DNA from: an uncultured Candidatus Saccharibacteria bacterium
Lineage (GTDB): Bacteria; Patescibacteriota; Minisyncoccia; UBA6257; GWB1-50-10
NCBI GenBank assembly: GCA_964495575.1
Contig: CAZBVS010000001.1
Location: 1 to 61,046 of the forward strand
Direction of reading: 5' to 3'
DNA length: 61,046 nt
In this document: in pieces, positions 1 to 61,046 of the stretch
Layout: each line of letters begins with the position of its first letter
How positions within the stretch are numbered: the first letter of the stretch is position 1
The notes under the pieces: generated by a model
Told to the model about the DNA's origin: nothing
Seen by the model: only the letters and a program-made list of their open reading frames with translations
Databases searched by the model: none
Translations under genes and position numbers: made by a program

Positions 1-782
1 TTACTTTCAGAACTGTATTTAAAGTAAGTTCCATTTTTCCACACCAAACTCAACCCCCTTTCAGGGTTTATCATAAAGGTTAATTCTTTACTTTTTGTAT
101 TAAATTTCCATACCCTTGATCTATAAAACTCCGCTGTTTTTTCAGTGATTAATATTTTATTATCAGGAACATATTTAATATCAACATCATTAAAATCAAA
201 GTTTTGTAATAACACTTCATAATTTTTCTCTCCACTATTTTTTAATTCTTCAAAATCAAAAGAAACCAAGCTATTACCCTGATTAGTAGAAACTACTGCA
301 AAAACCTTATCCCCTGACCACGTTATATTTTGAATATAAGAAGGTAATGGGCGCCACACCCTGTCTTCAGTATCAAAAACCCCCCAGCTTGGAGATTTGG
401 GGTCACCAAACGAAATCAACACCTTATCGTTCGTATAATTTTTACGTATTCTATTTATTCCATTAAATTCTCTTCCTGATACTTCTGGATCAGGACCCGG
501 CTTAGCAGAAAATATTTTTCCAGTAGGGGTTATATATAATACCTCGCTAGTAGTAGAGTCCTCCCAAAAATCAAATACATTTTTATCTTCATCAGAAAGT
601 CTTGTTATTGTAAGACCTTCTTCTTGGGTTTGAGATGTGCTCGTGCTTGTTTTTAATTTCCCGTCATTAATATCCGGTGGTGATACAGGCTCTTTATCTG
701 AGGGTTTTAATATTAAAATTAAAACCACCGCAAAAATTACCAACACAGAGATAATAATTATTATTTTTGTTCTTTTTTTCAT
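1..782 (-). CDS. hypothetical membrane-anchored protein; N-terminal 260 codons, C-terminus lies beyond the window edge
   Basis: Not in the ORF track because there is no stop in the window. ATG at 782-780. My hand translation (MKKRTKIIIIISVLVIFAVVLILILKPSDKEPVS...VWKNGTYFKYSSES) stays open to nt 1. One N-terminal hydrophobic helix, then a beta-strand-rich W/G-containing region. Sits 17 nt downstream of the previous gene in the same orientation. Confidence 0.6.
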   Translation of the reverse strand, partial: MKKRTKIIIIISVLVIFAVVLILILKPSDKEPVSPPDINDGKLKTSTSTSQTQEEGLTITRLSDEDKNVFDFWEDSTTSEVLYITPTGKIFSAKPGPDPEVSGREFNGINRIRKNYTNDKVLISFGDPKSPSWGVFDTEDRVWRPLPSYIQNITWSGDKVFAVVSTNQGNSLVSFDFEELKNSGEKNYEVLLQNFDFNDVDIKYVPDNKILITEKTAEFYRSRVWKFNTKSKELTFMINPERGLSLVWKNGTYFKYSSES

Positions 783-798
783 GAATACTATTTAATTA

Positions 799-1842
799 TT
801 ATTGGCACGTATTTAATCCATCCAGATCAGCATATTTCCAACTATCCGTATGTATGTCAGTTTTCCAGGCATAAGGAACACATTTTACTCCATCATCCCC
901 TCCCGGATTTCCAGGGTCACCATTCATAGGGTAATATGGTGCTTTGTAATAAACACCCCCATTCTGGATTGTTATTTCATCCCATTCATCCCATTCGTCT
1001 TCACAGGTGTTACAAACAGGCACACTAATTGTTTCTTTTGTAACTCCCTCACAAATAACTTGACCTTCCGCAGTGCAACTGGGATTAATTCCTTCTGGAC
1101 AATTTACTACTATATTATCTGCTTGAGTTCCGCAATCATGAACCATTGTTCCTGTTCGGTTGTGTTTTACACACTTTGGGTCCATATTTTCTTTTATTGT
1201 TTGATTTTCTTCATTATAGCAATAAGGTTGAGTTTCTTCTCCTTCTCCCACAACAAACTTTTCTCCATTTACCGGACAATTAGACACAGTTTCTTCCGAA
1301 CAAACATTTGATTCGACACAACAACTCCACTCCCCTTCCACATTTTGTTCCGGGTTTTCTCCTTCTTCACAAGGCTCAAGGTTTGGGTATTGAGCACAGG
1401 ATGCGCCTGTTATATTAGTACTACCCTTTTCAAAACTTGAAACCCCTTTTATTTTCTCCCCATCCTGAGTTGCATACTGAGGGTTACTTAGCTTAGTTAA
1501 CTGAGGGTTCACCGTATTTAATATTACATAAGCCCCCAACAAAAGAACCAAACCGGAAATAGCGGAGACGATAATATCTTTTCCTTTATTTTTTTTATTT
1601 ATTGCTCCAGAAACAGCGTACATTATTCCTCCAATTACAATCACAAGAACTGCAGCTATACCCCCCAACACAATTGCCGTCTTGTAAAATTTATTAATTG
1701 TTCCTGAAATATCGTTCCCTGAAAGATTTTCATAACCAGTGATTTTTATAGGTTCATTACCAACGTCAGCCGCGTTTACCACAGCAAACATTACAAAGAA
1801 AAACAAAATTATAAATAACAGTGTAGATATTTTTTTAATCAT
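799..1842 (-). CDS. VirB2/TrbC-like T4SS pilin module fused to a large Cys-rich, acidic extracellular domain
   Basis: Signal peptide (...FAVVNA), then two hydrophobic helices split by a basic loop (GGIAAVLVIVIGGIMYAVSGAINKKNKGKDIIVSAISGLVLLLGAYVILNTV). This pattern matches the three small pilin-like ORFs at 56947-58191. About 220 further residues contain about 16 Cys. Overlaps the upstream gene by 8 nt. Confidence 0.65.
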   Translation of the reverse strand: MIKKISTLLFIILFFFVMFAVVNAADVGNEPIKITGYENLSGNDISGTINKFYKTAIVLGGIAAVLVIVIGGIMYAVSGAINKKNKGKDIIVSAISGLVLLLGAYVILNTVNPQLTKLSNPQYATQDGEKIKGVSSFEKGSTNITGASCAQYPNLEPCEEGENPEQNVEGEWSCCVESNVCSEETVSNCPVNGEKFVVGEGEETQPYCYNEENQTIKENMDPKCVKHNRTGTMVHDCGTQADNIVVNCPEGINPSCTAEGQVICEGVTKETISVPVCNTCEDEWDEWDEITIQNGGVYYKAPYYPMNGDPGNPGGDDGVKCVPYAWKTDIHTDSWKYADLDGLNTCQ

Positions 1843-2521
1843 TGATTTCTAATCTTAAATTTGTTTTAGCTGATTCCATTGGGTTGTTTAAATTAGAAAC
1901 CCAACCCGTGACTATAGTTTTAGTATTTATCAAAGATTTTGAATTTCCTATTTTTAAATTTAAAATATTACCCCTTTCAACATATTCTTTAGCGTTTATT
2001 ACCTTCCAAACAAAATTTAAATCATTTAAATTATTAACATTTAAAAAGTATGGAATAGATCTAATTGTTTTTTCTTCTCCTAAATTAATAGACTTATTTG
2101 GAGATGGGTAATCAACCACTATTTCATATGAAGAAATCGGAATTTTAATAGATTTTTCTAGAACTTTTTCTCCTTCTTCAATTCTTAATTTTATAAAATA
2201 TTCTTCTCCTACTTGCTTATTTATTTCAAAATTAATTTTATTTTCTCCCGCCCCTCTTTTTATTAAATTATTATTGTTATACCAAAAAAAATTTAAATTA
2301 GAATAATCTTTTATTTTATTATTTTCTAAAACAGTAGCCGAAACATTTATTTTTGAGTTTGGGGTAGCCTTAGGCTTACCTTGATAATTTGAAGGATAAA
2401 AGTTGTCAGCTTCCCAGGTAATAATTACCTCAGATCCATTTTCTGCTTTTACAATATTAACTCCTACCCCTACTAAAGTAGTTATTACCAAACTTATTAA
2501 TATTAATTTATATATTTTCAT
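1835..2521 (-). CDS. secreted hypothetical protein of the T4SS-like operon
   Basis: N-terminal signal or anchor (LILISLVITTLVGVGVNIVKA), beta-rich N/K/E composition. Translationally coupled to the downstream pilin-fusion gene. Confidence 0.6.
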   Translation of the reverse strand: MKIYKLILISLVITTLVGVGVNIVKAENGSEVIITWEADNFYPSNYQGKPKATPNSKINVSATVLENNKIKDYSNLNFFWYNNNNLIKRGAGENKINFEINKQVGEEYFIKLRIEEGEKVLEKSIKIPISSYEIVVDYPSPNKSINLGEEKTIRSIPYFLNVNNLNDLNFVWKVINAKEYVERGNILNLKIGNSKSLINTKTIVTGWVSNLNNPMESAKTNLRLEIND

Positions 2522-2548
2522 ACTATTTTCTATTATAAAATATTTTTA

Positions 2549-2923
2549 TTAACCATTCTTTTCTTCGTTTTTTTCTTCATCTTCTTCATCTTCTTCATCC
2601 TCATCTTCTTTTTCAGAATCTATATCTATTTCCATATTATGTATTACTACTTCTATTATAAACGAAGTTGTAACAGTGGGTATAATTGGTAAAAAGTTTG
2701 ATATCTGTTTCATTATCTGTCTTTTTAAACCCCAAGGTGTTTTTTCTCCCCCCTTTTTACCCAACCACCAGCTTGTTACAAAGCTTGATACGGATTGTAG
2801 TGGGGTTGCTAATAAATATCCCAACCCAGTCATATCAAGAAGTGCTGCCACCCCGTCTACGCTTAACCACAACAACACACCAATTACTATCTCAGAGGCG
2901 CTAAACTTTTTATATTCACTCAT
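2549..2923 (-). CDS. small membrane protein with poly-acidic C-terminal tail (T4SS-like operon)
   Basis: Hydrophobic segments (IVIGVLLWLSV..., LPIIPTVTTSFIIEVVI) followed by DSEKEDEDEEDEEDEEKNEEKNG. Start overlaps the virB4 stop by 8 nt. Confidence 0.55.
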   Translation of the reverse strand: MSEYKKFSASEIVIGVLLWLSVDGVAALLDMTGLGYLLATPLQSVSSFVTSWWLGKKGGEKTPWGLKRQIMKQISNFLPIIPTVTTSFIIEVVIHNMEIDIDSEKEDEDEEDEEDEEKNEEKNG

Positions 2924-4664
2924 TTTTTCGAAGTTCTAATAACTGCTCTGGGTCGGTTGTTATAATCTTATCCTCTGTGTAAGACGGAATTATCTTTATT
3001 GCCACGTGCTTTAATCCTACAAAGAACAATCCTTCTCCCACCTCCGCCTCCATCAAAAACTGTCTCTCGCTCCTCGTAAGATCAAATGTGTCCGCCAACA
3101 CTTTAATACTTGAAGGAGATTGTTTCATAAGAAGCTGCAGAGCGGAGTTAGTAACAATAGGTTTTCCATACTTTGAATCCATAAAATCTTCAACGTTTTG
3201 AGTTATAGTTGTGAGTCCTAAGTAATATTTCCTGGCTCTTTTAGCTAATCTAAACAAGAATGAGGCGCTATCTTCATATTCCATCATCCACCAAGCTTCA
3301 TCTATAATCAATAATCTTCTTTTTAGATTTGCTCTAATAAGACTCCATACAAAATTCAAAACTATATACATTGCAATAGGCCTCAACTCTTCTTCCAAGT
3401 CTCTTATTGAAAACACAATAAACCTATTTGTCATATCTACATCTGTAGGAGAGTTTGTAAAGCCTGAATAAGAACCACTTACATATTTTTCAAGTCTTTG
3501 AGCAAGTTTACTCCCTCCCTCAGTGTTATCTAATACTGTTTGAAAATCTTCTAATATAGGTGGATCAATATCTTTTTTACCGAAGTTTTCTGCGGTAATA
3601 TCCCGAGCAGCGTAAGTTTCAATAAGAGCTCTATCAATTAATGATTCTTCTTCAGGTTCAATATCACCTAACATTAACTTAATTAATCCAGTTAAATTTA
3701 GAATATGTGATTTAAATACATTAGCCGGATCTTCATCTTCTGGAATTACTGGTATATCAAAAGGATTTATATTATGAGGTGAGGTTAGTGATATTTTAAA
3801 GAAACTACCCCCTACAGCATCAGCTAGCGATTGATATTCTTCCTCCGGGTCTATTACCATTACATCCGTGCCCATCATCAATGTTCTTAATATCTCTAGC
3901 TTAGTAGCGTATGATTTTCCAGCTCCAGACTTAGCAAACACAACCGAGTTAGCATTTTCTAAATCAAAACGATCAAATATTACCAAACCGTTATTATGTA
4001 AATTAACTCCGTACATAATCCCTTCGTCTGAGGTTAGATCAGGTGAAACAAAAGGGAATAAAGAAGATGTTGGACCCGTATTTAAAGGCGTGTGAATCTT
4101 TAATTTATCTTCCCCTAACGGAAGAGTTGTTTTGAACCCTTCCACCTGCCTAAACAAGGCAGGTTTTATATATACCAACTTTGATTCAAGGGTTGAGGTA
4201 ATATCATTTTCAAGAGTGTTCAACTTCTCAATATCAGAGCCATAGATTGTTACATATACTCCAACTTTAAACATTTTTTCTGTTCCTTGCTGAAGAGTAT
4301 TTCTTAGGTTTTCAATATCACGATAAGCTGTTTCTAACTTTGGATTACTTACCAATCCCTTCTCCTCTTCTTCAGATATCTGAGCTTGAATTTCACCCAC
4401 CTTCTTTCTTAATTTTTTCAACGTAGTGGCCGTATCCATAGGATGAATGAATATTGATATATCCATCATCTCAGCCATATTAATAATTGGTGAAAACCAT
4501 CCTGTTGATAGATATCGGGGGTAAGTATAAACAAAGAATGTTTTTACATAATAATTATCAAGCTTTAAATAATTAGAGTTCTCTTTCATTCCAGCAGGAG
4601 CCACAATGTTAGCAATGTTTTCTTCTGATGGATTATATGATTTTGGAATTTTTATTTTAGACAT
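2916..4664 (-). CDS. virB4: VirB4/TrbE-family type IV secretion ATPase
   Basis: Walker A AKSGAGKSYATK, Walker B LLIIDEAWWMM, and the N-terminal motif YLKLDNYYVKTFFVYTYPRYLSTGWFSP typical of Gram-positive-type VirB4 proteins. Confidence 0.85.
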   Translation of the reverse strand: MSKIKIPKSYNPSEENIANIVAPAGMKENSNYLKLDNYYVKTFFVYTYPRYLSTGWFSPIINMAEMMDISIFIHPMDTATTLKKLRKKVGEIQAQISEEEEKGLVSNPKLETAYRDIENLRNTLQQGTEKMFKVGVYVTIYGSDIEKLNTLENDITSTLESKLVYIKPALFRQVEGFKTTLPLGEDKLKIHTPLNTGPTSSLFPFVSPDLTSDEGIMYGVNLHNNGLVIFDRFDLENANSVVFAKSGAGKSYATKLEILRTLMMGTDVMVIDPEEEYQSLADAVGGSFFKISLTSPHNINPFDIPVIPEDEDPANVFKSHILNLTGLIKLMLGDIEPEEESLIDRALIETYAARDITAENFGKKDIDPPILEDFQTVLDNTEGGSKLAQRLEKYVSGSYSGFTNSPTDVDMTNRFIVFSIRDLEEELRPIAMYIVLNFVWSLIRANLKRRLLIIDEAWWMMEYEDSASFLFRLAKRARKYYLGLTTITQNVEDFMDSKYGKPIVTNSALQLLMKQSPSSIKVLADTFDLTRSERQFLMEAEVGEGLFFVGLKHVAIKIIPSYTEDKIITTDPEQLLELRKNE

Positions 4665-4665
4665 A

Positions 4666-5307
4666 TTATTTTCTTTCTTTTTCTATAAACTGAGGATTAT
4701 ATAAATTGTATAATAACTCTGTTAATTCCTCGTCTTTTAATATTTTAACCCTTAACCCCACCTGTTCTAAACCTGACCGAACCTCATCTACTCTGTAATC
4801 TAATTGTTGTATTTTTTTTGCCTCAGACTCTTCTTTGTCTGTTTCTTCTTTAGTGTTTTTCCCAGTTAGAGAATTTATTATTCCTCCTAACCCCTTCTTT
4901 GTTTTTTCTACTACCTTAATAGGTTTATAAGGTACCACCACAAAGAAATTTTTAGTTATAATAGGGTTTTCTTCTACAAAAGATTCTATAAACTTGGCGT
5001 ATTCTTCTATCTGAACTTTTAATAACTCTTTTTTCTCTATATCTATTCTTTCTCTTATCTTTTCTAAATAAGAGTTTATATTTATTTTTCTAGAGTGAAT
5101 AAATATCTGGACCGGGAAATCCAAACCATTCAAAAAATTTTGAAAAGATCCTAATATTATTTCCTGCTCTTCTTCAGATTTTAAACTAAAGTTTATGCCA
5201 TTTACTATAAGTGCTTTTCTTAAAGCACCATTTTTCATGTAAATAACTCCGTTTTCCACCCTATCTACATCTACAAATTTTTGTGTTGCTTTTGTTTTTT
5301 CCGCCAT
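4666..5307 (-). CDS. T4SS-associated protein resembling the extreme N-terminal domain of Gram-positive VirB4-type ATPases (possible split VirB4)
   Basis: FVDVDRVENGVIYMKNGALRKALIVNGINFSLKSEEEQEIILGSFQNFLNGLDFPVQIFIHSRKI resembles, from memory, the N-terminus of Tn916-Orf16/TcpF-type ATPases. Its stop lies 1 nt before the virB4 start. Confidence 0.45.
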   Translation of the reverse strand: MAEKTKATQKFVDVDRVENGVIYMKNGALRKALIVNGINFSLKSEEEQEIILGSFQNFLNGLDFPVQIFIHSRKININSYLEKIRERIDIEKKELLKVQIEEYAKFIESFVEENPIITKNFFVVVPYKPIKVVEKTKKGLGGIINSLTGKNTKEETDKEESEAKKIQQLDYRVDEVRSGLEQVGLRVKILKDEELTELLYNLYNPQFIEKERK

Positions 5308-5343
5308 GTTTTTATTTTAATGTATACTTCATTTAATTCCTAA

Positions 5344-5850
5344 TTATTCTGAATAATCAACCCTCTTTGCTTTCTCCACTTCTCCTGTTAGATGTCTCAC
5401 CGTTTGGTAACGTTCTTGCTGGTCATTTTTTTCTTTATTTTTCTTTAGAAAAGGAATATTTCCGGTAGTTATATTTCTAACCGCTGATTTTATCTTTCCT
5501 TGCAACCCCATATTTTTTCTAACCGCCTTTATTTTTTCTACCGAAGAAGTGTCCAAGGTTGTAGTTTCAATATCCCTTTTCCAAACGTATTTTTTTGGTT
5601 TTTGCCAGAAATTAAGAGCGTGTAGTATTACTTTTGGTAATGGTTGTCCGTTAATTTTTACAAACGCCAAGCTCACTCCCAAACCTCCCGCAAAAATTAG
5701 TATTAAAAATGAGAAAAGAGGAGGAAGCGTATAAAAAGCAAGCACGCTTAATCCTCCAGCCCCCGCAATATACAAAAACTGAGTCAAAGTTAAAGGACCG
5801 ATTATTTTTGCTTTTTTGTCTATAAATTGTGGTACCTGAAACTGAGCCAT
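5344..5850 (-). CDS. PrgI-family (VirB3-like) T4SS membrane protein
   Basis: MAQFQVPQFIDKKAKIIGPLTLTQFLYIAGAGGLSVLAFY... followed by a second hydrophobic helix, the pattern of PrgI/VirB3 analogues. Located upstream of virB4, as in Gram-positive T4SS loci. Confidence 0.6.
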   Translation of the reverse strand: MAQFQVPQFIDKKAKIIGPLTLTQFLYIAGAGGLSVLAFYTLPPLFSFLILIFAGGLGVSLAFVKINGQPLPKVILHALNFWQKPKKYVWKRDIETTTLDTSSVEKIKAVRKNMGLQGKIKSAVRNITTGNIPFLKKNKEKNDQQERYQTVRHLTGEVEKAKRVDYSE

Positions 5851-5855
5851 ATGAT

Positions 5856-6737
5856 TTAATTTAGATTACTTAAATCAATAGTGTTACCTGAAACACTTGG
5901 GTTATTTTTCTTCTTATCTTTATCAATCTTTTTATTTTGCTTCTCAGGCTTACTTGCCGCTTCTTTTTGTTTTTGTGCTTCACCACTCTTATCAGGCTGC
6001 TTCCTAGGCTTATTTTTTTGATTAGCGATGTTTATAAAGCTTTTATCATTATCAGAAGAAGCAGGAGTTCTATACTCACTATAATGAACCGTTCTTTTCT
6101 GATCCTTTTTAGGTGTTTGAACCTTTGCAGAAGGACCATCTTTTTCTTGCTTTTCAAAGAAGTCTCCAAATGAAAATGAGAAATCTTTTTTCTGTTTTGG
6201 TCTCTCTTCCTCTCTTTTTTCTTCTTGGTGAATTACAAAAGGGGTCTCTTTATTTTTTTCTTCAGTTTTTTGACTTTCTTCTTTTTGAAATTCTGATTTA
6301 ATAAACTCTTTATCACCTTTTTGTTCCGGCTTTTCTTTGTGTGATATTTCGATGTTTCCAATTTTCTGATCCGTCTTGTGTTTTATGTTGGCTATGTTTG
6401 TATCCGTTTCTGCTACTGGTGAGTAAATCTCATTAAGTTCATCTAAGAACTGAGAGAATATTTTTTTATCTACCTTATCTGAAATTTGTTCAGCAACTTT
6501 TTTATCTATCTCTGTCTCCTTTAAGATTTTTTCATCTAGCTCTTCTTTATGTATAAACCCATATAGCACAAAAGAAACAAGCTTAAACAACTTCTCTGTT
6601 TTTATTTCATTAAGGTGGTGTTCTTTTGCTATCTGTAACAGAGTTTTTCCATACGCCGGAGAATACAAAGCCTTCCGAAGTTCCATCGGCATATTGTCCC
6701 ACCTTCTATCTATTTTGGCTTTTGGATAAGTAATCAT
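5856..6737 (-). CDS. hypothetical protein with structured N-terminal domain and K/E/Q-rich disordered tail
   Basis: Long ORF in operon register; the C-terminal two thirds is low-complexity charged sequence (KQKKDFSF..., KPRKQPDKSGEAQKQKEAASKPEKQNKK). Confidence 0.55.
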   Translation of the reverse strand: MITYPKAKIDRRWDNMPMELRKALYSPAYGKTLLQIAKEHHLNEIKTEKLFKLVSFVLYGFIHKEELDEKILKETEIDKKVAEQISDKVDKKIFSQFLDELNEIYSPVAETDTNIANIKHKTDQKIGNIEISHKEKPEQKGDKEFIKSEFQKEESQKTEEKNKETPFVIHQEEKREEERPKQKKDFSFSFGDFFEKQEKDGPSAKVQTPKKDQKRTVHYSEYRTPASSDNDKSFINIANQKNKPRKQPDKSGEAQKQKEAASKPEKQNKKIDKDKKKNNPSVSGNTIDLSNLN

Positions 6738-6768
6738 ATTGTTTTATTTATGAATGACGAGCCTTTCT

Positions 6769-8748
6769 CTATTTATCTTTAGTTTCCCCTTCTTTGTCTT
6801 TACCACTTTTTTCTTCAGAAGATCCCGACTTGTCCTCTCCAGAGGACCCCTCTTCCGATCCTTCTTTATAATATGTTCCTCCACCACCTTCAAAGTTAGC
6901 GATTACATTCTTAAACCTCTTTAGCCCTTTTTCATCTCCCAATGTTGTAAGAGCTGCTTTGTATTCTGCTTCGAAATTATCTCTTCCTTTGGAGTCTAGC
7001 TTAGGCTCAATGCTGGACACAAGACCTTTATTTGTTTTAGCTATAGCTTTAGCAATCATTTGTGACGCTTCTTCTAATTTATCCTTTCCAATGCCTAACT
7101 TTTCCTTGCCGCTGAATATATCTTTGAGGGGTATGTCCTTCAAATCTTTTTTAAGTAATTTTCCGTAGAATTTTTCAGCCTCTTCATAAAATGTATCCGT
7201 ATCATCATTTTTTAACGCCTCCATCATTTCTAGTGTCATACCCAACTGTTTCTCAATCTTTTTGAAGGCTCCCTTTTCTCCATAATTCTCAAACAATCTT
7301 TTGTTATCCTCGGTAAGATGTTCTTTAGCATTAATTTTATTGATCTTTCCGTCTTTAGACAGACTTTTTAGAAGCTCTTTCTTCTCGGGTCCGGAAGCTC
7401 CTGGTAATTTGGCCAACTTTCTTTCTGTGCTCCAGCCTTTCATTTTCTTTTGGTACTCACTTGCCACCCCTTTCTTACCCTTGTCTTCAAGTGCGGTTAG
7501 CTGTCCCGCCACCCATGAAGCCGCTTTTCTACTAAACTTACCCGTTCGATTACCAGCCATCTCCCTTGCTTTACCAGCCAATGATTTATCACTTTCCTTA
7601 CCTTTCCTCCTTACTGGATAAGTCACAGCCCTCATAGCGTTTCTCTTAGCAAAGCTTGATGCCTTGCCCTTTGCCCAGCCCTTTGCCCAGCCTCCTGCAG
7701 ATTTAGCGATTCCAATTGCTCCTTTTGCTCCGTTGATTCCCATCTTGTCCGCGGCGTATAATCCGGCGAACATTAAAGCTGCAAGGACAATCATTTGAAT
7801 TCCCTGGTTTAATATTGCTCCTAAAGCAGCGTTTGAACTTGCAAAGTTAGCAGCGGCTGAATTAGCAAAATCTGCGTTTTTTATATTCTCTGCTCCCACT
7901 AACGTGAGGTAAATAAAGAATGACACTGCCGGAGCAAAGAAGGTCCATTTCAAAAAACTTTGCCACCAGTTTTGAAACTGGCTTTGTAGTTGGGGGATTA
8001 CCCATGCCAGCCATACTATCGGAGCAAGAACAAGCAAGAAAGTTAATACAACATAGCGAGCTAACAGCATAAAGGCTAAAGCCCCGAACACAATGGTTGT
8101 TAATCCGGTGAGTACTATGGTAAATATTATGTTTGTGACTCCTATAAGCAACGCGGAGCCCACCCCAATGCTCCCTTGGTTGTCTGGATCTACAGCAGGT
8201 ACTTCATTATCACTTGTTCCAATAACAAGTTTTTGAGGATTAAAAGCTCCCGCTATTGCTCCTGAAATTTGATACCCTCCGTTGCCTGGGTTTAAGAAGA
8301 ATTTAGTTAACGTATTTGAGAAACCGATTATGGGTGTAGCAATAGCCAAGCTAAAGTTAACAATTAAAGCCGCCGCAATAAGTTTAGGTAATAGTTTCTT
8401 CACCCCATACTGTTTGAACTGTACTATTGTGGCAAAACCTATAATGATTATTGCCAACACAAAACCCAAGTTTGCTAAATCACGAGTTATTTTCCAACCT
8501 TCTGAAATTAAGGTATTTGAATCATTTAAATTGTTTATATTATATTGCAGCATTACATCTGCTAAACTAGCCATCCAGTTTAGCAATGTACCTATAAAGA
8601 ACCTAAATATCTGAGCTATTACGTTTGTTATGGTAGAAGCAATATTTGCCGCCAAACCTGCGTTAGCAACTAACGGCAATGAAAACACTAATAAAGATAT
8701 TCCTAGTATCTTTAAAAGTTTTTTTCTTTTTTTAATAAAACTTTTCAT
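6769..8748 (-). CDS. TrbL/VirB6-like polytopic T4SS channel protein with long hydrophilic C-terminal domain
   Basis: Signal-like N-terminus, at least 6 long hydrophobic segments across residues about 20-340, then a roughly 300-aa K/E-rich soluble tail. Size, topology and position match VirB6/TrbL components. Confidence 0.6.
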   Translation of the reverse strand: MKSFIKKRKKLLKILGISLLVFSLPLVANAGLAANIASTITNVIAQIFRFFIGTLLNWMASLADVMLQYNINNLNDSNTLISEGWKITRDLANLGFVLAIIIIGFATIVQFKQYGVKKLLPKLIAAALIVNFSLAIATPIIGFSNTLTKFFLNPGNGGYQISGAIAGAFNPQKLVIGTSDNEVPAVDPDNQGSIGVGSALLIGVTNIIFTIVLTGLTTIVFGALAFMLLARYVVLTFLLVLAPIVWLAWVIPQLQSQFQNWWQSFLKWTFFAPAVSFFIYLTLVGAENIKNADFANSAAANFASSNAALGAILNQGIQMIVLAALMFAGLYAADKMGINGAKGAIGIAKSAGGWAKGWAKGKASSFAKRNAMRAVTYPVRRKGKESDKSLAGKAREMAGNRTGKFSRKAASWVAGQLTALEDKGKKGVASEYQKKMKGWSTERKLAKLPGASGPEKKELLKSLSKDGKINKINAKEHLTEDNKRLFENYGEKGAFKKIEKQLGMTLEMMEALKNDDTDTFYEEAEKFYGKLLKKDLKDIPLKDIFSGKEKLGIGKDKLEEASQMIAKAIAKTNKGLVSSIEPKLDSKGRDNFEAEYKAALTTLGDEKGLKRFKNVIANFEGGGGTYYKEGSEEGSSGEDKSGSSEEKSGKDKEGETKDK

Positions 8749-8757
8749 TATTTGTTC

Positions 8758-10518
8758 CTAATCATTTAATAATCCGTTACAACTTGATAATTTTAAATCT
8801 ATAGTCTCTTCCCTTTCTTCTACCCGAGCTTTTATTGTTTCAACATCCGAAGATATATTTCTTACCTCTTCTATCAAATCATAGAAATCACTTTGATATT
8901 TTTGTAATCTAAATGACTCTCCACTTTCTATAGTGGAGGTAACGTGTGAAACGTCGTAATCGTACCTGTTATCTATTTCTACTAATACTGAATTCCAGTC
9001 ATTCATATATAAATCGATAGAGTTAAATTTATTCCTAATCAAGGCTTTATCACTCTCTATGTTACTAAGGTATAACTCGGCCTTTTCTAATTTACTTTCC
9101 GCAGCAATTATTTCTTCTGAAGAAGCTTCCCCATCATTTTCTAAGCTCTCTAAAACCTCCTCTCTACATGATATCAATCCTTCTGTGGTAGTGGTCATAG
9201 AAAACGCTTCTTCGTTAACCTCTTTTGCTTCATGGAGGGTAGTGCTGGCAGAGGTTAGACTGATGCTGTCATTGCTATAATTTGCATGTTTAGTTTCTAG
9301 CTCACTCCGTAATTCTTGAAGATTTTCTACTTTTTGGTCTACAAAATCTTCTGTAGAGGTTGTGTTTATTAAATCCCTGTTTCTTTCAAAGTCATCAATT
9401 GCCCCCTCTAATTTTTCTGTTTGTTCCTCCTTAGCCATCTTATCTTTCAAGGCACCCTTTACTTCATCTGCAGCATTAGCAGCAGATTTTGCTGCATAAC
9501 AAGCAGCTCTTTCTCCTCCTTCTAGCTCACTACACTTTGCACTTTTATCCCCACTGGTTAGGTAGGTTAATCCATTTACTGTCTCTCTTGTTAACCTATT
9601 TATCCCTGCATTTATGATGGCGGCAATATAAGAACCGACCCCTTCTGTATTAAGTAAGGCATCTATATCAGATCCGAGAGCTTTAGTTGTAATTGATTTA
9701 GAAATTTGACTTGGGGTTACAATCTCAGTATTAGAACATTTCCAGTCTGATCCCAGTGGTGAATCCTCTCTTCCGTTCCATGAGTAACCATCAGGTGTTT
9801 CTGTGTAATTAAACTCTTCATGACCGGAAGTCACAGAAAAACCTTGATTATAAGTTTCATTTCCTGATGCTACCGCTCCATCATTTTTAGCAACCCATTC
9901 CGTACAACGTTTTGAGTTTAAGAAGCCTCCCGAATTTGAAACCTCTAGCTTACTTACGGTCTCTTTCTCTTCCTGTTTATTCATTACCTCTTGCTGAGTT
10001 AAAAATTTTATTCCCTGAGGGTTGTTTTGAGGTTTTAAGCTTTCTTGATAAGCTATCCACCCACCGTCTTGAAAGTTATCACCGAAAGCTTCTATATTTT
10101 CTACAATATCATCAAGAGTACACTGGACTCTCTCTCTAAAAACAGGCTGTTGCATATCAAACTTTAATTGAAATCTTAGGTCTTCATAACACAACTCTGA
10201 AGCTCCTAACTCTATAGCGGTATCTCCCACTGCTGCCTGAAACGAGTCTTCTAAAACACCGTCGAAGTTTTTAATAAATTTTGGGTCTCCATTGCCTTGA
10301 ATATACTCTATAATTCTATTGGTAGCCATGCTTAATAAGCGGTGTTTTAATGTCTGTAAAATAGTTTGAAGTACATTATCTACAATCCACGTACCTACTT
10401 CAGCTAGATCAATATTGAGATCAACTATCCCTAAAACAGCGTGAGCTCTTAGTGGATAAACCATTCCACTAAAAAGTATTAAAACTAAAAATAAAATTGA
10501 TATATTGGTTTTAAACAT
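8758..10518 (-). CDS. secreted hypothetical protein with Cys-containing N-domain and acidic coiled-coil C-terminal half
   Basis: Signal peptide MFKTNISILFLVLILFSGMVYPLRAHA. The C-terminal half is heptad-like and E/S/L-rich. Overlaps the upstream gene by 1 nt. Confidence 0.6.
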   Translation of the reverse strand: MFKTNISILFLVLILFSGMVYPLRAHAVLGIVDLNIDLAEVGTWIVDNVLQTILQTLKHRLLSMATNRIIEYIQGNGDPKFIKNFDGVLEDSFQAAVGDTAIELGASELCYEDLRFQLKFDMQQPVFRERVQCTLDDIVENIEAFGDNFQDGGWIAYQESLKPQNNPQGIKFLTQQEVMNKQEEKETVSKLEVSNSGGFLNSKRCTEWVAKNDGAVASGNETYNQGFSVTSGHEEFNYTETPDGYSWNGREDSPLGSDWKCSNTEIVTPSQISKSITTKALGSDIDALLNTEGVGSYIAAIINAGINRLTRETVNGLTYLTSGDKSAKCSELEGGERAACYAAKSAANAADEVKGALKDKMAKEEQTEKLEGAIDDFERNRDLINTTSTEDFVDQKVENLQELRSELETKHANYSNDSISLTSASTTLHEAKEVNEEAFSMTTTTEGLISCREEVLESLENDGEASSEEIIAAESKLEKAELYLSNIESDKALIRNKFNSIDLYMNDWNSVLVEIDNRYDYDVSHVTSTIESGESFRLQKYQSDFYDLIEEVRNISSDVETIKARVEEREETIDLKLSSCNGLLND

Positions 10519-11321
10519 TAAGTCTGTACATTATTTTTTAATTCCTCATATCTTTCGTTGATAATAGAGTGTAATTTACCACTTTCCTGAAGTATTATAG
10601 GTAAGTCTTGTATAGCTAGGTAAGCTTTCAAGGGATCATCCTCTCTATTTTTCATTGTTTTGTACATAGTCAATTTTTTTTGCCAAAGATTTAACATTTG
10701 AAGATGGTAGCTTGCCCAGTTTTCTGGAACCTCTATTTTTAATAAATCATCTATATGCTGGGGGACTGTATTAATAAATTTATCTAGTATTTCAGAATTA
10801 TTATCTTCTAGAAAACCTCTTAAAGCAGAAACTGAATTTTCGTTTTTTAATTCTTCAAAATTATTCCATAGAGTTTGATCTAGTTCTTCTATATATTCTA
10901 TTTCTCTTTCATCTGAAGTATTATCAACAACTTTTATATCCTTTTCTTTAAACTGAGGGTAATCAACCGTCTTATCTATATTTTCCAACCCTTCGATAGC
11001 GTTTTCTTGAGACTCAATTCCTCCACCCTCATCAACACTTTCTAATAATTTTATTGCATAAGAATCTACAAACCCCTTTGTTAAATTATCATTATCTTCA
11101 TCCCCTTCTTCGTTCTGGTCGTCTGTGTTTTTTTCAGGTAACCTTAAAAAGGAGCCATCATTTCCCTGCTTATAGCTGAGACTGGCATTTTGATCCTCCG
11201 GGTTAAAATTTTTATCCGGATCACCACTTTTTTTACTCTGATTATCTGATAATAAACCAACACTAATTACCACACCCAATAATAAAATTATTAGACCAAG
11301 TGTTTTTCTTGTGTTTAACAT
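10518..11321 (-). CDS. membrane-anchored hypothetical protein; first gene of the T4SS-like operon
   Basis: N-terminal anchor LGLIILLLGVVISVGLL followed by an acidic soluble domain. Preceded by an AT-rich divergent intergenic region. Confidence 0.55.
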   Translation of the reverse strand: MLNTRKTLGLIILLLGVVISVGLLSDNQSKKSGDPDKNFNPEDQNASLSYKQGNDGSFLRLPEKNTDDQNEEGDEDNDNLTKGFVDSYAIKLLESVDEGGGIESQENAIEGLENIDKTVDYPQFKEKDIKVVDNTSDEREIEYIEELDQTLWNNFEELKNENSVSALRGFLEDNNSEILDKFINTVPQHIDDLLKIEVPENWASYHLQMLNLWQKKLTMYKTMKNREDDPLKAYLAIQDLPIILQESGKLHSIINERYEELKNNVQT

Positions 11322-11389
11322 AAAATTTATTTGATTTATTATTATTATACATTATTTATATAGTATTTTTAATCAACACCATTATTTTT

Positions 11390-12031
11390 ATGAAGGCTTT
11401 AAATAAAATAGTGAGCTCAAAAACAGGGTTAATTTTATTAACCATTTTTTTAACTATTTTCAGTTCTATAAAAATTTATCCTGATAGCTTAATATTATCT
11501 AACATATTTTCAACCTTGTTAGCCCTTCTATTCTTTTTATTTGTTCCTGTTTTAATAATCAAAAAGGTGCTTAAAAAAGATTTATTAAGTTTTGGCTTTA
11601 ATTTTCCTAAAAAAACAAAAAAAGCCATTTTTTTGATTTTAATTTTCTTTTTAATATTCATCCCTATTCTTTTTTACTTAAGTAATCAGCTTAATTTTCA
11701 ATCTTATTATCTCAACCAACGAGGATTAAGTGCTGACAACTTTCTTATCTTAGGTGTTATTTTATCAGCAATATACTTTTTTTCTGAAGAATTTTTGTTT
11801 AGAGGCTTTCTTTTCTTCTTTTTATATAAAAAAATAGGCCCCCATACTTTTTGGGTGTTAAGCTTATTATTTGCCTTTCTGCATATAACCAAACCTATTC
11901 CTGAAATAATCGTTTCATTTTTTATAAGTATTACTTTGTGTTATTTATCATATAAAACCAAATCATTTCTACCGGCTTTTATCCTCCATTTTCTAATGGC
12001 TGTATTTACAAACTTTCTAATTCTTTTTTAA
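11390..12031 (+). CDS. CPBP-family (CAAX/Abi) intramembrane glutamic endopeptidase
   Basis: Polytopic protein with the motifs SEEFLFRGFLF (EExxxR), FAFLH and ILHFLMAVFTN. Confidence 0.75.
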   Translation: MKALNKIVSSKTGLILLTIFLTIFSSIKIYPDSLILSNIFSTLLALLFFLFVPVLIIKKVLKKDLLSFGFNFPKKTKKAIFLILIFFLIFIPILFYLSNQLNFQSYYLNQRGLSADNFLILGVILSAIYFFSEEFLFRGFLFFFLYKKIGPHTFWVLSLLFAFLHITKPIPEIIVSFFISITLCYLSYKTKSFLPAFILHFLMAVFTNFLILF

Positions 12032-12770
12032 TTTTTTTAATATCTCCAACATCAAGTCGCTGAGGCCTTATTTTTTTTGAGGCTCCTATTCTCTCTAAAA
12101 TTTGAGAGATTTTATCTTTATCTACCCCCAAACTAATATTTAAATTGTTCAAAACTGTTTTCCGCGGATGCTTAAAGATTACTCTCATGGTCTTATAGTA
12201 ACCGTCATCAACTGTATCTTTAAAAGGAATAATCTCTATTACCGCACTATCAACCTTAGGAACAGGCTTGAAACATTTTTTAGGGATGTAATCAACAATA
12301 TTAATTTTTCCCCAGACCTGAACACTAGCCGCGAGCCTATTCATCTTAGGTGGTCTAGAGGTAACTCTTTGAGCTACCTCTTTTTGAATAGTTAAAACTA
12401 TTTTTTCAGGTTTATTTTTTAACCCGCCTAAAACTCTAAATAGTTGACCGGTTATGTAATAAGGGATGTTTCCTATCACCTTGTACTCTCCTATTCTATC
12501 TGTAAGATTGGGCAAAATCTTTAATACATCCCCTTCCTTTATTTTTACATCCCCTTTAAAATCCTCTTCTAATTTTTTTGCTAGTTTTTTATCTTTCTCT
12601 ATCCCCACCAACTCAATACTTTCATCAACTGATATTAATTCCTTAGTCAAAGCCCCTTTTCCGGGTCCAATCTCAATAACGAAACCACCTTCAGATATCT
12701 CCAAGGCTTTTATAATAATCTCAACTTTATTTTTATCCTTTAAAAAATGTTGTCCTAAATATTTGCTCAT
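12006..12770 (-). CDS. rsmA: 16S rRNA (adenine1518/1519-N6)-dimethyltransferase RsmA/KsgA
   Basis: LGQHFLKDKNKVEIIIKAL...VIEIGPGKGALTKEL SAM-binding motif and NIPYYITG. Confidence 0.9.
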   Translation of the reverse strand: MSKYLGQHFLKDKNKVEIIIKALEISEGGFVIEIGPGKGALTKELISVDESIELVGIEKDKKLAKKLEEDFKGDVKIKEGDVLKILPNLTDRIGEYKVIGNIPYYITGQLFRVLGGLKNKPEKIVLTIQKEVAQRVTSRPPKMNRLAASVQVWGKINIVDYIPKKCFKPVPKVDSAVIEIIPFKDTVDDGYYKTMRVIFKHPRKTVLNNLNISLGVDKDKISQILERIGASKKIRPQRLDVGDIKKIKKELESL

Positions 12771-12806
12771 ATCCTAATTGTATCGTATTATTCAACTGTT
12801 ACATAA

Positions 12807-12879
12807 CTCCCCATAGTTTAACGGGATAAAACAGAGGATTCCTAATCCTCCGATCTGGGTTCAAGTCCTGGTGGGGAGA
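12807..12879 (+). tRNA. tRNA-Arg(CCT)
   Basis: Hand-folded cloverleaf of 73 nt: acceptor ctcccca/tggggag, D stem gttt/aaac, anticodon stem gagga/tcctc with loop ttCCTaa, T loop ttcaagt. Confidence 0.85.
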
Positions 12880-12887
12880 CAAAAAAG

Positions 12888-12970
12888 GGAGGGGTCGGAT
12901 AACGGCTATTCCACCACACTCGAAATGTGGCGCCCTTACGGGCTTGTGGGTTCAAATCCCACCCCCTCCG
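12888..12970 (+). tRNA. tRNA-Ser(CGA), type II with long variable arm
   Basis: Acceptor ggagggg/cccctcc, anticodon stem ccaca/tgtgg with loop ctCGAaa, variable arm cgcccttacgggc, T arm gtggg-ttcaaat-cccac. Confidence 0.85.
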
Positions 12971-12993
12971 CAAACTTTGGTATAATAAAAGTA

Positions 12994-13998
12994 ATGAACA
13001 TTTTTAATAAAGAAAACCAAATCACTAAGATTATCAACAAGGTTATGCCCGCCGTGGTTTCCGTAGTTGTTTCTGAAAACAACCATGAGGACAAGGTTTT
13101 TAACCTAAACGACCTCCCTTTAAAAAATAATGACGAAAATGACAGTGGAGGCTCAGGCTTTATTGTGAAAAAAGACGGCATAATCTTAACTAACCGGCAC
13201 GTGGTCACCAAAAACTCAGATTACCACGTTATCTTAAGCTCCGGTAAAAAACATAAAGCAGAAATTCTCGCTCGTGACCCTCTAAACGACCTAGCTTTGC
13301 TTAAAATAAAATCTGAAAAAGAACTCCCCACTATTCCACTAGGTGATTCAACTAATACGCAACTTGGACAAAAAGTATTAGCGCTAGGTAATATTATGGG
13401 ACTTTTCAAAAACACTGTCTCCCAAGGAATCATCTCTGGTCTTTCCCGATCGATCACCGCTCAAATAGAAAAAGATTCTGAGCCATCAGAGATGCGAGGT
13501 CTTATCCAAACAGATGCTGCAATTAATCCTGGTAACTCTGGCGGCCCCTTAATTAACATGTCAGGAGAAGCTATTGGCATCAATGTAGCTATGATTGCCG
13601 GCTTAGAAAACGTTGGTTTTGCTCTTCCCGTAAACATAGTTAAGAAAGACTTAAGGGAGATTCATGAATCAGGCCACATCACTAAACCATTCCTAGGAGT
13701 AAGATACTTAACAATAAACAAAGATTTAAGTAAAAAAATAAATCTCCCCGTTGATTACGGCGCTTTAGTTATCAAGGGTCACTCATTTGATAAAGCAGTA
13801 ATAAAAAACAGCCCTGCTGATAAAGCAGGTATAAAGAATAAGGATATAATCCTTGAATGGAATGGTCAGAAAATAACCTCAGAAAATAATATAAAAGATC
13901 ACCTTTCAAACTCTGAGGTGGGTGACAAGATAAACCTTAAAGTTCTAAGGGATAATCAAAAGATTGAGACCTCGCTTAAATTGACTGAGAGAAAATAA
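12994..13998 (+). CDS. HtrA/DegP-family trypsin-like serine protease with PDZ domain
   Basis: Catalytic His (LTNRHVV), Asp (DLALLKI) and Ser (GNSGGPLIN), plus a C-terminal PDZ-like region. Start moved to ATG 12994 because the ORF-track start at 12871 runs through two tRNA genes. A tataat box lies at 12981-12986. Confidence 0.85.
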   Translation: MNIFNKENQITKIINKVMPAVVSVVVSENNHEDKVFNLNDLPLKNNDENDSGGSGFIVKKDGIILTNRHVVTKNSDYHVILSSGKKHKAEILARDPLNDLALLKIKSEKELPTIPLGDSTNTQLGQKVLALGNIMGLFKNTVSQGIISGLSRSITAQIEKDSEPSEMRGLIQTDAAINPGNSGGPLINMSGEAIGINVAMIAGLENVGFALPVNIVKKDLREIHESGHITKPFLGVRYLTINKDLSKKINLPVDYGALVIKGHSFDKAVIKNSPADKAGIKNKDIILEWNGQKITSENNIKDHLSNSEVGDKINLKVLRDNQKIETSLKLTERK

Positions 13999-14000
13999 AC

Positions 14001-16445
14001 TTAAACAACAAAATTAATAAGTTTATTTTCTACAAAAACCACCCTTTTTATATCTTTGCCTCCAACATATTTTGATACTTTTCTTAAGTTTAAGGCTAAC
14101 TCTTTAGCCTTTTCTTTTTTAATTCCCTTTTCTGCCTCTAGTGTACCTCTTACTTTTCCATTAACCTGAACAACAAGATTAAACTTTTCTTCTTTTGCAA
14201 TATCAGAATCAAATTCAGGCCAACTGCTTTTATGAATTGAAGAGCTATTACCCAGCCTATTCCACAGTTCTTCTGTTACATGAGGAGCAAACGGAGCCAG
14301 CATTTTTATAAATATCTCTGATGTTTCCCGTGAAACATCAGTGTCTTCTATCTTGTTTAATAACTTCATCAAAGCACTGATTGCAGTATTATACTTCAAA
14401 CTTTCTATATCCTCTGTTACTTTCTTGATTGTTTGGTGAAGAATCTTTTTAGTTTCTTCACTATCCTTTCCATCTTTATGGTCATCAAACTTTTTCCATA
14501 CTCTGTCCAAAAACCTTGTAATTCCTTTTACTCCAGAATCTCTAAAGTCTCCTCCGTCCTCAAAAGGAGCTAAGAACATTAAATATGTTCTTAAAACATC
14601 AGCTCCATAGTTATTGATATAATCATCGGGGTTTACAACATTTCCCTTAGACTTACTCATCTTCGATCCTTCTTTTATTAATAATCCATGAGCCCTGAAC
14701 TTTGTGAAAGGTTCATCAAAATCAATATACCCCCAATCATTAAATGTCTTCGTCACAAAACGAGTGTATAAAAGGTGTAATACTGCGTGCTCTGCCCCCC
14801 CAATATACATATCCACCGGGAGCCATTTTTTAATCCTCTCTTTATCTAAAGCCTCCTCTTTATTATCCAAACCAATGTATCTGAAATAATACCAAGCTGA
14901 ATCTAAAAAGTTATCCGACACATCAGTTTCTCTTCTTGCTTCCTTCCCACACTTTGGACAGGCTGTTTTGTAAAAATCCTCATGTTGTTCTAAAGGAGCT
15001 TTTGAGGTTCCTGTAGGTTTAAAATCTTCTATGTAAGGAAGTTTCACCGGAAGCTCTTCTTCAGGTACCGCAAACCATCCTGGGTTTGCTTTTTCTCCTT
15101 TTGTTAGCTTGCCCTCAAACTCACCCTCCTCAATTTTTTTCTTACAAGACTCACAGAACACAAGAGGAATAGGTGGCCCCCAGTATCTTTGTCGTGAAAT
15201 GAGCCAGTCTCTTAATCTATAGTTTGTTTCCATTCTTCCCGCAACTTTTTTAGTAATCTTCTTTCTTGCTTCCTCCGATGGAACACCATTCATCTCCCCG
15301 GAGTTTATTAAAACTCCTTCTCCTTCGTATAATTCTTCTCCTTCCTCTTCTTTAGGTTTAATAACCTCAACCACAGGAATATCATGTTCTTTAGCAAACT
15401 CATAGTCACGTTCATCATGAGCAGGCACAGCCATAATAGCCCCTGTCCCGTATGATGAAAGAACATAGTCTGCTATATATATTGGTATTTCTTTATCGTT
15501 AACCGGATTAACAGCTTTTACTCCTTTAATTAAAACCCCCGTCTTTCCTTTCTCTTCTGCCACCCGTTCCTGCTCTGTTTTTCTTTTTGCTTCTTCTACA
15601 TACCTCTCAATATCTGAAACGTTTTCCGCCTTGTTCTTTAACTTTTTCACCAAATCATGTTCAGGAGCTAAGACCATATATGTTGCCCCATACAAAGTGT
15701 CAGGCCGGGTTGTAAACACCTCTATCTTTTCATCAAAATCTTTAATATTAAACTCAATACTTGCCCCATAGCTTCTTCCTATCCAGTTTTCTTGAGCGAT
15801 CTTTACTTTCTCTGACCAATCAATGTCTTCCAAGCTGTCTAATAATTCATCGGCATAATCTGTTATTTTGAAAAACCATTGAGAAAGTTTTTTTCTCTCA
15901 ATTTTTGAGTCACACCTCTCACATTCTCCTGAGATAACTTGTTCATCGGCCAACACGGTCTTACAGCTTGGACACCAGTTTACAGGTGACTCCTTCTTAT
16001 ATGCCAAGCCATGATCAAACATCTCTTTGAAAACCCACTGGGTCCACCTGTAATATTCTGGATCAAACGTTTCTAATCTTTCGTCCCAGGAAAATCCGTT
16101 TCCAATCATCTTTAACTGTTCGTAGAAATGTTTTTCTGATTTCTCTATCTGATCTTTCGGGTGGGTTCCAACCTTCATTGCATAATTTTCTGAATGAATT
16201 CCAAACCCATCAAGACCGATAGGTTCAAAGACATCCTTTCCTCTCATTCTTTGATATCTTCCATATATATCAGAACCCGTAAAAGCATACATATTCCCCA
16301 CATGAAGTCCTTCTGCAGAAGGGTAAGGGAACATCATTAAGTTATAGAATGGTTCATCAGAATTATCTAAATCTGGTTCATATATTCCATCTTTATACCA
16401 TCTCTCCTGCCATTTATTTTCAATTTCTTTAAAGTTGTATTCCAT
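14001..16445 (-). CDS. leuS: leucine--tRNA ligase
   Basis: HVGN (HIGH) and KMSKSKGN motifs, CP1 editing-domain length, characteristic N-terminus IENKWQERW. Confidence 0.95.
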   Translation of the reverse strand: MEYNFKEIENKWQERWYKDGIYEPDLDNSDEPFYNLMMFPYPSAEGLHVGNMYAFTGSDIYGRYQRMRGKDVFEPIGLDGFGIHSENYAMKVGTHPKDQIEKSEKHFYEQLKMIGNGFSWDERLETFDPEYYRWTQWVFKEMFDHGLAYKKESPVNWCPSCKTVLADEQVISGECERCDSKIERKKLSQWFFKITDYADELLDSLEDIDWSEKVKIAQENWIGRSYGASIEFNIKDFDEKIEVFTTRPDTLYGATYMVLAPEHDLVKKLKNKAENVSDIERYVEEAKRKTEQERVAEEKGKTGVLIKGVKAVNPVNDKEIPIYIADYVLSSYGTGAIMAVPAHDERDYEFAKEHDIPVVEVIKPKEEEGEELYEGEGVLINSGEMNGVPSEEARKKITKKVAGRMETNYRLRDWLISRQRYWGPPIPLVFCESCKKKIEEGEFEGKLTKGEKANPGWFAVPEEELPVKLPYIEDFKPTGTSKAPLEQHEDFYKTACPKCGKEARRETDVSDNFLDSAWYYFRYIGLDNKEEALDKERIKKWLPVDMYIGGAEHAVLHLLYTRFVTKTFNDWGYIDFDEPFTKFRAHGLLIKEGSKMSKSKGNVVNPDDYINNYGADVLRTYLMFLAPFEDGGDFRDSGVKGITRFLDRVWKKFDDHKDGKDSEETKKILHQTIKKVTEDIESLKYNTAISALMKLLNKIEDTDVSRETSEIFIKMLAPFAPHVTEELWNRLGNSSSIHKSSWPEFDSDIAKEEKFNLVVQVNGKVRGTLEAEKGIKKEKAKELALNLRKVSKYVGGKDIKRVVFVENKLINFVV

Positions 16446-16535
16446 AATTTTGTATATAAAGTTTATTACTCATTAATACTTAGTATTCATTATTATAAAA
16501 ACAGTATCAACCCTTTCCCTCACTTTTTAATTTTA

Positions 16536-16566
16536 AAAAGGTCTCGGATAAAATCCGAGACCTTTT
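16536..16566. terminator. bidirectional intrinsic terminator-like hairpin
   Basis: ggtctcgga-taaaa-tccgagacc flanked by an A-run and a T-run, between tatD and leuS. Confidence 0.6.
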
Positions 16567-16586
16567 AGCATTATCAAATTTATGTA

Positions 16587-17429
16587 TTAAATATCAATAT
16601 TAAAAACCTTTTTATTATTCTCCAACACACACTCTTTAAGTTTATCTAAACCGACTCCTCTTAACTTACTTACTCTTTCATATACCTCCTTAACAAATCT
16701 CGGTTCATTTCTCTCTCCTCTATGAGATAACGGAGAAACATACGGGGCATCTGTTTCAAGCAGTAATTTATCAACCGGTACCATCCCCAACTGCTCATCG
16801 TAGTCTCTTGTAAAGGTTATTACCCCTCCAAACGTAAAGTAGCAGCCAAGATTAATAAACTTTTCTGCCATCTCTTGATTACCAGCAAAAAAATGTATTA
16901 CTACATCTTCTAAACCTTCTTCTTCAGATAAGATTTCATGAAGATCATGATAGGCGTCCATGGAATCTTTTGAGGGGCGACAATGAATAACTAAAGGCAT
17001 ATTAACCTCCTTAGCTAACTTAACCTGTTTTTTAAAAACTTGTCTTTGTTTATCTTTTATATTCTCTGATTTGCCTTCCAACCTGAAATAGTCTAGACCA
17101 CATTCTCCAATCCCCACCACCTTTTTAGATAAGGCTAAATTTTTATAAAAATCATAATCAAAGTCTTCCACTTCAATTTTAGCTTCCAGCTCATTTTTAT
17201 CCAAATACTTTGATTCGTAAGTATGGATAGGGTGAAGCCCGACCGTTGCATAAACGGGGTTTTCAATAAATTTATTTGCTAAAGAAACTGCCCCTTCAGA
17301 TGTTTTCTTGTTCGTTCCCCCATTTATAAAACCAACGCCTTCTTCAAGCGTTTTTTTAACAATCTCTTCTCTATCTTTCTCATATACAGCAAACTGCATA
17401 TGAGTATGTGAGTCAAAATACTCTATCAT
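16587..17429 (-). CDS. tatD: TatD-family metal-dependent hydrolase/DNase
   Basis: DSHTHM, GECGLDY, VIHCR and ETDAPY motifs. Confidence 0.85.
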   Translation of the reverse strand: MIEYFDSHTHMQFAVYEKDREEIVKKTLEEGVGFINGGTNKKTSEGAVSLANKFIENPVYATVGLHPIHTYESKYLDKNELEAKIEVEDFDYDFYKNLALSKKVVGIGECGLDYFRLEGKSENIKDKQRQVFKKQVKLAKEVNMPLVIHCRPSKDSMDAYHDLHEILSEEEGLEDVVIHFFAGNQEMAEKFINLGCYFTFGGVITFTRDYDEQLGMVPVDKLLLETDAPYVSPLSHRGERNEPRFVKEVYERVSKLRGVGLDKLKECVLENNKKVFNIDI

Positions 17430-18463
17430 ATATCAAGTTTAGACCTAGCCTGAGAAGCTTTTTGCTCTGCTAAATAATTTAATGTTTCCTGAGCTAACAA
17501 AGCTACTGGAACAGCTAAGATTATTCCTATCAACCCTGCTGCTTGGCCCCCAGCAAGTAAAGCAACTAATACAATAACTGGATGTATCTTCATTGATTTT
17601 TTAAACATAACCGGAATCAACACGTTATTTTCTAACTGTTGAACCACAAAGAAAAACACAATTACATAGATTCCTAACGTAAACGACTCCGCTACAGCAA
17701 TTAGGAAGGCTGCAATACCACTTAAAATTGGCCCAATCACCGGAGCTAACTCAAACACAGCCGCTAAAACCCCTAAAATCAAGGCGTATTTTACTCCCAT
17801 CAGCCATAAGCCTATAGTCACCACTGTTCCTACAATAACAGATAACCCTAACTGAGCTACAGCCCAAAACCTAATTTTTTCTTTAAACTTTCTAAAGACT
17901 CTCAACACTGACCCCTCGTATACCCTTGGCAACACCATCTCAATCATTCTCTCCGGGCCATGTTTTTCAGCGGAGAGGTAAAAAGCAATAATTAGGGTTG
18001 TTATTCCAAACACTAAATTATTAAACACAGTCGAGATAGTTCCGGTAATTGAGATATTGCTTGCTCTTAAGTATCCCAGTATCTGATTAAGATTACTACT
18101 CACCCCTTCAATTACAGTCTCTGGTATCCCAAACCCAAAGAAGTTAGCTACCACATCATTTATCTGAGTCAAGAATGATTGAGCCTGAGAAATAATTGGA
18201 GGAATCATAAAGTACACCACTGCAGAAAAAACAAACACTACCACAAAAAAGGTTATTAACACTCCTAATATTCTATTCACGCCTCGTTTTTCAAGCCAAC
18301 CTATTGCAGGCTCAATAGCTAAAGATATAACTATTGCGATAAACAATATCCCTATTGCCTCCTTTGCGATGTATAACAAGGCAATAATTCCAAAGAAAAC
18401 TAAAATACGCCAGAGCGTATTCCAACTTATTTCTAAATCAAATTTTTTAGATTTTTTACTCAT
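17426..18463 (-). CDS. AI-2E (PerM/UPF0118) family transporter
   Basis: Polytopic protein with the C-terminal signature QQLENNVLIPVMFKKSMKIHPVIVLVALLAGGQAAGLIGIILAVPVA. Confidence 0.75.
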   Translation of the reverse strand: MSKKSKKFDLEISWNTLWRILVFFGIIALLYIAKEAIGILFIAIVISLAIEPAIGWLEKRGVNRILGVLITFFVVVFVFSAVVYFMIPPIISQAQSFLTQINDVVANFFGFGIPETVIEGVSSNLNQILGYLRASNISITGTISTVFNNLVFGITTLIIAFYLSAEKHGPERMIEMVLPRVYEGSVLRVFRKFKEKIRFWAVAQLGLSVIVGTVVTIGLWLMGVKYALILGVLAAVFELAPVIGPILSGIAAFLIAVAESFTLGIYVIVFFFVVQQLENNVLIPVMFKKSMKIHPVIVLVALLAGGQAAGLIGIILAVPVALLAQETLNYLAEQKASQARSKLDI

Positions 18464-18465
18464 CG

Positions 18466-19737
18466 TTATATCTTCAGTATATCAAGAAAACTCTTATTTT
18501 TGAAAGGGCCTATTACAGCTAAGTTAAGTTTTGAGTTATGAAACAAGTCTTTTGCTACAGATTGAATATCTTCTGAGCTTACCGCTTGAATTTTAGCAGC
18601 TAACTCATCAGGGGAAGTTAAGCCAAGATTTTTAACTCTTTGATTGATATAAAAACCAGCTAATCTATTAGAAGTTTCTAGCCCTAGATACATATTTCCT
18701 ATTATATTTCTTTTTGCCTTACCCAACTCTTTTTCATCAACAGCCTTTTCTTTCATTTTTTTAAACTCATTTAAAACTGCTTTTATCACACTCTCTGTCT
18801 TGTCGGTGCTTACCCCCGCTTTTGCTTGTATCACTCCACAGTTAGTATCAAGGCTGGTGTTTGAGTGTATATAGTACGCTGCCCCCATCTCGTCCCTTAT
18901 CTTTTTAAAAAGTCGAGAACTCATATTTCCTCCTAGTATGTTTGATAATACCCAGAGAGCAAATTTTCTTTCATCATGAGTATCAAAAGCTCTAAAGCCT
19001 AATATCAAATGAGCCTGATCAGAGTCTTTATATCTTACAAACTCTGCCGGTTTCTCTTGATCTTCTGTTACCTCAGGTAACTCAGGTGTGTCACCTTCCT
19101 TCTCTTTTCCAAATATCTTTTCAATCTTCTTTTTTAAATTTTTTTCACTATAACCGCCAGCTATTGCTAAAATTGTATTACTTGGTTTGTAATGTTTATT
19201 TCTGTACTGAACAAAATTATCTCTTTCTATATTTTTTATCACCTCCTTTCTTCCTGCTATTGACCAACCGGCAGGTTGATCTCCGTATAATACTTTAAGG
19301 AAATCATCCGATACTTTTCTCATTGGCATGTCTTCATACATGTTAATTTCCTCAATGATTACCCCTCTTTCCTTTTCCATTTCATCAGCTGGTAATGTAG
19401 AGTTTAGATAAAGATCAGACACAACTTCTAAAACCTTATCAAAATGTTTATTCTGAACCTTGGCATAATAAGCCGTTCTTTCTTGTCCGGTAAATGCATT
19501 ATACGAGGCCCCTAATCCATCTAGCTCTGTAGCGATTGCACTTGGCCCCGGTCTATTTTCCGTTCCTTTAAATGTCATATGTTCTAGAAAATGAGAAAGC
19601 CCCGATATTTCCTTGGTTTCATATTTTGAACCAACTTTAACTGCCACCATGACAGTGGTGGCAGGACTTTCCTTGCGAGGAACAAAAATTACTTCCATTC
19701 CGTTTTCTAGCTTGTATGATGTAAAATCTTTAGCCAT
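18466..19737 (-). CDS. M16-family (pitrilysin/insulinase-like) zinc peptidase
   Basis: Inverted zinc motif HFLEHMTFKGT near the N-terminus; two-domain length. Confidence 0.8.
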   Translation of the reverse strand: MAKDFTSYKLENGMEVIFVPRKESPATTVMVAVKVGSKYETKEISGLSHFLEHMTFKGTENRPGPSAIATELDGLGASYNAFTGQERTAYYAKVQNKHFDKVLEVVSDLYLNSTLPADEMEKERGVIIEEINMYEDMPMRKVSDDFLKVLYGDQPAGWSIAGRKEVIKNIERDNFVQYRNKHYKPSNTILAIAGGYSEKNLKKKIEKIFGKEKEGDTPELPEVTEDQEKPAEFVRYKDSDQAHLILGFRAFDTHDERKFALWVLSNILGGNMSSRLFKKIRDEMGAAYYIHSNTSLDTNCGVIQAKAGVSTDKTESVIKAVLNEFKKMKEKAVDEKELGKAKRNIIGNMYLGLETSNRLAGFYINQRVKNLGLTSPDELAAKIQAVSSEDIQSVAKDLFHNSKLNLAVIGPFKNKSFLDILKI

Positions 19738-21037
19738 TTAATTTTTTTGTTAAATAATTTTCCAGTTCTTTTATTTTTACCCGGTCTTGTTTCATGGTGT
19801 CTCTATCTCTAACTGTAACAGCGTTATCCTCAAGGGAATCAAAGTCATAAGTAATACAGAATGGTGTTCCTATCTCATCTTGGTAACGATACCTTTTACC
19901 AATATTTCCTCTCGCATCCCAGTCTGTCATCCACTTTTCTTTCAAGCTATCATATACTTCTTTTGCTTTTTCAACTAACTCAGGTTTGTTAGCCAAAAGA
20001 GGAAACACCGCCACTTTATACGGGGCTAGCTTTGGATGAAGCTTTAAGACTGTTCGATTATTTTCCTCATCTTCTTCGTATGCATCAATCAAGAAAAATA
20101 AAGCTGCTCTATCAATACCACCTGATGTTTCAATTATCCAAGGTAGGTATTTATCATGGGTTTCCGGGTCAGTGTACCTAAAATCTTCCCCAGAATGTTC
20201 CATATGTTGTTTAATATCCCAATCACCTCTATGATGAATTCCTTCAAACTCTTTCCAGTCTCCGTCTAAGTTGTACTCAATATCCCACGCATCTTGAGCA
20301 TAATGAGCTCGTTCATCTTCTTCGTGCTGTCGAAATCTCAAGTTTTCTTCATTAATTCCCAAGTTCTTATACCACTCCATTCTCTGTTTTTTCCAGTACC
20401 CGTACCATTTTTTAGATTCTTTCTCTTTTGGTTCTATATAAAACTGAAGTTCCATCTGTTCAAACTCTCGAGAGCGGAAGGTGAACTGGCCTGGTGTAAT
20501 CTCATTTCTAAATGCTTTTCCAACCTGGGCTATCCCGAAAGGAACCTGAACACGGGTTGAATCCAGTACATTTTTAAAGTTTGTATGAACCCCCTGAGTT
20601 ATCTCTCCTCGTAAAAAGCTAGTCTTCTTCTTTCCTTCTACAGAACCCAGTTTGGTTTCCACCATAAGATTAAACTCTTTTGGTTCTGTCATCTCCCCTC
20701 CACACTCAGGACACTCTTCGATATTTTTTCCAGCCTCTTCTAAGGTATCCGCTCTAAATCTTTTATGACATTTTTTACACTCCACTAAAGGATCAGAAAA
20801 TGAATCAAGATGACCGGAAGCTTCCCAAACATCTCTTTTCATGATGATGGACCCATCAAGACCAACCACATCATCTCGTTTCTGAACCATTGTTTTCCAG
20901 AACTCATCCTTAATATTTTTTTTCAGCTCAACTCCTAATGGACCATAATCCCATGTTCCAGCAAGACCCCCGTATATACTAGAGCCTTGGTATATAAAGC
21001 CTCGTCTTTTAGCTAACGATGAAATTTTTTCTAACAT
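19730..21037 (-). CDS. glyQS: glycine--tRNA ligase (dimeric GlyQS type)
   Basis: AKRRGFIYQGSSIYGGLAGTWDYGPLGVELKKNI, plus a Cys cluster CKKCHKRF...CPECG. Confidence 0.9.
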   Translation of the reverse strand: MLEKISSLAKRRGFIYQGSSIYGGLAGTWDYGPLGVELKKNIKDEFWKTMVQKRDDVVGLDGSIIMKRDVWEASGHLDSFSDPLVECKKCHKRFRADTLEEAGKNIEECPECGGEMTEPKEFNLMVETKLGSVEGKKKTSFLRGEITQGVHTNFKNVLDSTRVQVPFGIAQVGKAFRNEITPGQFTFRSREFEQMELQFYIEPKEKESKKWYGYWKKQRMEWYKNLGINEENLRFRQHEEDERAHYAQDAWDIEYNLDGDWKEFEGIHHRGDWDIKQHMEHSGEDFRYTDPETHDKYLPWIIETSGGIDRAALFFLIDAYEEDEENNRTVLKLHPKLAPYKVAVFPLLANKPELVEKAKEVYDSLKEKWMTDWDARGNIGKRYRYQDEIGTPFCITYDFDSLEDNAVTVRDRDTMKQDRVKIKELENYLTKKLNG

Positions 21038-21062
21038 ACTTATTTTAATTTATTGATTACTC

Positions 21063-22805
21063 CTATCGTATCACTATTCCTTGGGACATTTCAACCGAAC
21101 TATCATTTACCAGATTTGTGTTTAAAAACGTATCTGACGCCTGAAGCTTTTTGTTTGTGAAGGTGTCTACCGCTTCTAATCTAGTGTTGGCTAACAAGGA
21201 TTGAAACTGTCCCACATCCCTATTATCAGGCACCGCCTTTATTTGAAATATTCCTTCTACCGGAGATGTAATGACTCCCTGAGTGGCTTTTATATTATCT
21301 ATTCTCCAAACCACCTCCCCTTTATCTTTGTCATAACTAGGAACAGTATCAATGTTGCTTTTAACCTCTCCTGTCCAAGAAACTCCGTCTGGTAAATTAG
21401 CCGAGACCACCACATCTTTTATATCAGTGGAGTAGTTTCTAATAACCCAGTGTACAGTATATTTTGTAGGCTCCCCTACTTTTGGAGGTATTGTGCCCTC
21501 ATTTACAATTCCCGAAGGAGCATCTCTATAAAAACCTTGAGCATCAACCATCACCATTCCTTGAACCTTTGTTTTCAAAACTCTTCCTGCGGTTGTTTTG
21601 TTAGCCGAAAGATAATATGGCACAGAAGGCGATTCAAACTTTCCGTTCACCCTTAAATCAAAGTTTTTATCTCCTAATCTTTGGATAGGGAAGGCGTTCT
21701 TCAGACTTATATTAAGCTCCACCGTTCCTGACTCCCCGGGATTCAGAGTCTCTAGCTCTGGGTTAGTTGTTTTATCCCAAATAAGAGTATTATTTAAAGA
21801 ATCTAGTCTTGCATTAGAGGTTAATGTAGAAAAATCAAAAAGATCACCCATTAACTCCGCCCTTATCTCAGAGTCGTTCAGGGTAATCCCTGTCCCATTT
21901 TTATAACTTAGTTGATAATGCAGGTTATCCCCTATCTTAGCCACATAATTTTCATTACCTGATATCTTAATATTAAATCCAACGGGTGATTCTTCTATCT
22001 CTAACTGAGACTCTTTTTCTGACACTAAATACGATTTACCTAAAAAATTAGACAACATAGATACCTTAAAAACAGATTCTTCGGAATTAGATAAAGACCC
22101 TTTTATCACAAGACTTCCTTCGCCGTTCCCCTTTAGGGTCCCTATATTCCAATAATTATTAAAAGAAGAAGGAGCAAGATTAGAGGACATGTAATTAAAG
22201 TTATCTGGATAATCTACCTCTAATCCAAGATCAGAAAAATTAAAATCAGTTTTATTTTTATAATTAACTTTAACATCAAAGGTTGACCCTGCTAATATTT
22301 GCTCTGGTTTTTCAATATCAATGGATATTGCTGATTTATCAATTTTTATTTTTTTACTAAACTCCTTTTCAAAACTAGTTTTTCCAATACTATACGAAAG
22401 AGTTCCTGTAATCTTATATTCTTCTCCTGGTTCTCCTGTAGGAAGAATTCTATAAGTTCTTTTGCTTAAACCTTTTTCCCCGACCGTTCCTATCGTATCT
22501 CGTATCACTGATTGTTGGTCATTGTATTCTAAGCTTCTAAACCCTTCCTTAAAATCAAGCATTATCTTAACATCCTTTAAAAAACTTTGAGTTTGATTGT
22601 TAACCCCAACCTCAATTTCAAAAGGTACACTTCTTATCACCTCATCTTCTATAGAATCTATCTCAACCTCTATTTCATAGTCTGATGAGCTATAACTAAA
22701 GAAGAAAATCCCTACTCCTGCTACAATAGCAAGAGCTACTAACCCCATAATGATTGTAAGTTGTCTTAGGAAAGAAAGTCCCTTATCTTCTTTTTTCTTT
22801 GTCAT
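21063..22805 (-). CDS. membrane-anchored surface protein with repeated beta-sandwich-like modules
   Basis: N-terminal anchor IIMGLVALAIVAGVGIFFF, then several modules of about 100 aa with recurring patterns (F.VKVNYKN.T, LHYQLSYKNGTG, V.WVIRNYS). Family assignment is not secure. Confidence 0.5.
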   Translation of the reverse strand: MTKKKEDKGLSFLRQLTIIMGLVALAIVAGVGIFFFSYSSSDYEIEVEIDSIEDEVIRSVPFEIEVGVNNQTQSFLKDVKIMLDFKEGFRSLEYNDQQSVIRDTIGTVGEKGLSKRTYRILPTGEPGEEYKITGTLSYSIGKTSFEKEFSKKIKIDKSAISIDIEKPEQILAGSTFDVKVNYKNKTDFNFSDLGLEVDYPDNFNYMSSNLAPSSFNNYWNIGTLKGNGEGSLVIKGSLSNSEESVFKVSMLSNFLGKSYLVSEKESQLEIEESPVGFNIKISGNENYVAKIGDNLHYQLSYKNGTGITLNDSEIRAELMGDLFDFSTLTSNARLDSLNNTLIWDKTTNPELETLNPGESGTVELNISLKNAFPIQRLGDKNFDLRVNGKFESPSVPYYLSANKTTAGRVLKTKVQGMVMVDAQGFYRDAPSGIVNEGTIPPKVGEPTKYTVHWVIRNYSTDIKDVVVSANLPDGVSWTGEVKSNIDTVPSYDKDKGEVVWRIDNIKATQGVITSPVEGIFQIKAVPDNRDVGQFQSLLANTRLEAVDTFTNKKLQASDTFLNTNLVNDSSVEMSQGIVIR

Positions 22806-23343
22806 AGGTTTTTATTAAAAATTTATCTTCATTATTTATTTTACCCTCACATTTTTCACAAACATAGTCTTGTTCAGAAACTACAAAATATTTAACATCT
22901 TTTTTATCACAGATCATACACTTTGCAAGAGTAGGGTCATACCCAAGAATTTTTAACAGCTCTTTATCATTAAATCGAGCCTTCTTAAAACTTGATATGA
23001 GATAATACCACAACCTGTTATCCACCATATTAAACGGTGTGATCTCATCAATCAATGAAACCGTTTTCAGACCTTGAGATATATAATCCTCACTTTCTCT
23101 AACCTTCTCAAATCTATCTTTAGTTAATGCATCCGCTATCAAGAAATTATTCTTATTTATCAATCTTACAGTTGATAAATTCAAAACATCCAGGTGAGGA
23201 GAAAGTTTAGAAGTAGTTTTTCCACCGCTTATTGCTTTCACCTTTAATCTCCCTAAATCTTTCGTGTATAGACTAATCTGTTTATTCTTGTTAGCCCATG
23301 TTTTGGTTTTAAGGACTAGTGCCTCGGTTATGTGCTCGTTCAT
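22783..23343 (-). CDS. recO: DNA repair protein RecO (short form)
   Basis: N-terminal OB-fold pattern EALVLKTKTWANKNKQISLYTKDLGRLKVKA and C-terminal zinc finger CMICDKK...CEKC. Confidence 0.65.
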   Translation of the reverse strand: MNEHITEALVLKTKTWANKNKQISLYTKDLGRLKVKAISGGKTTSKLSPHLDVLNLSTVRLINKNNFLIADALTKDRFEKVRESEDYISQGLKTVSLIDEITPFNMVDNRLWYYLISSFKKARFNDKELLKILGYDPTLAKCMICDKKDVKYFVVSEQDYVCEKCEGKINNEDKFLIKTYDKEKRR

Positions 23344-23382
23344 TGCTTTATAATTGTATATTTTATTCTACCAAATACAAAT

Positions 23383-23410
23383 AAAAACACCGGCCTTAGA
23401 AAGACCGGTG
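23383..23410 (-). terminator. intrinsic terminator after the DoxX gene
   Basis: On the minus strand, caccgg-loop-ccggtg followed by tttttatttg. Confidence 0.55.
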
Positions 23411-23430
23411 AAATCATTCTTTATTAAGAA

Positions 23431-23832
23431 CTAGTATATCAACAACCTTAAAATACCATCTACACTAAAAGACCCTCCGCCCATAGTTATAAGAATGAAC
23501 ATTCCTGCCAAAAGAAGAAGTTCAAACTCGACTCCTCCTACGAAGTCTTCATCTTTCTTAACTGTTGCTAACAAGGCCATTATCTCGACAAAAAATAGAA
23601 CAGCCACTAACTGAGTCAAAAGACCAAACAAGATAAACAATCCTCCTACAAACTCCAGAAAAGCTGTTACAACATTCCAAAAGTTTTTAGACTCAAGATC
23701 AACTTCGTTCAAATCATTGTTATTTTTGATGTTTTTAACCTTAGGCCATCCATGGCTAATCATTATTAATCCAAGAACAACCCTCAGGGCTATAAGCGCC
23801 CAATCACTGAACACTAACAGAAATTGAATCAT
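23431..23832 (-). CDS. DoxX-family membrane protein
   Basis: ALRVVLGLIMISHGWPKV and four hydrophobic helices. Confidence 0.7.
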   Translation of the reverse strand: MIQFLLVFSDWALIALRVVLGLIMISHGWPKVKNIKNNNDLNEVDLESKNFWNVVTAFLEFVGGLFILFGLLTQLVAVLFFVEIMALLATVKKDEDFVGGVEFELLLLAGMFILITMGGGSFSVDGILRLLIY

Positions 23833-23834
23833 GT

Positions 23835-25172
23835 TTACATTTTATTTACAGCTTCTTTGAATGACTGGTATGAGGTAGAAATAATTAACTTATCACCTGA
23901 CCATCCGTAATTAAATGATGCGTTGCCACTTCCCAAAGATAGGTATCTACTTGTTACATCACCAACTCCACCATCCTTCCAAGAGGTCTCAGCCCCAACT
24001 TCGTTTAAGAAGAAATTCTTAACTGTTGCAACACTATCCTCAATTACTGATACCTTTGATTTTACATCATCTAAGTTAGCAGAACTTTTTGCTTGAAGAA
24101 TCATTCCCATCCAGGTTCCTGAATCGTCTGTGTAAGTGTAAACTGTTGGGTCAGCTTGAAACTTATCTTTAACTTCTGTAAATACTTCCGGGCCGAAAAC
24201 ACCAAGCAACTCATCCGCTTGAATTATGTTTTCATCCTCATCTGTTAACACAATCTCTCTGAAAAGAGGCACCTCGGTTGATGAAATCTTTAAAGCATTC
24301 TTAACACTATCAAGACTAACCGTTGATACTACTTTTTCTACTGTAGAATCAGCCGGGCTTGCAAATAAGGTTTGATGAGAGTTTGCCGGAATCTCACTCG
24401 TTCCCTCGTCTGCTGTTTCTTCCTCCTCTTCTACGTCTTGAGACTCATCTTCAGTGTCAGTTTCGGTAGTAGTTGTGTTATCTGTTTGCTCTTCGTCTGC
24501 TGGGGTTGCTTCCTCATCTGCTGAAGGGACTGTAGGAACATCAACTTCTCCTCCTTCTTCACCATCTTCTGTGGTTGTAGCGGTTGCAGCCGGTTGATTA
24601 TTTTCATCTGCCGGAGCTCCTTCATTGCTAGATAGCATTGGTAAAACAAAGAAATATACAGCAGCCAGAATTCCTAATACAATAATGGCTACTAATATTC
24701 CGATGAATAACTTTTTATTACCCTTGCCCTTATCAACTTTCTTTTCTGGACCGATAGGGGTGACATCACTCCCGCCTTCCTGAGGAGGTTCTGCTCCTCC
24801 TCCTTGATTCATCGGCTGAGGTGGAAAATCATTACCACCTTCATCTCCTTGGTTCTGTTGATTGTTCACAGGAGGAAACTGTTCTCCTTCTGAGTTTTCA
24901 AAAGGTTTATTATTAAAAGATTTGTTTTGACCTTGGTTACCACCTTGATTATTTTGCTGAGGCAGGTTCTGAGGTGGTGTATTGTTTTGTTGTTGATTCT
25001 GTCCTGACTCATCAGGTGCGTAAGATTTTGGTTCACCTCCGCCCTGTTCTTGAATAGAGTTCTTATCTGAGTTCATAGTTCTTAATTTAATTTTTTTAAA
25101 GCGAGAAGGCCCTTCTGTTTTATTTTTATTATAGACCGACTCATTATTTTGACCTTGATTTTTTTGTTTCAT
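23835..25172 (-). CDS. hypothetical single-pass membrane protein with Q/N/G/P-rich cytoplasmic and D/E/T-rich external low-complexity regions
   Basis: QQQNNTPPQNLPQQNNQGGNQGQN tract, transmembrane helix LFIGILVAIIVLGILAAVYFFVLP, then TTTETDTEDESQDVEEEEE, then a structured C-terminal domain of about 180 aa. Confidence 0.55.
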   Translation of the reverse strand: MKQKNQGQNNESVYNKNKTEGPSRFKKIKLRTMNSDKNSIQEQGGGEPKSYAPDESGQNQQQNNTPPQNLPQQNNQGGNQGQNKSFNNKPFENSEGEQFPPVNNQQNQGDEGGNDFPPQPMNQGGGAEPPQEGGSDVTPIGPEKKVDKGKGNKKLFIGILVAIIVLGILAAVYFFVLPMLSSNEGAPADENNQPAATATTTEDGEEGGEVDVPTVPSADEEATPADEEQTDNTTTTETDTEDESQDVEEEEETADEGTSEIPANSHQTLFASPADSTVEKVVSTVSLDSVKNALKISSTEVPLFREIVLTDEDENIIQADELLGVFGPEVFTEVKDKFQADPTVYTYTDDSGTWMGMILQAKSSANLDDVKSKVSVIEDSVATVKNFFLNEVGAETSWKDGGVGDVTSRYLSLGSGNASFNYGWSGDKLIISTSYQSFKEAVNKM

Positions 25173-25270
25173 GTTTATTTACAGACGATTAATCATTAAA
25201 GATAAACCGTCTTTGTATAAATTATACCTTGTTGTTAATAATTTTAAAACAAATTTTATTGTTTATAAAC

Positions 25271-25297
25271 AAAAACACCGCATATTAATGCGGTGTT
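25271..25297 (-). terminator. intrinsic terminator after pnp
   Basis: Stem aacaccgcat/atgcggtgtt with a 4-nt loop, followed on the minus strand by tttttgtttat. Confidence 0.7.
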
Positions 25298-25317
25298 CTC
25301 TGTATATCTTTACTAAA

Positions 25318-27345
25318 CTATTTCTTAACCTCTTCTAAAGATAACCCTATCTTACCGTTCTCAACCTTTTTAACTTTTGCTTTCACAACGTCTCCTTTTT
25401 CTACAACATCAGTTACATTTTCAGTATATCCATCTGCTAACTCAGAGACGTGAATCATTCCATCCTTCCCGCCTCCTAAATCAACGATAGCTCCGAAATC
25501 AAGAGTTTTAATTATCTCTCCTTCGATAACATCGCCTGGCTTATACTCCTTGGTAACTTTTTTTACCATGTCCAAAGCTTTTTCAGCCGCTTCTTTATCA
25601 GGACTTGAGATAAATATTGATCCATCATCATCTATATCAATGGTAGTATCATGTCCTACTGTTTCTGTAATGTTGTTTATTGTCTTTCCTCCTGGACCGA
25701 TAACCAAACCTATCTGATCTTCTTTAACTTTATGAGTCAGAATCGCAGGAGCATATTTAGACAACTTTTTTCTAGGAGATTTAATAACCTTATTCATTGA
25801 ATCAAGAATTTCAAGACGTGCTTTCCTTGCTTGAGGAAGTGCCTCCTTAAACATTTTTGTGGTTAATCCATCAACCTTTACATCCATCTGAATAGCATTT
25901 ATTCCTTCTTCTGTTCCTGCTACCTTTAAGTCCATTCCTCCATAATGATCTTCGGGTCCTTGAATATCGGTCAATATTTTGTACTCTTCGGTTTCCTCAT
26001 CATACATAAGACCCATTGCTATTCCAGCTACATGATCTTTTATTGGCACCCCGGCGTCCATCAAAGACAAAGAGGTTGCACATACAGTAGCCATAGAAGA
26101 AGAACCATTAGAAGATAATGTTTCTGCCACTACTCTTATAGTGTATGGGAAGTCTTCCTTTTCAGGAATAAATGGTTCAATTGCTTTCTTAGCTAAAGCA
26201 CCATGACCGATCTCTCTTCTCCCGGGAGAATGAGCTCTACCTGCTTGCCCCACAGAAAAATCAGGGAAGTTGTAATGGAGTAAGAATCTTTTTGTTCCTG
26301 ACATCTCAATAGTTTCTACTAACTGTTCTGATCCTGGAGGGGCGGTGGTGGTTACAGCAAGAAGCTGAGTATCACCTCTCATAAACAAACCAGAACCATG
26401 AGTTCTTTCGAACAAACTAACCTCAGAAGATAACGGCCTTACTTCATTCATGTCTCTCCCGTCTATTCTCTTTTCTTCATCAATTGCTTTTCTTACTACA
26501 TACTTATTAACCTTTTTCTTCATAAAGTAGTGAGCGGCTTTCTTCTCTTCGTCTAATTCATTTTCTTCAATATATTCATCAAGCTCATCAAAGATGCTGT
26601 CTATATCATTTTCTTCAAAAGCCTTATCCATGTTCTCTGCCATAATTTTCTCAATTTTCTTTTTCAGCTCCTCAGAAACACCTTCAAACTCAATTTCCTG
26701 CTTTTCTTTCCCTATCTTATCTATTATTCCTTTCTGGAATTTTACTAACCTGTTTATCTCCTTCAAGCCTTGATCAAAGTATTTGATAACTTCTTCTTCT
26801 TTAGTCTCGTCTCCTCCGTACTCAATCATATTTACCTTTCCATCTATTCCGGCAAACAAAGAGTTTTCCACCGGCTTAGATGCTGCAACAGGCCCGTCCC
26901 ACGGAATATCAGAAATCCCTAAGGCCAATGAAGCAGACATAAGGCCTATTATATCCGGGTCATGTTCTTCGTCATATGCCAGAACAGTTATTACTATCTG
27001 AATAGAGTTTCTTAACCGGCTATCAAACAACGGTCTTATTGTTCTATCAATTAACCGAGCAGTTAACGTTGCTTCTGTAGAAGGTCTTCCCTCACGCCTT
27101 ACAAAACGGCTACCCAGTATTTTTCCAACTGCGTAATATCTCTCTTCATAATCTACCGTAAGAGGGAAGAAAGGTAGATCACTTGGCTCATCGTCCATTG
27201 TTGCTGTAGCTAAAACAACTGTTTCTCCATAAGTTCCGAGAACAGCTCCGTCAGCTTGCTTAGCTACTTCAGAGACTTCAAAAGTAGCTTTCTCACCATT
27301 TATTTTTGTCTCAAATTTCTGTCTATTTATTTTTTGTTTTTTCAT
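25318..27345 (-). CDS. pnp: polyribonucleotide nucleotidyltransferase (PNPase)
   Basis: Two RNase PH domains plus KH and S1 (GDVIEGEIIKTLDFGAIVDL); typical N-terminus GETVVLATA. Confidence 0.95.
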   Translation of the reverse strand: MKKQKINRQKFETKINGEKATFEVSEVAKQADGAVLGTYGETVVLATATMDDEPSDLPFFPLTVDYEERYYAVGKILGSRFVRREGRPSTEATLTARLIDRTIRPLFDSRLRNSIQIVITVLAYDEEHDPDIIGLMSASLALGISDIPWDGPVAASKPVENSLFAGIDGKVNMIEYGGDETKEEEVIKYFDQGLKEINRLVKFQKGIIDKIGKEKQEIEFEGVSEELKKKIEKIMAENMDKAFEENDIDSIFDELDEYIEENELDEEKKAAHYFMKKKVNKYVVRKAIDEEKRIDGRDMNEVRPLSSEVSLFERTHGSGLFMRGDTQLLAVTTTAPPGSEQLVETIEMSGTKRFLLHYNFPDFSVGQAGRAHSPGRREIGHGALAKKAIEPFIPEKEDFPYTIRVVAETLSSNGSSSMATVCATSLSLMDAGVPIKDHVAGIAMGLMYDEETEEYKILTDIQGPEDHYGGMDLKVAGTEEGINAIQMDVKVDGLTTKMFKEALPQARKARLEILDSMNKVIKSPRKKLSKYAPAILTHKVKEDQIGLVIGPGGKTINNITETVGHDTTIDIDDDGSIFISSPDKEAAEKALDMVKKVTKEYKPGDVIEGEIIKTLDFGAIVDLGGGKDGMIHVSELADGYTENVTDVVEKGDVVKAKVKKVENGKIGLSLEEVKK

Positions 27346-27420
27346 AATTTATTTTTATTAATTTATACGACTAATTAGCTCTCTATTTAATAGAGAGAAT
27401 ATGAACTATTTAAAGGGTTT

Positions 27421-27470
27421 TAGACACATCCGAATAACTCGAAATATTTCGGGACATTCGGATGTATCTA
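27421..27470 (-). promoter_or_regulatory. long imperfect hairpin in the pnp 5' leader
   Basis: tagacacatccgaat...attcggatgtatcta encloses the inner palindrome cgaaatatttcg. Lies 75-125 nt upstream of the pnp start. Confidence 0.45.
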
Positions 27471-27491
27471 TAATTGCCATTCTTTAAATAG

Positions 27492-28016
27492 TTATTTTTT
27501 ATTACCTTTTTTAGGGATATTCATCAGAAGCTTGCTGAACTTCTCAATTTTCAAGAAACGATCAGCCGACTCTATTAAGTCTGATGAGGCAGTTTTAGTG
27601 AAAGCACCCACCTCTACTTGTTTACCCAACCCCCATTTTAGGTACTCAACAAGAGGTATAAAGTCACCGTCTCCAGTTACTATAATCACTGAATCAAGCG
27701 TTCGTGAGATGCGGATTGCATCTACCGCCATTCCTACATCCCAGTCAGCTTTCTTAGCTCCGCCAGGAAAAGTTTGTAAATCTTTTACTCTTAGCTCAAA
27801 CCCCGCCTTTTTCAAAGCTTCAAAAAAGTCTTTTTCTCCTAAAGCAGTCTCACTTTTAACAACATAGGCTACTGCACGTACTAAAATACGATCACCTACT
27901 AATTTCTTCAGGAGTTTTTTAAAATTAACTCTTGCGTTATATATGTTTTTTGCTGAATGATAAAGGTTCTGTACATCAACAAAAACGCCTACTCTTTGAT
28001 CTTTCTGCTGTATCAT
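27492..28016 (-). CDS. NYN-domain (LabA/DUF88-like) putative ribonuclease
   Basis: VGVFVDVQNLYHSA..., KADWDVGMAVDAI and IIVTGDGDFIPLVEYLK motifs. Lies 2 nt downstream of rpsO. Confidence 0.75.
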   Translation of the reverse strand: MIQQKDQRVGVFVDVQNLYHSAKNIYNARVNFKKLLKKLVGDRILVRAVAYVVKSETALGEKDFFEALKKAGFELRVKDLQTFPGGAKKADWDVGMAVDAIRISRTLDSVIIVTGDGDFIPLVEYLKWGLGKQVEVGAFTKTASSDLIESADRFLKIEKFSKLLMNIPKKGNKK

Positions 28017-28018
28017 AA

Positions 28019-28291
28019 TTATCTCCTCTCAATTCCTAGCTCCTTGGTCAACTTTTTATAATTTTCTTCATTCTCTTGTTTTAGGTAGTTAAGGAGCCTT
28101 CTTCTTTTTCCGACCATTTTCAAAAGACCTCTTCTTGAGTGGTGGTCCTTTTTATGTTTTTTCAAATGATCAGCTAACTTTGAAATCCGTTTGGTTAGCA
28201 AACCAATCTGAACCTCAGCTGATCCAGTATCTTTTTTATGTTTTTGAGTTTTTTTAATAGTAGACTGTTTCTGTCTTTTAGATAAAGCCAT
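28019..28291 (-). CDS. rpsO: 30S ribosomal protein S15
   Basis: [14 protein letters not shown]...[48 protein letters not shown]. Start set at ATG 28291; the ORF-track extension covers a promoter-like region. Confidence 0.9.
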
Positions 28292-28334
28292 ATATAATGT
28301 AATTTTAATATTTATTTTACTTTTTCTAATTCCA

Positions 28335-28363
28335 ACTATATCTTCTATTCTTGAATTAATCAA
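28335..28363 (-). promoter_or_regulatory. candidate rpsO promoter (TTGATT-17-TATAGT)
   Basis: Read on the minus strand; the -10 box ends about 44 nt upstream of the rpsO ATG. Confidence 0.45.
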
Positions 28364-28390
28364 GTCTCTTAGTAAATTTTTAGTTATTTA

Positions 28391-28554
28391 AAATAAAAAA
28401 GGGATGGCGAACCGCCATCCCCGCAATAAGACTCATTTGGCCTGAAACTGTCCCTGAAGAACAGCGGAGGAAAACCTCTTCGCCATAATATCCTCCATTT
28501 TTATGATTACGCCCTTGAGAAAGGGCTTGTTTCGTACAAAGTATTAAATAACTA
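28391..28554 (-). ncRNA. candidate small RNA / micro-ORF transcript of about 160 nt ending in a strong intrinsic terminator
   Basis: Bounded by a promoter (28561-28589) and the terminator ggggatggcg-gtt-cgccatccc+TTTTTT (28391-28422). Contains hairpins gcccttTCTCaagggc, ggagga...tcctcc and ctgttc...gggacag. A 17-codon ORF (MAKRFSSAVLQGQFQAK, 28433-28486) follows a GGAGG box with a 5-nt spacer. Confidence 0.4.
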
Positions 28555-28560
28555 TCCTCT

Positions 28561-28589
28561 AAATTAGCACCCAGCTCTTATTTAGTCAA
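28561..28589 (-). promoter_or_regulatory. candidate promoter (TTGACT-17-TAATTT)
   Basis: Read on the minus strand, immediately downstream of the recombinase gene stop. Confidence 0.45.
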
Positions 28590-28597
28590 GGACTAAC

Positions 28598-29428
28598 TTA
28601 ACTTTTTAACCTTTCTTTGTATGCTTTAGTTACAGATATATCACTATGACCAAGTATCTCTTTAGCTTTTCCTAGATCTGTTCTTTTAAATAAGGAAGCA
28701 GCAAAGGAGTCCCTTAACGTCTGAGGGGTTATATTTGATATTCCAGCTTTCCTACCAAATCTATTAAGCAGCCTTTGAACCGAACGAGGACTTATTCTCC
28801 CTAGCACTCTTCCTTTTTTAGTTAAAGAAACAAACAAAGCACTTTCTTGATCATCTCTCTGTTTTAAGTAATCTTTTATTTTCTTCACCGCTAATTTTGA
28901 TAAATGAATTTTTCTCTCTTTATTGTTTTTGTCTTTTATAACAAGTATTCCCGAATCTAAATCAATTTTCTTATCTAATCTACATAACTCAGATACCTTA
29001 ATTCTAGTAGATATCAGAGTTTCAAAAATTGCTCTGTTTCTTTTTTCCCTTAATCCTTGATTTCTTAAATCTCTTAGCTTTTTTATTTCTTCCTTGCTTA
29101 ATACCTCCAGTGTCTCTTTTTGATGTTTAAACAATCGTACTTCTTCAAGGTTTAAAACCTTATCCTTTTTATTTTTAATAAACTTTAAAAAACTTCTTAA
29201 GCCTATTAAATAGTAGTTCTGGGTTGTTTTTTTAATTTTTCTTCCTTTTAGCACATTTTTGTATCTTTTAATCTTTCTTAGACTAATATCTTCCAATCTT
29301 TTTACTTTCATAGAGCTTAAGAAATTATTAACGTACCGTTTATAGTTTTTAATTGTTGTTTTATCTAACCCCTGGGTTTTTAAGTAACGTAAGTACTCTT
29401 TTTTAAGATTTTTTATATTTTCCATCAA
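28598..29428 (-). CDS. tyrosine site-specific recombinase (XerC/XerD-like integrase family)
   Basis: N-terminal SAM-like domain, catalytic region RIKVSELCRL, TPQTLRDSFA, LGHSDISVTKAY. The first conserved His reads Gln. Confidence 0.8.
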   Translation of the reverse strand: MMENIKNLKKEYLRYLKTQGLDKTTIKNYKRYVNNFLSSMKVKRLEDISLRKIKRYKNVLKGRKIKKTTQNYYLIGLRSFLKFIKNKKDKVLNLEEVRLFKHQKETLEVLSKEEIKKLRDLRNQGLREKRNRAIFETLISTRIKVSELCRLDKKIDLDSGILVIKDKNNKERKIHLSKLAVKKIKDYLKQRDDQESALFVSLTKKGRVLGRISPRSVQRLLNRFGRKAGISNITPQTLRDSFAASLFKRTDLGKAKEILGHSDISVTKAYKERLKS

Positions 29429-29511
29429 CTAAATTATACCTTAAAACCTGTCGCAAAACATGTGTAAAAAACTTGTATTGGGTTTTAATATGGTATAATG
29501 TTTACATTGAT

Positions 29512-30555
29512 ATGGATATCGAAGATATATACTCCCTGACCAGGGACATGTTAAAAAAAGCCAATTTTTGGCTGAGTTTGCTTATTTTATCAATCTTAGT
29601 GGTAAACGGGTTTCTTGTAAGCTCAATTAATGACAGCGACCCTTATAACAGTCGTTGGAGTTTTGGAGGACCGGTAAAAACAAGTTTAGATACCGCTACC
29701 TCTCTTGATTTTCAAACAACTACATTTGAAAGCTCAGCATCACAAAATGAAGAAGGTGGTGCTTCTTTTGTATATTTAGAAGACGGTTCAGCCGTGGGAG
29801 CTTCTCATACATACTCAAACGTTATCCCTACTCGACAAGGTCTTATGAAATACAAGGTGGGTAAAGGAGACACCTTGTCTGAGATAGCGGCTCAGTTTGG
29901 GGTTACCTTAGACACAATAAAATGGGCTAACCTAGATGTAGGATCCATGATCTCTCCTGGTGATGAACTAACGATTCTTCCTGTTTCTGGGATTCTTTAT
30001 GAAGTACAGCCCGAAGACACTCTAGAAAGTGTAGCTGCTAAATACAGAATAAATCCCGAACTTATCAAAAAATACAACCCCGAATACCAAAAACTTTTTG
30101 AGTCTCCAAGGCAGATGGTGATTCTTCCATACGCAAAACCACTTAATAAGTGGTCTTATGTTAACCAATATCAAGAAAATCTTCCTAATCTTGATAACTA
30201 CTTTACTCTTCCTGCTCGTGGATGGAACTGGGGTGAACTTCATTATTACAACGCTATTGATATTGCTGCTGACTGTGGTAAATCTGTCTATGCCGCCGCA
30301 GAAGGTCTTGTGATAGAAGAATCTGATAATAATCGTTGGAATGAAGGGTATGGAAACTACCTCTTTATAGAACACCCTAACGGTACCAAGACAAAATACG
30401 CCCACACCTTAGAAAACTTAGTTTCCGAAGGAGAATATGTACTTCAAGGAGAGGAAATAGCTTTGATAGGTAACACAGGTAATACAGACGGACCAACCGG
30501 TTGCCATCTTCACTTTGAGGTATACGGCGCCCGAAACCCATTTGCTGTGAAATAA
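29512..30555 (+). CDS. LysM-domain M23-family metallopeptidase (peptidoglycan hydrolase)
   Basis: N-terminal anchor FWLSLLILSILVVNGFLV, two LysM repeats (YKVGKGDTLSEIAAQFGV, YEVQPEDTLESVAAKYRI), M23 motifs NAIDIAA and HLHFEV. Start set at ATG 29512, downstream of the tataat at 29494-29499. Confidence 0.85.
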   Translation: MDIEDIYSLTRDMLKKANFWLSLLILSILVVNGFLVSSINDSDPYNSRWSFGGPVKTSLDTATSLDFQTTTFESSASQNEEGGASFVYLEDGSAVGASHTYSNVIPTRQGLMKYKVGKGDTLSEIAAQFGVTLDTIKWANLDVGSMISPGDELTILPVSGILYEVQPEDTLESVAAKYRINPELIKKYNPEYQKLFESPRQMVILPYAKPLNKWSYVNQYQENLPNLDNYFTLPARGWNWGELHYYNAIDIAADCGKSVYAAAEGLVIEESDNNRWNEGYGNYLFIEHPNGTKTKYAHTLENLVSEGEYVLQGEEIALIGNTGNTDGPTGCHLHFEVYGARNPFAVK

Positions 30556-30583
30556 TAAATCTGATTTAAAATAAAAAAATAAA

Positions 30584-30610
30584 AACCAGCTGAGACAGCT
30601 GGTTTATTTT
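30584..30610 (+). terminator. intrinsic terminator after the M23 peptidase gene
   Basis: aaccagctg-aga-cagctggtt followed by tatttt. Confidence 0.7.
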
Positions 30611-30617
30611 ATATAAT

Positions 30618-30753
30618 TGGTGGAGCTGGCAGGACTTTAACCTGCACCCCTTGCCTGAAAAAGCAAGTATTCTTTCAATCAGGGTTCCTTTACGTTATAC
30701 AAACTTCTACGTTTGTATAACCGGGAACGGCTGACGACTTGAACTACAGCTCC
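30618..30753 (-). ncRNA. 136-nt tRNA-like RNA with encoded CCA, non-canonical (not assignable to any tRNA or to tmRNA)
   Basis: The minus strand reads GGAGCUG...GCAGG-UUAAAGU-CCUGC-CAGCUCC-A-CCA. It has a 7-bp acceptor closure, a T-arm-like hairpin and a terminal ACCA. Two internal arms are present: GUUCC/GGAAC capped by a perfect 10-bp hairpin UUAUACAAAC/GUUUGUAUAA, and CUUGC/GCAAG. No standard D arm or 7-nt anticodon loop can be drawn. Confidence 0.45.
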
Positions 30754-30794
30754 TTATTTTTAATGTACACCTAATTTTAAAGGTACAGTTTTCC

Positions 30795-30880
30795 AAGATA
30801 AAAACCCGCAAAATACGGGTTTCTTTATACATCCTTCAAAAAAGAAAAAGCGGCCGATGGGTTTTGTGAAGAATGTACTA
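30795..30880 (-). ncRNA. candidate small RNA of about 85 nt (promoter-to-terminator unit)
   Basis: Starts about 7 nt after the TAGAAT -10 box and ends at hairpin aaacccg-7nt-cgggttt (30802-30822) followed by ttttat on the minus strand. Confidence 0.35.
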
Positions 30881-30886
30881 GTTACT

Positions 30887-30914
30887 ATTCTATTGATCTA
30901 AAATAATTTGTCAA
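30887..30914 (-). promoter_or_regulatory. strong promoter-like element (TTGACA-16-TAGAAT)
   Basis: Read on the minus strand, between the dksA-like terminator and the candidate sRNA. Confidence 0.5.
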
Positions 30915-30931
30915 ATAATTTATCAACAAAT

Positions 30932-30960
30932 AAAAAAATAACCGGCTAGAAAGCCGGTTA
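30932..30960 (-). terminator. intrinsic terminator after the DksA/TraR-like gene
   Basis: taaccggc-6nt-gccggtta followed on the minus strand by a run of 7 T. Confidence 0.7.
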
Positions 30961-30968
30961 TTTAACTT

Positions 30969-31307
30969 TTACTTACCCTTTTTACACTTCTTGCATAATA
31001 CTGAAGCGGGATTAGCTTCCAGCACCTCTTCTTCTATCTCCTGCTCACATTCTTCGCATACTCCGTATGTACCAGCCTTTATTTTCTCTAAAGCTCTATT
31101 TATATCCTCCAGTCTTTCTTCTAGATTCATCTTTACATCAATGTAGTTAGCAAACTCCTCGCTTTCATCTGTTTCTTCATCCCCAGAATCAACGTCATCT
31201 CCAAAATCAAGATTCTTCTTTAAACTTTCTAATCTCTCTTGAACTTCTTCTCTTTCTTCTGATAAATCTTTTTTATACTCCTCTATTTTTTCTTTTGATA
31301 AAGACAT
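30969..31307 (-). CDS. DksA/TraR-family C4 zinc-finger protein
   Basis: Acidic coiled-coil N-terminus and C-terminal CEECEQEI...LCKKC. Confidence 0.75.
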   Translation of the reverse strand: MSLSKEKIEEYKKDLSEEREEVQERLESLKKNLDFGDDVDSGDEETDESEEFANYIDVKMNLEERLEDINRALEKIKAGTYGVCEECEQEIEEEVLEANPASVLCKKCKKGK

Positions 31308-31371
31308 GTTTTTATTTATGTTATTTCTTTATAAATTCTATCACATCTAGGACATCCAGCAAACATATTTC

Positions 31372-31400
31372 TTGCGCTCTATTTAATTACTTCATATAGT
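31372..31400 (+). promoter_or_regulatory. candidate tsaD promoter (TTGCGC-17-TATAGT), -10 box 8 nt from the ATG
   Basis: Hexamers and spacing read directly; there is no SD between the -10 box and the start. Confidence 0.4.
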
Positions 31401-31408
31401 ATAAAGGT

Positions 31409-32446
31409 ATGAAAATATTATCCATAGAAACCTCTTGTGATGAAACTGGTATTTCTTTAGTTAATATTGAAGGAAGTCTTTCATCACTCAAAATAAATAT
31501 ATTAAAAGAATTAGTCGCTACTCAAATAAAGGTTCATCGAGAATATGGCGGCGTAGTTCCTGGTTTAGCAAGAAGAGAACACGAAAAAAACTTACCTATC
31601 TTGTTTGATAAGATAGGTTCTTCAAAATTAAACCCAGACCTTCTTTCTGTTACCGTAGGCCCCGGCCTTGATCCTTGTCTTTGGAGCGGTATAAACTATA
31701 CACAAAAGATTCATAAAGAATGTTTTTCTGATATTCCGCTTATTGGTACAAATCATCTTGAAGGACATCTTTTCAGCTTTGTTTTGGACGATGAATTCAG
31801 AGTGAAAGAAAACAAATATTCGGTAAAAAATATTGATGATAATTTTCCGGCAATAGGGTTAGTGGTAAGTGGAGGGCACACCATAATTATTCACATGCGA
31901 TCTTTAACAGACTGGGAAATTTTAGGCCAAACAAGAGATGATGCTGTAGGGGAAGCTTTTGATAAAGTTGCTAGACTCATTGACCTCCCCTACCCTGGAG
32001 GTCCTAAAATCGAAAAGCTATCCAAGGAACACAACGGAGAAAAACTTGATTTTCCTGAACCAATGATTCATTCCAAAAACTATGACTTTAGCTACTCCGG
32101 TCTCAAAACACACATCCTCTACCACCTAAGAGATAACCCAGATGAGAACAAAGCTGCCATAGCTTACTCCTTCCAGGAATCGGCCTTTGCCCCGCTTGTG
32201 AAAAAAGCAAAAAGAGCTGTCCGAGAATATGATGCCAACTCAATCCTTCTCTCCGGCGGCGTGGCCGCAAACAACACCCTAAAGAACAAACTTAAAGATT
32301 TATCCAACAAACTAAATATTACTTTCAGATCAGCCCCTATTAAATACAACACCGACAACGGAACAATAATTGCCATAGCTTCATATATAAACCAACTCAC
32401 AGACAAAGAATATAAACTAGAAGCCCAACCAAACCTAGGTCTATAA
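31409..32446 (+). CDS. tsaD: tRNA N6-adenosine threonylcarbamoyltransferase TsaD
   Basis: MKILSIETSCDETGISLV, HLEGH, VVSGGHT and LSGGVAAN motifs. Confidence 0.9.
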   Translation: MKILSIETSCDETGISLVNIEGSLSSLKINILKELVATQIKVHREYGGVVPGLARREHEKNLPILFDKIGSSKLNPDLLSVTVGPGLDPCLWSGINYTQKIHKECFSDIPLIGTNHLEGHLFSFVLDDEFRVKENKYSVKNIDDNFPAIGLVVSGGHTIIIHMRSLTDWEILGQTRDDAVGEAFDKVARLIDLPYPGGPKIEKLSKEHNGEKLDFPEPMIHSKNYDFSYSGLKTHILYHLRDNPDENKAAIAYSFQESAFAPLVKKAKRAVREYDANSILLSGGVAANNTLKNKLKDLSNKLNITFRSAPIKYNTDNGTIIAIASYINQLTDKEYKLEAQPNLGL

Positions 32447-32449
32447 TCC

Positions 32450-32478
32450 TTGACACAAGTTTAACGCTAATGTATAAT
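32450..32478 (+). promoter_or_regulatory. consensus sigma70-type promoter (TTGACA-17-TATAAT)
   Basis: Perfect hexamers with 17-nt spacing, starting 4 nt after the tsaD stop. Followed by an 8-bp 5'-UTR hairpin (32504-32527) and SD AAGGAGG (32537-32543). Confidence 0.7.
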
Positions 32479-32549
32479 TAAAGCAGAAACTTGAAAAAAG
32501 GGAAATCCTAACCCTTGAATTAGGATTAATCTAAATAAGGAGGTATGCT

Positions 32550-33155
32550 ATGAATTCCATAGTAAGCCGTGATCTTTCCGTACATCAAGAACACGAACTC
32601 CTGCTCAAGCTTGAACAGGCAGGTCTTAACAGCAAAATGGCTCAAAAAGTTATTGAGTCAAAGAACAACAGGGTTGCTAAGGAGATGATCGAAGTTATAT
32701 CAGATGAGTTAAGTTCGGTCATCACCGTTGAAATAGAGACTAAATCCCTTCTCGATCTAAGAGAAGAGTATGGTACCGGTGAAGGTGGCTTTTACGACAA
32801 CGACTGGTGGCTCAACGAAGAGTTCGCTGAAAGTGTTCCCGAGCCGGGAATCTATGAGGTGAACGTCGAGAAACAGCTTGTCAACATGACTTACGACGAG
32901 CAGGTTGAAGCCATACCTGAAGGATGGGATTTTCCTCATCCGGCAGTTATTGCCCAAGTGATTCTAAAACACCACAAAGAAACTGGAGAAAATCTCTTGA
33001 AAGATTGGTGGACTCTCGCCTCTTTGACTGGTTCGGACGGCCGTCGTGTCCGCGTCGGCTACTTCGATTCCTGCGGTCTCAGCGTTCGCTACGTCCGGGA
33101 CGATATCCGCGTTTCCTATATCGGTGTTGTCACCGCTCGAAAAACAGACAAATAA
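32550..33155 (+). CDS. orphan hypothetical protein encoded by a compositionally foreign (GC-rich) gene
   Basis: 201-aa ORF with a strong SD 6 nt upstream. My hand count gives 37/60 G+C at 33001-33060, versus 15/60 at 31441-31500 in neighbouring tsaD. I recognise no family motif. Confidence 0.7.
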   Translation: MNSIVSRDLSVHQEHELLLKLEQAGLNSKMAQKVIESKNNRVAKEMIEVISDELSSVITVEIETKSLLDLREEYGTGEGGFYDNDWWLNEEFAESVPEPGIYEVNVEKQLVNMTYDEQVEAIPEGWDFPHPAVIAQVILKHHKETGENLLKDWWTLASLTGSDGRRVRVGYFDSCGLSVRYVRDDIRVSYIGVVTARKTDK

Positions 33156-33175
33156 ATTAATTTCAAGGCATATTC

Positions 33176-33208
33176 AAAGCGCTCATATTCCCATATGAGC
33201 GCTTTTTT
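33176..33208 (+). terminator. intrinsic terminator of the GC-rich cassette
   Basis: 13-bp stem aaagcgctcatat/atatgagcgcttt with loop tccc, followed by a T-run. Confidence 0.8.
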
Positions 33209-33211
33209 CAT

Positions 33212-33239
33212 TTGAGAAAATCAGCCATCTTGATAGAAT
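33212..33239 (+). promoter_or_regulatory. candidate valS promoter (TTGAGA-16-TAGAAT), -10 box 7 nt from the ATG
   Basis: Hexamers read directly. This geometry predicts a leaderless or near-leaderless valS mRNA. Confidence 0.4.
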
Positions 33240-33246
33240 AAGACAT

Positions 33247-35421
33247 ATGGAAAAACGTTTTAATCACAACGAAGAAGAAGAGAAAATATACAAGGCCTGG
33301 GAAGAAGCCGGATATTTTTCACCTGAAGGATGTATAAAAGCAGACGTTACCGATAAAGAGGCAGAACCTTTCTCTATGGTTCTCCCTCCTCCTAACGTAA
33401 CCGGGGATCTTCACATGGGTCATGCTGCTATGCTTGTCATCGAAGACATCATGACTAGATATCACAGAATGAATGGCTACCGCACTCTTTGGCTACCCGG
33501 CACAGACCATGCCGCAATTGCTACACAATCAAAAGTAGAATCAAAAATATTTGAAGAACAGAACAAAACCCGTCATGATCTTGGCCGGGATGAGTTTTTA
33601 GAAAAAGTTAATAAGTTTGCCAAGGAAAGCCATGACACAATAATTAACCAGGTAAGAGCCATGGGAGCATCCTTAGACTGGGACAGAGAAGCCTTTACCT
33701 TAGACAAACCAAGAGAGAAGGCAGTAAGGACTGCCTTCAAGAGAATGTATGACGACGGTCTCATATACAGAGGAGACAGAATTGTAAACTGGTGTCCACG
33801 CTGTGGCTCTACCCTTTCTGATGACGAGGTAGAATACAAAGAACGCAATACCAAACTCTATGAATTTAAATACGATAAAAGTTTTCCGTTAACTATTGCC
33901 ACTACTCGTCCTGAAACAAAGTTAGGCGACACAGCCGTGGCTGTTCATCCTGATGATAAACGGTATAAAAAGTACGTAGGTAAAGAATATGATGTAGACT
34001 TCGCTGGTCAAGACCTTCATATAAAGGTAGTGGCTGATCGTAATGTTGATCCTGAATTCGGAACAGGAGCTGTTGGAATTACCCCAGCCCACAGTCATGT
34101 TGACTGGGAAATAGCCGAAAAAAACGATATCCCTAAAATCCAGATTATCGGCGAGGACGGTAAGATGACAGATAAGGCCGGAGACTTCGCTGGCCAGACC
34201 GTTAAGGAGGCTAGAAAAGGAGTTGTAAAATGGCTCAAGGAAAATGATTTAATAACGAAAGAAGAAGATGCTCCTCAAAACTTAAGTATCTGCTATCGAT
34301 GTGATACGCCCGTAGAACCACTTCCAAAGCTTCAGTGGTTCATTGATGTGAATAAAGAGTTTAAAATGAAGCATTCTAAGATAGAAGGAGTAAACAAAGG
34401 AGACAAAACAAGCTTAAAGAAGCTCATGATTACTGTCGTAGAAAATTCCCAGATTGACATCATTCCAGAAAGATTTAAAAAAGTATATTATCATTGGATT
34501 GAAAACTTGAGAGACTGGTGTATATCAAGACAAATCTGGTACGGTCATCGTATTCCTGTTTGGTACAAAGATGACGAAACATATGTCGGTCTTGAAAAAC
34601 CAAAAGAGGAAGGTTGGAAACAGGACCCGGACACTCTAGATACCTGGTTTTCATCAGGCCTGTGGACATTTTCAACCTTAGGTTGGCCTGAAAAAACGGA
34701 AGATCTAAAAACTTACCACCCTACCTCAGTACTAGAAACAGGGTATGATATTCTTTTCTTCTGGGTAGCAAGAATGATTCTTATGAGTACCTATCTTTTA
34801 GGAGAAATACCGTTTGAAGATGTATATCTTCATGGATTAGTTCGTGACGAACAAGGCAGGAAGATGAGTAAGTCCTTAGGCAACGGTATTGATCCTTTAG
34901 AAATGATTGAAAAATATGGAGCAGATGCCACAAGACTCTCATTAATCATAGGAGTTGGTCCAGGAAGTGATATCAATCTTTCTGAAGACAAAGTAAAGGC
35001 ATACCGAAACTTCAGTACTAAAATTTGGAATGTTGCCCGATTCCTTAATATGTCTAAGCCAGAAAATTATAACCAGGAAGAAGCCAAACAGTTTTTAACT
35101 AAAGATGATAAAAAGGTAATTGAAGAAATAAATAAATTCAAAGAAGAGATTACCAAACATTATGAGAAGTATGAGTTTAATCTTGCTGGTGAAAAAACAT
35201 ATGATTATCTCTGGAACGAGTTGGCTAACAAACATCTTGAAAACAATAAAGACCGATTGAAAGGAGATGATCAAGAAAAAGCCAAAGCCGCTTATTATCT
35301 CTTAGAAAAGGTATTGTTTGAGTGCCTTAAAATGCTTCATCCATTTATGCCTTTTGTTACTGAGGCAGTGTATCAAAAGTTAGAGTTGGGAGACAAGATG
35401 TTAATGGTTGAAAGTTGGTAA
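33247..35421 (+). CDS. valS: valine--tRNA ligase (compact form)
   Basis: PPPNVTGDLHMGHA (HIGH) and KMSKSLGN, with the CP1 editing domain. At 724 aa it has only a short C-terminal extension. Confidence 0.9.
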   Translation: MEKRFNHNEEEEKIYKAWEEAGYFSPEGCIKADVTDKEAEPFSMVLPPPNVTGDLHMGHAAMLVIEDIMTRYHRMNGYRTLWLPGTDHAAIATQSKVESKIFEEQNKTRHDLGRDEFLEKVNKFAKESHDTIINQVRAMGASLDWDREAFTLDKPREKAVRTAFKRMYDDGLIYRGDRIVNWCPRCGSTLSDDEVEYKERNTKLYEFKYDKSFPLTIATTRPETKLGDTAVAVHPDDKRYKKYVGKEYDVDFAGQDLHIKVVADRNVDPEFGTGAVGITPAHSHVDWEIAEKNDIPKIQIIGEDGKMTDKAGDFAGQTVKEARKGVVKWLKENDLITKEEDAPQNLSICYRCDTPVEPLPKLQWFIDVNKEFKMKHSKIEGVNKGDKTSLKKLMITVVENSQIDIIPERFKKVYYHWIENLRDWCISRQIWYGHRIPVWYKDDETYVGLEKPKEEGWKQDPDTLDTWFSSGLWTFSTLGWPEKTEDLKTYHPTSVLETGYDILFFWVARMILMSTYLLGEIPFEDVYLHGLVRDEQGRKMSKSLGNGIDPLEMIEKYGADATRLSLIIGVGPGSDINLSEDKVKAYRNFSTKIWNVARFLNMSKPENYNQEEAKQFLTKDDKKVIEEINKFKEEITKHYEKYEFNLAGEKTYDYLWNELANKHLENNKDRLKGDDQEKAKAAYYLLEKVLFECLKMLHPFMPFVTEAVYQKLELGDKMLMVESW

Positions 35422-35450
35422 CAATTATTTAATAAATTATAATTATATAT

Positions 35451-36143
35451 ATGAATGCTTTTACATTAACAGCGGTTGTATTCCTTACGCTTCTACCTGG
35501 CTTAGCCTGGCTTTTTTTCTTTCTTCATGAAGATATTCATCCTGAACCCAAAAGGTTGATTGCCTACACCTTTGGGTTTGGTGTTTTAGCCAGTATCCCG
35601 GTATTTGCTTTTCAGATTGTAGGCCAGTCTCTTATCGCTAAGATATCGGCCGGTTTACCACTTACCATATTATTTCTAGCTTTAGTAGAAGAGATATTTA
35701 AGTTTATAGCTGCTTACTGGGCAGTAGGTAAAAGCCCTGAAATGGATGAACCCATTGATGCCATGGTATATATGATTGTAGCTGCCCTAGGTTTAGCCAC
35801 CATTGAAAACTTTTTTATAATCGCCGGTTTCTTAAAAACAGGTGGTTATCAAATATTTTCAGACTTAACAAGCGTTGTCGTTTTAAGATTCGTTGGAGCT
35901 ACTCTTTTACACGCTCTTTCCTCAGGCCTTCTTGGTTTTTACTGGGCTAAAGGAAAGATGAGAAAGGAAATAAAAAAATATATTTTTGTAGGTCTTTGTG
36001 TGGCTACCCTAGTTCACTTTGTGTTTAACTATCTTATTCTAATATTTCAAAACTTAGATCTTCTTCTTTACCCAAGTTTGTTTTTGATAGGATCAGCCTT
36101 TTTCCTTTTTAAAGATTTTCAGAAATTGAGATTAAAATCGTAA
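35451..36143 (+). CDS. PrsW-family intramembrane metalloprotease
   Basis: Polytopic protein with LVEEIFKFIAA (EExxK) and His-containing helices LLHALSSG and HFVFN. Confidence 0.65.
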   Translation: MNAFTLTAVVFLTLLPGLAWLFFFLHEDIHPEPKRLIAYTFGFGVLASIPVFAFQIVGQSLIAKISAGLPLTILFLALVEEIFKFIAAYWAVGKSPEMDEPIDAMVYMIVAALGLATIENFFIIAGFLKTGGYQIFSDLTSVVVLRFVGATLLHALSSGLLGFYWAKGKMRKEIKKYIFVGLCVATLVHFVFNYLILIFQNLDLLLYPSLFLIGSAFFLFKDFQKLRLKS

Positions 36144-36200
36144 AAAATAATTTATTTTGTTATAATAATCAAAGTAATCAAAGATTAATAAAAATAAATT

Positions 36201-36665
36201 ATGTCAAAAGATAAAGATAAAAAAATAAAAGAAGACGAAGAAGCCTTTGCAAAAATGGCGAAGGCTAAAGAAGAGTCGGAAGAAATAGAGGTTGATAGTG
36301 ATGAAGAAAAATCAAACGAAGTATTTGAGGGAGAGGGGCAGTTAACTGTAGATGTATATCAGGACGGCGATGAAATATTTATTGAATCTACAGTAGCCGG
36401 AGTTGACCCGTCAGAGTTAGATATAAACATTACAAGCGAGTCAGTTACCATCCGAGGTGAAAGAGAACGACAGAGGGAGATAGATGATCAAGATTATTTT
36501 TACCAAGAATGTTTTTGGGGAACTTTTTCTCGTTCTGTTATTCTTCCTGAAGAAGTTGATCCTGAAAAATCTGAGGCAAAAATAACAGACAACGGAATAC
36601 TCACAATTCGTTTACCAAAATTAAAAAGAAAGAAACCAAAGAAAGTTGATGTAAAAACCGAGTAA
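36201..36665 (+). CDS. Hsp20/alpha-crystallin small heat-shock protein
   Basis: GQLTVDVYQDGDEIFIESTVAGVDPSELDINITSESVTIRGER...FSRSVILPEEVD...NGILTIRLPK. Confidence 0.85.
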   Translation: MSKDKDKKIKEDEEAFAKMAKAKEESEEIEVDSDEEKSNEVFEGEGQLTVDVYQDGDEIFIESTVAGVDPSELDINITSESVTIRGERERQREIDDQDYFYQECFWGTFSRSVILPEEVDPEKSEAKITDNGILTIRLPKLKRKKPKKVDVKTE

Positions 36666-36671
36666 ATATTT

Positions 36672-36691
36672 AAAGCCCCGAACGGGGTTTT
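36672..36691 (+). terminator. intrinsic terminator after hsp20
   Basis: aaagcccc-gaac-ggggtttt. Confidence 0.55.
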
Positions 36692-36711
36692 AAATATTTA
36701 TTAATAACTTT

Positions 36712-37074
36712 ATGAGCCTAAATACAAAATTTATCATCAGTCTTGCTGTCCTTGTTTTAGTTTTGGGATCAATAAGGCTAGTCATTGATTTACCGAAAAT
36801 TTTTGAAAAGAATTCTGAAACTAATCGACCGGCCGAGAAATCTAAAGTAGACGACACAATTAATAACATTCATGAAGAGGTAAAAAGAACCAAGCCTGAC
36901 GAAAGCTCATCCGATTGTCCGGATGCTTGGTATATAAATAAGATGCCTACCTATGGAGAAGAAAGAACCTCCAATGAATATTTAATGAAAGATGGAAAGC
37001 GTTATGATATGTCTGAATTTGATGAAAGTTGGTTAAGAGATTATTGTAATATGGAACCCCAAATTCTTTATTAA
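36712..37074 (+). CDS. small membrane-anchored hypothetical protein
   Basis: N-terminal anchor FIISLAVLVLVLGSIRLVI; the soluble domain contains 2 Cys. Confidence 0.5.
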   Translation: MSLNTKFIISLAVLVLVLGSIRLVIDLPKIFEKNSETNRPAEKSKVDDTINNIHEEVKRTKPDESSSDCPDAWYINKMPTYGEERTSNEYLMKDGKRYDMSEFDESWLRDYCNMEPQILY

Positions 37075-37097
37075 ATTAATAAAATTAAAAAATAATT

Positions 37098-37661
37098 ATG
37101 AAAAAAATAACTTCTTTAATTCTAATTGCTGCCTTTATAATCATTGGCTATTTTTTATTTCAAAAAGTATCTCAAAACAAGATTAATCAGAACGCTTCTA
37201 TCTTTACTTACAATAGCACTACCACAAATAGTAATTTTTCTTTCCAACATCCTGAAAATTGGGGGAGCCCTCAGATTCAAAAATTAGGAACGGTAGAAAA
37301 GATAATATTTAATAAAGGACTTGTTATTCAATCCGGCAATACAAAGAATCAACAAACTGGAGAAATGATGAGTGTAGAAGAGGCTGCTCAAAATGATGTT
37401 GAGAATAATCCTGGAGATCCTTTAATAACTTCAACAACAATAGCCGGCGTTACCGGTAAACAAGTTGAACTTGAAATACCAAAAGGTCACATTGGTAAGC
37501 TTCAAGACGGAAGCCCAATTCCTCCGAAATCAATTGAAATTACAGATATATTTTTCAGTGAAGATAGCAGCACCAGTACTCCTGTAATATTTTTGCGTTT
37601 TTCTCAAAATGCTAAAGAGTATTTAGACCTGATAAAAGAGAGTTTTGAGTTTGGTAACTAA
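37098..37661 (+). CDS. membrane-anchored hypothetical protein
   Basis: Anchor ITSLILIAAFIIIGYFLF; no recognisable motif. Confidence 0.5.
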   Translation: MKKITSLILIAAFIIIGYFLFQKVSQNKINQNASIFTYNSTTTNSNFSFQHPENWGSPQIQKLGTVEKIIFNKGLVIQSGNTKNQQTGEMMSVEEAAQNDVENNPGDPLITSTTIAGVTGKQVELEIPKGHIGKLQDGSPIPPKSIEITDIFFSEDSSTSTPVIFLRFSQNAKEYLDLIKESFEFGN

Positions 37662-37672
37662 TTTAGCAATAT

Positions 37673-37704
37673 AAAAACACCCGCCTTTAAGGCGGGTGTT
37701 TTTA
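37673..37704. terminator. bidirectional intrinsic terminator between convergent genes
   Basis: cacccgcctt/aaggcgggtg stem flanked by aaaaa and ttttt. Confidence 0.8.
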
Positions 37705-37718
37705 TAATTAGTCTTAGC

Positions 37719-38255
37719 TTAATTTTCTTTCTTGTACCTTTCTACCGCTTTTTCAATTTCTTCGTATGCTTTTTCTTTATCACCCCATTTCTTTATTTCT
37801 ACCTCTTTTCCTTCTAAGTGTTTATACGCTTCGAAGAAATGAGCAGCTTCTTCCAAAAAATGAGGATTGTATGACTGAAGGTCTTTTAGATTTTTAACAT
37901 TTTCCATTCTTGTATTATCAACCTGAACACTAAATATTTTTAGATCTCTTTCCCCTTCATCAAACATCTCCATCATTCCTATAGGTCTGGCCCTTACCAC
38001 GCAACTTGTGAAGGTTGGATCACCTCCTATAACTAATATATCAAGATGATCTCCGTCCTCTGCTCTAGTCTGAGGTATGAAGCCATAATCTGCTGGATAA
38101 TGAAGAGGAGAGTGTAATACTCTGTCCAACTTAAAAACATCTAAATCTTCATCGTACTCATATTTATTATGAGTCCCTTTTGGTATTTCTATCACCGCAT
38201 TTATTATTTTAGGAGATTTTTCTCCTAATTTTATTTTATCGAATGGACTAGACAT
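37719..38255 (-). CDS. ppa: inorganic pyrophosphatase (family I)
   Basis: EIPKGTHNKYEYD, DGDHLDILVIG and DEGERDLKIFSV. Confidence 0.9.
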   Translation of the reverse strand: MSSPFDKIKLGEKSPKIINAVIEIPKGTHNKYEYDEDLDVFKLDRVLHSPLHYPADYGFIPQTRAEDGDHLDILVIGGDPTFTSCVVRARPIGMMEMFDEGERDLKIFSVQVDNTRMENVKNLKDLQSYNPHFLEEAAHFFEAYKHLEGKEVEIKKWGDKEKAYEEIEKAVERYKKEN

Positions 38256-38264
38256 ATTTTTGCT

Positions 38265-39479
38265 TTACTCTTTTTCTTCCGACTTTTCCTCTTCCTCCGA
38301 CTCCTCGGAAGCCTCCACATTTTCTTCTTCTGTTTCTTCCTCGGTTTCTTCAACCTTCGAAACTCCTCCTTCCATCTCTTCGTCTGGGTTTGATTGAGGT
38401 CGTACATCAATTTTCCAACCAGTAAGTTTTGCAGCTAGCCTTACATTTTGCCCACCCTTTCCTATTGCTAAGCTTAATTGATCATCAGCTACTAAAGCCA
38501 TTGCTTCTCTTCTTGGTTTTACTTCTACCAACTTTACCTTGGCTGGTGACAGAGCGTTACCAATATACTCATCCATCTCCTCGCTCCATTCTACAACATC
38601 AATTTTTTCATCTCCCAATTCATTGATGACGGCCATAATTCTTGAACCTCTTTGACCTACAACAGATCCTACGGGGTCAACACCCTCTTCTTCAGAATAT
38701 ACGGCTATCTTTGTTCGGTTCCCCGGTTCTCGAGCAACCTTTTTTATTTTAACTACATCCTCTGCAATTTCAGGAACTTCTAACTCAAAGAGTTTTTTAA
38801 CAAAATCAGGATGAGACCGAGAAAGAATAATACCTGGCCTTCCTCTCTCTTCTTCTTGAACGGCTAGCACATAGAATCTCATTCTTTGACCATTTTGATA
38901 ATGCTCACCAGGGATTGATTCATTTTTAAACATAATTCCCATCGCTCTATCTAAATCAACGTATACATGACCGCGTTCATATCTTTGAACCACGCCACTT
39001 ACAATTTCTCCTTCTTTGTCCAGGTACTCTTCTCTTATTGAACTCCTCTCGGCTTCTCTTACTGCTTGTATTATAACTTGTTTGGCGGTCTGAGCTGCAA
39101 TTCTTCCAAAATCTTCATGTTCTTTTAAAGGAAATCTTACTACCCCTCCTGGCTCAACATCCTTATCTTTTTCTTTAGCATCTTCTAATAATATGTGGCG
39201 GTCAGAATTAAACCTAAATCTATCATCATCAGGGTTTTCTTCTTCTCCTGGCACCCATACATCATCTGGGCTAACTACTTTCTTTTCTAACCAAAAATTC
39301 ATCTTTCCTGATTCAGGATCAAACTTAGCTTTTACTGATTCTGATTTTTTTCGATACTCCTTTTTATATGCACTTCCAAGGGCAGATTCAATAGCTTCGA
39401 TTACATTCTCTGTTTCAATTCCACGGTCTTCAGAAATCTGATCAATAGCAGATTTAATTTTTTTAAGATCCATTTTCAT
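38265..39479 (-). CDS. nusA: transcription termination/antitermination factor NusA with acidic C-terminal tail
   Basis: NTD, S1 (GEIVSGVVQRYERGHVYVDL) and two KH domains (IGKGGQNVRLAAKLTGWKIDV); the tail is E-rich. Confidence 0.9.
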   Translation of the reverse strand: MKMDLKKIKSAIDQISEDRGIETENVIEAIESALGSAYKKEYRKKSESVKAKFDPESGKMNFWLEKKVVSPDDVWVPGEEENPDDDRFRFNSDRHILLEDAKEKDKDVEPGGVVRFPLKEHEDFGRIAAQTAKQVIIQAVREAERSSIREEYLDKEGEIVSGVVQRYERGHVYVDLDRAMGIMFKNESIPGEHYQNGQRMRFYVLAVQEEERGRPGIILSRSHPDFVKKLFELEVPEIAEDVVKIKKVAREPGNRTKIAVYSEEEGVDPVGSVVGQRGSRIMAVINELGDEKIDVVEWSEEMDEYIGNALSPAKVKLVEVKPRREAMALVADDQLSLAIGKGGQNVRLAAKLTGWKIDVRPQSNPDEEMEGGVSKVEETEEETEEENVEASEESEEEEKSEEKE

Positions 39480-39674
39480 AAATCACTTTTTATTATTTTT
39501 AAAATATTGTTATACGACTTTATTAGATTTAGTTATAACAATATGTAGGGTAAATATAAATCCGCTCATTCTAGAGCGGATAGTTTATACTACCTTGTTT
39601 TACATTCCTATAATACACCTGTAACCCGTTCTGGTCAAGGTTGTTTTAGTATTTTTTTAAGTTATTATTAAAGT

Positions 39675-39956
39675 ATGAAAACTGGAACTAAACATTTTAA
39701 TATCAAGGTTTTTGGTCGAGTTCAAAAAGTTGGGTTTCGATTTAATACCAAGAGAAAAGCAGACCGATTAAACATTAAGGGTTTTGTAAAAAATAAGTCA
39801 GATGGCTCGGTTTATATTGAGGCCGAAGGTGATCAAGAATCACTTGAAAAGTTTATAAGCTGGGTCAAAAAAGGACCTCTATTTTCAAAGGTAAAAAGAA
39901 TTGAAAAAGAAAAAGATAAAGTAAAAAATTTTGAAAAATTTAATATAAAATATTAA
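39675..39956 (+). CDS. acyP: acylphosphatase
   Basis: VFGRVQKVGFRFNTKRKADRLNIKGFVKNKSDGSVYIEAEG. The promoter-like element TTGTTT-16-TATTAT ends 6 nt before the ATG. Confidence 0.8.
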   Translation: MKTGTKHFNIKVFGRVQKVGFRFNTKRKADRLNIKGFVKNKSDGSVYIEAEGDQESLEKFISWVKKGPLFSKVKRIEKEKDKVKNFEKFNIKY

Positions 39957-39959
39957 AAA

Positions 39960-39983
39960 AGAGTGGCTTTTTAAGACCACTCT
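39960..39983. terminator. bidirectional terminator-like hairpin between convergent acyP and the Nudix-like gene
   Basis: agagtgg-loop-ccactct flanked by A-rich and T-rich runs. Confidence 0.55.
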
Positions 39984-39990
39984 ATATAAA

Positions 39991-40392
39991 TTATTTTTTT
40001 AACTCATCACGCAGAAAATCTGCGTGATTTTCTAAAACTTTATTTTTAGTTATTAATTTTTTTACCTCCCCTTCAGAAAAAATCTGCGCCTTTCTAATAG
40101 CACTGCTTATTTTCTGAAAGAGTTGAAAAAATTCTCCCCGGAAAATTAAAAATTCATGTCCGCCTAATTTTTTTCTAAAAGCTGGTTTGTGATCCCGAAT
40201 CACAAACTCAAAATCAGGCAACTCTTCCCGAAGTTCTCGATCCAAGGTTTGGACATAATATACCTCGCCTCTTTTTTTCTTGCCTCCCGGCAATTTCCAT
40301 TTATGAGGCCTTGGTTTATTAGCATCTTGAATCAGTACTATTTTTTCTTCGGGGAAACTTTTGAAATAACCAAAACATGCCCAGTCTTTCAT
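39991..40392 (-). CDS. Nudix-like hydrolase (degenerate Nudix box)
   Basis: GGKKKRGEVYYVQTLDRELREEL approximates GX5EX7REUXEEXGU with one extra residue. Confidence 0.5.
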   Translation of the reverse strand: MKDWACFGYFKSFPEEKIVLIQDANKPRPHKWKLPGGKKKRGEVYYVQTLDRELREELPDFEFVIRDHKPAFRKKLGGHEFLIFRGEFFQLFQKISSAIRKAQIFSEGEVKKLITKNKVLENHADFLRDELKK

Positions 40393-40593
40393 GTCAACCT
40401 CCTATTTAATTCTTTATTTACTATATATATAATGTATCAAAATGAAGAAAAAGTCAAGATGTAATAACCATACTTGACAAATATTTTGATATTTGGCATT
40501 TATTTAATTGCTTAGCAGAGCCCTTTACAAAACGTCAAAATTGTTATCAACAATATATGCACACCACTTTTTGTCTTAATGGTTTTTTACCTG

Positions 40594-41002
40594 TTTTTAC
40601 CAAAAATGTTTCACGCTAAACATTTAGTATCTATTATGAGATAAACATTGATTAAAAACCCCAAGAATGTTTAGCGTGAAACATTTTTGGGGTTTTTAGG
40701 GTCAACAACATAACTGAAAAACCGGTATTATGTTTCACATGAAACATTTTTGATCTAAATAACGCTTGGAATGTTTAGCGTGAAACATTAAAAACGCACA
40801 TAGACGTAAAATTGTGAAAGATGTTTCACGCTAAACACTTTTTACCAAATATGTTTCACGCTAAACATTTTTCCATATAAAAAATGTTTGTCACTTTTTT
40901 GTCAATGTTTCACACCCGTTTTTTGGCTTAGCTTCGTTAATCAAAATGTTTCACACGTTTGTCACTTTTTTGTCAAGTTTTATAAGAACATTGACAAAAA
41001 AG
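40594..41002. repeat. array of parS-like 16-bp palindromic sites plus additional direct and inverted repeats in a 0.9-kb non-coding region
   Basis: TGTTTCACGCTAAACA occurs at 40607, 40822 and 40852. Its inverse TGTTTAGCGTGAAACA occurs at 40668 and 40772. TGTTTCACATGAAACA occurs at 40731. Half-sites TGTTTCACA occur at 40906 and 40947. The 20-nt direct repeat GTTTGTCACTTTTTTGTCAA occurs at 40886 and 40957. The inverted repeat cttttttgtcaa/ttgacaaaaaag spans 40965-41002. Confidence 0.8.
40731..40746. promoter_or_regulatory. best parS-like site (15/16 match to TGTTNCACGTGAAACA)
   Basis: tgtttcacatgaaaca read directly. It differs from the ParB-binding consensus only at the central G>A. Confidence 0.6.
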
Positions 41003-41304
41003 AAAATTAAATTATTAATAAAAAACAGATTATTTTTAATACAATAAAATATATAAAAGTCAACTAATGCTTTAATCTATCTTTTTATCATTTTTAAAAA
41101 AATGACTAACGTGTTTTTTAAAATATTAAGTTCTTAAAATAAGGAATATGAATTCAATAGATCTCAACCGAAATATTTTAAGCTTTCTGCGCAGGATCAT
41201 TGATAGAATATATTATTATCAAAACCCGATGGATTTTAAGAAAAGCCGTGATATAATTAAAACCAGTGGAAACGAACTTAAAGTAATTTTTAACTAATCT
41301 AATA

Positions 41305-43440
41305 ATGGCAAAAAAGAAAAGCAAAAAGAAAAAATCTAAAAAAGATAAGAAAAATGTTTTTTCTGACATTCACCCCGAAGTTAGAAAAAATGTTTCCGTA
41401 ATAACATTTTTAGCGTTAGCAATAATTTTCATATTAGCTTCTGTAGGTCAAGCCGGTCCTTGGGGGAGTAAGTTTTTTTCATTTTTCGATAAGCTTTTTG
41501 GCTGGGGATATTATTTACTCCCCTTAGTTTCATTTTTAATAGCCTTCTCTTTTCTTCTTCCCGAAGAAAGAAAATTTTGGAAAACAACTTTAATCAGCGC
41601 ATTATTTTTTGTAATTTCTGGATTAGGATTAATTGATATTTTGTCTCCAAAAAATGGAGGATTAACCGGTGCTTTAATTGGAGTTCTTGAAAACCCATTT
41701 GGGATTCCAGTCTCAATAATAATTACCGGCGGAATTTGCCTTACTACATTTTTAATTATTCTCAACCGACCGTTACATTTCACAAGTCTCTTCAAAAAAC
41801 TTAGAGAGAAAATAAAAAACACCTCACTAAAAGAAAAAAACCAAAAGCTAGAGTTTGGTATCTCAACCCCTATGGGAGAGGATGAAGAAGAATCAAAAGG
41901 TGAACCGGAAGAAGAAAAAGAAAATACTGAAGAAAAAAAATCTGGCTCAAAAGATAAACAGAAAGAAGACGAAGAGGAGGAACCAGAAGAAGACGAAGGG
42001 GAGGAAGATTTTGAGATTGAAACAAGAGAAAGTTCAGGTGATTATAACGCTCCGCCACTTTCAATCTTTATCTCAAAAAGTAAAAAACCAACCTCTGGAG
42101 ATCTGCGGGCCAACGCAAATATAATAAGAAGAACCTTAGACAGTTTTGGAATTCAAGTTGATATGGGTGAAGTCCAGGTTGGTCCAACCGTAACTCGTTA
42201 TACACTAAAACCAGCCGAGGGAGTTAAGCTTTCTAAGATCACCGGTCTTAATTCTGACCTGGCTCTTGCTTTGGCTGCCCACCCAATAAGAATTGAAGCT
42301 CCGATCCCGGGCAAGTCATTAGTAGGGATTGAGGTTCCAAACAAAAATGCAGCAGTAGTTAGACTTGGTAGTATTCTCGCTAAGAAGAAGTTTAAAAAAA
42401 CATCCCCTCTTACATTTGTATTAGGAAGGGGAGTTAATGGCGATCCAGTATTTGCAGATATTGCTAAGATGCCTCATGTTTTAATAGCTGGAGCAACTGG
42501 TAGTGGAAAAAGTATCTGTATCCATACATTGCTTCTTTCCCTCTTATACAAAAACTCCCCGGATGATCTAAGATTGGTTATGGTAGACCCTAAAAGAGTA
42601 GAGCTTTCTGTGTATGATGATATTCCTCATCTGATTTCCCCAGTTATTACCAAGAACAAAAAAGCGGTGGGTGCACTAAAGTGGGCAATCAACGAAATGG
42701 AAAGACGTTATGAGGTTCTACTTGATGCTGGAGCTAGAGATATAAAAAGTTTTAACAAAGGTAAAGGAGATCACATGCCTTACATATTAATAGTGATTGA
42801 TGAGTTGGCTGACCTTATGGCTTCATACGGTAGAGAGGTAGAAGGAGCTATTGTCCGACTAGCGCAGATGTCCCGGGCTGTAGGGATTCATTTGGTTGTC
42901 TCTACTCAAAGGCCTTCTGTGGAAGTAATTACTGGTTTGATTAAAGCTAACATCACAACCCGTATTGCTTTGCAGGTTGCTAGCGGGGTTGATTCAAGAA
43001 CAATTCTTGACTCCAACGGAGCTGAAAAATTATTAGGCAACGGAGACCTCCTGTTTATTTCCTCAGAGTCTTCTAAGCCTCAAAGAATACAAGGTTCATA
43101 TGTAACCGAGAAAGAGATTAAAAAAACAGTTAAGTACATAAAGAAGAATAATGAGTATGAAGAAGAGGAAGTAGACATGGATGAAAAGGATGATGCCTCT
43201 CCATCCGCAATAGATTTTGACAAGATAGAAAATGAAGAAGAAAAAGACGAGTTATATGATGAAGCGGTTAAAGTTGTTAAAAAAGCTGAAAAAGGATCCG
43301 CCTCTTTATTACAACGTCGTTTAAGAATTGGTTATGCTCGAGCAGCTCGTATCTTAGACAGCATGGAGAAGGAAGGCATAGTAGGTCCTCCGAGAGGTTC
43401 AAAGGCCAGGGAAGTTTATTTAGACGGTGAAGAGGAGTAA
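41305..43440 (+). CDS. ftsK: DNA translocase FtsK/SpoIIIE
   Basis: N-terminal transmembrane helices, acidic linker, Walker A GATGSGKS, Walker B ILIVIDELADL, C-terminal gamma winged helix SASLLQRRLRIGYARAARILDSMEKEGIVG. Confidence 0.9.
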   Translation: MAKKKSKKKKSKKDKKNVFSDIHPEVRKNVSVITFLALAIIFILASVGQAGPWGSKFFSFFDKLFGWGYYLLPLVSFLIAFSFLLPEERKFWKTTLISALFFVISGLGLIDILSPKNGGLTGALIGVLENPFGIPVSIIITGGICLTTFLIILNRPLHFTSLFKKLREKIKNTSLKEKNQKLEFGISTPMGEDEEESKGEPEEEKENTEEKKSGSKDKQKEDEEEEPEEDEGEEDFEIETRESSGDYNAPPLSIFISKSKKPTSGDLRANANIIRRTLDSFGIQVDMGEVQVGPTVTRYTLKPAEGVKLSKITGLNSDLALALAAHPIRIEAPIPGKSLVGIEVPNKNAAVVRLGSILAKKKFKKTSPLTFVLGRGVNGDPVFADIAKMPHVLIAGATGSGKSICIHTLLLSLLYKNSPDDLRLVMVDPKRVELSVYDDIPHLISPVITKNKKAVGALKWAINEMERRYEVLLDAGARDIKSFNKGKGDHMPYILIVIDELADLMASYGREVEGAIVRLAQMSRAVGIHLVVSTQRPSVEVITGLIKANITTRIALQVASGVDSRTILDSNGAEKLLGNGDLLFISSESSKPQRIQGSYVTEKEIKKTVKYIKKNNEYEEEEVDMDEKDDASPSAIDFDKIENEEEKDELYDEAVKVVKKAEKGSASLLQRRLRIGYARAARILDSMEKEGIVGPPRGSKAREVYLDGEEE

Positions 43441-43468
43441 AATAAAAAGTAGAGAAGAAACAAAAAAA

Positions 43469-44179
43469 ATGGCTAATAATTCTCAAAAAAATTTTTCATC
43501 AATATTGATAGAAGCGATGAAGGCTCAAGGAATGAATGAATCACAGTTAGCTGATGCAACAGGCATCTCTGAAAGATTCATCAAGCTTTTGATAAAGAAT
43601 GATCTTAAAAAACTTCCTCCCGCACCTTATCTCCACGGCTATATTTTAAAAATAGCTGACGTTGTTGACATGGACGGAGAAAAAATCTGGGAAAGATATT
43701 TTAAAAATAATAACAATCTAAGGTCTTCCGGTAACACAGATCATCTACCTAAAAATAGATTCTCTGTTTCTAAAATAAACACCAAGATCTTCTTAGGTGT
43801 TATTGTAATAATTGCAGTAATCGCTTATTTCATAATCCGAAGCTTTTTGGGGGTTGATATTGCCCGAGAGTTGAACCTTGAAGGCTTCAATGAAGAGCCT
43901 GTAATTTCTGAAGAAGCCTCTTACAACATCAAAGGAAATATTAGCCCTAAGTACCAGTTGAAAATTAACCAACAATCTGTTTATCCTGAAAGTGATGGAG
44001 ACTTTTCAAAAACGATAGATCTCAGCCCAGGATTTAATACCGTAATGTTTAACATTAAAGGACCCCTAAAAAGAGAAGAAAAGATTGCTAAAGAAATATA
44101 TTACAAAACAGATAATCAAGAAAATATTGAACAAGCAACTACAACATCAGTTACCACCTCGTCTACAATTAATAACTAA
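43469..44179 (+). CDS. RodZ-like HTH-domain membrane protein
   Basis: HTH region [23 protein letters not shown], single transmembrane helix [17 protein letters not shown], beta-rich C-terminus. I prefer the start at ATG 43469 over 43427, which would overlap ftsK; the choice is uncertain. Confidence 0.6.
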
Positions 44180-44187
44180 ATAATTTA

Positions 44188-45240
44188 ATGGCAAAAAAGA
44201 AAAAGAAAAAAAAGAAGAAAAAAAAGAAAAAAAAGGATAAAGACATCGAAGAGTTAAAGGACTCCCTTCAATCTCAATATGGGGAAGGGGCCATAATGAA
44301 ATTAGGTGACCAAAAGAAGATTGACGTAGAAAGTATTCCATCTGGTTCATTTTCTCTTGATATTGCTTTAGGTGTAGGCGGCCTTCCAAAAGGAAGAGTA
44401 GTTGAGATATACGGACCTGAATCAAGTGGAAAAACAACTCTTGCTCTTCACGCTATTGCCGAGACTCAAAAGCAGGATGGTAAAGCTGCCTTTATTGATG
44501 CCGAACATGCTCTTGATCCTGAGTATGCAAAAAAGATTGGTGTTAAAGTTAACGAATTAATAATTTCTCAACCGGACAGCGGAGACGAGGCTCTAAACAT
44601 TTTAGAAGACATTGTTCGTTCTGGGGCGGTAGACGTAGTAGTTATAGACTCTGTAGCTGCCCTTACTCCTAAAGAAGAAATAGAAGGAGAGATGGGGGAT
44701 AAGCATGTTGGTTTACAGGCCCGACTTATGTCCCAAGCTCTTAGAAAGATAACCTCCGTTGCAGGCAAATCTAAAACCATTGTAATCTTTATCAATCAAA
44801 TCAGAATGAAGATTGGGGTTATGTATGGAAACCCTGAAACCACTCCTGGTGGTCGTGCTCTTAAATTCTATTCCTCAGTTCGACTTGATATTCGTAGAAA
44901 AGCTCAGATTAAGAAGAAGGATGAGGTCGTAGGCAACAGAGCAAAGGTTAAGGTAGTTAAGAATAAGGTAGCTCCTCCGTTTAAAATAGCTGAGTTTGAT
45001 ATCCTTTATGGTAAAGGTATTTCATATGAAAGCGATGTTTTAAATACCGCTTTAAAATATGGCGTAGCTAAAAGAAAAGGACCTAGCTATAGATACGACG
45101 GAGAAAGCATTGCTGTAGGTTTTGATAACGCAAGAAGAGAATTACAAAAAGACACCGAGCTTCTTGAAGAGATAATGGAAAAAACTAAGGAAGCTATAAA
45201 AGAAGCCAATGAATCAAAGGAAAAAGAAGATGATGATTAA
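44188..45240 (+). CDS. recA: recombinase RecA with N-terminal poly-lysine extension
   Basis: [19 protein letters not shown] (Walker A), [19 protein letters not shown], and L2 loop [20 protein letters not shown]. The N-terminus is [19 protein letters not shown]. Confidence 0.95.
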
Positions 45241-45248
45241 ATAAAAAT

Positions 45249-45608
45249 ATGAAATTTATCGGCAAACTTTTTATATCAGTAGTTTCTAATATTGTAGCGA
45301 TTATGGCTTCCGCCTATTTCATACAAGACTTTATTTTTGAAGGAGATTTTATAGATCTCGTTACAGCTGCTGCAGTATTTACAGTAATTAATTTACTCTT
45401 AAGACCTGTTTTAAAATTACTATTTGGTCCACTTATTGTTTTAACGTTAGGACTTTTCGTTATTGTTATAAATGCTCTCACTATATACATTCTTGACATT
45501 ATAAGTGGAAGCCTTACAATACAGGGGTACTTACCACTGATTATCGCTACTATTATATTCAGTGTTGTAAACAGCTTTATAAATATTTCAGCACGTTGGG
45601 TTAAATAA
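45249..45608 (+). CDS. DUF360/phage-holin-4-like four-helix membrane protein
   Basis: 119 aa with four hydrophobic helices; the pattern LLRPVLKLLFGPLIVLTLGLF is typical of this family, from memory. Confidence 0.5.
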   Translation: MKFIGKLFISVVSNIVAIMASAYFIQDFIFEGDFIDLVTAAAVFTVINLLLRPVLKLLFGPLIVLTLGLFVIVINALTIYILDIISGSLTIQGYLPLIIATIIFSVVNSFINISARWVK

Positions 45609-45611
45609 ATT

Positions 45612-45821
45612 ATGTTAACTATTTTACAAGTTATTGTATCCGTCGCTTTAATCGTTTTTGTTTTATTACAAGAACGAGCCAGTGGCCTTGGAGCCATGGG
45701 CGGAGGTGGTGGAGGAACCCCTTATCAAACCAGAAGGGGAATGGAAAAGTTTATATACTGGGGGACAATCGTGCTTGCCTTTGCATTTGTGGTTTTAGCT
45801 ATTCTTAATCTTGTTTATTAA
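45612..45821 (+). CDS. secG: preprotein translocase subunit SecG
   Basis: 69 aa with two helices and VLLQERASGLGAMGGGGG. Confidence 0.75.
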   Translation: MLTILQVIVSVALIVFVLLQERASGLGAMGGGGGGTPYQTRRGMEKFIYWGTIVLAFAFVVLAILNLVY

Positions 45822-45913
45822 TAAGCGTTTAAAAACAATTTTCTAATTTAGTACCATTTTTTTAATACAAGAATTTGGTAATCTTATAAATAATAAACTC
45901 TAATAATTTCTGT

Positions 45914-47554
45914 ATGAAAATTCCTAAACTTATTTTTTCCTCTTTATCAAGCTTTGAGCGTAAGCTTTTTACTGCGTTATTTGTTTTATTCTTAATAGCG
46001 GTAGCTTCTAGAGGAGTTATTGCGATTAATAAAAACAGTGATTTTGTTCCGGTAAGAGGCGGTTATTATAAAGAAGGGATTGTTGGTCAACCAACCGCTA
46101 TAAACCCAGTAATCTCTGATAAATCCGTTGATCAAGCTCTAAGTTCATTAGTCTATGCCGACATTAAAGACCTAAAGTCTAATATTGAGGTTAAGAACGG
46201 AGCAAAAACTTATATCTTAAAACTAAAAGAAGATTTAAAGTGGAGTGATAACAAACCTCTTACCAGTGATGATATTATTTTCACCATCAAAACTATTCAG
46301 AATCCTGAAATTCAGTCTCCATATTACAAAACCTGGAAAGGGATTGTGATAGAGAGAATAAGTGAGTTGCAGATTAAATTTACTCTCCCTGGACCGTATG
46401 TTTATTTCGAAGATAACATTAATAAACTACCCGTAATTCCTAAGCATATTTTTGGAGAAATTCCAGCGTCTAACATTCGACTGTCTTCGTATAATCTAGA
46501 GCCAGTATCAAGCGGCCCATATGTTTTCAAAAACTTTTCTAAAAAAAGAAATGGCTTTATAACCGAGTACCACTTTAAGATAAATAACAAGTTTGCCGGT
46601 GATAAACCATATATTAAAGATTTTTATTTCCGATTTTACAACAATAACGCTGAATTATTAAGCGATTTTAAAACAAGAAAAATAGATGGTTTTAGTATTT
46701 CTGGACTACCTGACAAAAGAGTTAAAAACCTTCCTAAAGCAGTGATTGAAAATGTTTCTATCCCTCGTTACTACGCTATCTTCTTTAACCCTAAATCAAC
46801 CTCTATCTTAAAAAATGATGAATTTCGAAAAGCTCTTTCTATCTCAATAGATCGGAAGAAACTTGCTAACGAAGTTTTATCCAATGAAACAAAAGCCTTA
46901 AATAATCTATCTGATCTTGTTGAAGAAAATTCAGTCTTACCACCTAATAAAAACAAGGCTGAAGAAATAATTTCTGATATAAAGAATGATCAAGAAGGAG
47001 ACTTAACATTTGAGATTATTGTCCCTGAAGTTGATTTTATAAAGGAAACTGCTGAATTTATAAAACAGGAGTGGGAATCAGTAGGAATTGATAATGTTCA
47101 GATTGTTTCCTTAAAGAATAATGATTTTCATGACGCGGTTATCAGAGAAAGAAACTATGAAGCTGTTGTCTTCGGAAATGTTTTAAAAAATTCTCTAGAC
47201 TTATTCCCATTTTGGCATTCCTCGGAAAGGTTTTATCCAGGATTCAATCTTTCTTTCTATTCCAACGATAAAGTAGATACTATCCTGGAAAACATTCGAC
47301 AGACAAAAGATGAAGAAAAAAGAAAAAAAGAATTTTTGGAAGCTTCTGAGATAATCCATGATGATTATCCCGCAGTATTCTTGTACTCTCTTCCTTACAC
47401 CTACGCTCACCATGAACGACTTTATGGTTTTGATTTAAGTAATGATATATCAAGTGCCAGTGATCGTTTTGAAAACGTTAATGAGTGGTATGTGACCCGA
47501 GCTAGGGTAATTAAAGAAGATAATACAGTTACTACCTCAACCTCCGCAAATTAA
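45914..47554 (+). CDS. ABC-transporter substrate-binding protein, family 5 (peptide/nickel type)
   Basis: N-terminal anchor and a size of about 545 aa. Patterns GGYYKEGIVGQPTAINPV and KWSDNKPLTSDDIIFT are typical of SBP_bac_5 proteins. Confidence 0.6.
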   Translation: MKIPKLIFSSLSSFERKLFTALFVLFLIAVASRGVIAINKNSDFVPVRGGYYKEGIVGQPTAINPVISDKSVDQALSSLVYADIKDLKSNIEVKNGAKTYILKLKEDLKWSDNKPLTSDDIIFTIKTIQNPEIQSPYYKTWKGIVIERISELQIKFTLPGPYVYFEDNINKLPVIPKHIFGEIPASNIRLSSYNLEPVSSGPYVFKNFSKKRNGFITEYHFKINNKFAGDKPYIKDFYFRFYNNNAELLSDFKTRKIDGFSISGLPDKRVKNLPKAVIENVSIPRYYAIFFNPKSTSILKNDEFRKALSISIDRKKLANEVLSNETKALNNLSDLVEENSVLPPNKNKAEEIISDIKNDQEGDLTFEIIVPEVDFIKETAEFIKQEWESVGIDNVQIVSLKNNDFHDAVIRERNYEAVVFGNVLKNSLDLFPFWHSSERFYPGFNLSFYSNDKVDTILENIRQTKDEEKRKKEFLEASEIIHDDYPAVFLYSLPYTYAHHERLYGFDLSNDISSASDRFENVNEWYVTRARVIKEDNTVTTSTSAN

Positions 47555-47561
47555 AATAAAT

Positions 47562-47646
47562 GCTCTTGTGGTGGAATTGGCAGACACGCAGCGTTCAGAT
47601 CGCTGTCCGCTTAAAGCGGGTGGAGGTTCAAATCCTTTCAAGAGCA
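47562..47646 (+). tRNA. tRNA-Leu(CAG), type II
   Basis: Acceptor gctcttg/caagagc, anticodon stem cagcg/cgctg with loop ttCAGat, variable arm ccgcttaaagcggg, T loop ttcaaat; 85 nt. Confidence 0.85.
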
Positions 47647-47696
47647 CAACTAAATTTAGTCGAAATTAATTTAAAACATTTTTAAATAAAAATAAA

Positions 47697-49499
47697 ATGT
47701 CTAAAAAACAAAAAACAAAAAAGAAAAAAAACAAAAAGGTCCATCCCAAAAATAAAATTGGGAAACCTAAAGCTATGAGAGTTACCCAGATGGAAAAGAC
47801 TAACATAAAGCCATCTATGAAAAAGAAACCTAAAGGAGAGATGGTTAGGTTCTGTGCTCTTGGTGGTCTAGAGGAGATCGGTCGTAATATGATGTTTCTT
47901 GAGTATAAAGACGAGATTCTAATTATCGATATGGGGCTTCAGTTCCCTGAAGATGAAACTCCTGGGATTGATTTCATTATCCCTAACACCAAGTATCTTG
48001 AAATGAAAAAGAAAAAGATAAAAGGAGTTATTATTACCCATGGTCATTATGATCACATTGGTGCTATTCCTTACTTACTAGATCGATTAGGAAATCCAAA
48101 GATATACACCACCGAGCTTACTAAAGAAGTGATTAAAAAAAGACAAGGAGATTTTCCAAACTCTCCTAAGCCTATTTTTGAAACAGTTAAACCCGAAGAA
48201 ACACATCAGATATCTGAAAACTTCAAGGTTGAATTTTTTGGGGTTGAACATAATATTCCAGAAGGGGTCGGTCTTCTTATCCACACCCCTATCGGAAAAG
48301 TAGTTCACCCTGGTGAATTTAAATTCGATTATGACAAAGAGGGTAATCCTAAACATCTGGATATCTGGGATAAACTAGGTGAACAAGATATCCACACTTT
48401 AATGTTAGACTCGACTGGGTCTGAGACTCCTGGTTTTTCTGTCTCGGAAAGAGTTGTTGAAGAAGAACTTGAAAAATTATTCAAAAAAGCAGAAGGTAGG
48501 ATAATTGTTAGCACCTTCTCTTCTTTATTAGACCGCCTTAAGGAAATAATAAAGATAGCAGAAAAGATGAACAAAGTTGTTGCTATCTCAGGTTACTCTA
48601 TGCAGTCCAACCTTGATATTGCTAAACGCCTTGGTTTCATAAAAACCAAGAAAGACACTCTAGTACCTTTGAAGGATATTAATAAGTATCCTGACAACAA
48701 GGTTATGATTCTCTCTACCGGAGCTCAAGGAGAAGAAAACGCTAGCTTAATGAGGATTGCTAACGGAGAACATAAACATATCTCTATCAAAGATGATGAT
48801 ACCGTAATTCTTTCCTCCTCGGTTGTCCCTGGGAACGAAAAGAGTGTTCAAGACCTCAAGGATAACCTTACCCGACAAGGAGCAAGCATCTATGATTATA
48901 AAATGCTTGATATCCACTCTTCTGGTCACGCTCCCCAAGAAGAGTTAAAAACTGTTATGAAAAAAGTAGATCCAAAGTTCTTCCTACCTATTCACGGCTT
49001 TTATTTCATGCGTAAAAGGAACGCTTTAATGGCTCAAGAAACAATAGGACTAGATCCTAAGAATACAATTTTATCTGATAACGGGTTGATTGTAGAGTTC
49101 AAGAAAGACTCCGTTGAGATCACCGGAGAGCAGGTTCCATCATCTTATGTCTTAGTGGACGGCTTAGGGGTAGGAGATATAGGAGAGGTTGTACTAAGAG
49201 ATAGACGGACTTTAGCTGAAGAAGGGATGGTTGTTCTTATTACAACAATCAGTAAGAAAAATGGAAAGGTTCTGAAAAGCCCTGATATTATATCCCGTGG
49301 CTTTGTTTATCTGAAAGATAATAAAGGGCTTCTTAATAAAGTCCGTCGAAAAATAAGAGGAATCATCGGCAGGATACCAAATCGTCAGTCTCTTGATATA
49401 GATTATGTAAAAACTCTTATCCAAGATCAGATCGGTAAGTATCTTTATAAAAGAACTAAAAGACGACCAATGATTCTTCCTGTTATTATTGAAGTTTAA
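47697..49499 (+). CDS. rnj: ribonuclease J (metallo-beta-lactamase/beta-CASP) with K-rich N-terminal extension
   Basis: HGHYDHIGAIP motif and DIHSSGHA (beta-CASP motif C region); length 600 aa. The N-terminus is MSKKQKTKKKKNKKVHPKNK. Confidence 0.9.
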   Translation: MSKKQKTKKKKNKKVHPKNKIGKPKAMRVTQMEKTNIKPSMKKKPKGEMVRFCALGGLEEIGRNMMFLEYKDEILIIDMGLQFPEDETPGIDFIIPNTKYLEMKKKKIKGVIITHGHYDHIGAIPYLLDRLGNPKIYTTELTKEVIKKRQGDFPNSPKPIFETVKPEETHQISENFKVEFFGVEHNIPEGVGLLIHTPIGKVVHPGEFKFDYDKEGNPKHLDIWDKLGEQDIHTLMLDSTGSETPGFSVSERVVEEELEKLFKKAEGRIIVSTFSSLLDRLKEIIKIAEKMNKVVAISGYSMQSNLDIAKRLGFIKTKKDTLVPLKDINKYPDNKVMILSTGAQGEENASLMRIANGEHKHISIKDDDTVILSSSVVPGNEKSVQDLKDNLTRQGASIYDYKMLDIHSSGHAPQEELKTVMKKVDPKFFLPIHGFYFMRKRNALMAQETIGLDPKNTILSDNGLIVEFKKDSVEITGEQVPSSYVLVDGLGVGDIGEVVLRDRRTLAEEGMVVLITTISKKNGKVLKSPDIISRGFVYLKDNKGLLNKVRRKIRGIIGRIPNRQSLDIDYVKTLIQDQIGKYLYKRTKRRPMILPVIIEV

Positions 49500-49508
49500 T
49501 TTTATATT

Positions 49509-49537
49509 TTGATTTTCTTGGAGATGAAGGCTAAAAT
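49509..49537 (+). promoter_or_regulatory. candidate trpS promoter (TTGATT-17-TAAAAT), -10 box 9 nt from the ATG
   Basis: Hexamers and spacing read directly. Confidence 0.4.
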
Positions 49538-49546
49538 AAAATCATC

Positions 49547-50521
49547 ATGAGTAAACCCATTTTAATATCAGGAATTCAGCCTACTGGGCGTCTTCATGTT
49601 GGAAATTATCTTGGAGCAATTAAAAATTTTAAAAAACTTCAAGATTCAGGTGATTACCAACCTTATTTTTTCGTGGCTGACCTCCATTCATTAACTACTG
49701 AATTCGATCCTAACGAAAAACGAGACCAGGTTAGAGAGATAATAAGAACTTACCTTAAAGCTGGTCTTGATCCAAAAGAATCAACTATTTTCGTTCAGTC
49801 TGAGATTCCTCCTAACGTTGAGCTAAGCTGGATTCTTTCCACAGTTACTCCTTACGGAATGCTTTCCCGAATGACTCAGTTTAAGAAGAAAAGTAAAAAT
49901 CAAAAAAACAATATTAACGCCGGCCTATTCTTCTATCCTGTATTAATGGCAGCGGATATTGTTTTATATGATGCTCAGTACGTTCCTGTAGGAGAAGATC
50001 AGATTCAACACCTCGAATTTACCAGAGAGATAGTGAGAAAATTTAATAACCGGTACGGTGATATCTTTAAAGAACCTGAAGAGCTACTGACTCATACTTC
50101 AAGGTTAATGAGCCTTACTGATCCAGAAAACAAAATGTCCAAATCTTCCCCTAAAGGATGTCTATTCCTTGATGATTCGCCTAAAGAGATAAAGAAAAAG
50201 ATTATGTCTGCCGTAACTGATTCCGGCAAAGAGATAAAGTATGACGAAAAGAATAAAAAGGCAGTTTCCAACTTGATGAATATTTACCACGCTTTTTCTG
50301 GTAAAAAGATAAAAGAAATTGAAAAAGAGTTTGAAGGAAAAGGATACGGTGATTTTAAAAAGACTTTAGCAGAACTAGTTACTAAAAAGCTGGAACCGTT
50401 CCGTGAAGAAAAATACTCGGATAAAGAAATTGAAAAAATAATTAAACAAGGGAATAAAAAAGCTTTAAAAAGAGCAGATAAGAAGATTAAAAAAGTCAAA
50501 AAAGCTCTAGGTTTGTTGTAA
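49547..50521 (+). CDS. trpS: tryptophan--tRNA ligase
   Basis: SGIQPTGRLHVGNYLGA (HIGH-type motif) and KMSKS. Confidence 0.95.
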   Translation: MSKPILISGIQPTGRLHVGNYLGAIKNFKKLQDSGDYQPYFFVADLHSLTTEFDPNEKRDQVREIIRTYLKAGLDPKESTIFVQSEIPPNVELSWILSTVTPYGMLSRMTQFKKKSKNQKNNINAGLFFYPVLMAADIVLYDAQYVPVGEDQIQHLEFTREIVRKFNNRYGDIFKEPEELLTHTSRLMSLTDPENKMSKSSPKGCLFLDDSPKEIKKKIMSAVTDSGKEIKYDEKNKKAVSNLMNIYHAFSGKKIKEIEKEFEGKGYGDFKKTLAELVTKKLEPFREEKYSDKEIEKIIKQGNKKALKRADKKIKKVKKALGLL

Positions 50522-50542
50522 ATAAAAATAAATAAAAATATT

Positions 50543-50563
50543 CCCCAGCAAATAATGCTGGGG
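50543..50563. terminator. hairpin terminator shared by trpS (+) and the convergent small RNA (-)
   Basis: ccccagca-aataa-tgctgggg. The T-run is better on the minus strand (aatattttt). Confidence 0.6.
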
Positions 50564-50580
50564 GGTCTTAATTTTTAAAA

Positions 50581-50679
50581 GAAGCCTTACGTGGCAGCAC
50601 AGGGATTCGAACCCTGCAACGACCTTGTTATTCTCGGCCGCACCTGCTGACAGCGCCAGCTTAACTGCCTTGCTTCGCT
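50581..50679 (-). ncRNA. tRNA-like small RNA with canonical T-arm, own strong promoter and terminator; not a standard tRNA
   Basis: Minus strand: GAAGCAAGGCAG...CUGCCACGUAAGGCUUC closing helix, hairpin GCUG-GCGCUGU-CAGC, arm GCGGCC-11nt-GGUCGU, and T-arm CAGGG-UUCGAAU-CCCUG (50600-50616). No anticodon arm can be drawn. Confidence 0.5.
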
Positions 50680-50685
50680 ATATTG

Positions 50686-50713
50686 ATTATATCACTTTTT
50701 TATCTCAAGTCAA
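50686..50713 (-). promoter_or_regulatory. strong promoter (TTGACT-16-TATAAT) driving the tRNA-like RNA
   Basis: Hexamers read on the minus strand; the -10 box ends about 7 nt before the RNA core. Confidence 0.6.
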
Positions 50714-50785
50714 CAGTGTGACAGATAAGCAAGTATCAAAAAAACCGGCCCTCAAAGGCCGGTTTTTTATATAGAAGCTTGCTTT

Positions 50786-51871
50786 TTATTCTACAAACTT
50801 CAAGTTTATCCTTTTGTCTTCTTTATTCACCTCTTTAATCTCAAAGGTGTAAGTCTCTTCTTTGTCAATCTTTTCTTTCATCTCTTCCTCTCCGCCAAAC
50901 TCTGTTACGTGAACCTGTCCTTGAATCTCGTCATCAAGCTTTATTACAGCCCCAAAAGGATTTAAGCTATACACCTCTCCTTCAACCCCGTCTCCTTCTT
51001 TGTATCTTTCTTCAACCTCGTCCCAAGGATCTTTTTCAAGAGCCTTTAGGGATAGTGATATCTTTCCGTCTTTTATCTCAATAATCTTTGCTTTTATTTC
51101 ATCATCCATACTTACTACCTCTTTAGGGTTGTCAATAATTCTGTGAGCAAGCTCTGAGATATGAATTAATCCTTCTACATCAGGATTATCGGTAAACTGG
51201 ATAAACACTCCGAAATCAGCTATTCCGGTTACTATTCCCCCTACTATCTGGCCTTCTTCATAATCTTTTACTAGTTCTTTAGAGCTTAGCTTGTTGGCTG
51301 CTTTTTCAGAAACAATTAGTTTGTTAGATTTTTGGTTTGCGTCAATTATCTTTACCTCAAGTTTTTCTCCAACAAGTTTTTCAAGCTCTTTTTCAATTTT
51401 CTTAGGGTCGTTGTCTTCAATATCGGGATAATTTTCAGAAGTTAACTGAGAAGCTGGTAAGAAAGCTTGCACATTTTCTATCTTAGTTAACAAACCTCCT
51501 TTGTTAGCGCTGTAAGGTTTTGTTTCGATGACTTCTTCTTTTTCGTATAGCTCATTTATCTTCAACCAGTTTTTCTGCCTTTCTGCCTCTGAAAGGGATA
51601 GCTCAACCAACCCTTCATCGTTATTTGCTTTTACAACCTTTGCTTGAATAGCATCACCCACCTCTGATTCTTTGACGACGTTCTTTGCTCCAAGTAATTC
51701 TCCACGGTAAATGATACCGGTGCCAAATTTTCCTAAATCAACCATTACCTCTCTTGAGCTCTTTTCAATGATCTTTCCTTCTACTAAATCACCCGGCTTC
51801 AAGAATGCAAAAACATCGGGGTTGTCTTTAATAAACTTTATAAATGGATTTGTATTTGGTTTTGTTGTCAT
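50786..51871 (-). CDS. rpsA: 30S ribosomal protein S1 (four S1 domains)
   Basis: Repeated S1 OB-fold signatures (GDLVEGKIIEK, GDAIQAKVVK, GQIVGGIVTGIADFGVFIQF, GDGVEGEVYSLNPFGAVIKL). Confidence 0.85.
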   Translation of the reverse strand: MTTKPNTNPFIKFIKDNPDVFAFLKPGDLVEGKIIEKSSREVMVDLGKFGTGIIYRGELLGAKNVVKESEVGDAIQAKVVKANNDEGLVELSLSEAERQKNWLKINELYEKEEVIETKPYSANKGGLLTKIENVQAFLPASQLTSENYPDIEDNDPKKIEKELEKLVGEKLEVKIIDANQKSNKLIVSEKAANKLSSKELVKDYEEGQIVGGIVTGIADFGVFIQFTDNPDVEGLIHISELAHRIIDNPKEVVSMDDEIKAKIIEIKDGKISLSLKALEKDPWDEVEERYKEGDGVEGEVYSLNPFGAVIKLDDEIQGQVHVTEFGGEEEMKEKIDKEETYTFEIKEVNKEDKRINLKFVE

Positions 51872-52125
51872 AGTTTTATATATCGAAGCCCATAGCCTCG
51901 GTGAACTACATATATAATGTGTAAATTCACTTCAAGTATTGTATACCAAACTTTTTAAAAAGCCAAATTTTTATGAATCTATATAAATTATATTCTTTTT
52001 TTCACTTGAAAATATGAGCCTATAATGTGATAATTAAGGTAAGTTAACAGGGGTGCCTCGTGCGTCAACGATGACAGCAATGTCATCGAAATTTTATGGA
52101 TACCCGTTAAAATTTTTATTTTTTT

Positions 52126-52698
52126 ATGATAATAACTTATCAAGACGACAATTATTTCAAGCTTCAATCAGGGGACGACACTATATTAGTAGATCCGACA
52201 GATCAGAGATCTTTTCGAGGAGCAAACATAGTTTTGAACACTAAAAAACCTGCTGTTACCGAAGAACCTTCCTCAGAAGAAGAGATATTTTGGGTAGATC
52301 ACAGCGGTGAATATGAGATAGGAGGAACCAGGATTAACGGATGGCAATCCTCTTCAAACGATGAAGAAAAAACAATTTACCGTGTAGATTTTGAAGGATT
52401 TCGGGTAGTTATCTTCGGGTTTTTAGAAGAAGTGCCTGAAGAAGAGCTTCAAGAACATTTAACAGACGTAGACATTGTAATATGTCCTGCCGGAGGAGAC
52501 AGCCTTGTTAAACCTAACAAAATAGCCAAGTTTATTCGTCAGATTGAACCTGGCCTTATTATCCCTTCCTTCTCTAAGGATCTGAAAAGCTTTTTAAACG
52601 AGTTTAACACCAAAGATTGCAAGGAAGAAGAAAAAATTGTTTTAAGGAAGAACGATGTTAAGAAGGGGGAGATGGAAGTACGTTGTTTAAAAAGTTAA
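52126..52698 (+). CDS. hypothetical protein (faint resemblance to MBL-fold UPF0173-type proteins; no His motif)
   Basis: The N-terminus MIITYQDDNYFKLQSGDDTILVDP resembles MBL-fold starts, but HxHxDH is absent. It follows a TATAAT at 52021 and a leader of about 100 nt containing the hairpin gatgaca-gca-tgtcatc. Confidence 0.5.
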   Translation: MIITYQDDNYFKLQSGDDTILVDPTDQRSFRGANIVLNTKKPAVTEEPSSEEEIFWVDHSGEYEIGGTRINGWQSSSNDEEKTIYRVDFEGFRVVIFGFLEEVPEEELQEHLTDVDIVICPAGGDSLVKPNKIAKFIRQIEPGLIIPSFSKDLKSFLNEFNTKDCKEEEKIVLRKNDVKKGEMEVRCLKS

Positions 52699-52699
52699 G

Positions 52700-53119
52700 A
52701 TGTCCTTTGTTGAAAAAACAAAAAATATAATAAAAGGAATAACTAGAAAGATCAGAAAAATTAGACGCTCTGATCAGAAAACAAAAAGAAACTGGTTGAT
52801 TCTAAGCACCGCTGTAGCCACGATCTTAATAATAGGGTTATGGGTCTGGTATATAAATTTTACTGTCTCTGGTATCTCTGGTATAAACAAAGAGGCTAAT
52901 GATTCTGAGGTTGGTAACATTGAATCAGAACCAAATAAATCTGGAGTTATTAATATCTTTGTTAGAGGTTTCGTAGTTATTAAAGATGCCGTAGCTCAAA
53001 GATTTAAAGGAATGTTTACGGAAGTAAATTCTTTAATTAAAAGAACAAAAGATAGTTTTAATAATGTAAAAGAATACACTCCGGAGGCTTCAAGTAGTAT
53101 TCCTTTTGAAACACAATAA
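52700..53119 (+). CDS. membrane-anchored hypothetical protein
   Basis: Basic N-terminus and transmembrane helix [21 protein letters not shown]. Tightly packed between the neighbouring genes. Confidence 0.5.
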
Positions 53120-53121
53120 AC

Positions 53122-55605
53122 ATGTCTAAGAAAAAAAAGAAAAAATCAAATAAAAAAGAAGACAAGAAGCCTGAAAGTGAGATAAGAGTTTCTAAAATCA
53201 CAGAAGAGCTTCAAGAATCATACATTGATTACGCAATGTCTGTCATTGTCTCTCGAGCCATCCCTGATATCCGGGATGGTCTCAAACCTGTCCAAAGAAG
53301 AATTCTTTGGGCAATGTGGGATGATAACTTAACTTATAAATCTAAGTTTAGAAAATCAGCTAATGTTGTTGGTCAGGTTCTTGGACGTTATCACCCTCAT
53401 GGAGACTCCGCCGTGTACGACGCTATGGCTCGAATGGCTCAGGATTTCTCTCTTCGGTACCCTCTAATAGATGGGCAAGGTAACTGGGGATCCATTGACG
53501 GAGACAGCCAGGCTGCTATGCGATATACCGAGTGTCGATTAACAAAGATATCCGGTGAACTTTTAAAAAACATTGAGAAGGATACCGTTGATTGGCAGGC
53601 TAACTACGATAACACTAGGCAGGAACCCAAGTTTCTGCCGGCTAAGCTCCCTGGTTTGCTGTTAAACGGAACTATGGGGATCGCTGTAGGTATGGCCACT
53701 AGTATTCCTCCCCATAACCTTTCTGAGATAATTGATGCTACCAAACATTTAATTAAAAACCCTGATGCAACTGTAAAAGAGTTAATGCGGTATCTTCCAG
53801 GGCCTGATTTTCCAACCGGAGGAGAGATATATGAAGCTGAAGAGCTAGAAAAAGCGTATTCTACAGGCCGAGGTTCTGTAGTTATTCGCGCTGTTACCGA
53901 TGTCGAAAAAAGAAAGAAGCACATGACGATCGTTGTAGATGAAATTCCTTACCAAGTTAACAAAGCCCGGTTGATTGAAAAAATAGCCAACCTAGTTAAG
54001 GACAAAAAGATTCAGGGGATAAAAGATGTTCGTGATGAATCAGGCCGAGATGGGATGAGGATTGCTATTGAGTTGAAACAAAGCGTAAATCCTCAAAGAA
54101 TCCTTAATCAACTTTATAAAAACACCCGACTTCAAACCAAGTTCCACTTTAATATGGTGGCTTTAGTTGATGGAATCCAGCCTCAGGTAGTTTCTTTAAA
54201 AGATATTCTCTCAGAATATATTAAGCATCGAAAGAAAACTATCACCCGAAGATTAAAGTACCGACTTAAAAAAGCAGAGGACAGAGCCCACATATTAGAA
54301 GGATTGGTGGTAGCGTTGGATGATATAGATGCTGTTATAAAAACAATTAAAAAATCTGAGAACAGGAAAAAGGCTCATAAAAACTTAGTTAAAAAATTTG
54401 ATCTTTCTAAGGTTCAAGCCGATGCTATTTTAAACATGAAGCTTCAGAGCCTTGCTTCCTTGGAAGCTAAGAAGATTAAAGATGAACTAGAAGAAAAGAA
54501 AGAACTTATCAAAGAGCTTAAAACCATCCTTAAAAGCGATCAGAAAATTCTTGATATTATTATTGAAGAGCTTGATGAAATTAAAGAAGAGTATGGTGAC
54601 GAAAGGAAAACTAAAATGGTTGAAGGTTCTCTCAAAGAATTTAAAAAAGAAGACTTTATTCCTCAGAAAGAAGCTGTCATTCTCCTTACTAATGACGGAT
54701 ACATTAAAAGAATGACTCCTAAATCCTTCCGTCTTCAAGGCAGAGGAGGCCGTGGTCTTAAGGGTCTAAACCTCAAAGAAGAAGATAAGGTATCTAAACT
54801 ATTAGTAGCAAACACGCATGATGATATTCTTTTCTTCACCGACAGTGGGAATGTTTTCAAAACCCGGGTATATGAAATACCAAAATCATCCCGAACCGCC
54901 AAAGGTAAATTGGTCCACACCTTTCTTGGTCTCTCAGATGATGATAAAATCACCGCTGTCCTAGCGTATAACAGTGAAGAAAAGGAAGATGATGAGAAAT
55001 ACTTTGTCATGGGTACCGAGAACGGAATGGTAAAGAAGACCAAAATATCAGAGTTTGAAAACGTAAGAAGTACCGGAATAATTGCAGTTGGTCTTAAGGA
55101 TGATGATACTCTTCGCTGGGTAAAACGTTCTACCGGAGATGACGATTTCTTGTTTGTAACTAAAAACGGCCAGTCAATCAGATTTAGCGAAGATGAGGTT
55201 AGAGCAATGGGTCGTACCGCTTCTGGAGTAAAGGCGGTTGATCTGAAGAATAAGGATAAGGTTACTGGTTTTGTAGTAATTGACGAAGGAAAAAACAATA
55301 AAGATCAAAAGCTATTGGTAATTACAGAAAACGGATATGGTAAGAAAACTCCTATTAAAGAATATAAAACTCAGCGTCGTGGTGGAAAAGGAGTGGCTAC
55401 TGCTAAAACAACTAAGAAAACCGGTTCTTTGGCTGCCGCAAGCTTAATCGATAAAGAAGTGGATGACGTTATAGCTTTCACTGAAAAAGGTTTAGTTATT
55501 AAAACAGAGATAAAAGATATTCGCACCAGTGGACGCTCTACTCAAGGGGTGAAAATAATGAACGTAAATGACGATGATTCCTTGGTAGGCATCTTTTGTT
55601 CATAA
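53122..55605 (+). CDS. gyrA: DNA gyrase subunit A with K-rich N-terminal extension
   Basis: [14 protein letters not shown], active-site region [11 protein letters not shown]-terminal beta-pinwheel repeats. The N-terminus is [18 protein letters not shown]. Confidence 0.95.
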
Positions 55606-55648
55606 CTTTATTTCGTTTTCTTTCGAAATTAGTTTAGAATAATTATAT

Positions 55649-56944
55649 ATGGATAAGAATAAAGTTATTATACTTGCTATACTTGGAAGTTTAGCAGCTT
55701 TAGTTTTGATTTTTGTAGTTGGGTTCTTTTTAAACAGAGGACCAGGTGAAGACTCTATTTATAATACTCAGGCTCAACTTGATGTCTGGGCTGTTTCTGA
55801 TAGAAAGGCAGCTTATGAAAAAGCTATCTCCGAGTTCAACAAAACTTACCCTAACATTACAGTTAACTACCGGCGTTTTGAAAATACCAATGAATACGAA
55901 GAAACCCTCCTTAATTCTTTAGCGGCTGGAGAAGGGCCAGATATTTTTGTCATTAAAAACAGTGATATCTTAAGGAAGGCTAACAAAACATTTCCTGTCC
56001 CGGAATCTCAGTATTCCTTATCAAATTTAAGGAATGATTTTCCTGAGGTAGTTGAACAAGACTTTTATTTCAACAACAAGATTTACGCTCTTCCAGCCTC
56101 TGTTGATACTCTTGCCATGATATATAACAAGAGTCTCTTTAACGAAGCTGCTATAGTTTATCCTGCTAAGAACTGGGAAGAGTTTAAAACTCAGACTAAA
56201 AAACTTACTAAATTCAATGATCAATCTGGCGATGTATCCCGAGCCGGAGCTGCTATAGGAGGTGCAGATAATATTAAGTATTCTTCTGATCTCCTCTCCC
56301 TTCTTATGATGCAGTCTGGGGCAGACATGGTAAGTGATAATTATGACTCAGCTACCTTTAGCTCCGAACCGGGTAGAGAAGCATTAGACTTTTATACTCA
56401 ATTTTCAAACCCTAACGCAGATTTATATACCTGGGATAGCTATCTTTCTCAAGATTTTGAATCGTTTGCCCGGGAAAACAACGCGGTTGTCTTCGGTTAT
56501 TCCACCGATTTAAAAGATTTAAAGGATAGAAATGTGTTTTTAGAGGTGGGCGTTGCCAAAGTACCTCAGATAAAAGAAAACAAAGAAATAGCTATCGCCG
56601 ATTACTTCGGTTACGCAGTTTCTCGACAAACTCGATATCCCACAATAGCTTGGGATTTTGTTAAGGTTCTAACCCTCGACTCTTCTGCTATAAGAAGTTA
56701 TCTTGATAACACGAAAAGACCTCCCGCCCTTAAATCTTTAATCCAGGAGTATAAAAATGATCAGGAACTTGGAGTTTTTGCAAAACAAGCTTTAATTGCC
56801 GAGTCCTGGAGGAAGCCTGATTTTGAGAAGACAGATAAGATTTTTGATCAGATGATAAAGGCAGTGGGAGATGAAGGAAAGGCCTCATACAGGATTTTAA
56901 GAAACGCAGAGGATGAAGTTTCTAATTTATTAAAATCTTTATAA
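55649..56944 (+). CDS. ABC-transporter substrate-binding protein, family 1 (sugar type)
   Basis: N-terminal anchor, size about 430 aa; patterns LDVWAVSD...FNKTYPNITVNY and PDIFVI are typical of SBP_bac_1. Confidence 0.6.
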   Translation: MDKNKVIILAILGSLAALVLIFVVGFFLNRGPGEDSIYNTQAQLDVWAVSDRKAAYEKAISEFNKTYPNITVNYRRFENTNEYEETLLNSLAAGEGPDIFVIKNSDILRKANKTFPVPESQYSLSNLRNDFPEVVEQDFYFNNKIYALPASVDTLAMIYNKSLFNEAAIVYPAKNWEEFKTQTKKLTKFNDQSGDVSRAGAAIGGADNIKYSSDLLSLLMMQSGADMVSDNYDSATFSSEPGREALDFYTQFSNPNADLYTWDSYLSQDFESFARENNAVVFGYSTDLKDLKDRNVFLEVGVAKVPQIKENKEIAIADYFGYAVSRQTRYPTIAWDFVKVLTLDSSAIRSYLDNTKRPPALKSLIQEYKNDQELGVFAKQALIAESWRKPDFEKTDKIFDQMIKAVGDEGKASYRILRNAEDEVSNLLKSL

Positions 56945-56946
56945 CC

Positions 56947-57378
56947 ATGAATAATGTATTAAATATTTTAATAAGCGCTTTTGTTCTTTTATTAGTTGGC
57001 TTTTTTGCTTTTTCTCCGCTAGCGTTTGCTGCTCAGAAAGGTGCCCCCGATAGCGGCTCTATAATCTGGGAGGGGGTAACCTGTAATCAGCAAGGAGAAG
57101 ACCCTTGTGATTTTTGTGACATGATTAAGGTAGTCTCTAATATTGTTAATTTTCTAACCCGGTTAGCATATATAGTGGCCGCCGCTGTAATTGTAGCCGG
57201 GGGAGTGATGATAATGGTAAGTGGGGGTAATGAAAAAAGATTCTCTAAAGGTAAGAGTTTAATTACCAACGCTGTTATAGGTATTGTTATTACCTTAACC
57301 GCTTGGATTATTGTAAATACCCTTTTCCACATCATAACCGGTGATGAACAGTTTATTTGGTCCGAAATAGTGTGTTAG
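56947..57378 (+). CDS. VirB2/TrbC-like T4SS pilin paralogue with Cys-containing N-terminal segment
   Basis: Signal peptide ...PLAFAA, Cys segment CNQQGEDPCDFCDM, then helix-basic loop-helix AAAVIVAGGVMIMVSGGNEKRFSKGKSLITNAVIGIVITLTAWIIV. The protein ends in Cys. Confidence 0.65.
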   Translation: MNNVLNILISAFVLLLVGFFAFSPLAFAAQKGAPDSGSIIWEGVTCNQQGEDPCDFCDMIKVVSNIVNFLTRLAYIVAAAVIVAGGVMIMVSGGNEKRFSKGKSLITNAVIGIVITLTAWIIVNTLFHIITGDEQFIWSEIVC

Positions 57379-57387
57379 AATAAACAT

Positions 57388-57759
57388 ATGAAGAAATTAA
57401 CCTTATTTTTAATAACCTTCTTAGCCTTTACCTTTATCCTTGGAGTGCCTCATGTCCTAGCACAACAAGAAGGCTCCCCTACGGTAGGGTTAACTAACCC
57501 TCTTGAGGAATCAGGGGCTAACACGATAGGGGATGTTTTAACCAGAATTATTGATGGTCTTCAGGTTATCGCTATCCCAATAGCCGGTATTATGGTGTTA
57601 GTAGGTGGTTTTCAGATCCTTTTTGCTGCTGGAGACCCCGAGAAATTTAAGAAAGGTAAAAAAACAATCCTATATACAGTAATAGGTTATGCTATAATAT
57701 TAGTAGCTAACGGAATGGATAAATTAATTAAGGATATTTTGACACATTCCGTAGAATAA
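57388..57759 (+). CDS. VirB2/TrbC-like T4SS pilin paralogue
   Basis: Signal peptide ...PHVLAQ, then AIPIAGIMVLVGGFQILFAAGDPEKFKKGKKTILYTVIGYAIILVANG. Confidence 0.65.
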   Translation: MKKLTLFLITFLAFTFILGVPHVLAQQEGSPTVGLTNPLEESGANTIGDVLTRIIDGLQVIAIPIAGIMVLVGGFQILFAAGDPEKFKKGKKTILYTVIGYAIILVANGMDKLIKDILTHSVE

Positions 57760-57822
57760 TTAAAAGTATTTTAATAAAAGGTCGTTTGAAAATATAGTCG
57801 AATTAACAAATTAAAATTAACA

Positions 57823-58191
57823 ATGAAAGATAAACTATATAAAGCGTTAGTATTTATTCCTATGATTGCTTTGTTGGCTACTCCAGTTTTAGGACTAGCA
57901 GCGGATCAACAACCTGGTTCAAAAATAACTTCTTTGACTCAAGTTGAGCAGTTGCTAGGTGGAATACTTGGTTGGCTTACCAGCTTTTTGTATATTGCCG
58001 CAGCTATAATGGTTATTATCGCAGGTTTCACCTATCTTGGTTCTCAAGGTGACGAAGAAAAAGTTAAAAAAGCCAAGAATATGTTAATTTACGCTGTGAT
58101 TGCTGTCGCATTAGGTCTAGTGGCTGGTGGAATTGGTTCATTAGTAGATAATATATTAAGTTCCGGCACGACCCCTAATGTAGCTCCGTAA
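57823..58191 (+). CDS. VirB2/TrbC-like T4SS pilin paralogue
   Basis: Signal peptide ...PVLGLAA, then YIAAAIMVIIAGFTYLGSQGDEEKVKKAKNMLIYAVIAVALGLVAGG. Confidence 0.65.
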   Translation: MKDKLYKALVFIPMIALLATPVLGLAADQQPGSKITSLTQVEQLLGGILGWLTSFLYIAAAIMVIIAGFTYLGSQGDEEKVKKAKNMLIYAVIAVALGLVAGGIGSLVDNILSSGTTPNVAP

Positions 58192-58212
58192 TTGTATCTT
58201 CATAAAAGAAGT

Positions 58213-58243
58213 AACCCCATCTCATAATGAGATGGGGTTTTTG
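58213..58243. terminator. bidirectional intrinsic terminator
   Basis: 11-bp stem aaccccatctc/gagatggggtt with loop ataat, followed by a T-run. Confidence 0.8.
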
Positions 58244-58252
58244 ATATTAATA

Positions 58253-58696
58253 CTACCACGTTCTAACAAGAAGGGTGTCCTTACTAGAAAGTGATTTTAA
58301 CTTAAAAACAAATTCCTCTGGAGGTCTTCTGTCTGCAACTCTAAAAGTATCTACCGTGCCATCTTTATACTTCGTAAGATGTGATTTTCCGTTGAGTGAC
58401 TGTATTCTATGCTTCATTCCATAAGTGTTAGCATCAATCCACCCACTCCACTTTTTATCGGTAACTTCTAGATAAAATCTGGAGTTCCGGTTTAGCTTCC
58501 GGTAGCCAAAATGATTGTATTTAATAAGCTTCACTTCTGGTTTTTTATTGAATCTCTCTTCAATCACTCCAGAAGCTTTATCTACAACCTTTTTTTTAGC
58601 AGATTGGAATCCACCGAAAAAGCTGAGGAGGACTATAATGAGCACAGTAAAAATCATTATTTTAACTGCCTTTTTTCTGTCAATTAGCTTACTCAT
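58253..58696 (-). CDS. membrane-anchored beta-rich protein (possible NfeD-like partner of the upstream SPFH-like gene)
   Basis: Anchor IMIFTVLIIVLLSFFGGF. Overlaps the upstream gene by 8 nt. The NfeD analogy rests on gene context only. Confidence 0.45.
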   Translation of the reverse strand: MSKLIDRKKAVKIMIFTVLIIVLLSFFGGFQSAKKKVVDKASGVIEERFNKKPEVKLIKYNHFGYRKLNRNSRFYLEVTDKKWSGWIDANTYGMKHRIQSLNGKSHLTKYKDGTVDTFRVADRRPPEEFVFKLKSLSSKDTLLVRTW

Positions 58697-59810
58697 TCTT
58701 ACCTCCTTCCATGATTAACGGGGTTCCCTTACCGACGATGGAAATGTTGCCATTTCCTTGGTCCACATCTTTCTCAGATGAGTTAAGAGCCTGCTGAGCA
58801 TCTACACCCAACTTTTTATATTTCATAGCTCTCTCCATCTTCTTGATGTGTACTAGATCAGAGGCTTTAAGGCGGTCCTTTGCTCTCTGTTCTTCTTCAA
58901 GGGCTTCCTGGGTTTGCTTATCGAAGCTTACTGTTCCTAAGGTGAAGTTATGGATGTCTACTCCATAATACTGTTCTTCGTCCGAATCAGATTCCAAATC
59001 TCCCTGGCTTCTCAAAAGAGTTCCAATCAGATTTGAAAAGTGAGAATAAAAATGAATTCTCTTTTCAAAAGGAATCTCATCTTTCAGCTCTTTCTCAGTG
59101 TTAACAGAAAAATTATCTACTTCAGTATAAGTCTCTTTATCATTCCAGAAATCATTTTCAAGCCACACCTCTTTCAAGTTTTCATATCCATCCATATCCT
59201 CAAACCATTTTTCAGCATTAACATGAACGGGTCTCTCCATTCTCAGGATAGAATTGATATAATTCTCAATTCCTCTTCTTTCGTCTCTGAAGATAGTCCA
59301 GTAGAAGCCGCCAGCGATTCTACCAATCTCAGAATCAATCTTATCGTTCAGTCCCTCTTGCATCATCTTCTTCGTGATGTATGCATATCGGGGAACATTT
59401 GAATTACCCTCTTTAATTTCAGGATTGGGGGCCCACCTTGTTTCTGAATCAATCTTTATCTTTCTGTTATCCAGAGAGATAAATTGAAACTTAATATCCA
59501 TAGGGTCCGGTTTTAGGCTGTATGTGAAATCCTTATCAAGACTATCAATCAAGGGGATCCCTATATTCCAACCTTCCTGAAAATAGTTTGTGGGTTTTCC
59601 TAATCTTAACGGGATGGAAAAGTGTAATGGTTTAACCTTGTGAAAGGCATCCATTGCAAGTGCTCCAACCATTACAGTAGCAAGTATCAAGGCTATTCCT
59701 GCTTCTATGAAGAAGCTGGAAATAACGAACACTACTAGCCAACTAGCTATAACAACAATCAAAGAAGGAAGTATAAACGTTTTTAAGTATTTCTTTTTCC
59801 TTTCTTTCAT
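58689..59810 (-). CDS. SPFH/band-7-like membrane protein (tentative)
   Basis: Two N-terminal transmembrane helices, a core PLRLGKPTNYFQEGWNIGIPLIDSL...MDIKFQFISLDNRKIKIDSETRW reminiscent of SPFH domains, and a coiled-coil C-terminus. Confidence 0.45.
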   Translation of the reverse strand: MKERKKKYLKTFILPSLIVVIASWLVVFVISSFFIEAGIALILATVMVGALAMDAFHKVKPLHFSIPLRLGKPTNYFQEGWNIGIPLIDSLDKDFTYSLKPDPMDIKFQFISLDNRKIKIDSETRWAPNPEIKEGNSNVPRYAYITKKMMQEGLNDKIDSEIGRIAGGFYWTIFRDERRGIENYINSILRMERPVHVNAEKWFEDMDGYENLKEVWLENDFWNDKETYTEVDNFSVNTEKELKDEIPFEKRIHFYSHFSNLIGTLLRSQGDLESDSDEEQYYGVDIHNFTLGTVSFDKQTQEALEEEQRAKDRLKASDLVHIKKMERAMKYKKLGVDAQQALNSSEKDVDQGNGNISIVGKGTPLIMEGGKNE

Positions 59811-59961
59811 AACAAACTCCTTTCTGTTTTATTTATTATTTTTAATATTTCTAAATATATTATATAATATATTATTATTAGAGTCAAACATTAATGTTTT
59901 ATTACTCAACCCCTTTTATTTCCGATAAATTCCTGGTATATTATCAAATAGCAAGTTAAAA

Positions 59962-60043
59962 GCCGGAGTGGTGGAACTGGGATACACGCATGATTTAGGA
60001 TCATGTGCTTTACAGCTTGTGGGTTCAAATCCCACCTCCGGCA
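59962..60043 (+). tRNA. tRNA-Leu(TAG), type II
   Basis: Acceptor gccggag/ctccggc, anticodon stem catga/tcatg with loop ttTAGga, variable arm gctttacagc, T arm gtggg-ttcaaat-cccac. Confidence 0.85.
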
Positions 60044-60092
60044 CAAATTGTTTTTTGAAAATATGAAAGTTACTTGTATACTTGTATTGGAT

Positions 60093-60164
60093 GCGTCCTT
60101 AGCTCAGTGGTAGAGCGCTTGCTCGACACGCAAGAGGTCACAGGTTCAAACCCTGTAGGACGCA
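60093..60164 (+). tRNA. tRNA-Val(GAC)
   Basis: Acceptor gcgtcct/aggacgc, D arm gctc-agtggta-gagc, anticodon stem cttgc/gcaag with loop tcGACac (position 33 reads C), T loop ttcaaac. Confidence 0.8.
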
Positions 60165-60172
60165 CACTTATT

Positions 60173-60245
60173 GGGCCGTTGGCTCAGTTGGTAGAGCGCC
60201 TCCATGGCATGGAGGAGGTCACCGGTTCAAATCCGGTACGGTCCA
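60173..60245 (+). tRNA. tRNA-Ala(GGC)
   Basis: Acceptor gggccgt/acggtcc with the G3:U70 alanine identity pair; anticodon stem cctcc/ggagg with loop atGGCat. Confidence 0.85.
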
Positions 60246-60252
60246 CAAATTT

Positions 60253-60335
60253 GGAGGGGTCGGATAACGGCTATTCCACCGGTCTTGAAAACCGGCGCCC
60301 ATACGGGCTTGAGGGTTCGAATCCCTCCCCCTCCG
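60253..60335 (+). tRNA. tRNA-Ser(TGA), type II
   Basis: Acceptor ggagggg/cccctcc, anticodon stem ccggt/accgg with loop ctTGAaa. The 5' 29 nt are identical to tRNA-Ser(CGA) at 12888. Confidence 0.85.
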
Positions 60336-60345
60336 CAAATAAAAA

Positions 60346-60370
60346 AACAGGCTTTATGCCTGTTATTTTT
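60346..60370. terminator. bidirectional terminator between convergent tRNA genes
   Basis: aacaggc-tttat-gcctgtt flanked by an A-run and a T-run. Confidence 0.7.
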
Positions 60371-60374
60371 ATTG

Positions 60375-60448
60375 TACGCCCGACAGGACTCGAACCTGTA
60401 ACCTTCAGCTCCGCAAGCTGACGCTCTATCCAGTTGAGCTACGGGCGC
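60375..60448 (-). tRNA. tRNA-Arg(GCG)
   Basis: Reverse complement: GCGCCCG-TA-GCTC-AACTGGATA-GAGC-G-TCAGC-ttGCGga-GCTGA-AGGTT-ACAGG-TTCGAGT-CCTGT-CGGGCGT-A. Pair 1:72 is G:U. Confidence 0.8.
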
Positions 60449-60451
60449 TCT

Positions 60452-60928
60452 TTAAAATTTTAAAATATCTGAGAACAACTCAATCATCGATGGTTCATAC
60501 GTTTTTTCTTCTAATTTTTCCGAAAGAACCTCTCTTGCCTTAGGGGTTATTTTGGAATCAGCCCTTAACTTAAGAACCGGGTTTATCTTAGAAGTTGTTT
60601 TAATTACTATCTGATTCAGTTCGTTTTCTCTGTTTACTATCGCATACCACTCTATATCCCCATATGAGTACGCAATATCATTACCAACCCTTACCTCCTC
60701 TTCATCTATGTAAAAGTCAACTACTCTTGGCTTTTTATTACCCAACACTATAACCATCAATCCGGCGATTAAGATAAACACCATAAAGAAAAAGTTTCTT
60801 TGCCAAAGAGCAAAAACAGCGATTAGAAGAGTTACCGTAATTATTGCTATGTACCAGCCTCTTCCTTTCTTTCGGTATTCGTACTCAGCTGCTCGCCACG
60901 TTATACTTTTTTCTTTTTCTTCTGCCAT
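60452..60928 (-). CDS. two-helix membrane protein with small C-terminal soluble domain
   Basis: Helices WYIAIITVTLLIAVFALW and FFFMVFILIAGLMVIVLG; no recognisable catalytic motif. Confidence 0.55.
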   Translation of the reverse strand: MAEEKEKSITWRAAEYEYRKKGRGWYIAIITVTLLIAVFALWQRNFFFMVFILIAGLMVIVLGNKKPRVVDFYIDEEEVRVGNDIAYSYGDIEWYAIVNRENELNQIVIKTTSKINPVLKLRADSKITPKAREVLSEKLEEKTYEPSMIELFSDILKF

Positions 60929-60949
60929 GTGTTAATTATACACCAGAGA

Positions 60950-60985
60950 GAGGAAAATAAAATTACATCTGTTTCCAGATGTAAT
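60950..60985 (-). terminator. intrinsic terminator downstream of tRNA-Glu
   Basis: attacatct-6nt-agatgtaat followed on the minus strand by tttattttcc. Confidence 0.6.
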
Positions 60986-60990
60986 CTTTG

Positions 60991-61046
60991 TGACCCCAAC
61001 CGGATTTGAACCGGTGTTACCAGGATGAAAACCTGGCGTCCTGGAC
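60991..61046 (-). tRNA. tRNA-Glu(TTC), 3' portion; the 5' end lies beyond the window
   Basis: Reverse complement: ...CCAGG-ttTTCat-CCTGG-TAAC-ACCGG-TTCAAAT-CCGGT-TGGGGTC-A. Confidence 0.75.

Follow-up and report, generated by a model that had tools for sequence, protein, structure and literature searches.

Nearly all ultrasmall Patescibacteria (CPR) carry a type IV secretion system (T4SS)/pilus machine that adjoins the replication origin, as described between 2023 and 2025. The published accounts [Wang 2023, PMC10633639; Quinonero-Coronel 2025, PMC12102498] portray it as MPF-FATA-derived, relaxase-less and origin-proximal. In the more recent of these, 2,425 VirB4 proteins constitute a Patescibacteria clade inside MPF-FATA; the genes next to virB4 encode TrsD, VirB3, VirB6 and VirB2, and the locus is close to dnaA, dnaN, rnpA and ksgA. 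Relaxases are rare in this neighborhood, and only 109 were found among 3,035 Patescibacteria genomes [PMC12102498]. Tn-seq in Southlakia epibionticum (Saccharibacteria) identified the T4SS and its pilin array as essential for epibiotic growth and comEC as dispensable [PMC10633639]. The function of the Saccharibacteria T4SS has been termed "completely unknown" [PMC11665869].

The DNA analyzed here (the window) is a stretch of 61,046 nt, the left edge of which is the end of the contig. At this edge, eleven tightly packed ORFs (1-11321), referred to by position as g01 to g11, are all encoded on the minus strand, followed by a short intergenic region.

1-782, minus strand: g01, last operon gene; first 260 of ~380 aa, cut by the contig end
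799-1842, minus strand: VirB2-type pilin-module protein, 347 aa (PF18895)
1835-2521, minus strand: g03, 228 aa; N-terminal hydrophobic helix, then two predicted tandem Ig/PKD/BiPBP_C-like beta-sandwich domains
2549-2923, minus strand: g04, 124 aa; small membrane protein, two weak TM segments, acidic tail
2916-4664, minus strand: VirB4 ATPase, C-terminal part, 582 aa; central and P-loop domains
4666-5307, minus strand: TrsD-like protein, 213 aa; VirB4 N-terminal domain as its own gene
5344-5850, minus strand: PrgI/VirB3-like membrane protein, 168 aa (PF12666)
5856-6737, minus strand: g08, 293 aa; helical N-terminal domain of ~115 aa and a Lys/Glu-rich tail
6769-8748, minus strand: VirB6/TrbL-like polytopic membrane protein, 659 aa; topology and family-level matches
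8758-10518, minus strand: g10, 586 aa; signal peptide or anchor, Cys-containing domain, long coiled-coil-like tail
10518-11321, minus strand: g11, first operon gene, 267 aa; N-terminal TM, acidic linker, conserved helical-looking C-terminal domain
11322-11389: divergent AT-rich intergenic region of 68 nt that separates the operon from the CAAX-protease gene

The junctions from g01 to g11 are +16, -8, +27, -8, +1, +36, +5, +31, +9 and -1 nt. An earlier reading of the sequence (the first-pass annotation) had described at least eleven packed genes with overlaps of 1-8 nt and gaps of up to 35 nt; apart from the largest gap, which is 36 nt (range 1-36), this description stands. Tight spacing and overlaps agree with one transcript, putatively starting in 11322-11389 and translated in a coupled manner, a model inferred from spacing. 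A TTAAAA-17-TATAAT element in this region (11372-11344, minus strand; 10/12 matches in a consensus scan) is a candidate promoter only, because promoter-like sites are no more frequent than in shuffles. The operon is bordered by genes for a CAAX protease, rsmA, tRNA-Arg, tRNA-Ser, an HtrA-like protease and leuS, which include the housekeeping neighbors noted before (rsmA, tRNAs, leuS). The GC content is 0.345 in the operon and 0.361 in the remaining window with similar GC3; the operon composition is native and matches the rest of the contig.

The eleven-gene order is common to at least 12 Patescibacteria genomes, labeled Jorgensenbacteria, Magasanikbacteria, Paceibacterota or Parcubacteria, with amino-acid identities of 22-84%. 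The operon is therefore more than a chance arrangement. Its gene order is of the Paceibacteria type. Eight of the 12 genomes have rsmA next to the operon, and at least eight genomes keep the locus in one place, with rsmA on one side and the dnaA region on the other. The first-pass annotation expected the operon to run past the left edge and proposed the genes beyond nt 1 as a test of its reading. While g01 is indeed cut at nt 1, its orthologue is the final operon gene in the relative L033 (identity 89% for VirB6 and 88% for this last gene). The next genes there are jag (R3H), yidC and rnpA, encoded on the opposite strand, with dnaA after them; a second relative, L012, has the same genes and, in addition, dnaN and a gene for a class A PBP. 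Neither relative shows a relaxase, T4CP or integrase gene in this region.

VirB4 (2916-4664) matches the NCBIfam model conju_CD1110 over positions 183-734 of 752 (E 3.1e-117; 392.8 bits, cut-off 325) and Pfam P-loop_TraG (E 5.8e-26). PDB searches returned 4AG5 (6e-46) and TrwK (2.6e-5). Both Walker A (AKSGAGKS, aa 244-251) and Walker B (LLIIDE, aa 451-456) are intact, in keeping with the earlier assignment as a VirB4 ATPase carrying these motifs. One base upstream, in another frame, the TrsD-like ORF (4666-5307) matches NCBIfam NF045975 (positions 100-244, E 4.4e-12), TIGR00929 (positions 18-181, 1.5e-6), TrsD NF041427 (2.9e-6) and CD1110 (positions 8-118, 1.2e-5). It also aligns with aa 38-145 of unsplit clostridial VirB4 (E 1e-7), and for an orthologue a precomputed PF26593 TraC-like match is on record. 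With its N-terminal domain in a gene of its own, VirB4 is thus split, as it is in 29 of the 32 loci compared, archaeal ones included, with both parts conserved. Hence, five operon genes are assignable rather than the four counted originally.

The PrgI/VirB3-like product (5344-5850) scores above the PF12666 gathering score (E 2.7e-10; 41.1 bits vs 27), as anticipated, and aligns with positions 14-147 of the fused mycoplasma VirB4 model. The 6769-8748 protein has seven TM-like segments within aa 14-327 and a charged tail of ~320 aa, which agrees with the TrbL/VirB6-like topology and ~300-aa soluble tail reported before; its profile support comes via relatives only. The window protein itself matched nothing in Pfam or NCBIfam, nor, by hhalign, the CD1112-family (clostridial) VirB6. 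Among 54 homologues scanned, the top Pfam family was TrbL (6 members, best E 1.4e-5), with TrbL_4 in 2, and ~30 of 55 homologues carry precomputed PF19590 (TrbL_3), as does the 89%-identical L033 orthologue. These weak matches suggest a VirB6/TrbL protein at the family level only. Thus, the profile searches that the first-pass annotation had proposed place VirB4, PrgI and the pilin above curated cut-offs and VirB6 at the family level.

The operon pilin (799-1842) exceeds the PF18895 T4SS_pilin gathering score of 26.6 (E 1.1e-7, 32.2 bits), so the VirB2-like module seen previously is retained; TrbC (E 0.009) and the NCBIfam Mbov_0395 pilin-like family (E 0.002) match more weakly. A signal peptide comes first, then a pilin hairpin of two helices (aa 44-110) and a 235-aa Cys-rich extracellular extension with 16 Cys; the TM-like segments of the protein are aa 5-23, 56-74 and 90-108. 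Conserved motifs of this protein are W.YPYYP...C..YA and DL..L..C, and the extension gave no PDB match. The extension may be incompatible with canonical VirB2 packing. In some relatives, the operon pilin has a LAS-type peptidase domain besides the Cys-rich extension. Using the operon pilin as a phmmer query, we found three tandem short VirB2/TrbC-type pilin genes (56947-58191, plus strand) 45 kb from the operon (gathering scores: PF18895, 26.6; TrbC, 27.9).

56947-57378, plus strand: short pilin 1, 143 aa; PF18895 33.8 bits, TrbC 20.4
57388-57759, plus strand: short pilin 2, 123 aa; PF18895 48.0 bits, TrbC 35.3
57823-58191, plus strand: short pilin 3, 122 aa; PF18895 33.5 bits, TrbC 29.1

These short pilins probably act as the main pilus subunits in the operon's system. 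The array did not feature in the first-pass annotation.

The six remaining proteins (g01, g03, g04, g08, g10 and g11) are lineage-specific and always co-encoded. Five have hydrophobic segments, which presumably puts their site of action at the cell envelope; the earlier view that all of them are secreted or anchored fits these five but not g08, for which, lacking any such segment, neither is predicted. In the g01 product, a variable linker joins an N-terminal TM helix (TM-like aa 7-25) to an extracellular, beta-rich domain of ~300 aa; its orthologues in 11 loci are 377-401 aa long (88% identity with the L033 copy), and Pfam and PDB searches gave no match. The N-terminal hydrophobic helix of g03 is a signal peptide or anchor. 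Its AlphaFold2 model, built with 124 sequences, has a pLDDT of 94.6 and a pTM of 0.80; with Foldseek, only generic Ig/FN3/PKD matches were obtained (E 1e-7 to 1e-5). BiPBP_C was detected in 12 of 124 family members and PKD-type families in 5 of 124, and the family comprises 865 clusters at E<=1e-3, all ~225 aa. On the basis of this model, g03 is confidently predicted to be a tandem Ig-like surface protein. A VirB8-like identity was considered for g03 and rejected, the fold being Ig-like and not NTF2.

The g04 ORF and the VirB4 stop share an 8-nt overlap, and in 15 loci a g04 orthologue comes immediately after virB4; g04 had no match in Pfam or NCBIfam. In 14 loci, g08 is flanked by VirB6 and PrgI. 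Its Lys/Glu-rich tail, probably disordered, contains conserved short motifs (P.VIH, FSFS, VHYSE.RT and GN.IDL), and the protein has no match in Pfam, NCBIfam or PDB. Alignments of g10 reveal a conserved domain (aa 45-320) with invariant C110/C133/C205/C261 and a PQNN motif. Only 19 homologues were found, none with a Pfam family accounting for this domain and one with PKD-type entries; AlphaFold2 yielded a poor model (pLDDT 54.7), and Foldseek and PDB profile searches returned noise only. Finally, g11 adjoins rsmA in 8 loci and had no match in Pfam or PDB.

As claimed at the outset, no relaxase, VirD4, VirB11, VirB1 (SLT) or VirB7/9/10 gene was detected among the ~50 ORFs scanned in the 61-kb window, and within the operon neither a VirB8-like nor a VirB1-like component was seen. 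Relaxase, T4CP and integrase genes were found neither near the operon in the window nor in the relatives' flanks. In the FtsK protein (41305-43440), alpha, motor and gamma domains were recognized; the gamma domain is the one that the original reading took as typical of chromosomal FtsK.

Taken together, the locus is very probably a Patescibacteria chromosomal T4SS/pilus machine, which would serve host contact and exchange and not conjugation. The fixed position, native composition and lack of mobility genes beyond nt 1 in relatives uphold the proposal of a "domesticated" non-conjugative apparatus. In such a machine, PrgI and the TrsD-like protein would dock a VirB4 hexamer onto the VirB6 channel. 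ATP hydrolysis would pull pilins out of the membrane, polymerizing a surface filament or conduit, while the Ig-like, beta-rich and coiled-coil proteins might build or decorate its wall-spanning part. Contact and exchange with the host bacterium could then mean that proteins are exported or host material is taken up.

An ordinary conjugative element, or its decaying remnant, would place relaxase, coupling protein and oriT off the contig and explain the VirB4 split as a frameshift. The contig does end inside the last operon gene, the two VirB4 parts are one base apart in different frames and, outside Patescibacteria, VirB4 is closest to conjugative-plasmid ATPases. However, jag, yidC, rnpA and dnaA directly follow the operon in relatives, its position is fixed in at least eight genomes and its composition is native. 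Moreover, the split recurs in the 29 of 32 loci with both parts conserved and the Walker motifs are intact, TrsD is recognized as a separate protein in its own right, and relaxases are scarce in Patescibacteria genomes, as discussed above [PMC12102498]. This explanation is extremely improbable.

Other explanations concern what the machine does. Import of host DNA, nucleotides or other macromolecules, as by Helicobacter ComB or archaeal Ced, would feed an organism unable to make nucleotides; with comEC dispensable and the T4SS essential, the T4SS has been proposed to serve in acquiring nucleotides [PMC11665869, PMC12857230]. The lack of coupling protein and relaxase, the split-VirB4 relatives in Altiarchaeota and a weak, partial resemblance of VirB4 to the CedB (E 1.9e-11) and CedD (2.8e-5) models are in line with import. 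The CedB match, however, reaches 43 bits where the cut-off is 700, and VirB4 here is therefore not a Ced equivalog. ComB systems rely on VirB7-10 homologues, and such homologues were not found in the window; import appears unlikely to us. By analogy with Bordetella Ptl and Brucella VirB, the machine might instead inject or release proteins into the host bacterium without a T4CP. Protein-secreting T4SSs lacking a T4CP are known [PMC12102498], Wang 2023 suggests that the system "may instead export proteins" [PMC10633639], and g08, soluble, partly disordered, with short conserved motifs and inside the operon, could be a substrate or adaptor. The analysis identified neither an effector nor a secretion signal or chaperone; we regard effector translocation as possible but on the doubtful side. 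A filament only, in which VirB4 assembles VirB2-type pili that hold the epibiont to its host with no substrate transfer, would suit the four pilin-module genes in the window, the Ig-like and Cys-rich surface domains typical of adhesins and the missing T4CP. Yet the VirB6 channel protein is kept and conserved, and Patescibacteria already use type IV pili to adhere and move [PMC12206443, PMC12857230]; a purely adhesive role appears improbable.

A machine for host contact and exchange, the reading that we favor, can be compared with several known systems. The nearest plasmid VirB4 proteins are CD1110-family members from monoderms (30-35% identity). With the MPF-FATA conjugative T4SS of monoderms (CTn2/CD11xx, pCF10 Prg/Pcf and pGO1 Trs), the operon has in common the PrgI family and a VirB4 above the CD1110-family cut-off. 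The clostridial plasmid pCDC3875, of the CTn2/CD11xx type, has VirB6, PrgI, (x), VirB4 and a small ORF collinear with the operon core, although its VirB4 is unsplit (797 aa); in pGO1, as here, TrsD is separate and upstream of the VirB4 homologue [PMC12102498]. In contrast to the operon, which lacks mobility functions, the monoderm systems reside on mobile elements. They encode a relaxase, a coupling protein of the VirD4 type, VirB8-like proteins and, as VirB1, a large SLT/CHAP hydrolase, and they lack VirB2 pilins.

In mycoplasma ICEs, one protein combines three parts: PrgI, the TrsD-like protein and VirB4 are collinear with positions 14-147, 100-244 and 287-893 of the Mbov_0397-family VirB4 model, and the operon pilin has a weak match to the Mbov_0395 pilin-like family. 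Scores are below the cut-offs (304 vs 590 bits for VirB4; 17.7 vs 40 for the pilin), and the ICE has its own integration and transfer functions. The Altiarchaeota loci L027-L032 also have a split VirB4 with the N-domain gene upstream (ATPase part 30-32% identical), but there PrgI and the N-domain are fused (~300 aa); BLAST detected none of the remaining operon genes in these loci. From the archaeal Ced DNA-import system the operon differs in that VirB4 matches the CedB and CedD models far under cut-off.

The closest likeness is to the Patescibacteria-clade T4SS: VirB4, an adjacent TrsD-like gene, PrgI/VirB3, a VirB6-like protein and PF18895 pilins are present here too, and in both the surroundings of virB4 lack relaxase and T4CP genes. 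The locus is chromosomal and near ksgA (rsmA) and the rnpA/dnaA region, in line with what is reported for Paceibacteria, and the core order VirB6 ... PrgI, TrsD-like, VirB4 is the same as in Southlakia epibionticum SEML1_0006-0019. The Saccharibacteria cluster differs in having a six-gene pilin array inside the locus, whereas the short array here is 45 kb away, and in its NTF2-like (VirB8-like) protein, peptidase and lysozyme genes; the operon has no VirB8-like or hydrolase gene. Here, the conserved g01, g03, g04, g08, g10 and g11 fill the locus, and the operon pilin has its long Cys-rich extension. Our conclusion equals the published one [PMC12102498, PMC10633639], and the first-pass reading is therefore right and not new. 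To the machine already published, the present analysis adds the short pilin array at 56947-58191, the predicted Ig-like fold of g03 and the Cys-rich pilin extension.

The operon at positions 1-11321 represents a type IV secretion system (T4SS) that is already known, in its general type as well as in its order of genes, and the window holds one more Paceibacteria-type copy of it. It combines a component set that includes a split ATPase and pilins with partners most of which are presumably located in the envelope; it occupies a fixed origin-proximal position, and no mobility genes lie nearby. The eleven ORFs are all on the minus strand, the leftmost being truncated at the contig end, and the junctions between them are +16, -8, +27, -8, +1, +36, +5, +31, +9, and -1 nt. 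The ORF positions and junction lengths therefore bear out the tightly packed, co-directional operon described in the first-pass annotation. Promoter-like sites were no commoner in our scan than in shuffled sequences, and a terminator scan revealed no terminator-like site marking an obvious break inside the operon. The GC content is 0.345 versus 0.361 in the remaining window, and GC3 is 0.15-0.35 versus 0.26-0.35; in both respects, the operon has a native base composition resembling the remaining window. On the plus strand of the window (1-61046), the GC skew is negative over 1-32 kb, a stretch with genes on the minus strand; from about 34 kb onward, where plus-strand genes predominate, it is positive. 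Since its sign switches with gene orientation, the skew follows the coding strand.

The ATPase and the products of two genes upstream of it are as follows:

2916-4664, minus strand: VirB4 ATPase (NCBIfam conju_CD1110, E 3e-117, 392.8 bits against a cut-off of 325)
4666-5307, minus strand: TrsD-like protein (213 aa), encoded immediately upstream of VirB4 and supplying the N-terminal domain that is absent from the VirB4 ORF
5344-5850, minus strand: PrgI/VirB3 (PF12666, 41.1 bits against a gathering score of 27)

The VirB4 and PrgI/VirB3-like proteins recognized from the sequence alone are both confirmed, the former by passing the CD1110 cut-off with Walker A and Walker B intact, the latter by exceeding the gathering score. 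Moreover, VirB4 matches the C-terminal domain of Thermoanaerobacter VirB4 (PDB 4AG5; E 6e-46) and, more weakly, R388 TrwK. Its identity, which measures similarity only, is 50-84% to proteins from Patescibacteria MAGs, 30-35% to VirB4 of monoderm plasmids, and 30-32% to that of Altiarchaeota. The VirB4 ORF spans just positions 183-734 of the 752-position CD1110 model. The TrsD-like product matches positions 8-118 of this model, 18-181 of TIGR00929, and 100-244 of the mycoplasma VirB4 model, as well as the TrsD family, and it aligns with residues 38-145 of an unsplit 797-aa clostridial VirB4 (E 1e-7). In a survey of homologous loci, with one genome per species, VirB4 is split in 29 of the 32 loci (Altiarchaeota-type loci included), and a TrsD-like gene is kept beside virB4 in 29 of the 32. 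A frameshift or pseudogene was considered as the origin of the split and rejected because the split is conserved to this extent. Only three of the 32 loci are without it (L018, L021, and L026, two of them labelled Peribacteria). In these, the VirB4 ORF has about 125-140 additional N-terminal aa, and BLAST found no separate TrsD-like ORF.

The assignment of the polytopic component is more indirect:

6769-8748, minus strand: VirB6-like protein (g09), with seven TM-like segments and then a charged tail of about 320 aa

This topology agrees with the TrbL/VirB6-like polytopic protein with a soluble tail proposed in the first-pass annotation. The family matches are found among homologues only, the window protein itself having no direct Pfam or NCBIfam match. 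TrbL/VirB6 is the leading Pfam family among the 54 members of the g09 family (6/54; best E 1.4e-5, 25.4 bits against a gathering score of 25.9), followed by TrbL_4 (2/54). A precomputed PF19590 (TrbL_3) match exists for roughly 30 of 55 homologues and is marked weak on the orthologue in L033, the closest relative with flanking sequence (VirB6 89% and g01 88% identical). A comparison of the g09 family with one CD1112 VirB6 by hhalign was negative. On the basis of these sequence data, g09 is probably VirB6.

Pilin genes are present at two places in the window:

799-1842, minus strand: operon pilin (PF18895 T4SS pilin module, 32.2 bits against a gathering score of 26.6)
56947-58191, plus strand: three tandem short VirB2/TrbC-type pilin genes (143, 123, and 122 aa), found by a phmmer scan with the operon proteins

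The score of the operon pilin upholds the VirB2-like module that had been suggested for it, and the module is followed by a 235-aa extension with 16 Cys. The short array, absent from the first-pass annotation, is positioned 45 kb from the operon and immediately behind a gene for a solute-binding protein (55649-56944), which in turn follows gyrA. All three short pilins exceed the PF18895 gathering score (33.5-48.0 bits against 26.6), and two of the three exceed that of TrbC. In several relatives, the operon pilin is longer (468-561 aa) and carries an extra C-terminal domain (L003:4540-5997, L007:7863-9479, L008:7799-9205, L010:13908-15395, L013:14135-15607, L014:14114-15745, and L017:6319-8004). 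This domain has invariant H-x6-D and H-x-H motifs (TSLTGG.H....HY.G.A.D ... HIHV), a weak match to Peptidase_M15_4 (E 0.008), and a profile match to the Hedgehog N-terminal/LAS zinc-peptidase fold (E 0.002). Possibly, a VirB2-like protein is joined here to a peptidoglycan peptidase that takes a VirB1-like role. The operon pilin in the window is without an LAS/M15-like domain.

The other six products, g01 (1-782), g03 (1835-2521), g04 (2549-2923), g08 (5856-6737), g10 (8758-10518), and g11 (10518-11321), are always co-encoded and were seen here solely in patescibacterial loci. They had been described as secreted or anchored proteins without a recognized motif. As to motifs, this description stands for g01, g04, g08, g10, and g11, none of which retained, on inspection, a match of its own in Pfam, NCBIfam, or PDB sequences, but not for g03, which is resolved as Ig-like (see below). 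As to location, four of these five conserved unassigned proteins have hydrophobic anchor/signal segments, while g08 is soluble and Lys/Glu-rich with zero hydrophobic segments, and hence the label "secreted or anchored" does not apply to it. Profile searches of PDB sequences with g01, g03, g08, g09, g10, g11, and the Cys-rich domain of the pilin gave no match, or coiled-coil and low-complexity noise. Likewise, hhalign detected no similarity between the g09, g03, and g08 families and their positional counterparts on plasmid pCDC3875. The tail of g08 (alignment A8) looks disordered, yet short stretches within it recur with strong conservation from genome to genome (P.VIH, FSFS, VHYSE.RT, and, at the C-terminus, GN.IDL). 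This suggests that they are linear interaction motifs of the kind an adaptor or a substrate would carry.

For g03, a word-index search returned 2 homologous proteins and an exhaustive search 865 clusters, all of about 225 aa. An AlphaFold2 model built with 124 homologues from the exhaustive search (pLDDT 94.6) consists of an N-terminal helix and two Ig/PKD-like beta-sandwiches. Its Foldseek matches are generic (SorCS2 PKD, Hoc, SiiE, and S-layer Sap), and BiPBP_C is matched by 12 of the 124 family members. As modeled, g03 is predicted to be a surface beta-sandwich protein. The size, position, and bitopic topology of g03 had raised VirB8 as a candidate, which was rejected because the confident model shows two Ig-like sandwiches rather than an NTF2-like fold. 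The corresponding model of g10 (19 sequences) reached a pLDDT of 54.7 and gave only noise in Foldseek (best E 0.37), leading to no assignment.

The full gene order, g11, g10, VirB6, g08, PrgI, TrsD-like, VirB4, g04, g03, and last the pilin and g01, whose relative order varies, is kept in at least 12 Patescibacteria genomes at 22-84% identity. These are labelled Jorgensenbacteria, Magasanikbacteria, Paceibacterota, and Parcubacteria, together with loosely labelled "Saccharibacteria" MAGs. In 8 of these (at least 12) genomes, the cluster begins directly after rsmA. In the window and in the relative L012, a divergent gene for a CAAX (Rce1-like) protease lies between rsmA and the operon (11390-12031, plus strand, in the window); at the same position, L033 has a co-directional 167-aa ORF without a family match (L033:6861-7364). 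The window is a complete contig, and the sequence to the left of nt 1 can therefore be viewed only via relatives. In L033, g01 encodes 380 aa and is the final operon gene, followed by jag(R3H), yidC, and rnpA (opposite strand), and then dnaA; L012 is alike beyond the operon and has in addition dnaN and PBP. The setting is thus chromosomal and origin-proximal, with rsmA/ksgA in the window and jag, yidC, rnpA, dnaA, and dnaN past the operon as read from L033 and L012. The operon keeps to one fixed site, bounded by rsmA on one side and the rnpA/dnaA region on the other. In the relatives, its transcription heads toward the latter.

This setting bears on whether the locus serves ordinary conjugation or is the decayed remnant of a conjugative element. 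One recombinase gene and one hydrolase gene in the window are divergent neighbors:

28598-29428, minus strand: Xer-like tyrosine recombinase (276 aa), the only recombinase in the window, 17 kb from the operon
29473-30555, plus strand: M23 peptidase with LysM domains, the only hydrolase of the cell wall recognized in the window; the two genes lie 17-18 kb from the operon

Relaxase families are represented neither in the roughly 50 window ORFs nor in the flanks of relatives, and a VirD4/TcpA coupling protein was found neither in the window nor in the 10-kb flanks of relatives. The sole FtsK-like protein has alpha and gamma domains, and this family scan substantiates the earlier view that it is of the chromosomal type. 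The first-pass annotation also raised the presence of ICE genes beyond nt 1; in L033 and L012, nothing ICE-like lies past the operon. The remainder of the window is housekeeping (LeuRS, ProRS-like, PNPase, TsaD, a class I aminoacyl-tRNA synthetase at 33247-35421, NusA, FtsK, RecA, RNase J, TrpRS, S1, and GyrA). No integrase is found beside the operon, in agreement with the claim that it borders housekeeping genes and not integrase/att features. Given the lack of a relaxase and a coupling protein in the window and in the flanks of relatives, the fixed site, the native GC and GC3, and the distance to the sole tyrosine recombinase, conjugation or its remnant is highly improbable, and the data support a non-conjugative chromosomal T4SS.

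How such a T4SS might work is deduced from established T4SS biology (the R388 and pKM101 structures and VirB4-dependent pilin extraction). PrgI, together with the N-domain protein, would anchor the hexameric VirB4 at the VirB6 channel; by hydrolyzing ATP, VirB4 would drive pilin dislocation and polymerization; and the lineage-specific envelope proteins would form or decorate the part that crosses the wall. As to what the machine does, reviews call the role of the T4SS "completely unknown" and have floated effector delivery or nucleotide/DNA uptake (PMC11665869, PMC12857230). We regard protein export as a tentative possibility, whereas import of host material is unlikely, and so is a function in adhesion only. 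A more specific proposal is that the six lineage-specific proteins and the Cys-rich pilin constitute an undescribed envelope superstructure that replaces VirB1/VirB8/VirD4 and turns the conjugation-derived VirB3/4/6 motor into an import-mode "feeding tube" for cytoplasmic material of the host (nucleotides, lipids, or DNA). We consider this quite doubtful; if true, it would place an import-mode T4SS at the core of the CPR lifestyle. This T4SS is present in about 80% of Patescibacteria genomes and is among the few machines shown to be essential for epibiotic life, in the one species that is genetically tractable. The window leaves the published picture unchanged. What is gained is a clean, complete Paceibacteria-type parts list, i.e., the split VirB4, the tandem Ig-like protein, five conserved unassigned proteins, the long Cys-rich pilin, and the distant short-pilin array, which could steer structural work and genetics in a cultivated Paceibacterium.

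Comparison with known systems places the locus further. The archaeal Ced system is distant, VirB4 scoring 43 bits with CedB (cut-off 700) and 23 bits with CedD (cut-off 600), and Pfam and NCBIfam scans of the operon products gave no match to the VirB8, VirB9, or VirB10 families of ComB-type systems. Among VirB4 proteins from outside the phylum, the most similar are CD1110-family ATPases of monoderm plasmids (30-35% identity). The core order is the same on plasmid pCDC3875, which differs by having VirD4, an SLT hydrolase, and an unsplit VirB4. In mycoplasma ICEs, VirB4 is a single fused protein, with which the PrgI, TrsD-like, and VirB4 products of the window are collinear. In archaeal loci from Altiarchaeota and related MAGs (L027-L032), the ATPase part of VirB4 is 30-32% identical to that in the window. 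The protein encoded ahead of it has about 300 aa and gives matches to PrgI and to the TrsD-like N-domain alike, so that these two appear fused there. With the split also present in these loci, the split-VirB4 architecture extends across domains of life.

The closest counterpart is the Patescibacteria-clade T4SS. VirB4 has been reported in 2,417 of 3,035 Patescibacteria genomes, its clade being placed inside MPF-FATA (Quinonero-Coronel et al. 2025, PMC12102498). In that study, TrsD is the commonest companion near virB4, accompanied by VirB3/PrgI, VirB6, and VirB2-like pilins, often in arrays; VirB8 and VirB1 are seldom detectable, only 109 relaxases were found, and the virB4 neighborhood in Paceibacteria is rich in dnaA, dnaN, rnpA, and ksgA (PMC12102498). 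In Southlakia, the T4SS genes and a pilin array are essential for epibiotic growth by Tn-seq, and no coupling protein or relaxase was recognized (Wang et al. 2023, PMC10633639); this growth requirement is known only from Tn-seq in Southlakia epibionticum (PMC10633639). The locus described here agrees with the published Patescibacteria-clade system in the VirB4 ATPase, the adjacent TrsD-like gene, PrgI/VirB3, the pilins, and the origin-proximal chromosomal setting with no relaxase nearby, and probably also in VirB6.

Follow-up and report, generated by a model that had tools for sequence, protein, structure and literature searches.

Positions 799..1842 on the minus strand of the window, by which we mean the whole 61,046-nt stretch analysed from an uncultured Candidatus Saccharibacteria bacterium, are listed as one open reading frame (ORF) that runs from an ATG at 1842 to a TAA and encodes 347 aa plus the stop. 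This gene, here called pilCys, is orthologous by position to the final or penultimate gene of a type IV secretion system (T4SS) operon of ~11 genes, and lies three genes downstream of the gene for a VirB4-type ATPase. The operon, the parts of pilCys and a distant group of short pilins are laid out as follows (handles beginning with L denote related loci, those beginning with P database proteins).

1..782, minus strand: downstream operon gene, partial here (~380 aa in L001) and with a TM segment at its N-terminus, placed by position and by comparison with L001
799..1842, minus strand: pilCys, whole gene, a fused VirB2-like pilin and Cys-rich ectodomain, with full-length homologues P0002-P0005
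1771..1842, minus strand: signal peptide of pilCys, residues 1-24 (MIKKISTLLFIILFFFVMFAVVNA, followed by AD), from hydropathy and an AxA-like site, with predicted cleavage
1489..1713, minus strand: pilin module, residues 44-118, a PF18895 match with TM1 (~55-77), basic cytoplasmic loop KKNKGK, TM2 (~90-110) and junction motif
1402..1488, minus strand: Cys-free linker, residues 119-147, 90% identical to P0002 (alignment A1)
1273..1401, minus strand: Cys-rich start of the ectodomain, residues 148-190, with C149, C158, C174, C175, C181 and C189 and the pattern SC..P....CEEGENP......CC
1045..1272, minus strand: fast-evolving centre of the ectodomain, residues 191-266, with 6 Cys, rich in indels and absent from P0005
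802..1044, minus strand: conserved C-terminal beta module, residues 267-347, with HMM matches in orthologues (alignment A3)
1835..2521, minus strand: g228, 228 aa with an N-terminal hydrophobic segment, a conserved, fast-evolving neighbour with synteny in ~14 loci
2549..2923, minus strand: g124, small membrane protein with an acidic tail, a conserved operon member
2916..4664, minus strand: VirB4-type ATPase, 582 aa, PF19044 (P-loop_TraG) at 5.8e-26, with 32 related loci
4666..5307, minus strand: separate TraC-N / TrsD-like ORF, 213 aa, from operon synteny (TrsD is named in PMC12102498)
5344..5850, minus strand: PrgI (VirB3-like), PF12666 at 2.7e-10
5856..11321, minus strand: upstream operon genes g293, a 659-aa VirB6/TrbL-like protein, g586 and g267, from synteny
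56947..58191, plus strand: three short stand-alone VirB2-like pilins (143, 123 and 122 aa), PF18895 above cut-off, 55 kb from the operon

The operon order g267-g586-VirB6like-g293-PrgI-TrsD-VirB4-g124-g228-fusion is kept in ~14 Paceibacteria loci, and in L001 the operon adjoins rnpA-yidC-dnaA. The stop of g228 overlaps the start of pilCys by 8 nt, suggesting translational coupling, and 16 nt separate the pilCys stop from the next gene, which in other lineages lies between g228 and the fused pilin. Pfam returned no matches for the window copies of g293, the 659-aa protein, g586 and g267, a weak TrbL_3 match being found in the L001 orthologue of the VirB6/TrbL-like region, and PDB sequence searches with g228 and g586 were negative.

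One gene for a pilin module and a Cys-rich domain

Hydropathy marks three N-terminal hydrophobic segments in pilCys, at residues 1-24 (ending in VNA, before AD), ~55-77 and ~90-110, together with a basic loop, AINKKNKGKD. Residues 44-110 match PF18895 (T4SS_pilin) over profile positions 4-70 of 71 with an E-value of 1.1e-7 and 32.2 bits, the curated gathering cut-off being 26.6 bits; TrbC (PF04956) reaches 16.6 bits, under its own cut-off. An initial annotation, made from the letters of the window, had read residues ~1-120 as a signal peptide followed by a helix-basic loop-helix, a layout that both hydropathy and the Pfam match bear out. It had recognised the same layout in the three ORFs at 56947-58191, all of which do match PF18895 (33.8, 48.0 and 33.5 bits), and had named a lack of N-terminal similarity to them as grounds for giving up its reading. 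Such similarity is present: in pairwise BLASTP the fused module shares 46% identity over 54 aa with the 143-aa pilin (E 3e-10), with no significant similarity to the 123-aa and 122-aa proteins. A typical VirB2/TrbC-type pilin would be the module alone, at ~70-150 aa, a size that pilCys exceeds at 347 aa; its PF18895 score, its order of signal peptide, helix, basic loop and helix, and its T4SS gene context are those of such pilins.

The cysteines of pilCys number exactly 16 and all lie within residues 149-346, after TM2, with none in residues 1-125. They make up 7.2% of the C-terminal 222 residues, compared with 0.5% across the long ORFs of the window, and the same part of the protein carries 41 D/E against 13 K/R residues along with 5 Trp and 9 Tyr, in agreement with the acidic domain of ~220 aa and ~16 Cys described initially. 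Counted as the 228 aa after the pilin module, the acidic ectodomain falls into three parts, a Cys-rich start that is partly conserved, a fast centre and a beta module of ~80 aa, the last with the pattern C277..C280.D.W ... GGVYYKAPYYP ... C321-VPYAWK ... DLDGLNTC346-Q.

It is confirmed that a single gene encodes both a VirB2-type pilin module and, fused to it, a predicted disulfide-rich extracytoplasmic domain. That a short pilin gene and a secreted Cys-rich gene had been joined by a frameshift or mis-assembly, the outcome on which the initial annotation had staked its reading, is refuted and has a vanishingly small chance of being right, with nothing found in its favour: pilCys recurs as one uninterrupted ORF in five independent clusters at 90% identity, drawn from different samples (the window and four others, from NCBI, JGI, ENA and Logan assemblies), no ectodomain lacking a pilin module turned up in 5.8 billion clusters or 1.84 billion representatives, and 19 loci have orthologues built in the same way. 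Indeed, a fused pilin with an extension of 130-440 aa lies downstream of VirB4 in 19 of 21 related loci; extended PF18895 modules beside VirB4 are therefore the rule, the architecture is not exceptional in Patescibacteria, and the earlier premise that VirB2-type pilins normally carry no appended domain is wrong here.

Straight after TM2, at residues 108-118, pilCys carries LNTVNPQLTKL, an instance of an (I/V)NP junction motif (L-x-[TSFVN]-[IV]-N-P-x-[LI]-x-x-[LF]) that the 29 fused modules of the loci all share and every short pilin lacks. Judged from their sequences, fused pilins, in which a PF18895 module is followed by an (I/V)NP junction and an extracytoplasmic domain, appear to be a distinct subfamily, to which pilCys belongs by its junction motif and by its beta module. 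The VirB2/TrbC-type pilins described in Patescibacteria (the essential array SEML1_0014-0019 of Southlakia epibionticum) are of the same PF18895 family, with the same signal peptide, helix, basic loop and helix, and share with pilCys the context of a monoderm-type T4SS (PrgI, TrsD, VirB4, VirB6-like) near dnaA with no relaxase in view. However, these proteins stand alone at ~125-185 aa, whereas pilCys adds the junction and a predicted disulfide-rich C-terminal ectodomain of 228 aa. PF18895 with an appended extracytoplasmic domain is also the principle of the database architectures T4SS_pilin+SLT_3 and T4SS_pilin+Peptidase_M15_4; the ectodomain in pilCys, unlike theirs, matches no Pfam, NCBIfam or PDB entry and occurs in five 90% clusters only.

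The ectodomain and its relatives

Searches with the ectodomain reached little beyond its own family. Pfam and NCBIfam gave no match to residues 119-347, and PDB sequence searches with the ectodomain and with the module profile were negative. Against 1.84 billion representatives, phmmer with the ectodomain alone returned the query itself, P0004 and P0012 and nothing else; P0012, a 3181-aa SprB-type repeat protein, was rejected as a homologue, its 40 repeated stretches at 25% identity being a matter of repeats or composition. With a profile, 5.8 billion clusters yielded the five family members and no others, a pattern scan of 185,579 species genomes found nothing, and a scan of JGI metagenomes found two contigs. 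To the extent that such searches can tell, the pilCys ectodomain is a near-orphan, confined to five 90% clusters and with no fold match. Looking for the domain by itself, as the initial annotation had advised, thus yielded homologues (the five clusters) and no free-standing form, the domain always accompanying a pilin module. A full-length AF2 model was unusable over residues 18-261 (mean pLDDT 47), and a model of the beta module, with a pLDDT of 72.7, four strands of at least 3 residues and a beta-bridge, matched no PDB fold (best E 1.4, TM below 0.35).

The start and the end of the ectodomain are shared more widely. All five family members keep C149, C158, C174 and C175, and the pattern of the Cys-rich start is also visible in the L007, L011, L008 and L022 orthologues. 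The beta-module HMM matches L017 (1e-15), L022 (2e-9), L007, L021 and L014 (~1e-5) and L013, L011 and L008 (<=1e-3), all of them pilin fusions; alignment A3, of 19 sequences, has invariant Y37, C55 and C80, and the family pattern W/Y-x-x-P-Y-Y/F ... C-x-[IVP]-Y-A ... DL-x-x-L-x-x-C is present in pilCys. This shared 80-aa module, 'YPYY / C-x-I-Y-A-Y / DL-x-G-L-x-x-C', is not a described family. Among complete ectodomains of fused pilins, 24 of 25 have an even number of Cys (binomial P 7.7e-7), as would suit extracytoplasmic domains in which every Cys is disulfide-bonded. Acidity was rejected as a trait of all fused pilins: only the pilCys family, L007 and L017 are strongly negative (-12 to -35), other ectodomains ranging from ~+2 to -18 and being mostly near neutral.

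Many orthologues continue past the beta module into an extra domain of peptidoglycan-hydrolase type, LAS/M15 zinc peptidase or lysozyme-like SLT_3. In orthologues at the operon position of pilCys the extra domain has the invariant residues G, G, H, D, H, H. The best PDB profile matches of this domain are all Hedgehog N-domains, of the LAS zinc-peptidase fold (E 0.011-0.1), and the weak Pfam matches of the orthologues' 'HxH' domain are M15_3, HH_signal and M15_4; the invariant H/D/H/H residues and the consistent Hedgehog matches weakly suggest a LAS peptidase. More distant loci encode T4SS_pilin+Peptidase_M15_4, T4SS_pilin+Peptidase_M15/VanY and T4SS_pilin+SLT_3 (PF18895+PF18896), all above Pfam cut-offs, with the M15_4 and SLT_3 fusions in L027-L030. 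L020 encodes a tandem pair of paralogues whose pilin modules are identical, one with the LAS domain and the other with a C-terminus that by eye resembles those of SLT_3-bearing proteins, Pfam detecting its pilin module alone. The five-member pilCys family and the L007, L017, L011 and L021 proteins end 0-4 residues past the last Cys of the beta module, and neither Pfam and NCBIfam nor the sequence ends revealed a hydrolase domain or remnant in pilCys and its closest relatives. An HMM of the LAS domain, built from the orthologues, matched none of the window ORFs.

Divergence and recombination

Compared with the L001 orthologues, dS is ~1 across the operon, and constraint on the proteins is very uneven. 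VirB4 is 99% identical in amino acids (dN/dS 0.007) and the pilin module 93% (dN/dS 0.04); the ectodomain centre is 27% identical, with a dN of 0.9 and a dN/dS of about 0.55, and window positions 1316-840 are not alignable to L001 by blastn. The dN of the ectodomain is ~100-fold above that of VirB4, a rate so far beyond that of the machine core that it fits a surface or binding role. Because dS is ~1, the difference between 99% for VirB4 and 27% for the centre reflects unequal constraint; with dN/dS below 1 at saturated dS it does not demonstrate positive selection, and relaxed constraint would look alike. The neighbouring g228 is 51% identical to its L001 counterpart, where VirB4 is 99% identical.

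Two more dramatic sources of variation were considered and rejected. A hypervariable cassette between near-identical strains does not agree with a dS of ~1 between well-diverged genomes. Nor is pilCys the variable protein of a DGR: the gene, searched by blastn against the window in full, gave chance matches of <=34 nt only, with no template or internal repeats, no reverse transcriptase was found among the window ORFs scanned, and alleles lie 1-4 residues apart. The variability that the initial annotation proposed to look for is found between family members (27-38% identity in the centre of the five-member family) and not within 90% clusters, whose alleles differ by those 1-4 residues, with no strain-level hypervariation. 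Allele exchange by recombination is shown in one case, that of L005 against L001: in L005 a pilCys of L001 type (99.4% nt) stands beside a g228 of the window type, and the breakpoint falls where the two genes meet, the g228 allele having been swapped.

Candidate roles of the fused pilins

The T4SS of Patescibacteria is widespread, often lies beside the replication origin, and is the sole T4SS that its carrier has been shown to need for survival; in S. epibionticum, where it is essential and comes with VirB2-like pilins, its function and its part in host contact are unexplained, and a published survey of this system reported that 'No adhesins ... were detected' (PMC12102498, PMC10633639, PMC12857230). 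We tentatively propose, with a confidence that stops a little short of even, that pilCys is an operon-terminal, T4SS-integrated and surface-exposed host-contact subunit of a chromosomal Paceibacteria-type T4SS, belonging to the fused-pilin subfamily. Sec would insert the protein, with the signal peptide probably cut after VNA24; the basic loop would stay in the cytoplasm and the C-terminal domain, presumably locked by eight disulfides, would lie outside the membrane. From the constraint on the hairpin, which resembles that on core machine parts, we infer that it may dock into the T4SS or co-assemble with short pilins encoded elsewhere in the genome. The ectodomain would then be placed on the outside or at the end of that structure, where its variable centre could touch an external partner that changes, the likeliest one being the cell surface of the host that the epibiont needs. 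On this reading pilCys would be an adhesin or host-contact element missed by published surveys of this T4SS, and in sister lineages the same scaffold would additionally bear a cell-wall peptidase or lysozyme-like domain.

Such a role would be like that of the VirB5 (TrwJ) tip adhesin, or of the variable VirB2 and VirB5 of the Bartonella Trw T4SS, as a variable contact element borne by a T4SS; Trw pilin and VirB5 variants determine host specificity (PMC12857230). The likeness is one of proposed role. No similarity to VirB5/TraC/TrwJ was detected by Pfam and NCBIfam on residues 119-347 or by a fold search of the beta module, the putative binding part of pilCys is fused to a VirB2-like module whereas VirB5 is a separate protein, and the pilCys organism, unlike Bartonella, is a monoderm. 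Pfam, NCBIfam, PDB sequence and beta-module fold searches likewise detected no binding domain, lectin fold or adhesin family in pilCys. The 'tip adhesin or minor pilin' of the initial annotation would accordingly be an extrapolation, with no structure, fold match or binding domain identified. Three further points count against the host-contact proposal: pilus formation by any Patescibacteria T4SS, short pilins included, is unsettled (PMC12857230), alleles within 90% clusters show no strain-level hypervariation, and the peptidase and lysozyme-like domains of orthologues argue for a function in the cell wall more than for adhesion alone, raising a wall-remodelling or wall-piercing role that was absent from the earlier reading.

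That function could lie in the bacterium's own wall. The hairpin might merely anchor an extracytoplasmic scaffold that ancestrally positions a peptidoglycan hydrolase, in the manner of VirB1, to open the wall in which the T4SS sits, with the hydrolase here lost or supplied in trans and the Cys-rich part serving as a rigid spacer. We regard this as unlikely but deserving of serious weight, since orthologues at the same operon position carry the LAS-type domain after the same beta module, more distant loci have M15_4, M15/VanY and SLT_3 fusions, and the L020 paralogues place identical pilin modules in tandem, one with the LAS domain. Gram-positive T4SSs have membrane-anchored VirB1-like hydrolases, e.g. 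PrgK and TraG (PMC12857230), and VirB1 is missing from most Patescibacteria T4SS loci in a published survey (PMC12102498). PrgK (pCF10), TraG (pIP501) and Orf14 (Tn916) also resemble pilCys, its LAS/M15 orthologues and the distant SLT_3 loci in joining an N-terminal membrane anchor to extracytoplasmic domains within a monoderm T4SS operon; their anchor, however, is a single TM helix and that of pilCys a VirB2-like hairpin, and their hydrolases are of SLT, CHAP, LytM and muramidase types, as against LAS/M15 and SLT_3 in the relatives of pilCys and none in pilCys itself. What speaks against the wall-opening role is that pilCys and its closest relatives lack any such domain or remnant, with only 16 nt left before the next gene, and that no window ORF has the LAS-type domain; moreover, a dN ~100-fold faster than that of VirB4 is unexpected for a housekeeping spacer, and a hairpin dN/dS of 0.04 is more constraint than a passive anchor needs.

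TrbC and VirB2 pilins undergo C-terminal processing, and the hairpin could conceivably be a carrier for insertion or T4SS recognition from which a cut at (I/V)NP frees a secreted, disulfide-rich protein that acts on the host as an effector or in the manner of a toxin. Whatever domain is appended, the junction stands after TM2 in each of the 29 fused modules, and the appended domains behave as modules exchanged between paralogues; yet a hinge that breaks the helix would explain the motif just as well, with no sign of cleavage, the linker at residues 119-147 is also conserved within the family, and Pfam, NCBIfam and PDB sequence searches showed no similarity to known toxins or effectors, which leaves this release quite improbable. 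Smaller still is the chance that pilCys is a generic surface protein beside T4SS genes, with the pilin-like hairpin a mere anchor and no role in secretion. The whole operon is without an assigned function and the ectodomain bears no T4SS-specific signature, but the position after VirB4-g124-g228 is kept across lineages at 65-80% VirB4 identity, the gene overlaps the upstream g228, and the hairpin is as constrained as core parts.

A bolder version of the host-contact proposal, and one we consider rather improbable, is that fused pilins are VirB5-like nucleating or tip subunits of a monoderm T4SS pilus, the hairpin seeding or capping a filament of short pilins and the head, disulfide-locked, variable at its centre and in sister lineages equipped with a zinc peptidase or lysozyme-like domain, recognising and locally breaching the host wall. 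If this were true, the essential T4SS would serve epibiotic Patescibacteria as a conduit that pierces the wall, to take material up or to deliver it. A published survey counted every PF18895 match as 'VirB2' (PMC12102498); counting each such match as a simple pilin mixes two kinds of protein. The fused subfamily, large, disulfide-rich and encoded at the end of the operon, evolving rapidly outside the membrane and under strong constraint within it, and often bearing peptidase or lysozyme-like domains, offers a specific candidate for the element of this system that contacts the host or breaches the wall.

Anatomy and authenticity of the fused pilin

The fused pilin combines a type IV secretion system (T4SS) pilin hairpin with a cysteine-rich ectodomain in one reading frame:

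1842-799, minus strand: fused pilin ORF, 347 aa
N-terminal end: hydrophobic signal sequence, ending VNA, then AD
residues about 55-77 and 90-110: two hydrophobic helices
between the helices: basic loop AINKKNKGKD

Residues 44-110 match PF18895 (T4SS_pilin) at 32.2 bits, against a curated cut-off of 26.6. Exactly 16 cysteines are present, all within residues 149-346, making up 7.2% of the C-terminal 222 residues versus 0.5% over the window's long ORFs; this part is also acidic (41 D/E versus 13 K/R, net charge about -28), with five Trp and nine Tyr. The cysteine count, the PF18895 match and the layout thus bear out the initial annotation, which described a pilin module joined to an acidic domain of about 16 cysteines. 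The likeness it saw to three stand-alone pilin-like ORFs at 56947-58191 holds for PF18895, whose cut-off each of them exceeds, but extends in pairwise BLASTP only to the 143-aa pilin (46% over 54 aa, E 3e-10), with no significant similarity to the other two. This 143-aa pilin, the first of the three (56947-57378), carries four cysteines, CNQQGEDPCDFC ahead of the hairpin plus one C-terminal Cys, and the remaining two carry none.

A frameshift joining two genes, named in the same annotation as the scenario that would undo its reading, is excluded, because hairpin and ectodomain recur as a single ORF in four more clusters (at 90% identity), drawn from independent assemblies of NCBI, JGI, ENA and Logan (P0002 to P0005, with 58%, 52%, 47% and 35% identity to the window protein, P0005 being shorter), because the ectodomain was never found without the pilin module among 5.8 billion clusters and 1.84 billion representatives, and because 16 nt separate the stop codon from the following gene in the window as well as in L001 (GCA_964504895.1), the closest long contig. 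We regard an assembly artefact as vanishingly improbable.

Regions of the fused pilin, from alignments (A1, A2) of the five family members, with amino acid identity and dN/dS relative to the L001 orthologue
Residues 44-118: pilin module; 93%; dN/dS 0.04
Residues 119-147: linker; 90%; dN/dS 0.07
Residues 148-190: Cys-rich start; 63%; C149, C158, C174 and C175 invariant
Residues 191-266: centre; 27%; dN 0.9, dN/dS about 0.55
Residues 267-347: C-terminal module; 55%; C277, C280, W284, C321 and C346 invariant

The centre has many indels and is missing in P0005. Taken whole, the ectodomain has almost no relatives, with five clusters among 5.8 billion and no sequence match in Pfam, NCBIfam or the PDB; a search of 1.84 billion representatives returned three proteins, one of them a repeat protein rejected as spurious. 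AlphaFold2 modeled the C-terminal module alone at pLDDT 72.7, predicting a beta-bridge and four beta strands, each at least three residues long, a fold with no match in the PDB (best E 1.4, TM below 0.35); the rest of the ectodomain gave no usable model (pLDDT 30-50).

A widespread class of operon-terminal fused pilins

The window is ordinary Patescibacterium chromosomal DNA (tRNA synthetases, GyrA, NusA, FtsK, PNPase, RNase J and eight tRNAs; GC 30-42%), in which the fused pilin gene closes a minus-strand cluster:

10518-11321, minus: g267 (labels of this form give length in aa), without Pfam match
8758-10518, minus: g586, without Pfam match
6769-8748, minus: polytopic 659-aa protein, whose L001 orthologue has a weak TrbL_3 match
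5856-6737, minus: g293, without Pfam match
5344-5850, minus: PrgI, VirB3-like
4666-5307, minus: TraC-N/TrsD-like ORF, 213 aa
2916-4664, minus: VirB4 ATPase
2549-2923, minus: g124, small membrane protein
1835-2521, minus: g228, without Pfam match, overlapping the fused pilin gene by 8 nt
1-782, minus: further gene, partial, beyond the fused pilin

The gene order is the same in L001, where it is followed by R3H, yidC, rnpA and dnaA, in agreement with the published observation that Patescibacteria T4SS clusters often adjoin the origin (PMC12102498). VirB4's N-terminal TraC/TrsD-like part is a separate ORF directly upstream of a 582-aa ATPase, a split kept in nearly all related Patescibacteria loci covering the upstream region and also in Altiarchaeota-labelled loci (separate ORF of about 300 aa). 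Elsewhere in the window, the listed GTG start of an HtrA-like protease ORF (12871-13998) overlaps tRNA-Ser (12888-12971), and the true start probably lies further downstream. At 28598-30555, a tyrosine recombinase (Phage_integrase) sits beside a LysM and Peptidase_M23 cell-wall hydrolase; no other wall hydrolase was recognised in the window, and this one is unlinked to the T4SS operon.

Scanning 185,579 species genomes with the window VirB4 yielded 32 loci, 26 in Patescibacteria-type genomes (labelled Paceibacterota, Jorgensenbacteria, Parcubacteria, Magasanikbacteria and others) at 49-84% identity, and six, mostly labelled Altiarchaeota, at about 30%. When each window protein was compared by phmmer with all ORFs of these loci, the full order through g124, g228 and fused pilin was found in about 14. 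In six (L013, L015, L018, L019, L020 and L022) g228 and the pilin are separated by a homologue of the window's downstream gene, the order of pilin and downstream gene being swapped; the latter is therefore an operon member. It is kept with the operon and encodes approximately 380 aa (11096-12238 in L001), with an N-terminal TM segment and two Cys.

All ORFs of the loci were searched with an HMM built from the pilin modules. Of the 21 Patescibacteria loci extending far enough, 19 encode a pilin-module protein at 1-6 kb downstream of VirB4, with a C-terminal extension of 130-440 aa and 3-20 Cys. The premise that VirB2-type pilins carry no appended domain therefore fails in this phylum. A published survey logged each PF18895 match as 'VirB2', without length or architecture (PMC12102498), and the array studied experimentally in S. 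epibionticum consists of short pilins. Every fused module ends in the motif L-x-[TSFVN]-[IV]-N-P-x-[LI]-x-x-[LF], whatever domain comes next; the motif is absent from the short pilins checked (the window's three and two in L031). Cysteine counts are even in 24 of 25 complete non-redundant extensions (binomial P 7.7e-7, for related lineages with counts spanning 3-20), which fits oxidised, extracytoplasmic domains.

Among the 1533 ORFs of the loci, an HMM of the C-terminal module matches fused pilins and essentially nothing else (E 1e-15 in L017, 2e-9 in L022, about 1e-5 in L007, L021 and L014, and 1e-3 or below in L013, L011 and L008), and an alignment of 19 sequences (A3) has the core W/Y-x-x-P-Y-Y/F ... 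C-x-[IVP]-Y-A ... DL-x-x-L-x-x-C. While proteins of the window family and of L007, L017, L011 and L021 end 0-4 residues past the module's last Cys without a hydrolase-type domain, those of L008, L012, L013, L015, L018, L019, L020 and L022 continue for a further 100-200 aa. In all of these but L008, alignment with the proteins P0007, P0010 and P0011 reveals invariant G, G, H, D, H and H; Hedgehog N-terminal domains account for every one of the top 23 matches in a PDB profile search (E 0.011-0.65, most below 0.1), and Pfam matches to Peptidase_M15_3, HH_signal and M15_4 are weak. On this motif and profile evidence, we tentatively assign the extra domain as a LAS-type zinc peptidase; no window ORF contains one. 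More distant loci encode clear fusions of T4SS_pilin to Peptidase_M15_4, Peptidase_M15/VanY or SLT_3. The predicted beta module is shown to be common to the window protein and to orthologues with wall-hydrolase-type domains.

Tandem fused-pilin pairs with identical or near-identical hairpins and differing appended domains occur in L020, L028, L029 and L030, a pattern that shows duplication accompanied by domain swapping. In L020 (13845-15389, 16310-17707; identical hairpins) one paralogue has the LAS domain, and the end of the other resembles SLT_3-bearing proteins by eye, Pfam detecting the pilin module only; the L028 and L030 pairs combine SLT_3 and Peptidase_M15_4.

Pilin-module proteins also follow the VirB4 homologues of about 30% identity in L032 (12181-14302) and L033-L037, mostly labelled Altiarchaeota; one has 495 aa and 32 Cys, its module lying towards the C terminus (residues 312-370), and a second has 187 aa and 15 Cys. 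P0008, a 443-aa pilin-module protein from another Patescibacteria lineage (Uhrbacteria), has 26 Cys distributed over both its N-terminal (about 125 aa) and its C-terminal (about 240 aa) regions, suggesting that PF18895 hairpins acquired Cys-rich additions several times.

Uneven divergence and allele exchange

Amino acid identity of operon products to L001
VirB4: 99% (dN/dS 0.007)
TrsD-like, g124, PrgI: 92-94%
VirB6-like: 84%
g293: 79%
Fused pilin: 63%
g228: 51%
g586: 35%
g267: 30%

Synonymous divergence from L001 stands at a dS of about 1 across the whole operon, and g267, g586, g228 and the ectodomain therefore constitute its fast-diverging group; the first three may form the machine's exposed part together with the fused pilin. 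Operon position is conserved and the hairpin strongly constrained, the ectodomain centre only weakly; window positions 1316-840 cannot be aligned to L001 at the nucleotide level, while both flanks can. Because dS is saturated, positive selection and relaxed constraint look alike here.

Recombination is shown directly in one case. The related contig L005 is 99.4% identical to L001 at the nucleotide level over the fused pilin and the next 1.2 kb (BLAST-aligned), with only seven differences in a direct comparison of 2.6 kb downstream, yet in its g228 fragment identity to L001 drops to 57%, the allele there being of the window's type (about 83% over the aligned g228-plus-pilin stretch). Comparison of L005 1-378 with L001 9623-10000 and window 1843-2220 places the breakpoint at the g228/pilin gene boundary. 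Alleles inside the 90% clusters differ by 1-4 residues and neither a template repeat nor an internal repeat was found for the gene. Nothing therefore points to DGR-type or other mutagenesis, and the gene is not a DGR target.

Possible roles of the fused pilin

After signal peptide removal, the first helix would run from outside to inside and the second back outside, with the basic loop cytoplasmic by the positive-inside rule; this topology would place residues 119-347 outside the membrane, where eight disulfides are possible. Being as constrained as core machine parts, the hairpin would be more than a passive anchor, its most likely role being to dock in the T4SS or to assemble together with the short pilins. 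In the F-pilus structure both termini of VirB2-type pilins face the filament outside, so that a minor or terminal subunit, at least, could display a C-terminal domain. Contact with a variable partner would fit both the rapid evolution of the centre and the exchange of alleles. We therefore put forward, tentatively and at somewhat below even odds, a T4SS-docked surface element whose centre contacts such a partner, the surface of the host being the most plausible one. In sequence, layout and linkage the protein conforms to VirB2-like pilins, but it fails their 'small, module-only' feature; it falls outside the VirB5 family, although it may contact the host through a variable surface much as VirB5 or Bartonella's variable Trw pilins do.

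The main rival, which we consider unlikely yet well worth keeping in view, holds that the family is a VirB1-like wall-remodelling scaffold and the window protein its hydrolase-less derivative. Like Gram-positive VirB1-like hydrolases, the protein is predicted to be anchored and extracytoplasmic, and its orthologues bear hydrolase-type domains, but it has none itself. That the ectodomain is cut off and released at the conserved junction, where the motif closes every fused module, seems improbable, and a surface protein unrelated to secretion, set against the conserved T4SS linkage and the constrained hairpin, slightly more so.

The T4SS and VirB2-like pilins of Patescibacteria were already known, and pilin-plus-hydrolase architectures are detectable with existing Pfam models; as far as the searchable literature shows, the operon-terminal fused-pilin class is undescribed. 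The finding is real and broader than first annotated: the window's Cys-rich domain represents a rare variant, confined to its lineage, of a class widespread in Patescibacteria T4SS. In a cultivated Patescibacterium the T4SS is essential, and no adhesin was detected (PMC12102498, PMC10633639, PMC12857230). Judged from its sequence, the fused pilin is a specific candidate for the part of this essential, enigmatic machine that contacts the host or breaches the wall.

Follow-up and report, generated by a model that had tools for sequence, protein, structure and literature searches.

The window, the 61,046-nt stretch of DNA analysed here, carries on its minus strand (30618..30753) a tRNA-shaped RNA of 136 nt that is a real gene and matches no catalogued RNA family. 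It is probably a lineage-specific, tRNA-derived, non-decoding tRNA mimic of a small Candidatus Paceibacterota (CPR) clade. The recognition of the whole molecule was based on its fold, a covariance model, covariation and conservation. The gene was found in three lineages of one clade (the window and the loci L002 and L005), always downstream of a dksA-like gene and with the same fold. Of the three candidates offered by an earlier sequence-only reading of this DNA, the tRNA mimic survived, while the tmRNA relative and the integration-site relic failed. Direct readout of the minus strand (30753..30618) agreed with that reading: GGAGCUG at the 5' end and GCAGG-UUAAAGU-CCUGC-CAGCUCC-A-CCA at the 3' end, giving a 7-bp acceptor stem, a T arm, the discriminator A73 and an encoded CCA. 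The minimum free energy of the RNA was −52.4 kcal/mol (z = −5.6), and none of 200 shuffled sequences was as stable. No ORFs of at least 50 aa overlapping 30600-30960 were found, indicating that the region is non-coding. The strand assignment was supported by a promoter and a terminator that are both oriented along the minus strand, and by the many G·U pairs, which would become C·A mismatches if the opposite strand were transcribed. A literature search found no description of the 136-nt RNA, nor any account of introns in tRNAs or of unusual tmRNAs in CPR bacteria.

Standard detectors did not recognise the RNA. ARAGORN made no tRNA or tmRNA call on the window RNA or on that of L005, and Rfam gave no match to the window RNA at the gathering score. 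At E ≤ 10, the only relevant Rfam match was to the tRNA family RF00005 (28.5 bits vs. a cut-off of 29), spanning only the 3' 68 nt with a mispaired pseudo-acceptor stem; the L005 RNA had no RF00005 match at E ≤ 5. These results are in agreement with the earlier description of an RNA that is tRNA-like but follows the rules of neither tRNA nor tmRNA.

Much of a canonical tRNA (RF00005) is nevertheless retained. The 5' strand of the acceptor stem, GGAGCUG (30747..30753, minus strand), pairs with CAGCUCC (30628..30622) and is completed by A73 (30621) and the encoded CCA (30620..30618); the genuine tRNA genes of the window have no encoded CCA. All seven acceptor pairs are standard in every sequence, and three of the seven are double-changed in L005. 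The T arm, GCAGG-UUAAAGU-CCUGC (30629..30645, minus strand), has a 5-bp stem and a 7-nt loop compatible with T54/A58, in which position 56 is A instead of C, as had been read before. Its counterpart in L005 is GCCG(C)-UUAAAUA-(C)CGGU, and the 12-bp coaxial acceptor/T stack is divided as 8 + 4 bp there vs. 7 + 5 bp in the window. The tRNA-type core further comprises U8-A9, a 4-bp D stem, A14, A21 and a variable region of only 2–4 nt that permits a pair of the A15-U48 type. The differences from a canonical tRNA are a 62-nt arm in place of the D loop, without G18/G19, A56 for C56, and a closed 18-nt hairpin at the anticodon position.

The D arm (30669..30744, minus strand) consists of the D stem (30744..30741 with 30672..30669) around a 68-nt segment. 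The stem, GUUC/GAAU at RNA positions 10-13/82-85, covaries between lineages (C13-G22 to U-A and G10·U25 to G-C) and completes a full cloverleaf topology, so the previous statement that no D arm can be drawn was incorrect. In a normal tRNA, the D loop makes the elbow via G18/G19. A D loop of 7–11 nt with G18 G19 was not found in this RNA: the segment between the D strands lacks GG and is essentially one long irregular hairpin arm of ~60–62 nt and ~26 bp, with a conserved base and a variable apical hairpin. The latter had been noticed as a perfect 10-bp hairpin capping the arm; the hairpin was recovered, with a length of 11 bp. The arm base (strands GUCAGCCGUUCC/GGAACCCUGAUUG) is built from the helices GUCAG/CUGAU and GUUCC/GGAAC, a CC/C internal loop and an invariant CCCUGAUUG; GUUCY and CCCUGAUUG are the same in the window and in L005. 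One double change was seen in arm helix 3 and four in helix 4. Inspected by eye, the arm fitted neither a kink-turn nor a bulge-helix-bulge motif.

The arm at the anticodon position (30650..30667, minus strand) is a 7-bp stem, CUUGCUU/AGGCAAG, with a UUUC tetraloop, 18 nt in length rather than 17. The hairpin CUUGC/GCAAG had been seen previously, but its supposed 8-nt U-rich loop was not retained, the stem reaching 7 bp. In L005, the arm reads AAUUAUC-UUUA-GAUAAUU: three pairs are double-changed, one is changed on a single side (U·G to C-G) and the loop-closing U-A is unchanged; of the two innermost pairs, the second is the one changing from U·G to C-G. At 18 nt in both lineages, the arm can form loops of only 4, 6 or 8 nt, which excludes a 7-nt anticodon loop in either, as had been suspected, and the canonical arrangement of five stem pairs and a 7-nt loop (U33, anticodon, R37) was not found. 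Codon reading is impossible for the 136-nt RNA because its anticodon loop is closed into a 7-bp stem with a tetraloop.

The RNA could alternatively be the precursor of a genuine decoding tRNA with an intervening sequence in the D loop, which after removal of the arm would have ~74 nt, an 8-nt anticodon loop and a quadruplet or suppressor-type anticodon (UUUC in the window, UUUA in L005), derived from tRNA-Glu(UUC). In line with this, a covariance model built from the window and L002 (R1) aligned real tRNAs over the entire cloverleaf, the top score being 40 bits for tRNA-Glu; the loops UUUUUCAG and UCUUUAGA, drawn with five stem pairs, resemble the tRNA-Glu loop CUUUCAA; and the L005 RNA adjoins two tRNA-Glu genes, one of them with a 15–18-nt insertion in its anticodon loop. 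We nonetheless consider a decoding tRNA improbable, since both extra loop-closing pairs are kept in two lineages, including the one that changes single-sidedly, and since the putative anticodon would differ from one orthologue to the other, and L005 would have C33. The arm base is also better conserved than its tip, the reverse of what is expected of an intron. A group I intron core in the anticodon loop was not found: the insertion lies in the D loop, its 62 nt are too short for such an intron, and the Rfam scans gave no intron family. The lack of a bulge-helix-bulge motif by eye, the missing G18/G19 and C56, and the absence of a call from ARAGORN, which handles anticodon-loop introns, point in the same direction.

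Comparison between lineages supported the tRNA-like fold. Model R1 detected the L005 homologue with 57 bits (E = 2e-15) and aligned genuine tRNAs across the whole cloverleaf with 22–40 bits, skipping the 62-nt arm. When folded independently, the L005 homologue adopted the same architecture (z = −3.6). Double changes were counted at 13 of 44 pairs, vs. 4.7 ± 1.8 in shuffles and 0–1 in slid controls, the sample being three sequence variants that amount to effectively two independent lineages, with all double changes on one branch and an alignment fitted to the model. In this count, 96% of the cells were paired and each of the six helices had at least one double change. The sequence-only reading had staked itself on two points, that no standard tool would call an intron-containing tRNA and that relatives would hold a homologous structure or transcript. 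Both points held: neither ARAGORN nor Rfam made such a call, and homologous structures occur in relatives, with L005 showing the same structure with compensatory changes.

Between the window and L002, identity was 97.1% for the RNA, 100% for the trailer and terminator and 91.8% for the leader, vs. 62–64% at third codon positions in the dksA-like and tsaD genes nearby. The four substitutions in the RNA comprise three stem transitions that keep pairing via G·U and one change in an internal loop. Judging from these sequence comparisons, the RNA gene is under strong purifying selection. In L005, the 3' end reads A-CA-UUUU without an encoded CCA, so that a CCA end there would depend on post-transcriptional addition. 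A decaying tRNA pseudogene with a palindromic element inserted in the D loop would account for the tRNA-like frame, for the near-perfect 11-bp palindrome that forms the hairpin at the tip of the arm, and for the narrow phylogenetic distribution. However, the data on selection and covariation contradict it, and it is very improbable: 97% identity stands against ~63% at neutral-like codon positions, every stem substitution keeps pairing, the 13 compensatory pairs are spread over all helices with the inserted arm included, and the promoter, leader and terminator are conserved.

A minimal or degenerate tmRNA relative had been among the candidates; it would consist of the tRNA-like domain only, like the tag-less tmRNAs of jakobid mitochondria. 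The last 13 nt (GCCAGCUCCACCA) are indeed identical to the E. coli tmRNA 3' end, as the earlier reading had stated, G3→A3 is the sole difference between its acceptor stem and that of E. coli tmRNA, and the RNA has no anticodon. The tRNA-like domain of tmRNA also shares the acceptor/T-arm module, the CCA end and a long helix leaving the core. However, the pair G3:U70 is present in no lineage (A3:U70 in the window and L002, G:C in L005); the contrast with the window's own tRNA-Ala(GGC) at 60173, which does have G3:U70, was correctly drawn in the earlier reading. The acceptor stem of L005 (GGGGAGUG/CACUCCCC) is entirely different, and the 13-nt identity is thus coincidental. No tag frame is conserved, the frames within the arm being unrelated (AVPGYTNVEVCIT and a stop in the window vs. 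GVLD and a stop in L005), and ARAGORN reported no tag peptide, in accordance with the earlier reading, which saw no tag ORF. Its D stem and anticodon-position arm give the RNA a four-way junction; here the long helix emerges from the D loop, whereas in tmRNA it replaces the anticodon arm and a real D stem is lacking. The standard, permuted and mitochondrial tmRNA families of Rfam gave no match at E ≤ 10 for the window or E ≤ 5 for L005. A tmRNA relative is therefore extremely improbable. Among the 56 ORFs scanned in the window, no SmpB domain was found.

The last of the earlier candidates, an integration-site relic, would be a duplicate of the 3' end of a tRNA or tmRNA that a mobile element had left behind. 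A tyrosine-recombinase gene (28598-29428) lies 1.2 kb from the RNA, and the 3' end resembles tmRNA att sites; a blastn search against phages yielded nothing beyond a weak match of 37 nt to a tmRNA pseudogene/attP site. We regard this origin as hardly conceivable. Both the 5' and the 3' acceptor strands are there and covary, and this complete stem already contradicts a relic; the L005 RNA has no recombinase beside it, and the recombinase belongs to a conserved rpsO-xerC-like-M23 housekeeping synteny that is also found in relatives without the RNA. A promoter and a terminator of its own and the strong purifying selection likewise argue for a gene.

The promoter is of the sigma-70 type, TTGACA-16-TAGAAT (30887..30914, minus strand), with 11 of 12 consensus positions; it is identical and at equal relative position in L002 and reads TTGACT-16-TAAAAT in L005. 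Immediately after the −10 box, all three lineages carry a transcript 5' block, AGTAACTAGTAC in the window (30875..30886, minus strand), with the consensus AGTAAYTAGWAC, also written AGUAAYUAGWAC; one further, chance occurrence was found among 267 loci. A leader hairpin follows (30827..30878, minus strand), with a 12-bp stem and a large apical loop containing the invariant motif CCAUCGGCC (30860..30852). In RNAfold predictions for the full transcripts, the leader of all three lineages forms a long hairpin with CCAUCGGCC in the apical loop each time; the stem sequences differ. Among the Paceibacterota loci covered here, CCAUCGGCC was found at the RNA locus and in one opposite-strand copy within an ORF of locus L010, and four further, unrelated loci from metagenomes or viruses also contain it. 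Pairing between the leader loop and the RNA was rejected, as duplex predictions hit different sites in the three lineages and gave no conserved interaction; a small leader ORF (ATG at GAAGGATG…) was likewise rejected, being conserved in neither L002 nor L005. The leader AUCGG could in principle displace the arm strand GUCRG opposite CUGAU, although this is unsupported.

A terminator-like hairpin, AAACCCG-UAUUUUG-CGGGUUU, with a U tract (30800..30822, minus strand), separates the leader hairpin from the tRNA-like RNA. It was seen in the sequence and in the minimum-free-energy fold and was not listed in the consensus terminator scan. L002 keeps its stem with a changed loop, and L005 has no such hairpin. 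In the window clade, RNA polymerase may have to read through this hairpin, or start at a weak second promoter, to transcribe the RNA. The unit ends at an intrinsic terminator, AAACCAGCUG-UCU-CAGCUGGUUU with a U tract (30583..30605, minus strand), which is bidirectional and shared with a convergent M23 peptidase gene; its sequence, with the trailer, is fully conserved in L002, and L005 retains CCAGC/GCUGG as the core of the stem.

The conservation of this leader bears on another explanation, in which the tRNA-like piece would be the by-product of a cis-acting processing or stabilising module comparable to mascRNA/MALAT1: a cut by RNase P would make the 3' end of a leader sRNA of ~70–130 nt, whose functional part would be the conserved CCAUCGGCC loop. 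The leader is conserved as well as the RNA, with promoter, 5' block and hairpin with the invariant 9-nt loop motif present in all three lineages, and L005 has no terminator between leader and tRNA-like RNA. In the window clade, however, the leader has its own terminator-like hairpin, and RNase P is therefore not required for its 3' end. Moreover, a pure processing signal would have no need of an invariant arm base (GUUCY…CCCUGAUUG), of a closed anticodon arm that is conserved, or of 97% identity across all 136 nt. We consider such a module unlikely as the whole explanation; it is compatible with a tRNA mimic, and the unit may encode two functional RNAs.

For the tRNA mimic, we propose that transcription from the conserved sigma-70 promoter would yield a precursor with a structured leader, ending at the unit's own intrinsic terminator. 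RNase P would cut 5' of G1, where the encoded ACCA of the window clade would aid recognition of a substrate with a remodelled elbow, and the 3' trailer would be trimmed back to the CCA. The mature 136-nt RNA would keep the parts recognised by tRNA-processing and acceptor-end enzymes, and this stable, tRNA-shaped product could engage tRNA-binding proteins by its acceptor end, with the conserved arm base as a specific handle for a partner protein or RNA. Candidate roles are that of an aminoacylated, off-ribosome amino acid donor, or of a decoy or scaffold. More tentatively, a codon-blind, CCA-ended cloverleaf may represent a new class of bacterial tRNA mimics in CPR bacteria, charged by a synthetase that ignores the anticodon and used for off-ribosome amino acid delivery, or acting as an RNA regulator together with the co-transcribed CCAUCGGCC leader RNA. 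Of the three anticodon-independent identity sets (Ala, Ser and Leu), the sequence excludes all but the LeuRS type (A73 and an A15-U48-type core). The window encodes a LeuRS at 14001-16445, and its 724-aa synthetase is a ValRS. It is purely speculative that the conserved UGAAA/UGUAA pentad beside the arm forms a second T-loop, interdigitating with the UUAAA T loop in an alternative elbow.

To our knowledge, there are only a few non-decoding tRNA mimics (tmRNA, YrlA, mascRNA and viral tRNA-like structures), and with each of them a distinct use of the tRNA fold has come to light. Like YrlA, mascRNA/menRNA and T4 species 1 RNA, the window RNA would be a small, stable, non-decoding RNA with a partial tRNA fold and a link to tRNA enzymes, but none of these combines a D-loop arm with a closed anticodon hairpin. 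Phage T4 species 1 RNA (~140 nt) is processed by RNase P and CCA-ended and has no known function, and mascRNA arises in eukaryotes as a by-product when the 3' ends of lncRNAs are processed. In YrlA, the tRNA-like module is permuted and sits within a Ro-binding stem, with no free CCA, whereas the ends of the window RNA form an acceptor stem with a free CCA; YrlA (RF02553) was not matched by the RNA at E ≤ 10 in the window or E ≤ 5 in L005, and no rsr gene for a Ro/TROVE protein was found in the window.

Allo-tRNAs and other irregular tRNA-like genes from metagenomes have a 12-bp acceptor domain split 8/4 or 9/3 (Mukai et al., 2017, reviewed in PMC7609411), and some of them are described as non-translating and of unknown role. 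The window RNA shares with allo-tRNAs a non-canonical cloverleaf, split 7/5 in the window and 8/4-like in L005. Allo-tRNAs, however, combine a long variable arm with a normal 7-nt anticodon loop, neither of which is present here, and the RNA has a D-loop arm instead; nor does the window RNA show the 8/4, 9/3 or 8/5 domain, long variable arm and anticodon loop of allo-tRNA or tRNA-Sec-like molecules. Retention of the whole cloverleaf core and CCA, with the anticodon loop shut and a conserved arm grown from the D loop, is an uncatalogued design, with a clear selection signal and a host among the poorly understood CPR bacteria. If tRNA enzymes charge or bind the RNA, this would suggest that organisms with minimal genomes use the tRNA fold off the ribosome or for regulation.

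Outside the three lineages, no further homologue was recovered. A scan of genome contigs with the strict pattern GTAGTTYAA…CCCTGATTG…TTAAA gave one true match, in the L002 species, and four others that on reading were unlike the RNA. Among the 120 matches listed for a looser pattern on metagenome contigs, a stem-complementarity filter found no true homologue, and the three matches of a strict viral scan did not fit model R1. In the next relatives (tsaD 64–65% and dksA-like 47–63% identical), the RNA is absent at the syntenic place and within the readable flanks, and models R1 and R2 (R2 with filters off) found nothing above noise (≤ 13 bits) on their loci; no lineage below ~65% dksA-like identity has the RNA beside dksA or tsaD. 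The RNA family may be very narrow, or may move around the genome. Because the RNA was missed by the standard tRNA, tmRNA and Rfam pipelines, it marks an annotation gap, and related RNAs may hide in other metagenome-assembled genomes. Its neighbours in the window are housekeeping genes (M23/LysM peptidase, dksA-like, tsaD, valS, rpsO and pnp), and this synteny is kept in L002 and L005.

The 136-nt tRNA-like RNA encoded on the minus strand (30753..30618; GGAGCUGUAGUUCAAGUCGUCAGCCGUUCCCGGUUAUACAAACGUAGAAGUUUGUAUAACGUAAAGGAACCCUGAUUGAAAGAAUACUUGCUUUUUCAGGCAAGGGGUGCAGGUUAAAGUCCUGCCAGCUCCACCA) had a minimum free energy of −52.4 kcal/mol (z = −5.6 against dinucleotide shuffles), and its minimum free energy fold is a four-way junction with cloverleaf topology. 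The acceptor stem (RNA positions 1-7/126-132) is the 7-bp GGAGCUG/CAGCUCC helix with A3:U70 that the sequence-only reading had proposed; the A73 with encoded CCA, the T arm with A at position 56 and the GUUCC/GGAAC arm of that reading were likewise found. U8 and A9 lie between the acceptor stem and a 4-bp D stem (GUUC/GAAU; 10-13/82-85). The claim that no D arm can be drawn was therefore mistaken, the long arm being an insertion into the D loop. Beyond the D stem, this arm comprises an AAGUC/UGAAA internal loop, a GUCAG/CUGAU helix, a CC/C internal loop, the GUUCC/GGAAC helix, an asymmetric loop and, at its tip, an 11-bp apical hairpin. A26 separates the D arm from the anticodon-position stem, which has 7 bp (CUUGCUU/AGGCAAG) closed by a UUUC tetraloop; the CUUGC/GCAAG hairpin reported earlier is thus present, but its "8-nt U-rich loop" consists of two further base pairs and the tetraloop. 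A 4-nt variable loop (GGGU) precedes the T arm (GCAGG-UUAAAGU-CCUGC), the 3′ acceptor strand, A73 and CCA. The tRNA core positions U8 and A14 are kept, as are A21, which precedes the 3′ strand of the D stem, and a pair of the A15/U48 type; G18/G19 and C56 are absent.

Homologues were sought by following the dksA-like protein encoded upstream into public assemblies, and the RNA was found as three sequence variants, immediately downstream of the dksA-like gene at every locus. The window variant recurred identically in one comparison locus (L001; dksA-like and tsaD products both 100% identical), the second in L002, L003, L004 and L014 from two Paceibacterota MAGs (dksA-like 78%, tsaD 89%), and the third in L005, L006 and L007 from JGI metagenomes (dksA-like 65%, tsaD 69%). 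The L005 RNA is 59% identical to the window RNA and folds independently to the same architecture (z = −3.6), with an 8-bp acceptor stem (GGGGAGUG/CACUCCCC), a GUUU/AAAC D stem and the T loop UUAAAUA. The base of its long arm keeps GUUCY and the invariant CCCUGAUUG, and the tip is unrelated to that of the window RNA. A covariance model built from the window and L002 variants retrieved L005 at 57 bits (E = 2e-15). The same model also aligned genuine tRNAs over their full length (22-40 bits), passing over the 62-nt arm, which shows that the RNA is a full tRNA-type cloverleaf plus an insertion. In place of the D loop it has a long arm whose base is invariant.

In a model-based alignment of the three variants, which was fitted to the structure and represents effectively two independent lineages, 96% of cells were paired and 13 of 44 pairs had changed on both sides; the corresponding numbers were 4.7±1.8 after shuffling of columns and 0-1 after sliding the partners by 1-3 columns. 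Double changes occurred in all six helices. All seven pairs of the anticodon-position stem were kept in L005 (AAUUAUC-UUUA-GAUAAUU, again a 7-bp stem and tetraloop), with three double changes, one one-sided change (U·G to C-G) and the same loop-closing U-A pair as in the window. As this arm measures 18 nt in the two lineages alike, it cannot open into a 7-nt anticodon loop; the RNA has the topology of a tRNA and is unable to present an anticodon. An alternative with some attraction is a decoding tRNA that carries an intron in its D loop and has an anticodon loop of 8 nt, since the loop resembles that of tRNA-Glu and tRNA-Glu genes adjoin the L005 RNA, one of them with an odd anticodon-loop insertion. 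This alternative is contradicted by the retention of the loop-closing pairs, by an "anticodon" that is not conserved and by an arm base that is.

The tRNA-Glu(UUC)-like gene with this insertion (L005 3918-4008, L006 2598-2688 and L007 3451-3541) is located a short way downstream of both the tRNA-like RNA and a normal tRNA-Glu. The insertion of 15-18 nt, in which UUUCAA is duplicated (…CUGU GUUUCAAAAAAGAACAUUUCAA ACAG…), may represent a short intervening sequence in a bacterial tRNA. ARAGORN called the gene as Glu in two loci and as "???" (tcca) in the third, and the Rfam tRNA model gave 59 bits with an 18-nt insertion.

Between the window and L002, nucleotide identity was 97.1% in the tRNA-shaped RNA, 100% in the trailer plus terminator and 91.8% in the leader, compared to 62-64% at third codon positions of dksA-like and tsaD. 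The four substitutions within the RNA comprised three stem transitions to G·U and one change in an internal loop. In the next relatives (tsaD 64-65%, dksA-like 47-63% identical) the surrounding gene order is kept and the RNA is absent from the syntenic place; a model search with filters off over ~60-80 kb from these relatives gave nothing above noise. Among 185,579 species-representative genomes, a strict motif scan picked out solely the L002 species, and a strict viral scan was negative. Chance matches predominated among the matches listed in looser metagenome and viral scans. The range of the RNA as known is one small clade, and a wider but diverged family is conceivable.

The RNA has its own transcription unit. 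A near-consensus promoter (TTGACA-16-TAGAAT; 30914..30887, minus strand), common to all three lineages, is followed by a 133-nt leader before G1 (30753), and a strong intrinsic terminator (30605..30583) is shared by the RNA and the M23/LysM peptidase gene that converges on it. A separate terminator (30963..30936) ends the dksA/traR-like gene upstream, and no ORF of at least 50 aa overlaps 30600-30960. The RNA gene is conserved and structured, is under strong selection and has a promoter and a terminator that frame it independently. The conserved leader (window 30827-30886; L002 3419-3480; L005 3536-3600) opens in all three lineages with the 12-nt block AGUAAYUAGWAC and forms a long hairpin whose stem sequences differ and whose apical loop always contains CCAUCGGCC. 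A terminator-like hairpin between this hairpin and the RNA (30822..30800) is present in the window clade and absent from L005. Predicted duplexes of the leader loop with the RNA were not consistent from one lineage to another. The unit therefore probably encodes two functional RNA elements, of which the leader may be the second, co-transcribed with the tRNA-like RNA. A second role of the latter as a mascRNA-like processing module for the leader is plausible, although it fails to explain the conservation of the arm.

Standard detectors did not recognize the locus. ARAGORN called eight ordinary tRNAs in the window and none here, and Rfam at gathering score matched only tRNAs elsewhere. A permissive Rfam scan of 30500-30900 gave tRNA at 28.5 bits (cut-off 29), confined to the 3′ 68 nt with a badly paired pseudo-acceptor, and no tmRNA, YrlA or other relevant family up to E = 10. 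Membership in tRNA, tmRNA, YrlA, allo-tRNA and intron-containing tRNA was rejected on defining-feature tests, and no description of the architecture was found in Rfam 15 or the searchable literature. The last 13 nt do match the E. coli tmRNA-type 3′ end (GCCAGCUCCACCA), as the sequence-only reading had noted; this was checked against a copy in an E. coli chromosome and against a phage annotation ("tmRNA pseudogene/attP"). A pseudogene, a minimal tmRNA and an att-site relic are contradicted by the model searches and by the data on selection and on the acceptor stem. E. coli NZ_CP062908.1 also has a copy of the tmRNA 3′ end that is not annotated (3626879-3626912; L267 501-534; GCGGGTTCAACTCCCGCCAGCTCCACCA). 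A hypothetical gene on one side and a type II restriction endonuclease gene on the other flank this copy, which is probably the att site at the far end of an ssrA-integrated island.

None of the eight complete tRNA genes of the window (12807-12880, 12888-12971, 47562-47647 and 59962-60448) encodes CCA, all reading N73-CA-A/C…, so that the encoded ACCA is specific to the tRNA-like RNA gene. In L005 the 3′ end reads A-CA-UUUU, with CCA unencoded and the same A-CA context as in real tRNA genes; the CA after the discriminator base may be a lineage-specific 3′-processing signal or a CCA remnant. A further tRNA gene is cut by the window end (60991-61046, minus strand; Rfam tRNA 39.2 bits, model positions 18-71).

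By what is established for tRNAs, the intact acceptor/T stack of 12 bp (7+5 bp in the window, 8+4 bp in L005, then A73 and CCA) would make the RNA a substrate for RNase P at its 5′ end and for trimming and the addition of CCA at its 3′ end. The D-loop/T-loop elbow, which RNase P and the CCA-adding enzyme normally recognize, is remodelled here; for RNase P at least, the encoded RCCA of the window clade would make up for this. The helix projecting from the elbow and the closed anticodon loop argue against ribosomal decoding. Our best guess is a stable tRNA mimic that engages acceptor-end-binding proteins, with the conserved base of the arm as a specific handle; in its working it most resembles the small class of non-decoding tRNA mimics. 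Anticodon-independent identity sets are those of Ala, Ser and Leu. Ala was ruled out by the lack of G3:U70, a pair confirmed in the window's tRNA-Ala(GGC), unlike the A3:U70 here, and Ser by the discriminator A73 and the lack of a long variable arm. The RNA might be charged under a Leu-type identity; an uncharged decoy or scaffold is just as conceivable. The evidence for a functional, unusual RNA is clear, although it comes from three lineages only.

The window was assigned to Candidatus Paceibacterota (Parcubacteria, CPR) from the neighbouring proteins and their closest database relatives. Housekeeping genes surround the RNA: pnp, an NYN-domain gene, rpsO and an xerC-like recombinase gene; the M23 peptidase gene, followed by the RNA, the dksA-like gene and tsaD; and a ValRS gene, prsW, hsp20, ppa and nusA. 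Genes for SmpB, Ro, a reverse transcriptase or a Fem-type transferase were not found in the window. Two type IV secretion-like clusters (799-5850 and 56947-58191) encode pilins (TrbC/VirB2-like), a TraG/TraC-type ATPase and PrgI, and the first is followed by consecutive large ORFs without Pfam match (5856-11321). The xerC-like tyrosine recombinase gene (28598-29428) encodes 276 aa without an intein; its counterpart beside rpsO in a related lineage (L262 2742-4928, also L263-L266) encodes 728 aa, which include an intein that has a LAGLIDADG endonuclease domain. The 724-aa ValRS (33247-35421) matches positions 1-695 of the 860-residue NCBIfam model, its C-terminal region being missing; as relatives have 694-745 aa, the short ValRS is a clade feature and not a truncation artefact.
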